The notes under the pieces were generated by a model. That model saw nothing but the letters and a program-made list of their open reading frames with translations, did no database searches and was not told the origin of the DNA. Below are positions 1-64,000 of a DNA stretch of 64,000 nt, piece after piece. The DNA comes from Lytechinus pictus (Eukaryota): assembly GCF_037042905.1 (NCBI RefSeq), contig NC_087250.1:23934001-23998000 (forward strand), given 5' to 3'. Position numbers and translations under genes: made by a program. Within the stretch, counting starts at the first letter, position 1. Every line of letters begins with the position of its first letter.

Positions 1-149
1 CATTGAGGAAATTTTCTGAAGAAAAAATGATGACATTGATGGATTTCCATATAGTTGACGTTGATTGGAACAATCATAACTTTGTAAGACGGGGTCCTGA
101 TTGATGGCATGCTCTTGTCTGATAATCTATTTTTTATTTTTTTCCCCAG

Positions 150-236
150 GCATTGGCTGATCTAGCGAGTGATGAACAGATATTTGCTGATAAGAGAAGA
201 GAAAATGAAGATCTTTTAGCCAGACTCCAAGATATG
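150..236 (+). CDS. KIF27: KIF27-like kinesin, coding exon 1 of 21 in window (gene begins upstream)
   Basis: ttccccAG|...|GTat; ALADLASDEQIFADKRRENEDLLARLQDM; phase 0-0. Confidence 0.8.
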
Positions 237-283
237 GTATGAGAAAATAGACGTACGGGGGTGAAAAATACATGATATTTATT

Positions 284-493
284 CCAGGGGGGTGTTTCAC
301 AAAGATTTAAGTATGACTTAAGTCACACTTAAATGCCTACGCGTACATGATATGGAAAGCGGGATCTTATTGATAGATACGCAGTAGTGCGTGCCTTTTC
401 ACTACGGTATGAAAGAGCCTTTCATACCGTACGAAACTCGGTATTTAAATGCGACTCTAAGTCATACTTAAATCTTTGTGAAACACCCCCTGG
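284..493. mobile_element. MITE family A
   Basis: ~50-bp TIR CCAGGGGGGTGTTTCACAAAGATTTAAGTATGACTTA and its reverse complement. Confidence 0.85.
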
Positions 494-1189
494 ATCTTTT
501 AAAATTTAATTTATTCAAATGCATGTGAAAGTGTTAACACTGAAATTTAAAAGAAAATGATTACATAATGAATGAAGGTAAAAAGAAAGACAGAATGAAA
601 AAAAAAGAGGAGTAAAAAATGAATACTTTTCAAAACATAAATATGTAATGTTTCTTTGTTCTTTTACTGAGGTACATGTATCTTGTACTTATATTTATTT
701 TTTCCCTTCTTTCTTAGCGCTTTGAAAGTTATGAATAAAGTGCTTTATAAAATTTGTATATTATTATTATTATTATTAATGAACATTAAATGAAAAATAT
801 AATAGACTGAAAAGTGCAAGTTTGTATTGTTCCTGAGCTATAATTAGATTCATTCATTAAATGGGCATCATTCCAGTTAAATCCAAATACTAAACAAAAT
901 TTGAATCATGTTCCTTTTACACGAGTGTAGCACAATTTGACCATCCTGTTATTTTCTAAAAACATTTGGCTATTTTTCAAATTTCAGACTGGAACTACTT
1001 CAAAATGATTCTCTGTTGTGTTTTCTTTTTCCAACTAAATAGAACAAAGGCATAAACAATTATTCCAAATTTTGTCGCTATTTTCTATCTCGTTTGGAGT
1101 AGTTCTGCTCTTGTTTGATTGAGTGTAATGACACAGTGTTTTATTAACAATGGTTTTGTTTAAAAAATGTAATAATAATTTTTTTGCAG

Positions 1190-1315
1190 GAATCTGAAAG
1201 AGATCGTTGCTCCAATGAACTAGAGAGGGCGCTAGATAATGTCCATCGTCTAGAGGGCGCCCTCATTGAACAGCAGACTAAAATCACAGAGCTTCAGTCC
1301 CAGTTAGGTCATGAG
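1190..1315 (+). CDS. KIF27: KIF27-like exon 2
   Basis: tttgcAG|ESERDRCSNELERALDNVHRLEGALIEQQTKITELQSQLGHE|GTaag; coiled coil, phase 0-0. Confidence 0.85.
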
Positions 1316-1717
1316 GTAAGGCTCCTGTCTTTATCTCATTCTGAAAGAAATGTGTGTTTCATGAAAGGACTTGTCAGACGTTTTATCAAGTCTCATTTTA
1401 TCCGATAAGTCCCATTTTATCAGACAGTAACCATAGTAACAATCAGTCTCATGGAAAATAGTTCTGTCTTGTGTTATGTGTCCTTAAATCTTTGTTAGAC
1501 AACTTAATAATGATGTACATGTAGCTATTGATAATAATAATAATAATAATATCCAAGTCCTTTGGAAGCACATAGAGACATTATTCATAATGTGATATGC
1601 GCTATACAAGAACTGTATATTATTATTATTATCATGTAGCTATTTATTGTATTTATTTATGATTGTCATTGTAATTCATTTTCTTAATGTGATAATTTAA
1701 TCTTGTTTTCCCCACAG

Positions 1718-1876
1718 AGTGTTGGTGGTGGAGTTTTCGAGCTGCCATTGGCTACCAGTAGAAGAGCTATGTCAGTACCTCCTCATGCAATGAGGACCAA
1801 ATCGGCCTCGGGGAGTAACACAGCGAGAGATAAAGTTAGACCAGAGTCTAGGAGACTACATACCAGTCCACCTTTG
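1718..1876 (+). CDS. KIF27: KIF27-like exon 3
   Basis: cccacAG|SVGGG...RRLHTSPPL|GTatg; HTSPP motif recalled from vertebrate KIF27. Confidence 0.85.
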
Positions 1877-1954
1877 GTATGGAGGTTTATTTTGTAGATT
1901 TGTCATCTTTTATTCTTATGGTTTGGAATGAAAATGAACAATTTTTACTAAGGT

Positions 1955-2048
1955 AGTGGTGATGATTTTGAGGAGGAAGATGGTGATGGTGATGGTGATG
2001 ATAGTGATGATGATGATGGTGATGATGATGATGATGATGGTGATGAGA

Positions 2049-2079
<31 letters not shown>

Positions 2080-2280
2080 GATTGATGATGATGATGATGG
2101 TGGTGATGATGATGGTGAGGATGATATTGATGATGATGATGATGATGGTGGTGACGATGGGGATGGTGATGATGGTAATGGTAATGGCATTGATGATGAT
2201 GGTTATGATGATGGTGATGATAGTGATGATGATGATGATGATGATGATGATGAGAATGATGAGTGAAAATTGTAATGATG
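1955..2280 (+). repeat. (GAT/GGT)n microsatellite
   Basis: Direct reading. Confidence 0.95.
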
Positions 2281-2785
2281 ACTTTGGTCATGGTTGTGTT
2301 TTGTTTAGTTTATGATTTTGGTTTTGATGATTATTATGATTATTTACAGTTACTTTCTCACCTTGGAAAATTGGAAAATATATAATTTCCTGACCTTCTT
2401 TGTTCCTACTAAGTTTAGTTCTCTCTTGATTATGATGATGATGATGATAACCATGGTAGTGATGATTATGATGATTTTAGTCATGTCAAATTTGACATAT
2501 AATATCTATTCCTATCTTTTTTTGTTCTTGATACAGTTCTCTCTTAAATATACTAATGAATTTAATCCGTAGTGATGATGATGTTATTCATGGCAGATTT
2601 GGAATATGGAGGGAATAATTTTGCTTACCAAATTTGATTTTTTGCTCATAAAGAGAAAAGTTCTCAACCTTGTGTACAGTCCTATATAAAAACATCTGCT
2701 ACACTAAAGACTTTTTGTGTATAGCATTCTTTAACATTGTGGAGCAAATTGCGATGCAATATCAGATAAATGATTAGCTGAATAT

Positions 2786-2990
2786 GATAATAATAATAAT
2801 AATAATAGTCAGTTCTTGTATAGCGCATAACACATTATGAATAACGTCTCTATGCGCTTCCAAAGGACTTGGATATTATTACCCTGGCTGTAGCTCAAGC
2901 AGCTTTTACGCGCTCGTCATTTCAAGGAATAAATTCCTGCCAGGTACCCATTCACCTCACCTGGGTTGAGTGCAGCACAATGTGGTATCA
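2786..2990 (-). mobile_element. SINE, 5'-truncated
   Basis: GGTACCCATTCACCTCACCTGGGTTGAGTGCAGCACAATGTGG core; (ATA)n tail. Confidence 0.8.
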
Positions 2991-3019
2991 ATTCCTGTCT
3001 TTCTTTGTTCTTGGTGCAG

Positions 3020-3156
3020 TTCTCTCTTGAAAGGATAGTCCAAGGTTTCCGAGCGAGAAGCCAACTTCTCATCCGGCAGCTTGAAGACAATGACGCCGTC
3101 CTTCAGGAGAACCTTACAGACAGCAGTGGACCAGAAGACTCGGATACAGAAAACAA
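3020..3156 (+). CDS. KIF27: KIF27-like exon 4
   Basis: FSLERIVQGFRARSQLL resembles the KIF27 YSLDRIFAGFRTRSQML segment; AG/GT, phase 0-2. Confidence 0.9.
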
Positions 3157-3819
3157 GTAAGACACTCTAAGTATTGTTTAGTCCCAGGTAGTCATATTCA
3201 TGTCTTTGGTCATGCAATACATGTGGTCCCAGATACCTATTTTAATGTTGTATTCTTTAGCAGTGTGTATTGTCCCATATATGCCTATTTGTAAATTGAC
3301 CAGTTCGAATGTTTGGTTATTCGAGCATATGAAGATAATGAAAGTTTATTTGATTATTGGAATTAAGACAGAGAAGCTTATGAATATTAAACAAATGGGG
3401 AATGTCTTCTAGATTGGGGGCCTAACACCCAAAGTCCCCTCTTTAACATTTTTTGTGATAAATCTGCAACATGAAATATTTGTGCCCCAGTATTTGCGCC
3501 ACTCGTCCGACGTTTGAGACCTCATTTGCGATCTCTTGGTTCCGAAAAAATTACACAATATGTGCAAATTGCACACACACTTTGGGAAAAATTATACCAT
3601 TTTATTACCAAGCTTTCATATGGTATGGTCTCATAATTATTGCCCAAGCTGTAGATATGACCCTAAGTCATGCTCTTTGTGAAACACCCTTTGACATAGC
3701 ATGTATTCACAGCCAGATGTATTCGTGTTGTATATCTAAAAGTGTATGTGGTCCCATATATGCATATTTCTGTGCTCATCTGCCCATCTAAAATAGGAAC
3801 TCCTATTTTCTTCCTGTAG

Positions 3820-3914
3820 GGCTTTGGGTCAGACATGGAGTAAGGAAGAGAGAGGAGGGTCCACTGCATCCTCAGCCAGACAGAGAAGAAGAACCCATAT
3901 CATGAATAACAAAG
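3820..3914 (+). CDS. KIF27: KIF27-like exon 5
   Basis: ctgtAG|g ALGQTWSKEERGG...HIMNNK g|GTgag; phase 2-1 fits both neighbours. Confidence 0.8.
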
Positions 3915-3933
3915 GTGAGGGCAGCATTTCATA

Positions 3934-4311
3934 GGCCCGAATTCACAAAGGAGGTTTTGAAAATGCACAGTTGAGTCCATGGTTTTTACCACGTATATTA
4001 AAAAAATGTCCATAGCTGATGCTCGCTTTTGTCACAGTGGGCCAAATTGGCGCCTGTTGCCGTGGCTATCCATGCTATTTTATTCATGAGTCCGCAGTTT
4101 TGAAGTAATGAGTCCACTCTTCAAACAGTGAACTCATGAATAAAATAGCATATCTAACCATGTAACAGGCATCAATTTGGGGGCATTGTGACAAAGGTGT
4201 GCATCAGTATTGGACACTTCTTGCGGTAAATAAGCGCAATTTATACAGGAAATCTACATAAACCATGGGTTCAACCGACGGTTTTTAAAACCACCTTTTT
4301 TAATTTGGGCC
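3934..4311. mobile_element. PIF/Harbinger-like MITE
   Basis: GGCCCGAATTCACAAAGGAGGTTTT ... AAAACCACCTTTTTTAATTTGGGCC. Confidence 0.7.
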
Positions 4312-4312
4312 T

Positions 4313-4532
4313 TAGGGAGTGTTGCAAGATAATATTTGCAATCAATTGTAAATATTCTGCTGCAATTTCACAGTCGATCAATCTTAGCCTTAGCCAATCA
4401 GATTACACTCCTTGTTTCAAGAAGCAGATTAGCAATCAATCATAAATTTGTTATTAATTACAAGACACATGAATGATTTAGGGACCAAAAATAGACTTGC
4501 AATTGATCGCAAGTTTCTTGCAACGTCCCATA
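4313..4532. mobile_element. MITE
   Basis: GGGAGTGTTGCAAGA ... TCTTGCAACGTCCC inverted ends. Confidence 0.6.
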
Positions 4533-4834
4533 AGTCAGTTATTTTCACTGAGTATTATGTATACACCTATGTTCCTTTGTTTGATCTTGAATAGTGAATA
4601 AAGTGATGATTACAAAAAAATAAGCTGCTGTTACATGGATGATATTCTACTACACCATTTACTAGTAAAAAGGAGAGGAGGCAAAAAACATTGAAAATTG
4701 GCATGGTTCAGCAACTTTGTTTTTTGGGGGTGGGGTCAAATTTGAATAAAAGATTGACAAGGGTCAGTTATTTTGGGCCATACACACATCAACTTAATTC
4801 ATTTCTTATCTTGATATCCCTGTTAAAATCTCAG

Positions 4835-4997
4835 CTACAAACGGGACCATGGTGAAGCCCAGGGCAGGCCAGGACATCCCTGCTGAGGCGGTCGACCTGA
4901 GGTCAAGCGTCGAGGCGGGTCAAGAACGTGTGAAGGCGTCCCAGAGGAACATGCAGGAATCCCATCAGAAACTGAGGGATCTTACATTGAATATCAG
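4835..4997 (+). CDS. KIF27: KIF27-like exon 6
   Basis: ...QESHQKLRDLTLNIR; KIF7/27 'QKxRxLxxNIxxKExLI' motif continues into next exon; phase 1-2. Confidence 0.88.
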
Positions 4998-5077
4998 GTA
5001 CAGTTAAAATACAATCTTTATAAGTTAAATGATTGATTTTGTAGGACAAGCCCAACCCAACAAAAAAGTTTATTTAA

Positions 5078-5668
5078 AGGACAAGTCCACCCCAACAAAA
5101 AGTTGATTTGAATAAAAAGAGAAAAATCCAACAAGTATAACACTGAAAATTTCATCAAAATCGGATGTAAAATAAGAAAGTTATGACATTTTTAAGTTTC
5201 GCTTAATTAAAAAAAACAGTTATATGCACATCCTGGCTGGTATGCAAATGAGGAGACTATGATGTCATCCACTCACTATTTCTTTTGAATGTTATTATAT
5301 GAAATATGAATTATTCTAATTTTCTCATCATTATCATGCGAAACAAAGTTTTATTCCTCACTGAATAATGAAATTTCTATTGTTTAAACAATTTAAGGTT
5401 CAGTCAAGATGGCCATTATTGTCAAATCTGTAAAAATCGAAATATTGTATAATTCAGACAATACAAAACAAAAGAAATAGTGAGTGATGGTCATGATCGA
5501 CTGACTCACCTAGTTGTGCATATCACTGTTTTGTGAAAAATAAGCGAAACTTTAAAATGTCATAACTTTCTTATTTTACATCCGATTTTGATGAAATTTT
5601 CAGCACTATGCTAGTTTGATTTTTCTTTATCTATTCAAGTCAGCATTTTCCTGGGGTGGACTTGACCT
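5078..5668. mobile_element. Kolobok-like MITE inserted into an older copy of itself
   Basis: TTAA|AGGACAAGTCCACCCCA...TGGGGTGGACTTGACCT|TTAA; older copy starts 5043 and resumes 5673. Confidence 0.85.
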
Positions 5669-6393
5669 TTAAATAAAGAGAGAAAAATCAAACAAGCATA
5701 ACACTGAAATTTTCATCAAAATTGGATGTAAAATATGAAAGTTATGACAGTTGGAAGTTTTGCTTAATTTTACAAAACAGTTACATACATGTACATATAT
5801 ATATATATATATATTTATTTACATAGAAGCTCTACTGCTATCTACAGCACCCGCACCGGCTCCTGCATTGCACCCACTTGTTCAGTAATTACCAATCTTA
5901 GTCACGAACCCTTTTTATGAGGCCGCCATCAATTACAACTTAACCGCTCACGATGGCGGTTTCCTGCGTTCATTTGTTAATGTTGCTTTTTGTTATTATT
6001 AAAATGTGAAGTATATGCCCACACCATTTTTTTTCTAATTATGTATTATGTTTATATTGTATACATTATGGATATTTTTGTATATTGCAAACAATGTAAA
6101 TATTTTTGATAATGTATTGTGAATGCAGAAATAAAAATAAAACAAATACGTACATCCTTGTCGTTATGCAAATGAGGTACTGATGACGTCACCCTCTCAC
6201 TTTTTCTTTTCTGTTTTATGTAATAACATTGTGCTATTGTCCCATTCATGAACAGAAGTCTATCAATTTTCCCCAACGAATTTCTGTAATGTGTCTCATA
6301 TTTCACCCTTCTCTCTTTCTCTCTTCTCCTCTGTCCTCCTCTCTCCTCCTCTCTCTTCATATCCCATCTCTCTTATTCTCTTTCTCATTACAG

Positions 6394-6490
6394 ATTGAAA
6401 GAAGAACTGATCCGCGAGTTGGCAAAGACAAGCAAAGATTCTGAGGCAGCCAACAAGAAATACTCCAATAAAATCAAACAGTTGGAAAAG
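6394..6490 (+). CDS. KIF27: KIF27-like exon 7
   Basis: LKEELIRELAKTSKDSEAANKKYSNKIKQLEK; phase 2-0. Confidence 0.9.
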
Positions 6491-6560
6491 GTTGGATGTT
6501 TCCCTATTCAAGCTGTATGGTCCTGGGGGTGATTTACTAAGAGAGTTAAATGTTCCTAAA

Positions 6561-7976
6561 GGCCACCGGAAACATTACGACTGTTCGCAATCCGATTTTG
6601 GAACAAATCGCATTTTGCTCATTTTCTGAAAATGTGAATGGAACATATCATTTTATTTGAGGTTAAAATTAATTGATAGAATACTGATATAACTATTTTT
6701 GTCTCACCTGCATAGCAGAGTGAGACTATAGGCGCCGCTTTTCCGACGGCGGCGGCGACGGCGACGGCGACGGCGGCGGCGGCGACGGCGACGGCGGCGG
6801 CGACGGCGGCGGCGGCGTCAACACCAAATCTTAACCTGAGGTTAAGTTTTTGAAATGACAGCATAACTTAGAAAGTATATGGACCTAGTTCATGAAACTT
6901 GGCCATAAGGTTAATCAAGTATTACTGAACATCCTGCCTGAGTTTCATGTCACATGATCAAGGTCAAAGGTCATTTAGGGTCAATGAACTTAGACCATGT
7001 TGGGGGAATCAACATCAAAATCTTAACCTAAGGTTAAGTTTTTGAAATGTCATCATAACTTAGAAAATATATGGACCTAGTTCATGAAACTTATACATAA
7101 GGTTAATCAAGTATCACTGAACATCCTGCATGAGTTTCACGTCACATGACCAAGGTCAAAGGTCATTTAGGGTCAATGAACTTTGGCCGAATTGGGGTAT
7201 TTGTTGAATTACCATCATAACTTTGAAAGTTTATGGATCTGATTCATGAAACTTGGACATAATAGTAATCAAGTATTACTGAACATCCTGTGCAAGTTTC
7301 AGGTCACATGATCAAGGTCAAAGGTCATTTAGGGTCAATGAACTTTGGTCAAATTGGGGTATTTGTTGAATTACAGCCATAAATTTGAAAGTGTGTTGGT
7401 CTAGTTCATAAAACTTGGACATAATAGTAATCAAGTATCACTGAACATCCTGTGCGAGTTTCAGGTCACATGATCAAGGTCAAAGGTCATGTAAGGTCAA
7501 AGAACTTTGGCCACGTTGGGGGTATTTGTTGAATTGCCATCATATCTCTATAAGTGTATTGGTCTAGTTCATAAAACGTGGAAATAAGAGTAACCAAGTA
7601 TCACTGAACATCTTGTGCGAGTTATAGTAGTTTTCAAAATCAGCACTGCTGCTATATTGAATCGCGTGATGCAGGTGAGACGGCCAGAGGCATTCCACTT
7701 GTTAAAGATTGCAAGCCTTTATTTTGGAGTAAAGGCCAAATTAGTTTCAAATCATAGCCAAATGTACGACTGCTATGACGTCATTGCGACTAGATATTAA
7801 ATTTGCTTTTATTCTAAGAAGGATGATAGCATAGTCACAGATTTGAATATAGGTATTTGTACGATGATTTAGAACATTACACAGAATGTTATTCCAAGTC
7901 TCAATATTAGCATCAAATTCTACTACGTTTTATTCTGAAATCGGATCGCAGACCAATTGTAAGGTGTGCAGTCGCC
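6561..7976 (-). mobile_element. Harbinger-like MITE family B interrupted by family C element
   Basis: Reverse complement of the intact copy 40735-41148. Confidence 0.8.
6697..7703 (+). mobile_element. Non-autonomous Helentron-type (HINE/DINE-1-like) element, family C
   Basis: subTIRs GTCTCACCTGCAT (6701) / ATGCAGGTGAGAC (7669); 5' hairpin, GGC microsatellite, 162-192-bp tandem repeats, short 3' stem-loop, T-rich insertion site, no TSD. Confidence 0.8.
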
Positions 7977-8995
7977 TTAAGAGTCATGCTTAATTGCTGA
8001 CATGCACATGATTTGTAACACAATCTTATTGATTGATACGCAGCAGTGCATCCTCTCAACATTATCTAACCAGTATCTCTTTATGAAACACCTCCAGATC
8101 TAATCATTTTGATTCCGTACAATAAATTGTAAAAATAAGTTCAGCTTGGGCTTTCCAAACTGTTATTACATAAGTCTGACAAGCTCAAATGACAGAGAGA
8201 TTACAATGCGGAAGTAAATGAACCTTTTGTAAGTGTAAAGATTTGATTTCCCCATGACATTTCACTTGTCGGTCCCGTTATAGGGGGATCGTTTGTTTCC
8301 ATGGGTAATGTGACACCATCTGGATAAAAAACACATGGTAGAACATGAATTATGACTAGCAGACCTTATTTAATGCCACTAGAAATGCCTAATGGTAAAG
8401 TCATGATCTCACTTTCCTTGGCTTGACCGTTTCTCGATGCTAATCAGGCTTTTGTTGCTGGCACACCGAGTTTGCTGTTCACAAATATGTCTGTGTACAG
8501 GTATTTCCAATGCTTTTCACAAAGTATGGGGTCAGGAAATAATCCACTCCACATGAAAGGTTTAAGGATGTAGCCAATAGTGTGTGCATATACAAGTCAC
8601 ATGTTCATTTTGTGCGCAGCACTGTGCACGTTGGGTGCATCATTTTTCCCGATAGCGCGTAAAATCTGAGATGCTATCTGAAATACGCTTTCTTTCAAGG
8701 AGAGCCTGGTGGCATTTAGGTGTGCATACTAGATACGTGATGATAGAAAGCAGTCTCTCAAAATTTGGAGGGATTCAAAACAACCTTTCCACTACTAATT
8801 TACACTGTTGACCCATTTTATGTAACAAACAATGCACATTTCTAAATGATTATGTAATGTAATGACGATTCAAGAATCTCAGGTTTCAAAAGCACTCATA
8901 CTTTCGCATATGGCAAACATCCCCGAATATGCTATTTCGCGACAACACACTCATAAATGTGCATTATTAGAATAATATTCATTTTGATTTTGTAG

Positions 8996-9163
8996 GATGC
9001 CCAAAAAGCAAGGCAGGAATTGGTTGAAGCAAGACGACACCTTCATGACCTGGGGTCAAAGGGCGAGATGGAAACAAAGGAGAAGAACAAATTAGAAGAT
9101 GAATATCAGAAGAAGATGGAGAAAGCACATTCAAAGGTCAAAGAACTTATGAAGAAACAACAG
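8996..9163 (+). CDS. KIF27: KIF27-like exon 8
   Basis: [16 protein letters not shown]...[10 protein letters not shown]|GTgag; phase 0-0. Confidence 0.9.
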
Positions 9164-9171
9164 GTGAGGAT

Positions 9172-9335
9172 AATGGACGGTTGGATAGATAGATAGATAG
9201 ACAGATAGACAGATAATGAGATCGATAGATAGACAGATGGGTAGATTGATGGATGGGTGGATGAATGGATGGATGGATTGATGGAAGGATGGATTGATGG
9301 AAGGAAGGAGGGATGGAAGGAAGGATGGATGGATA
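9172..9335 (+). repeat. (GATA)/(GGAT)/(GGAA) microsatellite
   Basis: Direct reading. Confidence 0.95.
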
Positions 9336-9505
9336 GCAAGAATTTTCTATTGTACTATGATCTTGCTCCCTTTAGCACATTTTCTATCACTTAGTAACAT
9401 TTTGCATTTTTAGTTTGCACATTTAAATCTGTTCATCAATTAATTTAGTCATTTGTTTTTTCATCAATAAATTGATTATTCATATGATTTATTTTTTTTA
9501 TCCAG

Positions 9506-9649
9506 GAATCTGAGAGAGTTCTTAAGTTGCAGACACAAAGAGAGAAGAAAATTGAAGATCTTGAGATCAACGTTGGTCGGATGAAACAACATCAAGAACT
9601 ACTACAAGCAAGGCTAAGAGAAGAGGGTGAACGAAAGCTAAAACTTGAG
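9506..9649 (+). CDS. KIF27: KIF27-like exon 9
   Basis: ESERVLKLQTQREKKIEDLEINVGRMKQHQELLQARLREEGERKLKLE; phase 0-0. Confidence 0.9.
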
Positions 9650-10139
9650 GTATGCACCCCTGTTATAGCAATGGTTTAGTCCTTCAGTCTATGTAGTTGA
9701 TACACTTGTGGATTGTACCATTGCTTCTCTTGGGGGATGTTGGAACATTTTGAGATAAATGTAGAATGAAACAGCATCAAGAGCTACTACAGGTTAGGCT
9801 GAGAGTGAACGAAAGCTAAAGACCCCATTGTAGGAATTGATTATTCCTGTAGTTGATATATTTGTGGATTGTACCATTACTTTTCTTACAGATGATGGAA
9901 TATCTTGAGATTATTGTAGGTCATATTAAACAGCATCAAGAGTTACTATGGACTAGGCTGAAAGAGGAGGGTGAATTAAAAATGAAACTTGAGGTATTCA
10001 CCCCTCTAATAGGAATGGACTAGTTCTGTGGTCTATATAGTTGATTTGCTAGTGGATTGTAACATTGTTTCTCTTAAGGGGATGATTAAAAACAGTTGAA
10101 ACTACCACAGGTCATCTGTGTAGAAATAATCTATCCTGA

Positions 10140-10340
10140 GGCGCACTTTTATTATTATTATCCTGGCTTTTACCTGAGCTGCCTTCCAGTGCTTAGTGCA
10201 TTCAAGAATTAATTCATTCATCTTCCCTGGGTTGACTGCAGCATCATGGGTAAATTTCTTGCTGAAGGAAAACATACCATGGCTAGGAATCAAACCCATG
10301 TCCCTCCGATGAAAAATACGAGTCAAAACCAATAGACCAG
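10140..10340 (-). mobile_element. Degenerate SINE
   Basis: CCTGGGTTGACTGCAGCA...TTTCTTGCTGAAGGAAA. Confidence 0.65.
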
Positions 10341-10611
10341 GGGCCGATTGCACGAAAGGGTCTTTCCAAGAACTGTCTTTCGTGTCGCCCATCTTTTATG
10401 ATGCGCTATAAGCGGAGTGTTTCTGAAATTTAGGATAAACAAATAAAATTCAAAAGCTTGCTTACAAATTTTATACAATTTCATGAGATATCACATCTGT
10501 TTATTTTAACAGACGAATAAAATATGTTTGCAGATAATTTATTTGAAATGCGTTTCACATGGTGCATCATAAAAAAAGGGCGATGCAAAGACCCTTTCGT
10601 GCAATCGGCCC
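10341..10611. mobile_element. PIF/Harbinger-like MITE
   Basis: 25-bp perfect TIR GGGCCGATTGCACGAAAGGGTCTTT; 3-bp TSD CAG. Confidence 0.88.
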
Positions 10612-10734
10612 CAGGATGATGTATTTCATTTGCTTGTAAAGTCATGTGTAAATTGAAGAAGAGTCTGTTTGCGTCTAACCCCTGTTGACTGTAAACTGGC
10701 TGATTGCTTCTACTTCATATTTTCTTTACCACAG

Positions 10735-10824
10735 AGAGACCTACAGAGAGATCAGCAGAGAATAAAAGAACTTGAGATAAAGAACGAACAACAACAGAAG
10801 ATACTCAAAAGGAAAACCGAAGAG
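10735..10824 (+). CDS. KIF27: KIF27-like exon 10
   Basis: RDLQRDQQRIKELEIKNEQQQKILKRKTEE|GTaat; kinesin-4 'QQKILKxKTEE' motif. Confidence 0.9.
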
Positions 10825-10941
10825 GTAATGTCAGAGATTTACCTTCATGTTACTATTTGTTTCACTATGGTTTTATTGTCTCGCCTGCATAGCAAAGTGA
10901 GACTATAGGCGCCGCTTTTCCGGGCGGCGGCGGCGTCAACA

Positions 10942-12194
10942 CAGAGCTGCCAAATAGTACGATTTTGTCGTATTCCGTACGATTTTTCACTTAAAATACG
11001 ACACTAGGATTTTTACAAATAAAATACGATTTTTTAAAAATATAGCTATGGTAAGGCTCGACATAACAGAAATCCACCTCGGGCAATCATTATTGAAAAA
11101 TGTTAAGTTTTGGTGGCCCGAATCGGGCAACCAATAATTTTCAAAGTAGCGCAATTTTTCTCCCGATTTTGCACCATTTATCAACTTTATACAGTTCAAA
11201 TTGCAACCAATTCGTCATGCGCCCTTTTTGTTGATCTACACACAAATACACACACACATGACAGTACATAGGCTTACCGCTCTAGCATACAGTAGCTATT
11301 ATCCAGCCGGCCGGCTGGTGTGCGTGAGCTTTGCATGAAACCACTGCAGCTACATGTAGCTATCTGTGCGCTATCAGCCTATTCAGACTCGGGGAGCTAC
11401 GATACGAAATGTTGCTGCTAAGATATCTTCCACAGAACTTTGAAAATCTATTTGCAAGCATTAAAAACAGGAATTATGACCTCTCTTTTGACTCAAAAAG
11501 ACCGATTTCCAAATGTATTAATACACATAAAAACACATAGGTGAGTACATCACAGTCCCATATGTGCATTTGTATGTATGTTGATACTTGGTTTCTTTCG
11601 AAGCTGTGTCTTTTCTAGCAAAAAATAAGCAGACAGTTTTTTCCTTTTTGTCTCACCTGCATAGCAGAGTGAGACTATAGGCGCCGCTTTTCCGACGGCG
11701 GCGGCGGCGGCGGCGTCAACACCAAATCTTAACCTGAGGTTAAGTTTTTGAAATGACAGCATAACTTAGAAAGTATATGGACCTAGTTCATGAAACTTGG
11801 CCATAAGGTTAATCAAGTATTACTGAACATCCTGCCTGAGTTTCATGTCACATGACTAAGGTCAAAGGTCATTTAGGGTCAATGAACTTAGACCATGTTG
11901 GGGGAATCAACATCAAAATCTTAACCTAAGGTTAAGTTTTTGAAATGTCATCATAACTTAGAAAATATATGGACCTAGTTCATGAAACTTATACATAAGG
12001 TTAATCAAGTATCACTGAACATCCTGCATGAGTTTCACGTCACATGACCAAGGTCAAATTACAGTGAGCACAACAAAATAATGAGATGTATAGTAGGAAA
12101 GTACACGACGGGTATGAATAGGATTTTTTGTCTAAAAATAGGATTTTTTGGGTGAAATAATAGGATTTTTTGTCAAGTGTGGTTGGCAGCTCTG
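10942..12194. mobile_element. Non-autonomous TIR DNA transposon with 6-bp TSD
   Basis: TIR CAGAGCTGCCAA/TTGGCAGCTCTG; TSD TCAACA on both sides. Confidence 0.88.
11645..12058 (+). mobile_element. 3'-truncated family C copy inside the 6-bp-TSD element
   Basis: Near-identical to 6701-7160. Confidence 0.85.
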
Positions 12195-12792
12195 TCAACA
12201 TCAAATCTTAACCTAAGGTAAAGTTTTTGAAATGACATCATAACTTAGAAAGTATATGGACCTAGTTCATGAAACTTAAACATAAGGTTAATCAAGTATT
12301 ACTGAACATCCTGCCGGAGTTTCAGGTCACATGACTAAGGTCAAAGGTCATTTAGGGTCAATGAACTTAGACCATGTTGGGAGAATTATTTTCAAAATCT
12401 TAACCGAAGGTTAAGTTTTTGAAATGACATCATAACTTAGAAAGTATATAGACCTAGTTCATGAAACTTGGGCATAAGGTTAATCAAGTATTAGTGAACA
12501 TCCTGCTCGAGTTTCAGGTCACATGACCAAGGTCAAAAGTCATTTAGGGTCAATGAACTTTGGTCAAGTTGGGGGTATTTGTTGAATTACTATCATAACT
12601 TTGAAAATTTATGGATCTAGTTCATGAAACTTGGACATACGGTTAATCAAGTATGAGTGAACATCCTTCCTGAGTTTCAGGTCACATGACCAAGGTCAAT
12701 TAGGGTCAATGAACTTTGGCCAAGTTGGGGGTATTTGTTGAATTACCTTCATAACTTTGAAAATTTATGGATCTAGTTCATGAAACTTGGAC

Positions 12793-13190
12793 GGTTCCAT
12801 GACAATTGCTCCGCCGACATCTGCTCCGCCGACAATTGCTACGCAAAATACGACAACTCCTCCGCCGACAATTGCTCCGGACAGCTGCTCCGCCGACAGT
12901 TGCTCCGTCGACACTTGCTCCGCCGATATTTGCTCCGTCGACACTTGCTCCGCCGATATTTGCTCCGTCGACATCTGCTCCGCCGATATTTGCTCCGCCG
13001 ACAGTTGCTCCGCCGATAATTGCTCCGCCGACATCTGCTCCGATTTTACGACAATTGCTCCGCGACAATTTTCCGCCGATATTTGCTCCGCCGATAATTG
13101 CTCCGCCGAAAATTGCTCCAATTATACGACATTTGCTTCACGACAATTGCTCCGCAGTCTATTGCTCCGCCGTCATGTGCTCCGATAATA
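12793..13190 (+). repeat. Left TIR, 15-bp tandem repeat domain
   Basis: (TGCTCCGCCGAyAnn)n. Confidence 0.95.
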
Positions 13191-13227
13191 CAATGGCATG
13201 AACATCTTACAAATTGTTTTGTTGTTG

Positions 13228-13287
13228 TTTTTAGGTGGTCTGTCAACGACAGATCACCTATTAGTTTTGTCAGAATTTTCTTTCTTC

Positions 13288-13335
<48 letters not shown>

Positions 13336-14942
13336 TATTTTTATTTCCGCCAATTTTTTGTTCCAAAGATAACTCCAGATTGGTTTTGTCAATTTCTTTC
13401 AATTTTAGCACAGTTAAAGGTCATTGTCATAAGACGTGACAATAACATTTTCAAGGTCATCAGGTCATGATGACGTCATCTAGACGCCATTTTGTAAAAT
13501 CACATTATCAATCATATCTCCATTATCAATTATCAAAAATTAACAATATTTACATCACATTAACTTCAGGTCAAGGGTCAACAGTTCATGTCATCAAAGG
13601 TCACCTGGTGGTCACGACGCGCACGTACGCGCTCGTCAAAATTTAAAATTGCTCAAAATCACTTTTTGACCAAAGTAGAGTACGTTTCAGGTCATTTTAA
13701 GCATTTCAAAAATTTGCGCACGCACATGTATGCGCGCGCGTTTCCGCGCGTAACGCCTTCACCGCAACACAGAAACGCCGTTTTTTTTTATATCATTGCA
13801 TTGATAATATAATTCTGAGCAATTTGATACCTTCATCAACCTTCTACGACCATTAACAACGAAATTAACACCCGTTAAAGTTTGCAGCACGTGTGCGCGC
13901 GAGCTCCTACTATAGGCCATATATGGGCAAAAACATGCCTATTAAAAATTCACTGTAGCTCTTTAAATAGTCCGTTGACCCCCAATTTTTTTTCATATAT
14001 CGATAGAGTATGAGTTGTAGATTTGATTTCATGTCACCATTGTCCCTTAATTTGATCATGACGTCATCATAATGGCGTCGGAAGTTAAAATATCCATTTT
14101 CCTTTTTATGACGTCATAATAATTATGCAAATTAGGCTTTAACTCCGTGAATATTGGTCAATTTTCGCCCAATTTTCGATATGTTGTAGTTTAGAATGTA
14201 CTTATTCTCCTCAATCGGCATGTAATTTCATTTTGAAAAACGCATCATGGCGTAAAATAGCGATCAAAAGAGGCATGTCATTTTTCCTCATTTTGCGTGT
14301 AATCTCTATGGGACATGACTTTTTCTCAAAACTAGATTCTACATTCCTCTATTTCGTGAGCTATATCTCCATCTTTTCTTGTCAGTTGTCTCTGAGCTTT
14401 TAAAATGTTGTAGCTGAGATTCTAAGCTTCCGGAAGTGTGCCCTCCATTTTTTGATCAGATGCCGGGATCATGCCCGTTTTTCGCTTGCAAAATTGGATT
14501 TGCAATTCTCAAATTTGCTTACGTGTAATCTCTATGGGGAATGTCGTGGCTCAATGGATAACGCACTTGACTTGCGTTCTCGGGGGCGCAGGTTCGAGTC
14601 CTGGGGGTAAACAAGATGATTTTTTTTTTCATTTTTTTTTCTTTTTTACCACCTCGTACATGATCCTTTATGATAATTAAAAGGTATGAAAGTTAAAATT
14701 TAGCAAGATTAAACAGATTATAATTACTATTTTCATATCACATGTATTGTCATATATCAAAGAGACCATTTTCACAGTGCTTTATCATCTCCCGTCTTTC
14801 ACAAGTATTCCATCCATAATGAACATTCCGTTGTCATCATGAAGATCATATTGATCTGCTGGAACATGGTAATGGTGATCATGATGGCGAGAATAAGGAC
14901 AGACCACCTAATTCGTCCGCATGACGAATTAAAATCTAGTGT
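13228..14942 (+). mobile_element. Second Helentron/Helitron2-type non-autonomous element (family D)
   Basis: subTIRs TAGGTGGTCTGTC (13232) / GACAGACCACCTA (14898); (ATT)n; 3' hairpin AATTCGTC-cgcat-GACGAATT; ends CTAGT. Confidence 0.8.
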
Positions 14943-15096
14943 TCTTATTATTTTTATCTATTTATTTCATTCTCCCCTATCATCACAGCTTTCTGCTTAA
15001 AAAAACCAAATTGTTCTCCCTGCCGCCGCCACTGTCTTGACAAATTGTAACGCAGAAGGGGAATGACACACTCCCCATTGGAATTGTGAATCTGGA

Positions 15097-16446
15097 TTTT
15101 TGTCTCGCCTGCATAGCAGAGCGAGACTATAGGCGCCGCTTTTCCGACGGCGACGGTGGCGGCGGCGTCAACATCAAATCTTAACCTAAGGTTAAGTTTT
15201 TGAAATGACATCATAACTTAGAAAGTATATGGACCTAGTTCATGAAACTTGGACATAAGGTCAATCAAGTATTACTGAACATCCTGCTTGAGGTTCAGGT
15301 CACATGACTAAGGTCAAAGGTCATTTAGGGTCAATGAACTTAGACCATGTTGGGAGAATTATTTTCAAAATCTTAACCGAAGGTTAAGTTTTTGAAATGA
15401 CATCATAACTTAGAAAGTATATGGACCTAGTTCATGAAACTTGGGCATAAGGTTAATCAAGTATTAGTGAACATTCTGCTCGAGTTTCAGGTCACATGAC
15501 CAAGGTCAAAGGTAATTTAGGGTCAATGAACTTTGGTCAAGTTGGGGGTATTTGTTGAATTACTATCATAACTTTGAAAATTTATGGATCTAGTTCATGA
15601 AACTTGGACATAAGGTTAATCAAGTATTAGTGAACATCCTTCCTGAGTTTCAGGTCACATGGCCAAGGTCAAAGGTCATTTAGGGTCAATGATCTTTGGC
15701 CAAGTTGGGGGTATTTGTTGAATTACCTTCATAACTTTGAAAATTTATGGATCTAGTTCATGAAACTTGGACATTAGGTTAATCAAGTACCACTGAATAT
15801 CCTGTGCGAGTTTCAGGTCACATGACCATGGTCAGTGGTCATTTAAGGTCAATGAACTTTGGCCGTGTTGGGGGTCTTTGTTAAATTACCATCCTAACTC
15901 TGAAGGTTTATGGATCTAGTTCATAAAACTTGGACATAAGAGTAATCGAGTATCACTGAACATCCTGTACGAGTTTCAGGTCACATGACCATGGTCAAAG
16001 GTCATTTAAGGTCAATGAACTTTGGCCGTGTTGGGGGTATTTGTTGAATTACCATCCTAACTCTGAAGTTTATGGATCTATTTCATAAAACTTGGGATAT
16101 AAGAGTAATCAAGTATCACTAAACATCCCCTGTGAGTTTCAGATCACAAAACCAAGGTCAAAGGTCAGTTAAGGTCAATAAACTTAGGCCATGTTGGGGT
16201 AATTGTTGAATTGCCATCATAACTTTGAAAGTTTATGGATAGAGTGAATGAAATGTGGACATGGGTGTATTTGACAAGTCTTAAGTCACCATTCAAATGT
16301 CATCTTTGGTCAATGAACGTGGTATTATGTCATTATATGAATGGTGTGTTTGTGAATGATTATTTTATAGTAGTTTTCAAAGTTAGCACTGCTGCTATAT
16401 TAAATTGCGTAATGCAGGCGAGACTGCCAGAGGCGTTCCACTTGTT
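15097..16446 (+). mobile_element. Intact family C copy inside the foldback element
   Basis: Both subTIRs and about 6 tandem units. Confidence 0.88.
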
Positions 16447-16531
16447 GTTCATATATTATTATCATTGGTTTCAATCCGGTCTTGAGCGGGGAGAGAATGG
16501 GGGGGGGGGGTGCTGGACACAATATCTCTTC

Positions 16532-18468
16532 CATAGGCGGATCCAGGGGAGGGGCCAAGGGCCCCCCCCCACTGGCTGAACAAACAAAAAAAGAAAAAAA
16601 GGAAAGAAAGAAAAAAGAATGGAAAGAGAAGAGTAAAAAGAAGAGGAGGAAGACGAGTAAATAAAATAAGATGAGGGAAAGACTTGGAAAATAAAAAGAA
16701 TCTTTCATGTCACTGTATAAAATTTTCCCTCGCGCTTCGCGCTCGCATTGCCTGTTAGGTGATTTTTCATATCTTGTTCAATAATTATGGAGTTTGAATA
16801 TCAAGTTTGGAAGTCAATATACAAACATATTTCACCTCGGGAATCAAACTTTCATTGTTTTGTGTGATTTACAAATTGATTTTAAAAAAGTGCTCTGTAA
16901 AAATGTCAGTTTTATTGTCTGAATTTTAACATTTTCTACTCGCGCTGCGCACTCGCAAATGTTGATATATCAGGTACCTATTATTTTCGTGTATTCCGTA
17001 AAGTTTCCAAAATATCCCTTTTCAGGTCTGATTGTCAAAACGTATCAGCTAGCGCTGCGCTCGCATTTGAATGGAGAGTTATGTATTTCTCAATATTGAA
17101 TATACAAATAAACTACTTAAAATCCCCATTTAATGACAGTTTATCAAAAAATTTGGCTCGCGATTTGCGCTCGCATTCATGGTTAAAAATATATTAACTG
17201 ATGCATCCTATTTATGACTACGAAAGTAATTGAAATGTCCAGTTTTCAGACCATTATATCATCAGATTTCGTGCCGTCATTAGGCATTAATGAGTAAGAT
17301 ATTAATTTAGAAATTAAATTGTCCCTTTTGTTTTGTCTCGTGCTTAGCAAGAGGAATAGGAAAATAGTCATCATTTTCATATGATGACATGTCCTAAGGA
17401 TGTCCCGGTCCTATATATGTCAAAACTCAAAGTAATAATAGAACATATCAGCTCTTTATTAAGTGCAATCCATATCCACCTCACAAATTCACAAAGTGCT
17501 TGAAATATAGAGCAGAAATTGACTCTTTTTTACGTCGGAAAATCAAATAGTTTATTCTATTTAAAACATTATCCAGTTTCAGATCACAATATCAAAAATG
17601 TTCTGCTCGCGCTTTCTGCTCGCATTATCAAGTTAGGAAGATCCCATATTACTCATTCTTTTCATGGTTTACAAAACATGAATAGAGTGTCCCGTTTTAG
17701 GTCTAAATCTCGTTTAAATTGGTTAGTTATATAGCTATCCTGTTCACGATTACAAAAATTGATTGAAATTTTCCATTCTTTATGTAGAAATTTCAAAATG
17801 TTTCAGCTCGCGCTTCGCGCTCGCATTATTTGATTGTTGAAATATGTAGCGTCTTCATGGCTAAGTGCAAGCAGTCCTTAACAGGTTATCTTTTCGATCA
17901 CTTTAAAATGTATGCATTAAAAAAATTTCTGCTTGCGCTTTGCGCTCGCATTATTAATGTAAGGAAGATCCCCAATTACTCATCCTTTTCATGATTCACA
18001 AAACATGAATAGAGTGTCTCGTTCAGTAGGTCTAAGTCTCGAAATTTTCCGCTCGTGCTTTGCACTCGCTTTATATGATTTTTAAAGTATTTAACGTCTT
18101 CATGGCTATCTGCAAGCAATCTTTAACAAGTTCCTTTTCCATCAGTTCATTTCTGCTCGCGCTTCTCGTTCGTAGTAATTATTTAATTGCATACACATCT
18201 TTCTCAGGATAACAAACATTGACCAAAATGTTCCAATTTAAGAAAAAAAACATAACATTTCCTTTAAAAATTTAGCTCGCGCTTCGCGCTCGCATTATAT
18301 AAATAAGGATTATGATATTATATATTTATGTTGATTTATAAGAATAAAACTAAGTGACTTTAGGACTACCCCTTCAAAGAAACCAAAATCATCATCGAGC
18401 GGCCGATCGGGGAAAATATGGCTATAAACCCCCCCCCCTCCTATTGGCGAAGGCTAGATCAGCCCCTG
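16532..18468. mobile_element. Non-autonomous TIR element with CGCGCTTCGCGCTCGC repeats
   Basis: Termini CATAGGCGGATCCAG / CTAGATCAGCCCCTG; homologous to 26750-28550. Confidence 0.7.
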
Positions 18469-20779
18469 CCCTTCTGCTTTCCAGCAACTTATACACCATA
18501 CACTCGCCCCCCCCCTCTCTCTCTCCCTCTTTCTCGTTTTGTTCTTTCACACTATTAATTTTCATTGGTTACCGCTTGATTTATTGTATATTTATCAGCA
18601 TTACAATTGTTAATATTTTTATCAATATTTTTTAATACGTCTTGGGCCTTATCTACCCTTGCACCTTTTTTATTTAAATTTGTTTTAAACGAAAGCATGA
18701 TCATCACTGGCGTACAGATAGGGGAGGGGCGTGCTAGGGGTCACGGATCCCCCCCCCATTCTCCCTACCAATGAAAAAAAAAGAATAAAGGAAAGGAAAC
18801 TAAATGTCATCCTTGTCTGGCCCCCTCCATTTTTTTTTGTTGGCTCATTACGCTACTGGTGAGTTACTATAAGACGAGACTTCGGTTGTATTTTTTTCTA
18901 TTCTGTGCAATAGCAACAATATAAATATATTTTAATAAATGAATATATGTATGTATCTCTCTCATAACGTATAAACAAATAATGTTGTTTCTAAAAGACA
19001 ATAATACACATATATATACCTGTAATAATATAGTTACATATTCATGAAACCCAATAACGCATCGCACTGAATTTATAATGCGAGCACGAAGCACGAGATG
19101 TTATTAACCTGGAAAGGGGACATTTATACGCATTTTTTTTATTGTAAACATAAAGCATACCTATTGAATTTCACCTGGATCAAATATCTCCACTTCCGAG
19201 CATATTTCGCCAGAGCGATTTTGACGCTAAGAATTTTTTTTGTCCCGTCATAATAATTACATGAACACGCATATTTTTTTTTTCATTTTAATCACCAGGC
19301 ACGAAATAAAACTTAAAGAGGGTGGATAGTTTTGGTAATTCCTCAAAATCGGCATGTCACCATTCTAATTAATTTGTATATTATATGAATGTGTATGTCC
19401 TAAAACAGTCATGATGTGGATGATATGAAATGAAAAGGTGTTTTTCATGATAAATTATGCTCTTACATGTGTGGATTTTACCTTGCCGGGATACCCAGCT
19501 TTTTGAAACGTAGCTGCATGCAGACACTCAAAGTGCGCACCACCGCCTCTGCCGTGCGTGTGCTACGCGAGAACGATAATGTAGTCCTCGCTACACAATT
19601 GCGTTGTCAATCAGTTTTACCATAGAGCTATTACAGCTCTATGGTTTTACGAAGCTCATAGTCGTAGATACATTGCCGTTTCCAGACTTTCCTTGCATGA
19701 TTGCATCACATTACAACGAACGGCAGAGCAGACTTTAGATCTAAACAGCCTTGATCGATATTAGGAGTACGTACCTCATTCCTACCTTCCTTGAAGTTTG
19801 AACTTGCCCTTGGCTGGGGGCCGCTTGCATATAACAAACCTCGACCGTCCCATCTTCCCCATTACAAAAATGCAACCACGATATTAGCTGTTGCAAATAA
19901 GTATCTGCTCTCTGATTGCTAATATAACACTGGAACAATTTATAAATCAGAATGAATATAACGTACAGCACAGAATTAGAATTGGAAAAACTTATTTTTT
20001 TGGTTCTTCTCCGACTTCCCGCGTATTAGCCTCAGCTCATGTTGTTTCAGATTGACAAAAAGTTTTATTTTACGATTCTAATGATTCAAAAGAAAAGAAA
20101 GGAAAATGAAACCAACAGAAAGAACCCTTACATTCAAAGAAAATTCCAAGATTGTGCATCCTGTTTATGTTTTGGAAATGCATTGATTTAATTCTCACTA
20201 AAATGATATATAAACAGTCTTTGGGTTAATTGTGTCTGAATTCGTAGACTAGTACAGTGTGCACGTTGGATGTATGTTCTGTGTATGCAGTAGGACTGGC
20301 CGGGAATTTCATTCACTTGTGCGTGGGTGTACGGTATGAGTGTGTGTTTTTTTGTTGAATAGTGCGTGTGGAGACGTTACGTAATAAGGTCAACAGATAC
20401 ATTGCATGCAATGATCTTGTATACCGGGCCTCCTAAAGGTCATGAAGAGTTCAGTTCACTGGTCATGTACATGGAGAGATCCTGCGTGTCCCGAGATAAT
20501 TTGATTCAATCGAAACCATGGGCCTAGTATACAGCTCAGCATGCCAAGTTTCAGAAAACTGGCTATCCTATGGAATAAGTAATTTATTGGATAAAGTTCT
20601 GTAAATAATGTTATTCAGTTTGATCGTATATCTTTCCATAATATGGCCATTTCACATGGTAATAACCACTATCTCACTAACTAAATAGGCCTACCAAAAG
20701 AACAATAAAAATAATAATGTGGGTCGGGTGTAACGTCGATATAGGGCCTCGATATCATTTTATATATTTCCCCATAATT

Positions 20780-22542
20780 TTATTTTTTTCCTGAATATGT
20801 GGAATAACCGCTGAGGATTATATCTATGGTTCAGTCAAGTTGGTCCTTATTTTCAAATCTCTAATTGAAATATAATTCAAACAAGCCAGGGGGGCGGTGG
20901 GGGCGGTCGCCCCCCCCCAAAAAAAAAAAAAAAAAAACGTCCCCAAAAAGAAAAAAAGAGAAAAAAGAGAGGAGAAAAGGAAAAGGGAAGGGAGGAAAAG
21001 GGAAGGGAAGAAAGGTAGCTTTGAGGTTTTTTTTTCTTTTTATTCTTTTTTTTTTCTCAAAAGAGAAACTCCTTCACTCTTGCTCTAGATTTATATATGA
21101 ATTTTGCTTCCGCGCTGCGCGCGGTTAAATGACAATATTGAAGATCTCCATTGTTCCCCCCACCCTTTCTCTAACCCTGTTTTTCCACCTCAGCTATATA
21201 TGTGTTTCTTGCCGGGTAAAGTTCAAATGTATACATTAGGGCATGGTTAGGCCGAAGTATATGAAGTTATCTTTTTTTTTAATTGATCGCGCAACTTCTG
21301 GTCGGGTCGGCTCCGGTTGGGTGAAATCTTTATATCAATTTCTGCCGTCACCTCCATAAAGTCAACTTCTCCCGCTTTTCAGCTCATTACTAAACAACCA
21401 TAATTTTTGGGGCAAACAGGTTCCTAATTTAAAAAGAGGAAGGTATAAAATTTGTATCTTATTAAATAAAAAAGTACAATATTTTTTATCAAATTCTATT
21501 AAACTTCATGTCATTTCCCTGCACATTCATCTCCTGTCCTGTTTTGCGCCCTCAGTTTGAAATTTTGAATGACACCAAAGTTTCTTTATAAATCAAAATG
21601 AAGCGCTTCAGGATAAGTCAAAGAAATTAGGTATCCTTTTTATATAATTTCAATAAATCACAGAAGTTTCAACTTTTTGCGCACTATTTTCCTTGTAATG
21701 AAGTTCAATAATCTTAGAAAATTAATTGAATTAGAGCCGATCGGGTATTGGAGATATCTGCATTTGATGAAACGTCTGCCCTTTGAAATTTCAGAGTTTC
21801 GTTGTTCTGCGCGGGGAGGAATATCTTCCTCCAGGCATATACACTTCTTCTCCTCTGTTTTGCGAGTTAAAGATATGCACTGTCGCTAAATTGTTTGTAA
21901 TCAAATCTGATCTTTCCAAGGGAAGTGTCCAATATGTGTTTGAGAATACCGTTTTCTCGGGACCCTTTTCATGGCAAAAAATTGATAAAACGCTTTAGTT
22001 TCCGCGCTTCGCGCGGGGTTATTATCATTTTAATTTCCTCCATTGTATTCCTTTTTTGTGCGTTCACAATCTTTTTTTAAAACAATGTTCAAAATCACAA
22101 TATAGTCAACTGAATTGGAGCTGATATATAGGTACTAAAGACAAGAGAGACGGCTCCTTTTCATTTTAATTTATGAAACACCAAAAGCTTCGCAAGGGAG
22201 GGGGAAACTCCCCCTCCCTGCACCCACCCCCTAGGGAGCGCGCTTTGCGCGCTCTGTAAGTGTTGGCACGCTTCGCGTGCATTTACCGCCCCCTCCAAAA
22301 TGAAATCCTGGCTACGCGGTTGGTAGTGATCGAGGGACATCATCAACTCTCATTTGCATAATAGTGAGTTGTGCATATAACTATTTTGTGAAAAATATAG
22401 GCTATGTGAAATTTGGAAATGCCATACTGATTTAATCATTTTTACATCCAATTTTGATGAATTTTTCAAAATTATGCTTGTTGGATTTTTTTTCTATTGA
22501 TTCAAATCAACATTTTTTTTTCTGGGGTGGACTTGACCTTTA
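20780..22542 (+). mobile_element. Partial Kolobok-like MITE split by a ~1.4-kb insertion (20887-22322)
   Basis: Both pieces match 5078-5668; ends GGGGTGGACTTGACCT-TTAA. Confidence 0.65.
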
Positions 22543-22547
22543 ATTAA

Positions 22548-24347
22548 TCATATTACCATGATCAATTTAATCAATGCAAGAATGATCTTAAAAAAACATG
22601 GAAATTGATCAATTCTACCATCAATAATGGACCAAAGTTTTCAAAGATAACTAAGCTTATGCATAATGATTCTATTATTGAAGATAAAGTTCAGATGGCA
22701 AATATTTTCAACAATTACTTTTCACAAGTTGGATTTAAGCTCTCTAGAAGTATACCAACAAACTCCCATTCATTTCATCAATATCTGGGGGATAGAAATC
22801 AAAGTTCTATGTTTTTCTCTCCTACGAACGCACAGGAGATAATTAAAATTATATCTAGCCTAAAATCAAATAAAAGTGCAGGATTTGATAACATTGATAA
22901 CAACCTTTTACTAAAAACTATGAATTATATTATTGACCCTCTTATTTATATATTCAATTTGTCATTATCATCGGGAAATATTCCAAAATCAATGAAAATT
23001 TCTAAGATAATACCAGTCTTCAAAAAAGGTGATAGTTCTTTAGCAAGTAATTACAGACCGATTTCATTGCTTACAAACTTATCTAAAATTCTTGAAAAAT
23101 TGGTTCACATACGAACCATATGTTTTTTTAAAAAGCACAACATCCTATCCGATACTCAATTTGGTTTCCGGGAAAAGAGTAGCACTTCCCACGCAATACT
23201 TTCTTTGGTTCAAACAGTTGCCAAAGCTTATGACAAGTCTTCGAATACGATTGGTTTGTTTTTAGATTTTTCAAAAGCATTCGATACAGTTGATCATAAC
23301 ATTCTCCTTTATAAACTTTCTCATTATGGAATAAGAGGGGAACCACTAAAGTGGTTCAAGAATTATCTAATCGGGCGTTCACAGTTCGTTTCACTTGATT
23401 GTAATATTTCTGAACGTAAACCTGTCCTTTGTGGAGTTCCACAGGGCAGCATTCTTGGCCCACTTTTGTTCATTACTTATATAAATGATATTGATATGTC
23501 ATCTAGATTGCTCCAATTTATACTTTTCGCTGATGACTCTAATATAATTCTGTCGCACCCCGACCCAGAGCAATTGACGCAAATATTCAATGACGAACTA
23601 AAAAATGTGTCTAATTGGATAACAGCTAACAAACTCTCTCTTAACCTAGAAAAAACTAGCTACATGCTATTTAGCAACAAGATTACGAGTGTACCAAAAG
23701 ATGTAATTTTAAATGATATTGTCATTCAAAGAGTGCGATCTACTAAATTTTTGGGACTGATCATTGACGACAAACTTTCTTGGAAAGCACATATTGATAA
23801 TATTTGTAAAATCATTGCACGCAACATCGGTGTCATTAGAAAATTAAGTTACTTCTTACCCCATTATATTTTGTTATCATTGTATTCAACGTTAATTTTA
23901 CCTTACTTGAATTACGGAGTTGTTGCGTGGGGTAATGCAGCGAATTATCAAATTAATAGACTTTTTATTTTACAAAAAAGAGTGATTCGTATTATTAGTC
24001 ATGCAGAATTCAGGGCACATACAAATATTCTGTTTTTGAGAAATAAAGTCTTGAAGATTAAAGATTTATATTCTTTTCAACTCGGACAGTTAATGTTCAA
24101 GTTTATCAATAAACAATTACCGTTACCTTTTAATAATATGTTTATAAAAAATGATACAATTCATAAACACTTCACTCGCCAGGCGAGTTCCTTTCATTTA
24201 CCTCTGAATAGAACATCGTTTGCACAGAAGACATTTGTTTTTACTGGTCCAAAATTATGGAATTCTTTTTCAAAGGATATTATACAATGTAATTCAATAC
24301 ACAATTTCAAAGGAAAACTTAAAAAATATCTTCTGAATTCATATTAG
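22548..24347 (+). CDS. Non-LTR retrotransposon reverse transcriptase ORF2, 5'-truncated (CR1/L2 group, Crack/Daphne-like)
   Basis: ~600 open codons: NYRPISLL, QFGFR, FLDFSKAFDTV, GVPQGSILGPLLF, LFADD, KFLG; no endonuclease domain. Confidence 0.95.
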   Translation, partial: SYYHDQFNQCKNDLKKTWKLINSTINNGPKFSKITKLMHNDSIIEDKVQMANIFNNYFSQVGFKLSRSIPTNSHSFHQYLGDRNQSSMFFSPTNAQEIIKIISSLKSNKSAGFDNIDNNLLLKTMNYIIDPLIYIFNLSLSSGNIPKSMKISKIIPVFKKGDSSLASNYRPISLLTNLSKILEKLVHIRTICFFKKHNILSDTQFGFREKSSTSHAILSLVQTVAKAYDKSSNTIGLFLDFSKAFDTVDHNILLYKLSHYGIRGEPLKWFKNYLIGRSQFVSLDCNISERKPVLCGVPQGSILGPLLFITYINDIDMSSRLLQFILFADDSNIILSHPDPEQLTQIFNDELKNVSNWITANKLSLNLEKTSYMLFSNKITSVPKDVILNDIVIQRVRSTKFLGLIIDDKLSWKAHIDNICKIIARNIGVIRKLSYFLPHYILLSLYSTLILPYLNYGVVAWGNAANYQINRLFILQKRVIRIISHAEFRAHTNILFLRNKVLKIKDLYSFQLGQLMFKFINKQLPLPFNNMFIKNDTIHKHFTRQASSFHLPLNRTSFAQKTFVFTGPKLWNSFSKDIIQCNSIHNFKGKLKKYLLNSY

Positions 24348-24780
24348 ATTATCGTTTTTTCCCAAAGTAATGTAATTCAGAACTTAATATGTAAATGTGT
24401 TTATTAATTTCTCTTTGTATATATGTTTAATCGTTTTATGATCTCTGTATACAGTGTATACTGAATCATTTATTTTTATTATTATTTAATTTTATTTTTA
24501 TTTTTTTTATTCATTATATATATATATATTGTTTATTTCTTTATTTTATCTTATTTTTAATTCATAAAATTTACTTATAAAAGGGGGCCTTCACCCTACA
24601 AGCTCTGCTTTTTAGTTGGTCTCCTTCCCTTTCGATTTCATGGTATTATTGTATTATAAAAAAATGATTTAAATGTTATATTTTGTAAATATGTATATTG
24701 AACTATCATTGTAAATGTAAAAAGATTGAAAGAGAAAATAAATGAATTGAATTGAAAAAAAAAAAAATTGAATTGAATTA
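22548..24780 (+). mobile_element. 5'-truncated LINE with 3'UTR and (ATTGA)n/poly-A tail
   Basis: RT ORF, AT-rich UTR, AATAAA followed by TGAATTGAATTG(A)nTTGAATTGAATT. Confidence 0.9.
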
Positions 24781-26141
24781 AACATTGAACTGTGGGAGAG
24801 ATGCAAAAAAAATGGCAGGGACAATGATTTACAAGCCAAGCGCTGATCGATTTTCAAGTCATTATCAGAAAAAGGAGGTGAAAGAACGGGAAGGGGAAAA
24901 AATGCAATGAAAGAAAGAAATTATATAGAGAAAGAAAGAACGTAGGGGAGGGGGGTTGGGTGGGGATCGAGCTGCATGGGAACGAGTCGTTGGGAATTTG
25001 TCTAGTCTGACAAACTTTATTATTGCAATTCTTTGTTTCTAACTTGACAACCAAACGATACACGTCCCTCATGAATAACCGGATATATATTGTCACTCGG
25101 ACTGTTATGAGTGAGAGAAAAGCAAAAAAACCCAAAACAAACATGTTGCGATATCGGCCTAAATTAATTGCATCATAATTCATAGTGCATTGAAGTAATA
25201 TTATTTCTTCACACACACTTTCTTGTGAAAATGCCTATTTGTTCAACTGCATGGCCTATCCCTTCCCCAATAGGCCTACCCCCCCCCCAACCTCACCAAT
25301 CGCATAGGGTGGACAAAATAATACTGCACGAGCAAGTATTTGGCCTTCGGCTGTATAAAACGTGTAATTTTTGTTTGTCAACGAAACAAAGTACGAATCT
25401 CTTGTAATGAAAAGATCTCTGACTTCATAATTTTATAAAGTCAAAACTTATTCCCAAAATATTTTATGAATGTGAGAAAGACCAGCGGTCGAGAATACAG
25501 CATATACGCCAGTTTTCCCAAATTTTTCTTTCCACATGTAAATTGGCGGATCAGGGCTGGGGGCGACCAAGGTATATTTTGAAAATTGCTCATAGACATA
25601 CATTTTTATTTATTTACTTTAATAATTGTATGCATTTATTCATTCATTCATGCATGGTCATTTATCATATATTCTGTTTCATTTCCCCAGTGTAAGAGAG
25701 TCTTGCACAATAGAGCTAAATGTACGAAAATTGCCATTATAAAATATGGGCCCGTCTGTTTTGCTGTTTCCACCAATTTTTATTTCAAAATCCAAAATGA
25801 TACATTTTCTTTTGTTCCACGTTCCAATAAATAAAAAATCTTACTTGACATCTAACACGAAACGAGTGACCATTTTTGAACTTTCTTCACAACGTAAAAT
25901 TTTATAAGAATCTTTTTACTATAATTGGCGACCTTGCCTGACACAGTCCAATTCGATATTGCCATAAACTATATAAATCGCTCTTGTACCATGATTGGTA
26001 TACCCTGGCCAAATGGCACTGGATGCATGATCAGTTTCAAGTTTCCAATTTGCACCTTTCTAATGAGTCTGAGCAGAAACACAAGTAAAGAACTGTATAT
26101 AGCTCCTTTATAGAGGCATATTTACAAATGATATGTTGGGT

Positions 26142-28553
26142 ACAGGGGCGGATCCAGCTTCGCTGATATGGGGGGGGGGGATTTTTCAGTCACATTTTCC
26201 ACAATCGGCCGCTCGAAGTTGATTTATGTATGTTTATTTGAAGGGGTAGTCCATTAGCTGTATTCCTATAAATCAACATAAATATTTAATAATCTCATAA
26301 GCCTTATATAAATAGTTCGAGCGCGAAGCGCGAGCTAATTTTGTATTTGAAATTTTAACATTCTGGGCAATGTTTGTGAGCCTGAACGAATCGTGTATAT
26401 ATGCAACTAAATAATTACTGCGAAGCGTGAACAGAAATTTTAAATATACGTTTTGATCTGATCGAAAAGGAACCATGCACCTGTCAAGGACGTCTTGCAG
26501 TTAGCCATGAATGCGTTGCATATATCAACAATCAAATAGAAGTACATTTTTACCTAAAGAAGGGAAATTCTAAGCTTTTTTGTAAACGTAAACAGGATAT
26601 GTATATCACTGAACTATTGATGCGAGGGCGAAGCGCAAGAGTAAAAAAAAGAGATTTAGACTAAAACGGGACACATCATTCATGTTTTGTAAATAATGAA
26701 AAGGATGAGTAATTTGGGATCTTTCTAGATTAATAACATGAATAATGCGAGCGCGGATCCAGGGCGAAGTTCCCGGGTCCCTCTAGGAGTGGGGAAAATA
26801 AAAAAAGGGAAAAGAGAGGAGAAAAAAAGGAGGAAAAGAGGAGGAAGACAAATGAAAAAAATAAGGTGAGAAGAAGACTTGGAAAATACAAAAAAAATAA
26901 GAATCTTTCATATCACTATATGAATTTTTCGCTCGCACTTGCATGTTTGATATCGAGATACAAATAATCCTCAATGGGCTGATATGGAGCTGAAAATATC
27001 ACGTTGCTTGATTTACAAATTGATTTTTTTTTAATGTGCAGCCGTAGTCCGTTTATGGTCTGATCGAGTATCAATGCAGCTCGCGCTACGCGCTCGCATT
27101 ATTTGTCAAGTACCCAATATCTAGTCTTCGTATTTACAATAAATTCTCAAAATATTCTTATTCAGGTCTGATTGTCAAAACATATCAGCTCTGATTGTCA
27201 AAACCTATCAGCTAGCGCTGCGCGCTCACATTTCGATTGGTTAGTTATTTATCTCTATAACAAACTATTTAAAATCCCTTTTCATGACAATTTATTTAAA
27301 AAAAATCGGTTCGTGATTTGCGCTCGCATTAATTGTTAAAGATATATCAACCAATGCCTTCTATTCATAAATAGAAAAATACTTAAAATATCCAGTTTTC
27401 AGAAATTGATATTAACAAATTTCTCGCTCTTATTGGGCTTATTAGAGTAATAAATAAGATAATAACAATAACATTTCATGAATTGCTAATAACTATATTG
27501 TCTTTTTTTATAATTGAAAGAATTTTCATCTCGCGCTTGGGGACACTTAATATAGGTAGATAATTTCTATTTTCATATGACAAAATGTCCTTAGAATGTT
27601 CCCGTCCTAGGTCAGAATAATTTCCGAAAAATATCCGCTCGAGCTTCGCGCTTGAATCATTTATTGAGTGCGATCCACATCCAGTCAGTTTCATTTTCAG
27701 TGTTTGAAATAGTTTTCAGATTAGAATTCTGCTCGCACTTCCCGCTCGCATTACGTAGGAAGATGCCTAATTACCCATCTTCACGCCTTACAAAACATGA
27801 ACTAGTGTCCCGTTTTTAGCTCTAAATCTTAATTTTCCCCATCGCGCTTATCGCTCGTATTGTCTAGTTATATACCTATTCAGTTCAGGATTAATGCTTA
27901 GAATGTCAATTTTCTTGTTGGAATGTCAAAAATGTTCAGCCCGCACTTCGCGCTCGCATTATTCCATTCTTGAAATAGGCCATCATAATTATATAGGCCT
28001 ATGTATCGTCTTCATGGCTACTACAATCAGAACAGGTCCCTTGTTTATCAGGCCAGAATATATATGAAAAAAAAATCTGCTCGTGCTTCGTATTTGCAGT
28101 ATAGTTATTAGTTAGATGTTTTATTTTCAGGACAAAATATGACATTTACGAAAAATTTTAACTCGCGCATCACTCGCACTATATTGAATAGTACGTATAG
28201 GATTATACATTTCAGGGGTCGCGGAAGCGAGGGGGGGCTCCAGCCCCTGCTTTTTTCCATAACCGTGTTCAAAAAAGTAAAAATGACCATTTGATTGTGA
28301 TTTTTTGCATGGTCACCCCCCCCCAAAAAAAAACAAAAACATTTGACTCAGCCCCCCCCCCCTCACTTTGAAAACCATTCTGCGGCCCCTGCATTTATGT
28401 TGTTTTATAAGAATAAAGCTGACTGTTAGGTCTACACCTTCAAAGAAAGAAACAAACAAAAATCAACTCAGAGCGGTCGATCGTGGAAAATAATGGGTGA
28501 AAAATTCCCCCCCCCCCATATTCGTGATATTGGCCGCGAAATTGATCTGCCTC
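26142..28553. mobile_element. Two abutting copies of the same GC-hairpin TIR family, with nested MITE 28213-28391
   Basis: CAGGGGCGGATCCAG start; GATCTGCCTCTG end; nested MITE CAGGGGTCGCGGAA...GCGGCCCCTG with CATTT duplication. Confidence 0.65.
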
Positions 28554-29582
28554 TGCTATCATGTTAGCTCGTTCCATTCTTATTTCCTGTTTCCCTTGCC
28601 TCATTTGTTCTTTCTTTTCCTTTACTTGTTATCCTCTTTTTTTTACCTTTCCCTTTCTTCTTTTCTCCCTTTTCCCACTTCCAAATTAATTTCCCTTCCC
28701 CAATGCATGCGCTGAAATATGACGTGAAAGACATGAACACATCGTACACGCAAAACTGTGTATGAACAGAATGCATAGAGTTGGATAAAGCGTGAGAGAA
28801 TGTCAGGCCGAAGCGCCGAGCTGAGCGAGCGTGACCAATGTCCATCGCATCGCATCGCATGCAGCATGCAGTATAATGTATCTCGCAGTTTCAAGAACCA
28901 TGAACCAATCTTGTCGCACGTGGAAATTTGTAGCCAAAATTTTGACAGACTCATCTCTAATACGTTTTCATGAACGTCAAAATAAACTACTGTAACATGT
29001 GAACTACAGGTTGGAGGGACAGCATAAGGGGTAAGTTAGTCCACATTTTTAAAAATAATTATCTAACCCATCTAACAAAAATTCAACGGTTTCCTGTGCT
29101 CCTCGCCGAACTCGCTGGGGGAGAAACTCGACGGAGGCCATGCTAAAACTAAGAACAATGATCGACGAGCGGGTACACGGAATTAGCAGACTACGCTCGC
29201 AGGGATATTTCGGTTTGCTAAAAGTGGAACGGCTAGTGATCAACTAACAGGGGGAAAAATCAGTCGTGGACGAAAGTGGGCGCTATATAAGTGCGCATAA
29301 ATTCAGCGAACTGTCTTTGAAATTCAGCCGAGGAGAATGATTTTATTTCTCGGAGTTTATTTAAAATTTAATATTTCCAAGAAGAAATTCTGTCAATTTC
29401 GCATTGAATCATCATCAGCAATCGTTATTCAATAGGAAAGATCCATTCAACTGGAATTTTTGTATCCTTTACCAACACTATCCACGAGCTTTAAACAAAT
29501 GCCCCCCAAGGAATAAGAATTAAGAATATCTATCCCTCCTTTGTGCTTATCCCTTTTTTCTATTTCTTTCTATGTTATGTAT

Positions 29583-29732
29583 CAGGGGCCGCGGAACCGG
29601 GGGCTGGGGGCTTCAGCCCCCCCCCCTCCCCCTTTTTTTTCCAAAACCGTGTACAAAAACGTAAAAATGACCATATGATTGTGATATTTAGCATGGTCAG
29701 CCCCCACTTTGAAAACCGTTCCGCGGCCCTTG
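29583..29732. mobile_element. MITE (same family as 28213-28391)
   Basis: TIR CAGGGGCCGCGGAAC / GTTCCGCGGCCCTTG. Confidence 0.7.
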
Positions 29733-29856
29733 TTTATGTCATGTAGTATATCAAATTTACTTTGCAATATATATATTATAATATACACATTGGTAAATTG
29801 ACGTCTTCATCCTGTGCTACAATTGTTATGCGCATGAAAGTACGAATTAATTTAAA

Positions 29857-30286
29857 TGTCGCAATATCGGAGCAATTTACGGCGGAGCAGATGTAGGCGG
29901 AGCAAACATTGACGGAGCAGATATCGGCGGAGCAATTGTCGCGATGCAATTTTCGGCGGAGCAGATGTCGGCGGAGCAATTATTGGCGGAGCAGATGTCG
30001 GCGGAGCAAATATCGGCGGAGCAATTGTCGTATAATCAGAGCAGATGTCGGCGGAGCAATTTTCGGCGGAGCAGATGTCGGCGGAGCAAATATCGGCGGA
30101 GCATATGTCGACGGAGCAAATATCGGCGGAGCAAGTGTCGACGGAGCAAATATCGGTGGAGCAAGTGTCGACGGAGCAACTGTCGGCGGAGCAACTGTCC
30201 GGAGCAATTGTCGGCGGAGCAGTTGTCGTATTTTGCGTAACAGTTGTCGGCGGAGCAGATGTCGGCGGAGCAATTGTCGGGTCACC
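29857..30286 (-). repeat. Right TIR, 15-bp tandem repeat domain
   Basis: Reverse complement of the left arm, with the same order of repeat variants. Confidence 0.95.
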
Positions 30287-30959
30287 ACTTGGACATTAGG
30301 TTAATCAAGTACCGCTGAATATCCTGTGCGAGTTTCAGGTCACATGACCATGGTCAATGGTCATTTAAGGTCAATGAACTTTGGCCGTGTTGGGGGTCTT
30401 TGTTAAATTACCATCCTAACTCTGAAGTTTATGGATCTATTTCATAAAAATTGGGATATAAGAGTAATCAAGTATCACTGAACATCCCCTGTGAGTTTCA
30501 GGTCACAAAACCAAGGTCAAAGGTCAGTTAAGGTCAATAAACTTAGGCCATGTTGGGGTAATTGTTGAATTGCCATCATAACTTTGAAAGTTTATGGATA
30601 GAGTGAATGAAATGTAGACATGGGTGTAGTTGACAAGTCTTAAGTCACCGTTCAAATGTCATCTATGGTCAATGAAAGTGTTATTATGTCATTATATGAA
30701 TGGTGTTTTTGTGAATGATTATCTTACAGTAGTTTTCAAAGTTAGCACTGCTGCTATATTAAATCGCGTAATGCAGGCGAGACTGCCAGAGGCGTTCCAC
30801 TTGTTACTAGTATGGTTCATTCGCTTTACAACAAATAGTAATAAAAAGTTCTTGGGATCCTTTTTTGTTAGTATCAATTATCAATATCAGAGGAATTTGG
30901 TTTGATTTATAATTTATTTTTATTTTTTATATACATTTTTTTGCATTGTTCATTTACAG

Positions 30960-31100
30960 GTCGCTGCTGCTCAGAGGAAGTTGCGTGTTGGTAGCGCTCA
31001 CACAGCAGACCATGATAAGATTGAGGAGCAGCGAAAATGGCTTGACACAGAGGTTGAGAAGGTGCTCCAGAGGAAGAAAAAGATGAAAGAATTAGAAGAG
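30960..31100 (+). CDS. KIF27: KIF27-like exon 11 (after 20.1-kb intron)
   Basis: VAAAQRKLR...KIEEQRKWLDTEVEKVLQ; continues KTEE|VAAAQRK motif directly; phase 0-0. Confidence 0.9.
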
Positions 31101-31693
31101 GTACAGTAAAGATGAATAACAATTTCAAAATGAGTTGGGACAGAATTCAATGAAGTGACCAACCAAATGTCTGTTTGCGTAAATGAAAGTCCTGTAATCA
31201 CAAAACAGGCTTCCTCCAAACTGGTCATCGTGTTACTCATTAGAAGAGGTAGTTTAAAGATGAATGCCGGTTGTGGTAACAATTTCAAAATGAGTTGGGA
31301 CAGAATCCAATGAAATGACCACTCGAATATCTGTTTAGTAATACATAAAATAAAAATATGTGCCTCAGGATTCTGGAAAGATCTGCGTTATTGCTGAGAA
31401 ATTAGCAAGAATACGCATTGGATTTGAATACAAATGTTGGTTATTTTTCCAAGCACTAATGATACATTGTCCCACATGTGCTTTTCTGTGTTGGCTTTCT
31501 ACAGTGTGATTGTTTTTTCAGCTTAGATTTCGTGATTTCTCTCAGTTCATTTTATGTAACTGTACAATATCTAGATTCATGATGATAAAGTGACAAACAT
31601 TGATTTTACAGATTTTCTCATGAAATCATTGTTTACTGCAACTATATTCAAATCTGTTCATTTTATTGTCATGTATATTTTCAACACTTACAG

Positions 31694-31798
31694 GAGCTGA
31701 AGAAACGTGAAATGAATCTTGCCAAGAAAGAACTGATGTTAAGAGAGAGAGGTGAACTAGAGATAAAGAAACTTAGATCAAGCCAGTCAATATCAAGG
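31694..31798 (+). CDS. KIF27: KIF27-like exon 12
   Basis: ELKKREMNLAKKELMLRERGELEIKKLRSSQSISR; conserved 'KLRSSQ'. Confidence 0.9.
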
Positions 31799-32252
31799 GT
31801 TAGTATAAGAAGAAGAGGAGAGACTAAAAGAAAGAGAAGGGGGTAGAGAATCACCATTCATTATTTTGTATTTTTTGTTATAAAAAAATACTGCAGGTAT
31901 GAAAAATACTCGCTCCCCAAAACAGCAATTAATAATAAAAAAAAGAGAAAAAGACAGCAATATTTGATCGAAATAATGTTTTTCACCCAAAATCCTTTTT
32001 TGTTCCCTCAAAATTCTTTACGATTTTGGCATCCTCATGAAGTGGGAAGGAGGGGGTGGGGGAGGTACGTGTAAAGCCTAGAAATACAAGTCATTTTTTT
32101 TTTACATTGAAATGTCATCATATGAATGTACTGTCATATCATGCTTTTATTGTTAGATACCCAATCATGCTAGAGATAAATGGAATGTCCACTTAGACAA
32201 ATTTTCAAACCATTTTCCGAATCATAACCATAATTTTGTTTTTTAATATCAG

Positions 32253-32386
32253 GATATGACTGGTTTGGTATCACAGTTGCAGTCCGTGGAGAGAGAGATT
32301 GAGGAGAAGAGCAACACGCTGAGAGTGAGTTTAGATGCTCAGAAACCAGTGATAGGCAAAGAGATACTGGGATTCAAGGCTGAAAG
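32253..32386 (+). CDS. KIF27: KIF27-like exon 13
   Basis: DMTGLVSQLQSVEREIEEK...GFKAE ag|GTgag; phase 0-2. Confidence 0.87.
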
Positions 32387-32397
32387 GTGAGGGAATG

Positions 32398-33140
32398 GAG
32401 GATGATGATGGTGATGATAATGATGATGATGATGACGATGGTGTTGATGGTGTTGATGATGATGAAGGTGATGTGGATGATGGTGATGATGATGATGAGG
32501 ATGATGATGGTGATGAAGATGATGGTGATGATGGTGATGAGGATGGTGATGATGATGATGGTGATGAGGATGGTGATGATGATGATGGTGATGATGATGA
32601 TGGTGATGATGACGATGGTGATGAGGATGATGGTGATGATGATGATGATGATGAGGAGGAGGAGGAGGAGGATGACGACGACGATGATGATTATGATGAT
32701 GGTGATGTTGATAATGATAGTTACGGACGGTGGTGATAATGATATTGGTGGTGCTATTGATGGGTGTTTTGATGGTAGTGGGGATGATGATGCTGATGAT
32801 GATGATGATGATAATGATGAAGGTGATGATGATAATAAAGGTGATGATGATGACGGTTATGGTGATGATGATGATGATGATGATGATAATAGTAATGATG
32901 ATAATGATGATAATGAAGGTGATGTTGATGATGATGGTGATGATGATGATGGTGATGATGATGATGACAGTGATGATGATGATGAGGAAGGTGATGATGA
33001 TGAAGGTGGTGATGATGTTGATGATGATGATGGTGATGATGATGATGGGGATGATGGTGATGATGATGATGATGAAGGTGATGATGATGAAGGTGATGAT
33101 GATTAAGGTGATGATTGATTATGTTGATGGTAATGATGAC
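32398..33140 (+). repeat. (GAT/GGT)n microsatellite
   Basis: Direct reading. Confidence 0.95.
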
Positions 33141-33338
33141 AGGGTTTGATTCTCATGACCATACTCCAAACTAATTTCAATTTGGAAATAACACCCATTG
33201 CTATAGATCTCTCAAACTACTCTAAATTTATTTTCCCCTTGTCATCCTAGCCAAGCTACAATGTAATCCAAACATAGTATAACAAAGAAATTAGAACCCA
33301 TATTTTTTCTAACTCACATTGTATTTCATTTCTTTCAG

Positions 33339-33419
33339 AGAGAGGCTTCTTCAACAGAGGGTCCAGCTTGATGAAAAACTTCAACATGGAACACTGCTAT
33401 CAGCTACGGAAGAGAGAAG
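33339..33419 (+). CDS. KIF27: KIF27-like exon 14
   Basis: ERLLQQRVQLDEKLQHGTLLSATEER; phase 2-2. Confidence 0.9.
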
Positions 33420-34139
33420 GTGAGATATTTGATCTGTCTTCCATTGATTTAAAGCAGACACAAACCAGTAGCCACCTCAAGTCCTTAACTTCCCCAATCT
33501 GGCCAGGTTGCTAACCCATAATGCAGCATTCTGGACAGTGTAGTCTTGTCATTTAGACCCATTGGAACGATATCACACTGATTCACTTCTCAATACATCT
33601 ATACCGATATCATAACTTGTTTACCAAATATTTAAACAGGTACTTTTCCCCTTAAAACAGTTTAGATTATCTAGAATTGTAAAATTGTAAGCTAATTTAT
33701 TCTCTGTATTTCTCTGCATTATTAATAGTTATCTCTCAAAATGTATGTTTTAAGACTAGCTTCTTACAACACACAGTGAATGAGAGACCACACAAAGTTC
33801 GCTCCCTCTTTAAAGCAAGTAGGATTTAGTCTGGTCAATATTTGATTTCACTGTTTGTTGATTATCACCCGCAAAACATCGGCAATAACTCTATAAATCA
33901 CTGAATCTGTAAATTCATGATTAATCATGAGCTGCTATTCCATGAGAGCAAGAAAGGGGGAAATGAGAGTAAGGCTTTCATTGCTGTGTCCTTTTTTTAA
34001 AAGTGGGCATATTGGTACCAACTTATGACATTTGTGGTCAATAAAGTGATTATCTTTTCATAGCTGACAATATTTCTGTCATATGGTGGTACTTTGATTT
34101 GTCAACATGATCATAAAACCATTATGGAATAGCGCCAAG

Positions 34140-34772
34140 TATGGTTGGAACTACCCCTTATCGACCACCTAATCTTCTAAGCATCGTATCTGCGAAAATA
34201 TTCATCAATTTTACCCAGTTTTCGTCTCATTTGTGCAGAAAATTTAACAGATCAGATTCCCATGTTTCGCTCGGCGACTCCGATTCAATCCGCGTATATA
34301 TCGACGATCAACGAATGCGACGATTTTCCATTTGCTCATTTGCACCCGTCTTTTGAAACCGACCACCCGCGGTACACTAAGTTTACGGCCGATTCTTGTC
34401 GCGGTGGCGAAATATTTTTACTCTTTCAAATCAGTTCCATGACGTCAACATGCTAAATGGTCGCTTCACCACTTCCACTGCGAGCTCCGGCGCATGATTC
34501 GACGATTGACGACGGTCATTTGTTCTAAAGCCGTTTCCTATCGGATTTCTTGGTTTTTCAGCGGGTTTTGGGTTTGGTCAATACAATTTTGATTAATTCT
34601 ACAAAATTTTTACTTTTTGTTGCTTCTTTTTTCTCGTAAAATCGATTCTTACCGTTTCTATGGACACTGCGCCTACTCTCCCGCGCGTATCGTTTGTAAT
34701 ACGCAATAATTTTAACGCGCGCAAGGTGGTCGGTTTCAAAAGAGGTGGTCGATATGTGGTAGTCTCACCATA
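34140..34772. mobile_element. TIR element with TATGG termini
   Basis: TATGGTTGGAACTACCCCTTATCGACCACCT / AGGTGGTCGATATGTGGTAGTCTCACCATA; no clean TSD. Confidence 0.7.
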
Positions 34773-35089
34773 CTAGTAGGATCTTCACACTCCTAGAATC
34801 TTCAAATTATTAAAACAAGCACCTGGACAAAAGACAAGTTCCTGTCTACCATTGCATTCTCTGTGCATTATACTAGCTGTGACCAGTCAAAACTTCCAGC
34901 TATCAAACTTTAACTTTGATAAGGAAAAAGATAAGTAGAATTTGTGACAATTATAGATGTTATCAGATTGATTGAGTTAGGGGCTTGGAAGCACTTGAGG
35001 CAGCCAATGAATATAAGAATGGTATGAAATCAACAAAAACTAATGATCTTGCTTCAAACCTAGGACTAATCCCACTACTGTTTAGGTTA

Positions 35090-35370
35090 CCGTAATAATC
35101 ATAAAAAAATTAGCGCCTATCACTTTATCAGAAGTCTCTAAGCGTTCTACAGTATTGAAGCTCAATTACCCTGGTCTTAGCGGAATGGCTGTTACGCGCT
35201 CTGCATATCAAGAAATAAAATCCGATCAGGTACCCATTCACCTCACCTTGGTTGAGTGCAGCACAATGTGGGTAAATTTCTTGCTGAAGGAAAACACAAC
35301 ATGGCTTGGAATCGAACCCACGTCCTTCAGATTGAAAGACTAGTCATAACCACTAAACCACGATACCCCT
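35090..35370 (-). mobile_element. SINE
   Basis: Core plus ATCGAACCCACG B box on the minus strand. Confidence 0.8.
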
Positions 35371-35603
35371 ACTGTATTGAGCTTTTATGTAGTTGAAATT
35401 GTCATCCCAAAACTTCAAGAATTCCACCTTACATACTAAATAACTTTAATTAAAGTGAGAATGTTAAATTTGATTTTTTGTAAATTCTTCAGCTCTCAAA
35501 TGAGGTTGTATTCATAGGTCTAGAAACATGAGAAGAATTTGATTGCTAGCTGACTGTTTTTATCATTGTCCAAACTTTCATTATTTCCTTTTAACATCCT
35601 CAG

Positions 35604-35712
35604 ATTGATAGAGTTAGATGAAGGTGTAGAAGCACTAGAAGCAGCTATTGAATATAAGAATGACATCATATCAACAAAGAAGAAAGAATTACGGAAGAAC
35701 GACCTTACACAA
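35604..35712 (+). CDS. KIF27: KIF27-like exon 15
   Basis: LIELDEGVEALEAAIEYKND; conserved 'EALxAAIEYKN'; phase 2-0. Confidence 0.9.
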
Positions 35713-36388
35713 GTAAGTCCTTGTGTAATCATAATTTTGACATAAGATAGAAGGATAATAAATGTAGCTTACAGTGGATCATTGTGATTGATTTTCATAA
35801 TATTAGATAACTTTGCTTGTATTTATATCCATTATTTCTTCGACTTCAGTTTTATAAATCTCTGATTTAGAGTTGGATAGATTTTCCCTTTTTTCACAAA
35901 TGAGATACTTTCTCCCCATTTCCTATAATTTTGCCTTTTAATATAAGAGAGGCTTTTGAGTATCGTGTTTAACATACCAGGATGATGGAAGCAGTTAGGA
36001 TTTTTCATCATATTTGCAAATCGAACAGAGGCCATTCTCTGTTTTTCACATATATAGATTAATGAGATGCATCAGCTGTATGTCTTCTGATCTTCATTTT
36101 ATTCTTTTTTTTTTCTAGTGTAGAGTATTAAAACAATATTAATTTTTTGTCTGAACAGTCTTATTTGAAGAGAATGAGCTGTGCCAATTTCCATGCTTCT
36201 TTCTGTAGAGTGAAGTGAAGTTACTGATATGTCTGAACAGTCTTATTTGAAGAGAATGGGCTGTGCCAATTTCCATGATTCTTTCTGTAGAGTGAAGCGA
36301 TGTTACTGATTTGTCTGAACAGTCTTATTTGAAGAGAATGAAGTTTGCCCATTGTATGATTCTCTTTAATCCACGTTTCGTTCTGTAG

Positions 36389-36526
36389 AGTGAAGCGATG
36401 TTAATGAGTCGTCTGAACAGTCTTGCCCCTAATGAGACCAAGAGCCTTCTTGCCAAATACTTTGAAAAGGTCATTGACCTTAGAGAAGGAGACAGAAGAA
36501 AGGAGTTAGAAATCAGTGAATTAGAG
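36389..36526 (+). CDS. KIF27: KIF27-like exon 16
   Basis: SEAMLMSRLNSLAPNETKSLLAKYFEKVIDLRE; conserved 'KYFxKVxxLRE'. Confidence 0.9.
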
Positions 36527-36878
36527 GTAAAAAAATATATAATATTCATCTTTCTTCATTAGAAACTTTCAAACATAAACTGAAGTCATATCTTTTCTAG
36601 TATTATCATTTTTTTGCACTATGATGCTCATCAAATCTCTTGTACTTTCTATTTTCATTTGTTATAATAAGATGGTACTTTGAATGCATATTATTATCCT
36701 CGTTATTCCAATTTTTTATTTTTATTATTTTTTTTTTTGGGGGGGGCTTCATCATTGAAAGCAGAAAAAAAATTAGTGTAACAAATCAATGGAGGTTTTG
36801 AAAAAAACTGTGGAAAAAGTATTGCAGTTACATGGTATAATTTGTTTTTTCGTTGTCAATCACAAGGTGTTCCATGTA

Positions 36879-37108
36879 CAGTGGTGGTAAAAGCTTAGTG
36901 AACTTCACCACAAAATGCACTCCTTCATGCTGAGTGTCAAATGGAGACAACAGCACTACAATAATTGGCGAACCCAGAGAAGCAAAGTTTATTGAATGTA
37001 ATATTTTATCACCTGACTTCACAATTAGATATCTATAACGATGGCAGTTCTTGAACACTTCAATATTCTCATTTTCTGGTGGAGTTCACTCACTATTTAG
37101 CACTGCTG
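36879..37108. mobile_element. Tc1/mariner-like MITE
   Basis: TA|CAGTGGTG...CACTGCTG|TA; second copy at 47463-47961. Confidence 0.75.
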
Positions 37109-37326
37109 TATATCATGTGATGTAAATGCTGAAAGTGACATTTTTTTTCTCTGAAATTTGGAAATGATTTCACTTGTACATTTGTTGTATAATCAAGCTC
37201 ATTATCCCAAACATGCTTCTTTGTAAAGAAGTGCAGTGGTGGCTAAATGGATCATTGCATTCAGTGCAATGAACGGCAGCTCAAGCTTAATCTGGGATGA
37301 TATATCTGGATAGAGGGTGTATTTTG

Positions 37327-37503
37327 GGTGACACGACATTTGCTCCGGCGACAATTGCTCCTGGCCTTATTTCATCTAAGGAATAGGGTTCTATGTTAGC
37401 TTTAGTGTTGGGTTTAGGGTTGGGTATAGTGTTAAACCCAGGGTTGAAGTCGGCGATTCCATTAGTGTGTGGGATTCGCAACGGAGCAATTGTCATGGAT
37501 GCC
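37327..37503. mobile_element. Miniature element with the same termini as the 17.5-kb foldback element
   Basis: GGTGACACGACATTTGCTCCGGCGACAATTGCTCC ... GGAGCAATTGTCATGGA. Confidence 0.75.
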
Positions 37504-37865
37504 TATTATTATTGGAATGTACATTGTTCACTATAGACTACCAAAGTGACGCTGTCACCAATTTTTTTGTCACACTTCATAATTTTTTATATCATATATA
37601 CTAGGAGCATGATGAAACACATGTACTGCCCAAATTTGGTAGGAATCTTAAAAATGTGGAGCTGGGCCAGTTGATTATGCATTCATGTGATGATATCTCG
37701 GGTCTTTTCAATCTCATTCCAACCTAATTTTGGCTGCTGTTTTTTATCATACTCTTCCGAGATATGAAATAATGATGATAAGCTGCAACGTAGGATGTTT
37801 GATGATGTTACACTACGGTACGCGTTGTTAATGCCTATCATCATTGGTATGTCCGTTGTTCACAG

Positions 37866-38035
37866 ATGAAGTTAGATGAGAGGGAGAGGGTGATACGAAC
37901 ATTGGAGGGCTCCCTCAGGAGTGCAGGGATGGAGAGTGAGCAGAGATTGATAGAACAACAGAAGGATTATGAAAAGAAGGTCCAGGTGCTGATGAGAGAA
38001 TTACAAGGAGAAGGAGGCGGAGGAGGAGATGGAGG
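37866..38035 (+). CDS. KIF27: KIF27-like exon 17
   Basis: MKLDERERVIRTLEGSL...QQKDYEKKVQVL; phase 0-2. Confidence 0.9.
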
Positions 38036-38042
38036 GTAAGTA

Positions 38043-38160
38043 ATGGATAGATTGATGGGTGAGTGGGTGGTTGGATGGAGGGATAGATAGATAAGTGGAT
38101 GGTTGGAGGGATGGATGGATGGATAGAAAGGTAGGTAGGTAGATGGATGGATGGATTGAT
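38043..38160 (+). repeat. (GGAT)-type microsatellite
   Basis: Direct reading. Confidence 0.9.
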
Positions 38161-38584
38161 TCACTTAAAATTTTGATGTTAACTTCCTCTAGTTTCTTTG
38201 TTATAAGGTCAATCACGTAAACATGCCTGTGAAGGACATATGTAAATGTGAAGGACATATGTAATGAATTGGGAATTTTGAGGGGCTATAGCCTCTCTTA
38301 ATTATGGACATGTGCTTAGTAACAATAATTGAAGCTAGACTGTGTAAAGGTATTGTTCATTTTGATTGAATGGAACTTGTGCAGTGCCCCTTATAAAAGT
38401 TTGATAAGTTTCTCTTGGAACTCAGTTTAGACAGATTGAAAGGAAGTTAACTGAGTAGATAAAGACAGCCATAAATGATTAAATGAATATGTGTCCTCAA
38501 GTGGTCCTTCATATGGTAAAGTATTCCTTAGGGTTTTGTTGGACCCTTACCTTACATCTTATATATTTTTCTTTTCTTTCATAG

Positions 38585-38712
38585 GTTTGCTGTAGAACAC
38601 AAGCTGAAGGAACTGGAAAAGGATCTGTTTTACTACAAGAAGACAAGTAGAGAATTGAAGAAGAAACTGAGAGATTTTGTACAGGCCAGTACCAGTTCAA
38701 GTAATGGACATG
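38585..38712 (+). CDS. KIF27: KIF27-like exon 18
   Basis: KELEKDLFYYKKTSRELKKKLRD resembles KIF27 'LEKDLYYYKKTSR'; phase 2-1. Confidence 0.9.
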
Positions 38713-39262
38713 GTAAGTGAGAGCGGGATAGAGGTGTTGAGAGAGTGGGGGGTTGGGTAGAGTTGGAGAGAAATATACAACTTTTCAAATTGCATGAGAC
38801 GAAAGAGTAGAGACTTGAAGGAGAAACAGAGAATTGTAGAGGCCAGTAATGAACATGGTAAGAGGGAGAGAGAGAGAGAGGGATAAGCAGAGAGATATGT
38901 GGAAAGAATTTTAACAGTCCTAGGGGGCGTTTCACATAGAGTTGAGTGTGACAGAGACATGCTTAAACATCAACACACAAATGTTATGCATGACCCGTGC
39001 TCATTATTTGACCAATGGGGTAATGTGTGTCCTATACCGCATGCAACTGAAATCTAAGCACAAATCTACGTCACACTTTACTTTTTTTGAAATATTCTCA
39101 GTGCCATTACTACAAGATTTTCCTCAAATTGTAAAATGACAGATTTTGCCATCCACCATGGTGACATAAATCCAATATTAAACAGGAATTTTAGTAGAAT
39201 AACACAACACTTTATCATGTGTTAAAATAATGGATATATTTCAATTGTTTTATTTCTTATAG

Positions 39263-39374
39263 AAGATGCTAAAGGACACCAAAGTGCTCGTGGGATACCA
39301 GCGCATGGAGGAGACGCTATACCGAGGGAGGCCACGCCCGTAAGGAAGTCAAGGAGAGAGGTCCGTGAGCTGAG
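39263..39374 (+). CDS. KIF27: KIF27-like exon 19
   Basis: ...EATPVRKSRREVREL; resembles the KIF27 tail 'TPVK..RKELRQ'; phase 1-2. Confidence 0.82.
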
Positions 39375-39553
39375 GTAAATAATAATATCCCTTACCTAAA
39401 GGCCTCATTTGTCTGTTTCTTTTCTGAAAGGCTAATTTTCTGGGTTTTTTTTCTCAAATGTCTCAAGTTCTAAATCTGTTTTTCTTTTGTGACATGTACA
39501 AACCATTCTGGCAAAAGAGATTACTACTACATATGATTTAAGTATACATAATA

Positions 39554-39935
39554 TTCAATTCAATTCAATTTATTTCCACTTTAAAAAGCAACAATATATA
39601 CAACGTTCAATGCATATTAGTATAGTGGGGGATCATAAAAAGCACAAAAGATGGCTTATTAAAAATGACCCCTTACAGTACAAGTAAACAAAGATAAAAT
39701 AACACAAATGACAACAATGTGTAATACAAAATAAAGGAGAGAAAGAACAAAGAAAGAAAATAGAAAGGAAACATTCGGTATGTGAATTCTGAATCAATCT
39801 GGTAAAGGAGGTGTCTTTTATACAGATATTTGAATTGTTTTTCAGTCTTACTATTTTTGAAATGAAATGGGAGATTGTTTCAAAGCATTGGACCATTAAA
39901 GAAAATTGACTTTTGTGCTATTGATGTGCGGTTAA
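39554..39935 (-). mobile_element. 3' fragment of a related LINE
   Basis: Minus strand reads NRTSIAQKSIFFNGPML*N, matching NRTSFAQKTFVFTGPKLWN of the 22.5-kb ORF; (ATTCA)n tail on +. Confidence 0.75.
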
Positions 39936-40261
39936 GCCTTGCTGGCTTCAAGGAATATTCTTCCTTATTAACTCCATTTAGCATAACCTGTTTTATTCTA
40001 CTAATCAGTTCCTGATTATGTAGTTTGAAGTGGCAAAGTCTGTTTAGGAAACACACTTTGAATATTGCAAAGAAACTTGTTTTATGGAATTGTTATGTTT
40101 TTGGCTTGATCATAATGCTCTGTATTTGTACTACATAAGAATTTTACTCAGTTATCATTTAGATTGCATTATTAAAAGGAGATAACATATTAATCAATGA
40201 TTTTGATACTTTAAATTCAATGTTTAATATATATTTTTTTTCATTGCATATTCGTTTTCAG

Positions 40262-40320
40262 TGAAGCTGAAGTTTCCCTCAGAAAATCATCAGCAAGTCA
40301 GCGGTCGTCCATGATAGTTG
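40262..40320 (+). CDS. KIF27: KIF27-like exon 20
   Basis: ttttcAG|t EAEVSLRKSSASQRSSMIV g|GTaag; phase 2-1. Confidence 0.78.
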
Positions 40321-40327
40321 GTAAGCT

Positions 40328-40462
40328 ATGATGATGATGATGATCTGGTGATGATAATGGTATAGTGATGATGATGACGATGATGTCGATGATGATGATG
40401 GTGATGGTGATGATGATGGTGATGATGATGATGGTGATGTTGATGATGGTGATGGTGATGAT

Positions 40463-40495
<33 letters not shown>

Positions 40496-40660
40496 GTTGA
40501 TGATGTTGATGATGGTCATGAAGATGATGATGATGATGATGATGATGTTGATGATGATGATGTTGATGATGATGATGGTAATGATGAAGGTGATGCTGCA
40601 GATGATGATAATGATGTTGATGATACTGTTGCTGCTGCTACTACTGTTGGTGATTATATT
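40328..40660 (+). repeat. (GAT)n microsatellite
   Basis: Direct reading. Confidence 0.95.
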
Positions 40661-40734
40661 GATAGTGGCCACAATAATTATAATTTTTGAGAGGATTCAG
40701 ATATTTCTCGCGTTTAAGTTCATATGACTCTTAA

Positions 40735-41148
40735 GGCGACCGCACACCTTACGATTGGTCTGCGACCCGATTTCAGAATAAAACGTAGTAGAATTTGATG
40801 CTAATATTGAGACTTGGAATATCTTACTGTCTAATGTTCAAAATCATCTTACGAATACCTATATTCAAATCTGTGACTATGCTATCATCCTTCTTAGAAT
40901 AAAAGCAAATTTAATATCTAGTCATAATGACGTCATAGCAGTCGTACGATTGGCTACGGTTTTGAAACTAAATTGGCCTTTACTCCAAAATAGAGGCTTG
41001 CAATCTTTCTAAATGGTTATATTAGGATTCTTTCAATTAATTTTAACCTCAAATAAAATGATATGTCCCATTCACATTTTCAGAAAATGAGCAAAATGCG
41101 ATTTGTTCCAAAATCGGATCGCGAACAGTCGTAAGGTGTGCGGTGGCC
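40735..41148 (+). mobile_element. Harbinger-like MITE family B, intact
   Basis: TIR GGCGACCGCACACCTTACGA / TCGTAAGGTGTGCGGTGGCC. Confidence 0.85.
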
Positions 41149-41308
41149 ATTATAAAATTAAACAAAATTTGAACATGCTATAGAGTTTTAAACTGCTCTA
41201 AATGCAAGAAGAAAACAGAATTAATGATAGAACAGTATATCTAGCAATGTAGCATCTTTGAATAACCATTGACCCATCATGCTTTATGTTTTTTTGTTGT
41301 TCATATAG

Positions 41309-41355
41309 ATTCAATTGAGAGTGGAGCCAGTCATGGAAACAATCCATGGAATTAG
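41309..41355 (+). CDS. KIF27: KIF27-like terminal coding exon
   Basis: catatAG|(D)SIESGASHGNNPWN*; phase 1 fits; 'DSIE' recalls the KIF27 C-terminus. Confidence 0.75.
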
Positions 41356-41711
41356 AGTGATGTGCCTTCTTAATTCTAAAGCAATGTGAGGTGCTCATCT
41401 TATCTTCATTAGATTAAACCCATTGGATACTGGAACCCGAGCAGTCCCCACAAAAAGTCTCTGGGATTCACAAGATTGAATAGCAAATAGGTTAATCCAT
41501 TGCCAACTGATCCCTGTACAAAGGGTATGGGAATCAGAATTCAGGAGTCAACAGGTTAATCCATTGCCAACCCCTCACAAAAGTCTATGGGAATCACAGA
41601 CGTCAGTTGTATGTGGGTTAAGCAATGATACCGCTTTGAATTTAAAAGAAGGAATTCTGGCTCAAAAATTAGCGACGGTACCTTGATGCAGAAAATTGCC
41701 AAATCAACAAT

Positions 41712-41951
41712 GGGTGATTTCAAATCCGGTGTTGGCCTTGGTGTTGGTGTTTGTGCTGAAATTTGGATTGCTTCCCCTAGCTCCAGAACTTATTCAGAGT
41801 TTGTAAAACTGATCCAGATCACATTATTGACATCTCAACAACTAGTGAGTGACTTTTCGGGACCATCTTCATTTTATGTTTGGTGTTTTAATCGTGTAAA
41901 AATTGACCTAACACCAACACCAAAAGGTCAACACTGAACTTGAAATCACCC
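41712..41951. mobile_element. Harbinger-like MITE just 3' of the stop codon
   Basis: GGGTGATTTCAA / TTGAAATCACCC; AAT TSD. Confidence 0.75.
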
Positions 41952-42428
41952 AATGTGTATGGGGGTACACAATAATGTAGGAGTGAGAATCATTTTGGAG
42001 ACAAATATTAGCACCTAGTGCTATAGCAAAATGCCTGATGTGTGAGCCTTGACATAAATATGAAAGCTTTCTTTGTTAAAAGCAGGAAGCACTATCATTC
42101 CTATGCTTTGAATTTAAAAAGGCGATGTGTAGGGTAGTGGTCAGTGCTTGATATGGAGTCCATTTTTTGTTGGCATCCTCTTTGAATGTAATGGTGCTAT
42201 GTGTATAAAGTAATTGCTCTTTGATGTTCTTGTATAAACAACCCCTGGTCAGTAGCTCAGCCTGCCCAATTGTCTTACAGACTCTGCTTTCACAGAATAC
42301 TAGAAATAATACCTAGCGCCTAGATTGAAAGTGTGTGAAGTACTGTATCATTTGGTCGTGAATGAACATAATAATCCATCAAATGTTCACATAGAAAATA
42401 CTCATGTCATGCCATTCATAAACAAATT

Positions 42429-42740
42429 GGCCCGTATTCTGAAGTTGGGTTTAATTTAAACTCTGGTTTTAAGTTGTGGTTTAACTATGGAAAGCCAGTT
42501 GTTACATAAATCTCTACGAGAAGAGGTTCAATGTATCAGCTCATTTGACTTCCAAAACATTATTAACTGCCTGGGAAGGATAAGTATGACAGTTGTCTTC
42601 ACCATTAAATAATTAGTGAAGAGCACAGTTAACATGAGAAGCATTCACTGTAAACAAAATTTTGAAATGTTTGGCTTCCCATAATTTTAGCATAGAGTTA
42701 GACCATGGTCTAAATTAAACCTGACTTCAGAATACGGGCC
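42429..42740. mobile_element. Harbinger-like MITE
   Basis: GGCCCGTATTCTGAAG / CTTCAGAATACGGGCC; ATT TSD. Confidence 0.85.
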
Positions 42741-43970
42741 ATTTTGTTTATGTACCTAGTTTTTGAAGCCTACATGTATATATGTATCTTTGAATTTGGT
42801 ATATCCTCCCAAAAGTGCATATCACCATCCCATTTCATTACTAGATTATATTAATTGGTTGTGGTGTGAAGGATATAAACTAAAAATGTGTTTTATTGGA
42901 TAAATTGACAAATTTTACATCAGAATATCATTTGAACAGGTGCCCAATCAACATATGATATCTGCATATTTGTCGTGTTTGTAATAAACACCTCAAGCAC
43001 GGAATGGGCTGAAAATTTCAGGATGTAATATTTGCCAGTCGCTTTTTAATATGCAGTTACTAAATATGTAAAGAAATCACCCAAACAGCTATATTGAATA
43101 AAAATAAAAAAAACATTGCAGAGAGAGGGTGCTAGATTTAAATTTAATCTTTCATGGCCGGATTATACCATATACTATATTCAACTTGGTGAAAAAATTA
43201 ATTCAGTGACTAAGTTCGGCATAATGTTAGGAATAATAAAACCATAGTATTGCTTTTTGGCGAGACCTGTGGTCGGAGTAAAGTCCAAATCTGCTTCAAG
43301 GTGCAGCCGATGATGACGTCATTACAATTTGGACTTGAATTTGCTTTTATTCCTACAGGGAGACTCAAACTAGACTGAATTTTGATTTCCGTAGTCCTAC
43401 CACTATTCTGAACACTTGAACGCTGAGATTTTTATTGGTTTGAATGTTCATATCAAATGTTATTATAATTTCTTAGAAATTCAGATCGCAACAAATCGCA
43501 TAGTGTGCGCCGGGCTTTAGGTACTAAACCTGCCTTCTTTTTTTTCATAGCATCAGCACTTTGTGATTGGATTTGTATGTGTGTATTTGTTGTGTGTGTC
43601 AATGCAGTACTCTTTATATGTTTTTTCACCTCGAGATGAAGTCAAATCACCTTGCTAGATATAGATAATTTATGCAAATTTTATGCTAATCTATGTAAAT
43701 TACTGCCAATTATATCTGTACATTTATGTTTGTTGGTTATTTATTTGATGTCCACTCCACCATGCATCATAGCATAGTGATAAGAATTGTCATTTGGTAT
43801 GAAACAGAAATTTGTTATGGGACAGTCACACGGTGAAGCTGACTCTGAACCGATTAAAGCTATTACATTATTATGAATGCCATAGCGTCGGTCGGATTGG
43901 AATCGGTTCCATGTGTGTGACTGTAGCGTTATTTACAGTACATTAACAATAAATCTACAAGGCAATTTGC

Positions 43971-44372
43971 TGGATTCACAATACAGTGCGCCATCTATCG
44001 GTTGCAGCAGACTGGCCAATATGTAACTTCGGGGTCGACACTGCACGCAGGCGCTGGCAGCGCACAGTGCTAGTGTTCTGTAATGTGAGTGTGATGCTTC
44101 AAAATGAAAACCATATGGAAAAAGCGGAGGAAGAACTCACTGAAAATGGTCTAAATTTCACAAAGAAATATGCGGTAAATTTCTCTCCACCTCCTGGACC
44201 CTGGTAAACAGCATGATTTTATGCGAGCCAACAGAGCTGCATTGGCCAACGCAGCATAATCGCATCCATGCACTAGCACGCGTGCAACAGATATAGACTT
44301 TTTCCCATGAGGCATTGCAAAATTCGGCCTTTCCATTGCAACCGATAGGTGGCGCACCGTATTGTGAATCCA
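43971..44372. mobile_element. MITE with ~36-bp TIRs
   Basis: TGGATTCACAATACAGTGCGCCATCTATCGGTTGCA / TGCAACCGATAGGTGGCGCACCGTATTGTGAATCCA. Confidence 0.82.
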
Positions 44373-44865
44373 TCAAATTTTGTAAAGTTCCAACGTGTGA
44401 TACCGTATTAGTGTGACATTCCTCAAATTTATCCCTGTTTTTTGCTTCATGTGAAAATCTCTCATTGCCATGCCTTGAGCAGTTAAAGGGAAGTTGAAAG
44501 GCTCAGTGTTTTATGGAACTGCTTTGCACAAGATCTGACACTTTAACATTGGTAGGTACAATATTTTGAAAACAAATTTTCGGCATTACTCCTATGTGTT
44601 TAAGATAGCATGCCAAAATATTTGTTTTCAAATTATAATTTCCTCCTATTAAAAGATACAATATTGTTTGCAATCAGCTAAACTATAAATTTTATAGTAC
44701 ATGAGCCAATTTAGAATTATTTATTACTTTTGGTTCATGTTTTGTTATAGACCAGGATATCTATCTAAGATGCACATGCTACAAGTTTTCATTTATTTTG
44801 TTTCTACCAAAAAACCCCAGTTCAATAGTATTAGGTTATTTATCTAATGGTTAATTTATGTTGTA

Positions 44866-44979
44866 CAGTGGCGGACCGTGACCCGGAGGAGACAAAGCAT
44901 TGGAGGGGCACAGCATTGTTCACAAACAATACAGTGCCCCTCCAATGCTTTGTCTCCTCCGGGTCACGGTCCGCCACTG
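44866..44979. mobile_element. 114-bp hairpin hAT-like MITE
   Basis: 46-bp perfect arms starting CAGTGGCGGA; 8-bp TSD ATGTTGTA. Confidence 0.92.
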
Positions 44980-46035
44980 ATGTTGTATAATACTATTGAT
45001 ACAAATTACTTATTCATTCCATGTGATTGTGTATGAATAAACCAAATACATGTAAGTTGAAGTGTAGTAAACTAAGAAATGAAGTAAAGACAGTATTAGC
45101 CCATTGCATACATGTAGTTATGTGGAAAACTGATACTATACAGATATTGATTACATGTACTTAGGTAGTCTATAACATGTTGTATTGACCCAGTCTATGC
45201 ATTTCCCATACAGCATTATGTTTATGCATTAATATGACAAAACTAATTAAGTAAGTCAAATGACATACATGTATATGTTATCAATGAAACAAATTTTATT
45301 TTGTCTTATTGACTCTTCATTTTGGAATAATTAGCAAGAACAATAAACATATATCATTTCTTTCCCCCTCCCCTCGCTTTCTTCCTTTTAATCTATTAGT
45401 ACTACATGTATACAAGAATATGTATAAATACATACAATTTATTATGTTTAGTTGTAAACAGTTTATTTGATGATACCCATATTATGTATTACATATAACT
45501 CTAAAATTTTCATGGAATATTCTTTTATTTGCTTTATTTCTCAAGCTTGTTGCATCGTGGAGTATTAGGCTTTATCTGACCTCGTGTAGAAACAGACATG
45601 GCTTGAACCAAGTTTTTCTTTTTACTGTACATTAATTTTGTACGAGTAATTCTTTAAGTGCAATCTATAATTCTTGAAATATTACATGTCTTGTTCCTTA
45701 TAGCTTTTGTTTTATTACATGCAAACCAAAATATGCATGTTTTCGATTTGAATATTATTTCATGCGTTACCTTAGTACACAAAAACAGAGTGCTTTATTT
45801 GCCTGCAGTCATTTGTATTTACACCTGATTTTATCATTGTATAGAAGTCTATTTCATTGTGATTTTTATTTGAAGACAGTATATTCCTATGTGATACAAG
45901 TACTTTATTAATCCATCCAAAACTGTGTGTAGGCAGACAAGAGATAACACATTGGATGCAAATATTAATTAAGACTTCTGTGTTACCAGTTTCTGCTTAA
46001 ATTGATTTAAACATTCCAATGCAAACATAACATTC

Positions 46036-46335
46036 TTTTTTATGCCTCTGTCCAGCGTAGGTAGTTGCTGGGGGCATTATGTATTTGGGGTGTTCGTCCG
46101 TCCGTCCGCCTCATTTCAAATTTGGTCCAAGTATATGTATATGACTGACAATGATCTGATTTATGTTGGGGGTCAAAGGTTAAAGAGGCCATTATCACAA
46201 TAACTAAAGAACAATTCTAGGGTTCACCTTATAAACTTGACTCTTGTATTCCTATGTAAGTGACAATGATATGATAAGATTTTAGGGTCATGAGGTTAAA
46301 GGATACAGGTCATCTGGTCATCAAAGATATGCGCT
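46036..46335 (+). mobile_element. 5' part of a third HINE/DINE-1-like element
   Basis: TTTTTTATGCC..GGCAT hairpin, (GTCC)n microsatellite, GGGTCAAAGGTT motifs; followed by a SINE. Confidence 0.55.
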
Positions 46336-46341
46336 CTTTGT

Positions 46342-46627
46342 GGAGCGTTGGTAGCCCAGTGGATTAGTCTTTGGACTTTGAAACAGTGGGTCGTGGGTTC
46401 GAATCCCAGCTATGGTGTAATTTCCTTTGGCAAGAAATTTATCCACATTGTGCTGCACTCAACCCAGGTGAGGTGAATGGGTACCTGGCAGGAATTTATT
46501 CCTTGAAATGCCACCACACTGTAAAAGGCTGCGGGGCTAAAGCTAGGGTAATAATATCCAATTAAGCGTATAGGGACTCATTTGGCAGCGATATGAGCTA
46601 ATAAAGCATGTTGGTATTATTATTATC
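46342..46627 (+). mobile_element. tRNA-derived SINE
   Basis: A box TAGCCCAGTGG, B box GGTTCGAATCC, CCCAGGTGAGGTGAATGGGTACC core, (TAT)n tail. Confidence 0.85.
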
Positions 46628-47462
46628 ATATAACAATAATTAATATTCATTATTTGTTTTTAATTTGTATTTTATGTCTATATAAATTCCCCTATATAGT
46701 CTTATTTGATAACCCCGAGCTAGGCCTACCTGAAAATGAAATGAATACAGATTTAAGGAGCATTTCACAAAGCATCTTGTGATTTTTCTCCTGTTATAAG
46801 CTACTGAAATCCTTGTATCCGTTTGGCTGAGAGGATCTTTGTCAGTGGAAATCAGTGGCAAGATGTTTTGTGAAAGGCTCTTAATAGTAGGCCCAATATC
46901 TTGTGCTGATTTAGGTGTACATTATCCATGACGTGAGTTGATGCTTAATAAAAGGCAATTTTTATGCTCTAGAAAAACAGTTTGTGCTATTCTGTATCCA
47001 TGCGTGATGTATTGTTGCATTTACTTATTTAGAGTTAGGATTGTAACAGAGTTTTTGGTTCAAAATAATGCAAAGAGAAGGATTAGGGTTCATTTAATTT
47101 TGGAGGTTGGGTTTTAGGTTTTGCTTTAACGTGCAGATTTTCCATCGGAGCTATTGTCGCCAGAGAAAATGTCATGGAACCAAGTTGGTGGCCAGGGAAG
47201 TGGAATAGCAAACTTATTCACTGTGATCTGGGGAGAGCTTCATGAAAGGACTTGTCAGACATTTTATCCGACAGTTACCATAGTAATAGTGCTCCTCGGC
47301 CAATCAAAAATCAAGGAAAGTTGTCAGATCTGACAACTTGTTAGACAGAGATGTTGATGAAACACCCCCCTGAAGGTCCCTTCGCCCAACCAACCAGTGC
47401 CCTGGGAACACTAGTAACATATAGCACAAAGACAAAGTTTCACTTCCTCTGTGAAGCACAGA

Positions 47463-47961
47463 CAGTTGTGTTCAAAAGTTAGTGAACCCCACCACAAAAT
47501 GCACTCCTTCATGTCGAGTGTTGAATGTAGACAACATTATGTAATGTTAAACGAGCCAAAAAGAAGAAACTTTATTGAATGTAGTAGTATTTGTGTGGAG
47601 GATTGTGGCCCAGTGGATTAGTCTTCTGACTTTGAAACAGAGGATCGTGGGTTCGAATCCCAGCCATGGCGTAATTTCCTTCAGCAGAAATTTATCCACA
47701 TTGTGCTGCACTCGACCCAGGTGAGGTGAACGGGTACCCGGCAGGATTATTTCCTTGAATGCATGAGCGCTGAAAGGCAGCTTGAGCTAAAGACGGGGAA
47801 GAGAATATTTCTAGATAGATGGCGCTATTTAAATGCCTATTATTATTAGTAGTAGTAGTATTTTATCACCTGACTTTGCAATTAAATATCTAACATGACA
47901 GAACTTGAACACTTTTAAATTTCATTTTCTGGTGGGGTTCACTATCTTTTGAGCACCACTG
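47463..47961. mobile_element. Tc1/mariner-like MITE interrupted by a SINE
   Basis: Colinear with 36879-37108 apart from the SINE flanked by GTAGTAGTATTT duplication. Confidence 0.75.
47597..47860 (+). mobile_element. tRNA-derived SINE
   Basis: Same family as 46342. Confidence 0.88.
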
Positions 47962-50377
47962 TAGGTCCCCTGTAATACATGCATAGTGTTCATATTGATT
48001 ATCCATTGTGTGGAGAGAGTAGGGAATGACATTAGTGGTGACATACAGATTAGGTTAATGACTTATTATTCAACATTAGAGCAGAGGGGGTAGTATTCTT
48101 GGTACACATACAATGACAGGAAGGGGGATTGAATTCAAGAGAGGTAGTGGGTCGATGATTTATTGAGAATCAGTTGTGGATCCAGGATTTTGAAATATAG
48201 GGGGGCACAGAAGACAATATTATTAGATTTAGCCATATCTATATGAATTATCAATGGACAATTCTTAAATTTTAGAAGGGGTGTGTACCCCTTGCCCCTC
48301 CCCCATGGATCCACAAGTGAGAATGGATACATTTAAAAACAACTATGGAGAAATAGGGGTATCAAGGACTCTGCTCATTCTCACACCCACATACTTTTGA
48401 TCACAATGTGTTCACATACATGTAGTTCTCTATGTGAAGTGAAAATATTCACACTGTTGAAATGCCCAAATTCATCAGTGTGAAGATATTTTCACACTGT
48501 GGACATCTCAACAGTGTGAGTGTTCACAGCATACTCACATGATCACTATGTGAACAATTGATTCACACTGTTGAAATGCTCAAATTTGAGAAGGTGATTT
48601 CACACTGTGCATGTTCCACACTGTGTCACACACTGAGAAACACTGAACCTTTTAGTAGGGAATTCATCTCCGGATCCCTCTTTTTACTGCTCTTGTTTTA
48701 TCACTCTCTTTTGCCAATTACTTCAAATTGTCATCTTGGGGGCAGGAGGGAGGGAGGGGGTTAAGTTGACTTTTTTGTTGTTGTTACATCTCTTCATGCC
48801 CCTGCATTTTAATCTTAAAATTATATTCCCTCCTACCTCATATTTCGTTCATCCCCTCTCTCTCCTTCAAATTATCTTCACTCTCTCTTTCTCTCCCCTT
48901 CTCCAGTGACTGTCTCCCCCTGACTTTCCCTCCTTTCTCCGTCTCTCCCTTTGTTCTCTCTCTCTCTTTCTCTCAATCCCTCTACCCTTCTTAATCTTTC
49001 TCCTTATTCTCTTCTGATTGCGTCCTTCTACTCCGATTGATTACATTCCCCAAAGAGTTAATGTTTCGTTAATAATGTGAAAGGTCATTTAGTAACTCAT
49101 TAGCTCGCGCATAATAATGACGACAGACTCCAAGCCCCGCCCCCTCACGCTAATATAAATCGATGAAGTCACCATTATACAAAATACCGCCATACTATAT
49201 CATGTAGCAAAGATATTGATTACTTCATGTTTTATTATGATGTGGTCCGATGAGTGTGAAATCGACTTATAATTCCGTTACACAAGGTCAGAGGGCGCAT
49301 TAGCCCAACACCCCTAACAAAGTTCCATGAAAAGAAATGGATTATAAGACACAATAGGCATTTGTGCTTGTCAGAAGTATTGCCGACTTGGTGTAACACA
49401 AAGGCAAAGGCGAATTTATAAGAGCCTGGAGGGCGTCACCGACTGATATGAGGTCCATTATTGTGATGAGCAAATGTTTTGAGGGTCAGACATAATTACG
49501 GCGCATTGGGCACTTTTTCTATAATGATGCGAGCAAGCGAAATAATCCATCAGTGTCATATTTTTTTCTACAGGAAATTTGCAAAATGTCCTTTGTAAAC
49601 AAAGGAGATCACACCAAATTGTCAAGAAATCAATGAATTTATGAATATTCATTCATATCTAGATTTTTTTTTGGAACAAACATGCATTTTTATGCTGGCT
49701 TTCCATTTTTACGATTGATCCGATCAATCGCAACTCTTTGTAAGACGAACCCCAGTTCTTTGACCTGAAGAAAACGGGTAACCAAGACTTATTTTTATTG
49801 TACGGTACTTCCTTTTGTTTTTACATCGAATAAAGGTGATATGCAAAAAAAAAGTCTAATGTTGAGGCCTAATCCTACTAGGGGTGTTTGGTACCATAAC
49901 CGTATTGATTATAGCTTCTTATATAATAGGAACCTTATATAACACTTATCGCTTTCTCTATGTTTTCATTTGGGTATTCCATACATGCATCGCAAAAACA
50001 TTGGCTTCATGTATTTTCAACGCCGAGACTATGCCACACTTATGTTAAATCAACATTTGAAAGTTCGGAGTAGTCACAGCACTTTCTAAATGTTGCATAT
50101 CCCACTTTAAATTGTTCGACCCAACACTTTAAAATGTTGGATTCAGCTTTATGCAAAGTTGGATATAACATTTGCAAAAGTTTGTCGCCGACCAACTTTT
50201 CAAATGGTGATTAAACATTTCACTTTTTGGTTGCTCTCTTTAAACCTTCACAGTAAAAGAAATCAATAAAAAAAAGTTAGACAAAGTAATAAGTGAATAA
50301 ATAAAGTACATGTATGTAATGAATACCGATTTGTCAGTCCCTTTAGCTAAACGACTTTGACTTAGCTGATTATTTAA

Positions 50378-50956
50378 AGGACAAGTCCACCTCAACAAAG
50401 AGTTGTTTTGAATAAAATAAAAAGAGAAATATCCAACAAGCATAATCAAAATCGGATGTAAAATAAGAAAGTTATGACATTTTAAAATTTGTTTTAATTT
50501 TACAAAACAGTTATACGCACATCCTCATCGGCATGCAATGAGGGGACTGATGACGTCATCCACTCACTAATTCTTTTGTATTTCATTATATGAAATATGA
50601 AATATTCTAATTTTCCCCTCATGTCAAGTGAAAAACAACAATTCCTCCCTGAACATGTGGAATTAGCATTGTTTAATACTATATATTTCAGTCAAGTTTG
50701 TCCTTAATTGTCAAATCTGTAAAAGCTGAAATATTGTATAATTCAAGCAATAAAAAACAAAACAAAAGAAACAGTGAGTGAAGGATATCATCGGCTATCT
50801 CATTTGCATGTCACTGAATCGTACATAATCACTGTTTTGTGAAAAATAAGGGAAACTTATTTGTCTTATTTTACATCCGATTTTGATAAAATTTTCAGCA
50901 TTATGCTAATATCTCTATTTACTGAAATCAACATTTTTCTGTGGTGGACTTTACCT
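50378..50956. mobile_element. Kolobok-like MITE
   Basis: Colinear with 5078-5668. Confidence 0.85.
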
Positions 50957-52977
50957 TTTATCTTTATCTCCCCTTGTCCCTCCTCTCTCTCTCCCCCTCT
51001 CTCTTACTCTCTCTCTCCCCCTCTCTCTCCCATCCCCTCTCATTATGATTGCTTTATCATCGATGTCAAATCCTATTCAGTCTGGTCTGGTTTTATTTCG
51101 CGTTTGGTTGATCAACTGCTAAACATGACAATTGATTTTCCTTTCACCGTGATGTAATCCTTCATTCAATCAACAATCCAAAACTGATTAGGATGTAGAA
51201 TTAAAATACCGTCCAACCCATGAATAATTGATTATATCACTTAGCTTGTCAATCAACTTTTGTTCGTGTTAATATGCCCAATATGCACATGTAAGGCCTA
51301 TTCTTCGCCTTTACTGTTTTCTCATGATGATGTATCGCATGATCATATCAAATGAGTTTATGACTTTTTTTATATTATTGTTATTATCATTGGTGTGTTT
51401 TAGTATGATTATGATGATTATTTGTATCTATTATCATTAATGCTATTACTATTATTATTACTATTACTGTCATTGTTGTTGTTATATAATACAATATAGT
51501 AGTAGTAGTACTACTAGTAGTAGGCCAAGTAGTAATAATAGAGAGAGGGAGATATATATATAATACACACACACACACCTTCACACATAAATTATGTGAT
51601 ATATATATATATAATATATAAATATATATATAATATATAATATATATATATATATATATATGTATGTTCATATATATAATTATATTTATTTTGGGGGAAT
51701 CAAACAAGAAAATGATGACGCATTTGAATATTTTACTTATCTATTATTATATATGAAGGTCTATTAATGATGTCTGCATATGTTTTTTGGAATGTCATGG
51801 TCGTATTTAATTCATATCGTTATTAAGATTATTGTTGTTACCAGCAGATTGAATATGATCATCGTCATTGTATCATCACCATTATAAACACCATCACTCT
51901 TCTATTATAGGTCTCGTTCCAAAGTTATTTCGACGTTGATTCGTTTCGACAGCCTGATTACGTCTAATTTCGAGTAATTCGCTCTTCATCTTATTTCAAT
52001 CATGTCATATTTATGAAGTTGGTGCTCTCTTGATAGTTATGATTGTGTGTCTCCCTCGCCTTTCTCTCTCAATCTCTTTCTTTTATTCGTCTTCTTTTTA
52101 TAAGGCCTCGTACATTGATAGGAGTCTCCGTTCCACGGCGCAAGACGGATAGAAAATATATTGTCAAATGCCCTTCATGACTTTTCTTTTGTAGTAGTCT
52201 GTATTATTCATTCAAATAACATTCATATACATACATGATCAAGAAAATATTGAACAAAATGATAATTGCAGCAGTAAAAATAAAATCAAATTACGCTTTA
52301 ATAAACATAGCAGACAAATTGTATCGAAACAGTGACATAATCCGAAATCATGCAAAAAATCATGCAAGCATAACAAGTCATATATGCAGCTAAAGAAAAA
52401 AAAAACATATCGAAACAGTGAGTATAAACAGCTAATGACTAGAACAACCAAGAAGTGAAATCGAATATCGGTAAAAATCCAAATAGTAGTTTCGTCCTGG
52501 ACTCTGGACTGTAAACGAGTCAAAACGAAATACATGTATTATTAACTTTTGGTTAGCTCCGAAACGTAGGACGAAACTGCTGTTCGGGTTCACCAATTTC
52601 CGACAAAGATCTCCCAGCTGTGCTTTGTCATTTAATACGGGCATTTATCAACATATTTATCGTGTTCTTGAATCCGTCGTGTGTGGCGGAGCGAAAATTT
52701 CACCTTCAGTCAAAGGGCCATGAACTTGGTAATTTAAATGCCGCCCTCTTGTGTCGACGTACACTAATACAGTGGCTTAGTGGTCTCTCGGGCTCCTACC
52801 AACATGTCCGAGGTTCGAAACCCATTTAATTAATTTCTTTATCACGGCTTTCCGGACATGACGATGAAGGTCGGTCCCAGTTTAATACTCGACTAATCAT
52901 GATCATATCTGTAAAACGCCAAATATACAAACGATAATGGTCAATTTTGATTAGTGGCATGAAAGCATATTCTATAT

Positions 52978-53140
52978 CAGGGGACCGTTTCATCAACATT
53001 TTTGTCCGACAAGTTGTCAGATCTGACATCTTTCCTTGATTCTGATTGGCTGAGAGGCACTGTTACTATAGTAACTGTCGGATAAAATGGGACTTGTCAG
53101 ATAAAACGTCCGTCAAGTCCTTTCATGAAACGCTCCCCTG
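52978..53140. mobile_element. MITE (relatives at 47229-47372 and 1355-1445)
   Basis: CAGGGGACCGTTTCAT / ATGAAACGCTCCCCTG. Confidence 0.75.
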
Positions 53141-53496
53141 ATCTTTCAAATCTGAACTGGACACACTTGAATTCGGAATAATGAAGAAAAAAACAGGTAT
53201 AAGCCTTAATTATAAGTCTATAAAGTTGATTCCCGGTCCAATAGGACCATTTTGGCAATGTATATAAGGGTGTGTGGGTTTATGCGGGGCCGGGGGACAG
53301 GTCTCACTATTTTTTTTGTCATCTCCTTTCTACCAATTTTTTGTTATTATAATCACCATCATCATCATCATCATCATCATCATCGTCATCATCATCATTA
53401 CCAAATCATCACCAGATCATCATCATCATCATCATTACCAGATCATAATAATAATAATCATCATCATCATCATTTTCATAATCACCACCACCACCA

Positions 53497-53530
<34 letters not shown>

Positions 53531-53604
53531 TACCAGATCATAATAATAATCATCATCATCATCATCATTTTCATAATCACCACCACCACCACCACTACCA
53601 CCAC

Positions 53605-55056
53605 CAGTGGCGTACCGTGGGTCATGGCATTGGGGGGGCACTAGCAAACATTTTGAGTCACTTAGTGAGCGCGCGAAGCGCGCTCAGTTGCTAGGTATGC
53701 TGACCTAATAGAGACATTTTAAGGACATTGTCATTAAAGAGATATGTATGTCACTGGTCACATAATGCGAGCGCGAAGCGCGAGCTGAAAATTTGTGATA
53801 TTCAGACCTAAAAAGGGACATTATAAGCAAATTTTTGTAATCATGATATGTACCTGTCTCGCTAAACAAACAATGCGAGCGCGAAGCGCGAGCTGAAATT
53901 TTTATACATTGACCCCAAACTTACATTTTAGGGACTATATTTTAGGAATCTATTAAGAGTATACATATCTCACCATATAGTAATCTAATGCGAGTGCCAA
54001 GCGCTTTTATGCATCCAAACACATAAATCACTTGTAGTCATTGTAATCATGACTAACATGCGCATCTCACTAATCAAATATTGCGAGCGCGAGCTGAAAA
54101 TTTAGGAAATTCAGACCTGAAGAGGGTCATTTTAAGGCTTGTTTGTAGGAATTCACGAAGACCATACGTATTTCACTAACCAAATGAAGCGAGCGCGAAG
54201 CGCGAGCTGAAATTTTTTTATATATTGACCCCAAACATGGATATTTTAAGGTCTATTTTTAAAAAGAATCCATTAAGAGTACATATATCTCACCATAGTC
54301 TTCTAATGCGGGTGCCAAGCGCATGCTGATTTTGTTAGAATTACACCTAAAGACATACTTTTTGTAGTCATTGTAGTCATGATTATCATACGCATCTCAC
54401 TAGTCAAATATTGCGAGCGCGAAGCGCGAGCTGAAAAATTAGGAAATTCACACCTGAAGAGGGGCATTCTAAGGCTTGTTTGTATGAATTCACGTAGACC
54501 ATGCGTATTTCACTAACCAAATGAAGCGAGCACAAGCTGAAATTTTTGATATTCAGATCAGAAAAAGGGAAATTTTAAGGACTGATTTTAGGAATTCATG
54601 AAGAGCAGACATATCTCACCAATCCACTAATGCGAACATAAGCACGGACGTGAAATGTTTTATATTAAGACCTTAAAATGATATGTCACTACATAAAACA
54701 ATTATAATTCGAAGTGCGAGGAAATATATTTGGTGTATTGACTTGAAAACGGGAGGTTTTAGTACAACAGGATTACATATCTCGTTAAACAGACGATGCA
54801 AGCATCAGGGACAATGAAGACATAGGCCCTGAGCAAATTATGTTTCATAAAGTTATGATATATTTTCAATTTCTATTTAATATAACATGACATAATTATA
54901 ATATAATATAACATAATAAACAATAATTTCTTCCTTCCCACTACGTTGCTCTCAGTTTCTCACTCTTTTTATCTTTTTCCCCGTTTTTTTTTTTTTTTTT
55001 TGGCCAGCCGATTGGGGGGGCACGTGCCCCCCATGCCCCCCGTAGTTACGCCACTG
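53605..55056. mobile_element. hAT-like non-autonomous element with internal tandem duplications and GCGAGCGCGAAGCGCGAGC motifs
   Basis: TIR CAGTGGCGTA / TACGCCACTG; ACCACCAC on both sides; splits a CAT/CAC microsatellite. Confidence 0.85.
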
Positions 55057-55059
55057 ACC

Positions 55060-55147
<88 letters not shown>

Positions 55148-55305
55148 CCACCACCACCACCATCATCATCATCGTCATCATCAATTTCCAGTCCTTCCCC
55201 TTCTTCGTCATCCTTTTTCTATTTTATAGATATATTTTTTATGATCATGTTCATCATTCTCCTCACATCATCCTCGTTATTCCTAGTTATTTCCATTTCT
55301 TAAAT

Positions 55306-55361
<56 letters not shown>

Positions 55362-57271
55362 GTGTGAAGTTATTCATGTACTACAGCTCTTTTATTTAAA
55401 TATTGTGTGAAAGAAATGGATGAAGAGAACAATGGTAGGCGTAGCTTAAATCAAGGTTCCCCAGAGCTATCTACCCTTTTATATATATATATATATATAT
55501 ATACTTCCTTTTGGATTTATGTATCTATAGTTATCCATGGGTTTTTTCACGTTTAGAACATTGTTATGGTAGAATGGGGGGTCGGGTGTCCGGACAGTTT
55601 ATCTTTTTGAAGCCTTCTTTTTTTGTCTTTGGATTACACTATAAATATGAATTCAATACTGGTAATCATCTTCTATTTTGTTCTTTATGATATTTCCTAA
55701 CATTTTGTACTCAGTAAAAATTGATAAAACTTCGCTTGTAATTTTTTCCAAATGACTTTCTAAAATTGATCGTCCGGACACACAACCTGTCCTGTCACAC
55801 AACAACTGGGTATATTATTTATTATTGTTTTTGTTTAATCTGATTTTTGTTGAGCTCTATTTATTTGGCCTAATAAAATGTGCTAGGACGGCTTCCATTT
55901 GGTATATCATGACTGTGTAATGTTTCTGCATCATTTCTTCGTATTGGATAAGCAATCGGATAATTACAATACTGCTTGATTCAACATATTTAATCAAAAT
56001 TAATCCTAAATTTGAGCTAAATATGAGGTATGAGTTTATTCATTTTAGAGTTTTACTAATATTCATGTTGACTAACATATTACGCAGCTGACTCCCTAGA
56101 TCCTTTGTTTCGTTGAATCGTTTCATATTAGTAAATCGAGATTTATTTAACGAATATATCCATCTCTTTCTTCTTGGTGGGTGGGAGGGAGCTTTGTATT
56201 TTTGTTTTGTGCCTTAGGATGAGTCTCACGAAGTCTGGGTCAAGCTCTCTAGACACCCCCTTAAATTCCTATCATGTTTATGATAGCCTGTCATGTAGGG
56301 TCGAAGACTTCAAGCAAACTTCACAGACATCAGCTCGTATCGACGACAATCTGGATAGGACAGACAGGTAGATATAGAAAGATAAGGGCCTACATGTAGT
56401 TGGCTGGACTACGATGGATGATGGGGGCTCGATCGAGAGGCGGATATTTTGCGAAGAAGAAGAAATTACTTATCACCACTCAATGAAATTGATCATTTTC
56501 CACATGTCCTATCACTCAAACAATATAGCATCCACATCCACATGGTAGAGAAAGTTAGAGTCCTTCCTTTCAATTCTAGGAAACGAAATCTAGGAAAAAA
56601 ATATTATCTTCCGGGAAATTTCATTCTTGTTTTGTTTTATCTATTATGTAAATTAATCATAATTCATACGCGTGATTTTATCCGATACGCATTCAAATGA
56701 TTTGCAGCAGTTTGTGTATGTTAAGCGCATTAAAAAGCGCATGAATCCGTCACGCACAATATGCGCCAGCACGATACGCTACGCACCATGCATGTAGCAC
56801 ACACGTACACGCATACACAATTTTACACACAAAGTTGGGTTGCAAGAAATTGCATTATTGCAAATTGCATGGATGCTTGCTGCGGATCGGAGCTGATTTG
56901 AGTGGCACCGGGGATCAGGAGAACGCCTTTTTATCTGTCGTCGTATGGCAAAATGTGATATTTTCATCATATCAATTTCCTTTTCCTCACGATTGATCTG
57001 TACTAAAAGATCTGTGTGCTGTTTCTCAACTTTTACTAGTGGGTCTCCTAGGATTAAAGTGATTTATTCCACCGGTGAGTTGCCAAAACTTGACACACTG
57101 GACTGTGGACACCGTCTCGGCGCCGTTAACGATCATGTAGAAAGTTACTCGGTGGATGACTTGGTTGCGGTATTGGTAGAGAGGGTGGATAAAGATCAGT
57201 GCATGATGTGGAATCATCGGTAAATCCAAATAGACTTTTCTTGTTGACTGTGTTTGATTCTATAGTTCAAG

Positions 57272-57764
57272 ATGGCTGGGAGGACAGTAAGCCTCGAACT
57301 TGAAGAAACAGAAACTGGAGGGAGCACTGATCGAACAACGATCAGCTCCCAAACTCGTTCATGCTTTTTGAACCCCCAGAACAGTCGAATGCAGGCATGG
57401 GAAACCTTGATAATCATCTCAATTCTAACAACATTCAGTTTTGACTTGTTCCTTGCTTCATTCGACTCCAAAATAATCATATTATGGATCATTCTTTACA
57501 CTTGTGATATTCTTTACTTGATGGACATTGTTATGCGATTCTTTCTTGGATATATGAAAGATGGAATTTTGACTTCGGATAGCAATAAGATAAAGATTCA
57601 CTATCTTCGTACCACATTCCCAATTGATCTGTTCACCATTTTACCGACGGACTTGATAGCGTTGGCCTATCCTGGCCTTGGTTCAACAAACTTCTGGAAG
57701 TGGATTGCCACTTTTCGGTTGTCCAACAGAGTGTTCCGCATCATGCGAATCAACTCATATTTCG
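57272..57764 (+). CDS. Cyclic-nucleotide-binding-domain ion channel (CNG/HCN/CNGK-like), S1-S4 exon; remainder not identified in window
   Basis: Acceptor tatAG at 57265, ATG 57272, donor g|GTaag at 57765. Motifs NPQNSRMQAWE (pre-S1), DILYLMDIVMRFFLGY (S2), HYLRTTFPIDLFTILPTD (S3), FRLSNRVFRIMRI (S4). Confidence 0.85.
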
Positions 57765-60700
57765 GTAAGATAAATTTCATTAGATCTAGGCCTAATCAAG
57801 AAAAATGGGTCTGAAGATATCATACTTCATAGATCTACATGTAAGTTAGATCTAGGGTCTAGATCTAACGTTAGATCTACACCTCATCTAGATCTAACGT
57901 TAGACATCTAATCAATTCTAGCCTAACTAGACTAACTAGACTAGATCTAGATTCTAGACTAACTTTGTTATAGATCTAGTCTAGATCTAGATCTACCGTT
58001 TATTGAGATAAATCGTCTTTTATTTCAAAGCAAAAGAAGAAACAGAAAGTGGGATCAAAGTGGAAGAAAATACAATTTGGTTTTTGGAAGGGTTCTGAAA
58101 CTAGAAAGAGTGGATGAATATGAGAGTACATTTACTTTAGAAAAGCAGAGGGAAAGTGCAAACAGAAATGGATATGATGAGGGGGGTAGACTACATGAAA
58201 AGAAGGAAAGGATGATATTGTATAGATCTAGATAGATCTAGATTTATATTAATGCATATTAAAATATTTTTTATATAGATCTAGACTACTTAGTCAATGT
58301 AGATCTAGACTATACATGTAGATGTTCATCATTTGATGACCTAAAAGATACTCGATCTTTATGGTTTACCCGTCATCTACACCTGCATGTTACTAGATCT
58401 GAAACAGTCTATACATTTATCTCATGTTGTTGTACTATATTGGATGTTGCAGGAAATTAATTGATTTGTAATCAATTGCAAACATAGAACAAGCTTTAAG
58501 TTTCAGTTTAGATCTAACTATAGATCTAAATAAAACAAACCAATCTAGATCTAGGGGTACACGTACATGTAAATCTAGATCTATTCTTTTATTAACTTGC
58601 AAAAGTTAGGTCTGGACCAACAATGAATTCGAGTTTAATGATTTCAAATATCTTCAGTTCATGCACATTTTTCAACATCATTACTCTGTGAGAAATAACA
58701 CCCCAAAGCAAGTTGCACGATGCATGAACAGTATGAATGGTCCAAAGCATTTTGGAATACCAGTATACCACCCCTTTGAAAACGTTAATGTTTCGTTTAA
58801 TAAAGTAGCACAAAAACACGAAGAAATCAATAAGTCGATAACACTTGGATTACAGTACACATTGTATTCGATTATAGGCGGATAGTTCATCTTATCTCAA
58901 TGCAGCTAGCTACAAGTCGATTGTCTATTGTGCAGATTTCGTCAAGTCGCCAGTCAAGATAAGAGTCTTTACTAATGAGAAGGAGATGGGAGAAAAGACA
59001 AAGTAAGAAGTAAGAGATGGGATAAAAAGAAAAAGTTAACGGGAATGTGTGAAACAGAAGAAGAAAGAAAGGAAGGAGCAGAATAGGAAGAAGAAGAAGA
59101 AGATGAAGGGGGGGGGGGGGGGAGGGTACTGGAACCAGGAAGGTAAGGTAAGAATTAATTAATCAATTACCGTAATAAATGAATTTATTTATTATAATGT
59201 TTTATTAATTTTATACTACAGGGTGATGGACCTGTTTAGTTCTGATAAAAAGACAACAAAAACTGCTTTACACAGGCGCCCTGCAAATATACATGTATAA
59301 ACAGTATTTAACATGAAAAGAGACCATAACATCATGAACTACAAACATAAACTTTATCAAAAACTATTTACAACATGAAACAAAAAAACATCGAGGGGAT
59401 AAATCTAGAAAGTATAGGGATAAATTTCTGGTAAATGATACCGTACTAAATTAAAAAAGAAGAGGCTGACCACATAACATTAATCCAAACAACGTCAGAT
59501 TAATACTTGTTGCCTTTGTTTTAAGACGATATTTTTTTCAATCTTGAACAAAAATAAATACTCATCTTGAATGGAAAAAAAACAGGGTGCTTCTTGAGGT
59601 AACCAGTTGAGCTACATTTATAGTTTCAGTAGGTCTACATGTACATGGTTAAATAAATTTATATAGCACATGCATTACCTACATGTTTTGACGTTAATGT
59701 TGTTATTGTTAAGACCAAGGCAATGACCAAGAAGGCGGCCCTTCTTCCATCGTCTATAACATTTCATTGCACTCACTAAAGTGAGTTTTTTTTTCTAAAT
59801 TGTTACTGTATATATATTTTTTATATTTACACTTACGTACCCTTTGCCATTCCCAAAATATAAACATAATAAACGTAATTTTGAAAAAAAAAATCACAAG
59901 TAAATGAAATGTAAACTGTTGTTCAGTTTAACACGTTCATACGTGTAGTATATGTCTGGTATAAAAGTCCAGCGTATTTTGTCGCTAACGCGAAATACCA
60001 TGGTGTTACATTAAAAATGACACCGTCGGTCGTATCTAAAATCGTCAGATGTTAAAAGTAAATGGATGTAAATTTATATTGAACGCAAGCGCCAAAAAGT
60101 GTAATAAACACTGACCTTGGAACACCATATCTGGTGTCTGTTAATGCTTGTCGTGTCTGGTGATGTAAATGTAAATTTATAACTTTCAAGCCATATTTGT
60201 TTTACCATACTGTTATGTTACACGTTCTCGCTGTCTTGTTAAAAAGTAACCATATTTCTATTTCCAGGACGAGCATACATGTTGATGAGTTGGCAAGTAG
60301 GCCTATAGATCCTTGGTGTGTTTTTGATGCATGCATAGCGAGAATCCCACATGAGGTTTCTGAGAGAACTGTTCGCTAATGACAGCCTTAGATAGCTATA
60401 GCACCTGGGTACGCCATAGTGATTGATGAGACACACTCCTCTATCTCTACAGAGAGCACGGTTGGAGAGTCCATCAAAGGATCATCCCATCAAAAACTCG
60501 TCATGATAGTCCGATAAAGAGAGAGAAAGAGAGAGAGAGAGAGAGATAGAGATAGATAGATTTGGAGAGAAGAGGGACAACGTGATGGAACAATAGAGGA
60601 GACAGAAAGAGAAAGAGAGGTTGGAGGGGCTGGGGATCGAAATAATGGAAATTGGGGACAGATACATGTAGATAGGATAAATAGAGGGGGGGGGGGGGGG

Positions 60701-62356
60701 GAGAGATAGAGTTGGGAAGGGGGGGGGGGAAGGCTCCAGTATTTTACCACAACAATAAGCATGTGAGAGATGAAATCGCAGCAGACGTGATTTGAAAGCT
60801 ATTATCTCAAAAAAAAAGAAAGACAATGGAATAGACAGGACTGTACATGTACTTTAAAACTCCATCCACGCCCAAGCACTATTATGTACATGTAGCTTTT
60901 CAAAATAATACTCATAATGAGAAAGAGGGAGAGAGAAGGGGGGGGGGGGGGGGTCATACAAAATATTCACATCTGATAGAAGTAGAAAAATTAGAGATAT
61001 AGAGAGGGAGACAGGATAATAAGAGGGATGAGAATGAGAACTAAAAAAAAAGCAGAAATGCGGAAGTGGGGGAATTAGATGAAGAAACAAGGAGAAAGAG
61101 ATAGGGAGGGATAGACAAGGGGGGGGGGGCATAAAGGAGAGTGATGAGTATCTGGGATTTTCAGCGCGACGGGGAGAGCAGCATTGCATTGTAATGAATT
61201 TCGTTGTGACGTCATTGAATGGCTGAACGCAAATACCAGTCCGGCAGATTGGCGCTTTGTCCCCACAGTGAAAGTCAACTTGCATTGCTAAAATGCATCA
61301 AGTGAATTTCATCTGCAAAGTGTATGCGATTATAACCAAGGCACCAAGCCCGAAAGAGATATGTGAGCTTGTTGCGGTTTTACCATACACACACCCATAC
61401 CTGTTTTAATGTGATTGAAGCTAATAAGCGAGTTCTTTTACTGAGAGGTAATTTGTAAGCACGTGTGAGAATGGTAAAAATTTCCACCATTAGCGACACT
61501 TATTTTCTACATCAGCGATCGCGCCTTTTTCACACCGTAACTGTTTTTATTGCCATCCTGTTTTGGGAGTTTTTGTGTGCAAAGCAATGATGTGCAATAG
61601 CACTGTCAAATGCATTTCACACCTTAGTCAAGGGTAAAAGCAGGCTAGAATGAAAGAAAAAAAAAACCGCTCGTCCAGGCCAGACTTGAGAAAAGGGAAA
61701 AAAGGAAGCGAAGTGAGAAATAACAGCAACGATACAATAATAACAAAGAAGTAATGGCCCTCATACAGTATCTTGAATAAAACGAACAAGATTGGGGGGG
61801 GGGGGGCACCAGAACAGGGATCATACAATCTGTCGATCCATACAGATGATTGATATTGAAAATAAGATAAAATGATTACCCATTTAAATGTGATTTTAAC
61901 ATAAGGGAAAACAATCAAACTCATGTCAAAATCCCGAAAACATGTGCATGTGATGTAACGAGATAAAGAATAAAGTGACCCATTTATAATCACAAGCGGA
62001 TTTTAAAAGATCATTTTGGAAATGAATATTTTATATGACTGAGTATTTAATGACGAGGCTACTGTCGGGAGGACTGTCATCGGATAATATTTCTATCGTA
62101 TTTTTTTTTATATGTACCTGCAACTTTACGGGTACAAAGACCTGTGTAGTGTACCTTATATGTACTTTATTAAAGTTCGTAAGATAGATTGTGAGAATAT
62201 AAAAAAGAAAGAAGAATGAGAGAGAGAAAGAGAGCGATTAAAAAAAATATCTTTTGTTTATTATTATTATTATTATTTTTTTAATAGAAGGCGAGTTCGT
62301 TTAAGCCCAACTAAACTATGGCAGCAGTTGAAGGTTAGTATGAAACTATAAAATCA

Positions 62357-62560
62357 CTTACACCAAGGTTGTAAGGTTGGTTCATATTTTAAAAATAGAT
62401 ATCATAATGTTTGTGTACTTTCCTTCTTAAAAATTGTATTATTTCAAATAAATTTCTTATCATAAGAAATTCATTTGAAAATGGTACAATTTTTAAGAAG
62501 GAAAGTACACAAACATGATATTAAAAAAAATATGAACCAACCTCTCAACCTTGGTGTAAG
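62357..62560. repeat. ~200-bp AT-rich imperfect palindrome
   Basis: CTTACACCAAGGTTG ... CAACCTTGGTGTAAG, centre TTTCTTAT-C-ATAAGAAA. Confidence 0.88.
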
Positions 62561-64000
62561 CAACATACAGTAAAATCATTGCTGTTGATCATAATGTAAA
62601 TCGTGATGATAAAATCAAGCACGTATTCCCAACGCTGTGTTCCCAGAACATCAATAAATATTTACAATAAAAATATTGTTCATGTAAAATCTAGTCAGCT
62701 AAATCATGTAATCAGGATTAGAAAAAGAATTCTTTATAATTCAGCCATTGTAATGAAAATTGTGAAAATTATTACTCAAAACAGCAAATTAGCAAAAGTC
62801 TGAATTCAGATCGGATGTGGAATGACTCCGACTAAATCATAACATATATATAAGACGTGTATAAAAATTTAGTTTTTATTTAGATCGAAAGTTAAAACCA
62901 TAAAATACCCGTACAATATTGAATGGGAAGCAAAATAAGGTCACTTAATGAAAAACTATAGGTACATACAGTAATGTTACAAGGTAAATAGTAGAAAGAA
63001 TAGCCTTCTTGCATACTTGTGTTGGCTGTTGACAACAAGGTCACTTTATATTGTACCATGTATATAGATGTAGGAACACAATACACTTCACTATACCTCC
63101 ACATACAAGCGAGAGTTAATGAGTAAGGTACACTGTTATATTATTGCAGACACGTTCAGCCGCGGCCAATTATGCTTGACTTTCACTGATACGAAGATAA
63201 TGAAAGCATGTATTCAATGTACCATAACCATTGGCCAGACACAGCACAGTCTCGCCACAAAATTATTGGCGCTGATCATGACTTTGTATGGTATGCGCAT
63301 GTACACGAATTATTTGAACAAAATAGGCCCTATAATGTTATCCTGTGTGACTACTCATTTGGTGTTTTACTTTAACCTGAACTGCTATTGATATTGTTAT
63401 TAAATTCTATGATTTTGTAACGTGCAGCGTACGAATCTAGAGAACAAAATAGGCCCTATCAAGTTATCCTGGGTGACACCATTCATTGTTTTTACTTTGA
63501 ACTATAACATGTATACACATGATGTGATCTACACAACCAATTCATTGATCAACATCAACATCAACTTCGCCTAGCGTATGAGTTTAATAAATGATATTAA
63601 ACATTTTGATGGAATCTATACATTCTTTTCAGCATCATGCATAATAAAAAAGTGCATAATACCCGATGATGTTTGATACACAATTATCTACGCGTGTACT
63701 CATGAATAATGCAATTAGGGCCCCGTATCACAAGAGTTGCTATATATATATATTAAAAATAAACTCAAATTGAGAGTGATGCATTCTCTTTATAACCGGA
63801 TTATACAATTACCTTAGTCCCCCAGCATTGGATAAACAAAGCTTGGCACACTCGGCTTTCATTTATATTCATCTCTTACTTATTAGACTCAGTAGTTCTA
63901 TAGTATTGAGAAAGGGTGTAAATAGACTATAATGACAAATAAAACAACAACAACTAGCTAATTTGAGATCAAATTCAGTTTAAGTTGGAATCTCTAGTCT

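Follow-up and report, generated by a model that had tools for sequence, protein, structure and literature searches.

Introduction

Nested transposon clusters arise through stepwise insertions that keep intact signatures, with younger elements lying in older ones, and their outer element is enlarged without capture. The locus described here lies in a 64,000-nt stretch of Lytechinus pictus DNA (the window) and shows no essential difference from such clusters. The sole curiosity is that one repeat family, termed X, serves the outer element as target and also occurs as a guest within it. The locus represents an ordinary nest of transposons rather than one transposon with captured host DNA.

Foldback elements of the FB type duplicate 9 bp of target sequence. 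TU elements are non-coding, with long terminal inverted repeats that include outer 15-bp tandem repeats, an 8-bp target site duplication (TSD) and heterogeneous, modular middles. They were reportedly described from Strongylocentrotus purpuratus by Liebermann et al. in 1983 (Nature 306:342, as cited in PMC4079207). The present family shares with them the 15-bp tandem outer arms, the heterogeneous modular middles, the absence of coding capacity and the 8-bp TSD, which here is 9 bp in 3 of 19 copies. This likeness is one of general structure, and the tips of the present family are fixed and unlike each other.

The Drosophila foldbacks FB and Tetris are described in PMC4079207 as mostly non-coding elements with long inverted arms of tandem repeats and variable middles. 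Inverted tandem-repeat arms, non-coding copies and variable middles also occur in the present family, whereas the repeat unit is 15 bp here and ~220 bp in Tetris according to the same source. The arms of the present family measure just ~400 bp around a middle of 3.5 kb, so its copies are not mostly hairpin. The other relevant groups are Helentron-associated elements (HINEs) and Merlin transposons. HINE hallmarks, as given in PMC4067079, are subterminal inverted repeats, a 3' palindrome, a T-rich or TT target and the lack of a duplication. Those of Merlin are a terminal 5'-GG, a TSD of 8 or 9 bp and terminal inverted repeats (TIR) of 24-462 bp, according to PMC8101967.

The outer element and its target site

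The outer element extends over 12793-30286, with 17,494 bp between the two TSD copies. Its parts and flanks are given below; L013 is a canonical 4314-bp copy of the family, and L046 and L047 are other copies of the nested element Y.

12194-12784, plus strand: left part of the interrupted target, a copy of family X with 192/163-bp internal tandem repeats; 96.4% identical to the intact X copy at 15167-15772
12785-12792, no strand: left TSD copy ACTTGGAC, matching the right copy
12793-13231, plus strand: backbone block a, with left tip GGTTCCATGAC and 15-bp-repeat arm (array 12801-13184); L013 1-450, 93.6%
13232-14939, plus strand: nested insertion 1, a 1.7-kb non-coding Helentron/HINE-like element with precise junctions, missing in four of four canonical copies
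14940-15103, plus strand: backbone block b; L013 450-613, 99.4%
15104-16441, plus strand: nested insertion 2, a full 1.34-kb copy of X (same family as the target) with precise junctions, absent from canonical copies
16442-19317, plus strand: backbone block c, non-coding interior; L013 607-3523, 95.9%
19318-22551, no strand: nested insertion 3, first part of Y, which is non-coding, 7.9 kb long and bounded by imperfect inverted ends of ~23 bp, with TTAA(A) as target; 98.9% to L046 and L047
22552-24772, plus strand: 2.2-kb LINE fragment within Y, recognized by Pfam RVT_1 and by its junctions, missing from L046 and L047
24773-29490, no strand: nested insertion 3, second part of Y; 99.2% to L046 and L047
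29491-30286, plus strand: backbone block d, with right arm (array 29868-30280) and right tip ...GTCGGGTCACC; L013 3519-4314, 97.5%
30287-30294, no strand: right TSD copy ACTTGGAC, matching the left copy
30295-30805, plus strand: right part of the interrupted X copy; 30287-30805 is 95.4% identical to 15928-16446, with the register of 15765 onward

Both arms (left 12793-13190, right 29868-30286) were found by Tandem Repeats Finder to have a period of 15; the array at 12801-13184 comprises 24.9 copies and that at 29868-30280 comprises 27.0. The top-scoring inverted pair (12801-13063 with 30016-30278) covers 263 nt at 96% complementarity, and the order of 15-mer variants is common to both arms across the outer ~270 nt. 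When the left arm was globally aligned to the reverse-complemented right arm, 368 of 444 columns matched. The inverted ~400-bp arms of 15-bp repeats in the same variant order, on which the original prediction was built, are thus real. The noted unlikeness of the extreme tips was also confirmed, with bases 4-8 alone differing between the left (GGTTCCATGAC) and the right (GGTGACCCGAC) tip. It is not an oddity of this copy, since the left tip and the right tip are each constant throughout the family.

The TSD ACTTGGAC is perfect over 8 bp, and both flanks of the element are a single repeat with a period of 163 bp that resumes in register, as had been noted. The unfilled site is visible in an intact paralogue at 15725-15812, which runs uninterrupted across the insertion site with a single ACTTGGAC and matches the left flank in 48 of 48 and the right flank in 39 of 40 positions. 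Derivation of the arms from two separate half elements was considered and rejected on account of the TSD and the in-register target.

Composition of the interior

The canonical copy L013 maps collinearly onto the element in four blocks, and the break points agree with those obtained with L014, L015 and L017 (four of four canonical copies). Over 436 nt the right arms of L013 and of this element are 98.6% identical. In each genome search the best 40 candidates were scored. The segment 18300-19317 of block c gave 40 other genomic matches at 87-98% among the matches scored; the nearest backbone relative is at 98% and most are at 87-97%. The 13.2 kb beyond the backbone consist of three precise insertions of high-copy elements.

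Insertion 1 has subterminal inverted repeats (TAGGTGGTCTG at 13232-13242 and its inverse CAGACCACCTA at 14900-14910), a palindrome at 14911-14929 that lies 10 bp from the 3' terminus, a final ...CTAG and an internal (TTA)n microsatellite at 13289-13345. Its target is a run of T without duplication. A first look gave 2664 candidates; the full-length copies are at 91-98%, and some of these lie in tandem. The subterminal inverted repeats, which lie near the 5' end and some tens of bp before the 3' end, the 3' palindrome ~10 bp before the terminus and the T-rich target without duplication agree with the HINE/DINE-1-like hallmarks in PMC4067079. The likeness of insertion 1, and probably of X, to such elements also covers tandem repeats or a microsatellite in the interior, high copy number and the occurrence of copies in tandem.

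The limits of the nested X copy are uncertain by 7 bp, with a T-rich 7-mer at both sides. As for insertion 1, the insertion site is T-rich and shows no duplication. X gave 6161 first-look candidates, and its full-length copies are 94-99% identical with unrelated flanks. X is probably a Helentron-associated (HINE-like) element; the assignment is tentative because its 3' palindrome is weak.

Insertion 3 interrupts the backbone with Y, which in turn harbors the LINE fragment. TTAA flanks occur in four of four Y copies. The first look at Y gave 266 candidates, and for each of its ends (19.3-19.9 and 28.9-29.5 kb) there are 39 further matches at 98-100% among the matches scored. For 29 of the 39 scored 5'-end matches a 3' end could be paired, and 20 of these 29 pairs are 7.8-8.0 kb apart. 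Copies of Y are 99-100% alike, in contrast to the backbone relatives with 98% at the nearest. The LINE fragment contains a reverse-transcriptase ORF at 22548-24344 (RVT_1, E=5.5e-37) and an A-rich tail at ~24719-24777, and its insertion site is intact in other Y copies. The part of Y at 26.1-28.5 kb is a diverged relative of the backbone interior (67-76%).

The family in the genome

Exact searches with 23-mers from the tips gave 180 matches for the left and 195 for the right tip genome-wide, with 0 for reversed controls. Among the first 100 left tips listed, 82 were paired with a right tip. The median size of these 82 copies is 4282 bp; 35 measure 3.9-4.35 kb and only six exceed 7 kb. The copy under study ranks second by size, which together with its 8-bp TSD supports the earlier description as an unusually large, non-autonomous TU-like member. 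TSDs in 19 other sequenced copies were perfect over 8 bp in 14, matched in 7 of 8 positions in one, were perfect over 9 bp in three and were absent in one, so that an 8- or 9-bp TSD is present in 18 of 19. GGT starts both tips in all inspected copies.

Copies fall into size classes of 4.3 kb and 5-6.7 kb, with one copy of 1.45 kb. Sequence shared between the 5-6.7-kb and 4.3-kb classes is confined to the arms, block b and a single ~700-bp module, which stands in opposite orientation. Oversize copies elsewhere contain retroelements: LINE reverse transcriptase/endonuclease sequences in L021, L025 and L027, and a Gypsy-type pol in an 18.5-kb copy. The family is a real, abundant, TU-like and non-coding DNA transposon with long inverted repeats and a usual length of ~4.3 kb. 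It offers a clean description of a TU-like group, in which the tips are asymmetric and constant, the duplications measure 8-9 bp and the copies form size classes.

Order of events

The outer element is a canonical ~4.3-kb transposon in a tandem-repeat target that very probably grew in place to 17.5 kb through three nested insertions. The ~4.3-kb element would have inserted into a copy of X, giving rise to the 8-bp duplication, and insertion 1, X and Y (with the LINE fragment inside) would have been added to it afterwards. The backbone/Y and backbone/insertion-1 junctions were found at this locus only, among the 40 candidates scored per search. The backbone/X junction is common to three copies of a second subfamily (86-94%, among the matches scored). 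In this subfamily L063, which has a perfect 8-bp TSD, and L064 are 91.8% identical over 2.3 kb through arm, backbone, X and backbone. The second subfamily carrying X is an older one. Because the backbone/X junction recurs in it, either the family can carry a nested element along or there is a hot spot for X at this position. A few copies show a possible origin of modular foldback families, which may carry along the elements nested within them.

Movement of the 17.5 kb as one unit was the central claim of the original prediction. Nothing shows that it took place, and for two of the three insertion junctions no second locus was seen among the matches scored. We regard it as unlikely that any of the nested elements, or even all of them, were already aboard in the cut-and-paste event that brought the arms to this site. 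Such a history is compatible with the perfect 8-bp duplication that brackets the full 17.5 kb and with the occurrence of the second-subfamily variant with X at at least two loci with identical internal junctions. Against it stand the two junctions without a second locus among the scored matches and the 18.5-kb copy, the only one that comes close in size, which differs in content and has a Gypsy-type element. Moreover, this Y insert and its relatives share ~99% identity, as against differences of 2-13% among backbone copies, so movement as a unit would need a very recent mobilization of the arms. Since cut-and-paste transposition leaves no donor copy, the absence of the nested elements at the last move is not provable from the data. 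An assembly artefact, in which wrongly joined repeats make two unrelated arms seem to bracket 17 kb, is highly improbable. The precise insertion signature at each of five elements (the 8-bp TSD, the TTAA of Y, the T-rich sites and the LINE site) and the collinear and complete backbone blocks form a pattern not expected from chimeric joins, and the window contains zero N. These observations outweigh the repetitive nature of the whole region and the failure of short-contig data to bridge a junction; short contigs from four runs on 12300-30800 comprised thousands of repeat-derived pieces and paralogue joints, and none listed spans an outer junction.

It is scarcely credible that the arms mobilized a piece of the host genome including unique sequence, in a Pack-MULE-like or composite manner. 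The large size and the interior that looks mixed by eye suggest this, and nothing else does. The stretches at 18.5-20.7, 24.8-26.1 and 28.6-29.5 kb that had been taken as unique are all multi-copy at 87-100%. The 18.3-19.3 kb segment is family backbone with the 40 other scored matches at 87-98% given above, and 24.8-29.5 kb aligns at 99.2% to two full copies elsewhere. These stretches belong to the backbone and to Y, which are repeated elsewhere in the genome. A captured and mobilized genomic segment is likewise contradicted by the composition of the element: of the 17,494 bp of 12793-30286, every base that is not backbone belongs to one of four separate mobile elements of high copy number, each with ends and an insertion signature of its own. 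Neither fragments of host genes nor single-copy DNA of the host, as in Pack-MULEs, were found between the arms; none of the ORFs inside the element has a host-gene Pfam domain, and the sole domain is the LINE reverse transcriptase. For the backbone/Y and backbone/insertion-1 junctions, the same cargo between the same ends was not seen at other loci among the matches scored. A giant cargo-capturing foldback lacks support, and the locus itself, a textbook transposon nest in non-coding DNA, is of little significance.

The mobilizing enzyme

As had been noted before, no transposase ORF is present inside the element; the only Pfam match among the 12 window ORFs that lie in it is the reverse transcriptase. 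The family would move by cut-and-paste using a transposase encoded elsewhere, and this enzyme is predicted to recognize the 15-bp units GCTCCGCCGACANNT that recur along both arms, together with the tips. Searches for an autonomous partner gave no transposase in the family. The longest non-arm ORF of the canonical copy is at most 126 aa. In 15 larger copies (ORFs of at least 110 aa) the 10 longest non-arm ORFs were compared with Pfam; six had retroelement or SCAN domains and four had no significant family. The 33 ten-kb stretches that extend inward from unpaired tips contributed 21 non-arm ORFs of at least 150 aa, in which a scan detected reverse transcriptase, domains of host genes or no domain.

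The ends of the family resemble those of Merlin in PMC8101967, with 5'-GG tips, 8-9-bp TSDs and ~400-bp arms that lie within the TIR range. Judged by these sequence features, the Merlin superfamily would fit best. The original prediction had suggested a search for an autonomous partner with a MULE- or Merlin-type transposase between the same 15-mer arms. The DDE_Tnp_IS1595 profile (PF12762) has 53 matches in the genome, and the 15-mer core or tips were found near these matches at 0 of 30 loci (±1.5 kb) and in 0 of 40 ten-kb stretches. The family differs from Merlin in that this transposase lies neither between nor near its arms in those 40 stretches. It is possible, though doubtful, that the family represents the classic TU elements of sea urchins locally and is at the same time a non-autonomous Merlin lineage, with the enzyme lost or behind different ends, and that its modular bodies arose from carried Helentron-like or other nested elements. 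Such carriage is suggested by the second subfamily with X at at least two loci. Ends that fit Merlin would make the question of the TU-type mobilizing enzyme testable.

Three near-identical Merlin copies match an interior module of the backbone at 70-78%. This module was rejected as a link to the family since it is also present in Y, and it is regarded as a separate old repeat.

Ends and target site of the element

The genome searched comprised 812 Mb in 368 contigs, with the window at C6:23934001-23998000. The 17.5-kb element (12793-30286) ends in two inverted arrays of 15-bp repeats:

12801-13184, left arm array, period 15, 24.9 copies
29868-30280, right arm array, period 15, 27.0 copies

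The best inverted pair between the arms spans 263 nt with 96% complementarity. The order of variant 15-mers matches across the outer ~270 nt, and the overall alignment gave 368 matches in 444 columns. The tip sequences are GGTTCCATGAC and, from the opposite strand, GGTGACCCGAC; ACTTGGAC is present outside both. Both flanks are parts of one repeat, X, which has tandem units of 192/163 bp in its interior. Within the element, an intact paralogue at 15725-15812 crosses the target site; it agrees with the left flank at 48/48 bases and with the right one at 39/40. Because this paralogue carries ACTTGGAC once and matches both flanks, the target duplication is real and the target in register. The original prediction was right about the element ends, which it had described as inverted 15-bp-repeat arms with unlike tips, flanked by the ACTTGGAC duplication and a host repeat in register.

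The 15-mer-armed family in the genome

A left arm query returned 550 first-look candidates genome-wide. There were 180 occurrences of the left tip (23 bases) and 195 of the right, and reversed controls gave 0. Length was surveyed from the first 100 listed left tips, on contigs C1-C8, and a right tip in proper orientation was found for 82 of them. The median size of these paired copies was 4282 bp; 35 measured 3.9-4.35 kb, 27 measured 5.0-6.7 kb and 6 exceeded 7 kb, the element described here (17,494 bp) being the second largest. The identical pair of unlike tips was present in all family copies inspected; the mismatch characterises the family and does not reflect damage. Target duplications in 19 other copies were perfect over 8 bp in 14 cases, matched at 7 of 8 positions in one and were perfect over 9 bp in three (L022, L028+L029 and L030). 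The remaining copy, L019, had unrelated flanks, which may reflect recombination between two copies. Among oversize members elsewhere, three hold LINE reverse transcriptase/endonuclease and an 18.5-kb copy holds a Gypsy-type pol; the bulk of the other oversize members is owed to retroelements.

Sea-urchin TU elements have outer inverted repeats of 15-bp units, an 8-bp duplication, modular heterogeneous middles and no coding capacity. The 15-mer-armed family matches every testable structural feature of this definition, and the earlier assignment to a TU-like family is reasonable.

Backbone and inserted elements

The canonical copy L013 (4314 bp) aligns to the element as four collinear blocks, and its break points were repeated with three further canonical copies. 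The three gaps in this mapping are insertions.

Backbone blocks and inserted elements
12793-13231, backbone block a, L013 1-450
13232-14939, insertion 1, starting with TAGGTGGTCTG inside a T run
14940-15103, backbone block b, L013 450-613, 99.4%
15104-16441 (limits uncertain by 7 bp), insertion 2, a full copy of X, the family also serving as target
16442-19317, backbone block c, L013 607-3523, 95.9%
19318-29490, insertion 3, element Y, interrupted by 22552-24772
22552-24772, LINE fragment in Y, whose 599-aa frame matches reverse transcriptase (RVT_1, E=5.5e-37) and which has an A-rich tail
29491-30286, backbone block d, L013 3519-4314, 97.5%

Insertion 1 contains (TTA)n; its far end carries CAGACCACCTA, the inverse of TAGGTGGTCTG, followed by a 19-base palindrome and ...CTAG, and no target duplication was found at its junctions. 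The first look yielded 2664 candidates for it; its full-length copies stand at 91-98%, and some of them are arranged in tandem. These features are hallmarks of Helentron-associated elements as given in PMC4067079. X, which gave 6161 candidates and whose full-length copies stand at 94-99%, is probably also Helentron-like; no duplication was evident in 7 copies inspected, and their flanks were unrelated.

Two full copies elsewhere share 98.9-99.2% identity with Y and differ from it only in lacking the extra 2.2-kb block at 22552-24772. The ends of Y are imperfect ~23-bp inverted repeats with TTAA on both sides in 4/4 copies. The 5' end had 39 scored matches at 98-100%, 29 of which pair with a 3' end, 20 of these pairs being spaced 7.8-8.0 kb. 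Y is a very young, apparently non-coding 7.9-kb family whose copies agree at 98-100% and whose 5' end drew 266 first-look candidates. A 67-76% diverged relative of the 15-mer-armed family's interior makes up the 26.1-28.5 kb part of Y, and pieces of Y (85%) lie inside L032 and L033, both from the 5-6.7-kb subfamily.

Backbone and inserted elements together cover all bases between the tips. Three interior stretches had been proposed as unique sequence captured as cargo. Each proved to be repeated in the genome: 18.3-19.3 kb belongs to the backbone and has 40 further scored genomic matches at 87-98%, 19.3-19.9 kb and 28.9-29.5 kb form the two ends of Y, and 24.8-29.5 kb is its second part. A Pfam scan of ORFs in these stretches found no host-gene domain. 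Cargo capture is thus unsupported, the interior consisting of backbone and repeated mobile elements, and the locus is a nested-transposon cluster of known kind.

Coding capacity and transposase

The canonical copy has no non-arm frame longer than 126 aa. No transposase domain was found in 10 non-arm ORFs scanned out of those listed in 15 larger copies, nor in 21 taken from 33 ten-kb stretches that lie inward of unpaired tips; these ORFs yielded reverse transcriptase/retroelement domains, host-gene domains or nothing. From this lack of transposase frames in the ORFs scanned, the family is non-autonomous as far as seen. Its structure suggests that a trans-acting transposase would move it, reading the tips and the reiterated 15-bp units.

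Merlin elements are described in PMC8101967 as having TIRs of 24-462 bp, 5'-GG at the termini and duplications of 8 or 9 bp, and the 15-mer-armed family fits all three. A direct test for a Merlin transposase linked to the arms failed. The genome holds 53 matches to DDE_Tnp_IS1595, and both the 15-mer core and either tip were absent from 30 such loci with 1.5-kb flanks and from 40 ten-kb stretches around such matches, so that the Merlin-type partner suggested by the original prediction was found at none of those examined. Three Merlin-type loci (L137, C1:35.22 Mb; L138, C2:58.56 Mb; L139, C3:77.39 Mb) are 97-99% identical and have a 338-aa DDE frame. On the left they start with GGAATGGAAAG and hold ~163-bp repeat arrays; ~121-bp repeats lie on the right of L137 and L138, the shorter L139 being without them. 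Each of the three also matches, at 70-78%, an interior module of the 15-mer-armed family.

History of the locus

Three inner junctions were searched with 117-126-base queries centred on them, 40 candidates being scored per search. Among these candidates the backbone-Y and backbone-insertion 1 junctions were spanned by this locus only. The backbone-X junction was spanned by three other loci at 86-94%, all members of the 5-6.7-kb subfamily. L063, a complete element among these three, is flanked by a perfect 8-bp duplication; over 2.3 kb covering arm, block b, X, the next module and both X junctions, its identity to another of them, L064, is 91.8%. X occupies one shared backbone site, GGATTTTTGT^TCATAT (window 15097-15103/16442-16448; L063 4823-5872; L064 4358-5401; L065 3940-4945), and in L063, L064 and L065 it is an older version (87-89%). 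Either an older insert was propagated with its element, or the site is a hot spot for X. Since the element described here has a backbone of the 4.3-kb class and a full-length X that is 97-99% like young copies, its X insertion is distinct from, and later than, the one in the subfamily.

Copies of Y diverge by ~1%, compared with 2-13% for backbone copies. The simplest history has four steps, in which the target copy of X would have been present first, a 4.3-kb element would have inserted into it with an 8-bp duplication, insertion 1, the second X and Y would have landed inside that element, and the LINE would finally have landed inside Y. That some guests were already carried when the element last moved is improbable, and it keeps a small chance because cut-and-paste leaves no donor copy.

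Neighborhood of the element

Two more copies or fragments of X, 89-93% identical to the one at 15.1-16.4 kb, lie upstream at 6795-7623 and 11645-12058, the latter directly preceding the target copy. An ORF of 182 aa at 57266-57811 (+) matches Pfam Ion_trans (E=3.4e-09); an ion-channel gene located 27 kb downstream of the element probably has an exon here. At 32401-33000 and beyond lies a long, strongly GC-skewed microsatellite of the (GAT)n type, with about 200 units.
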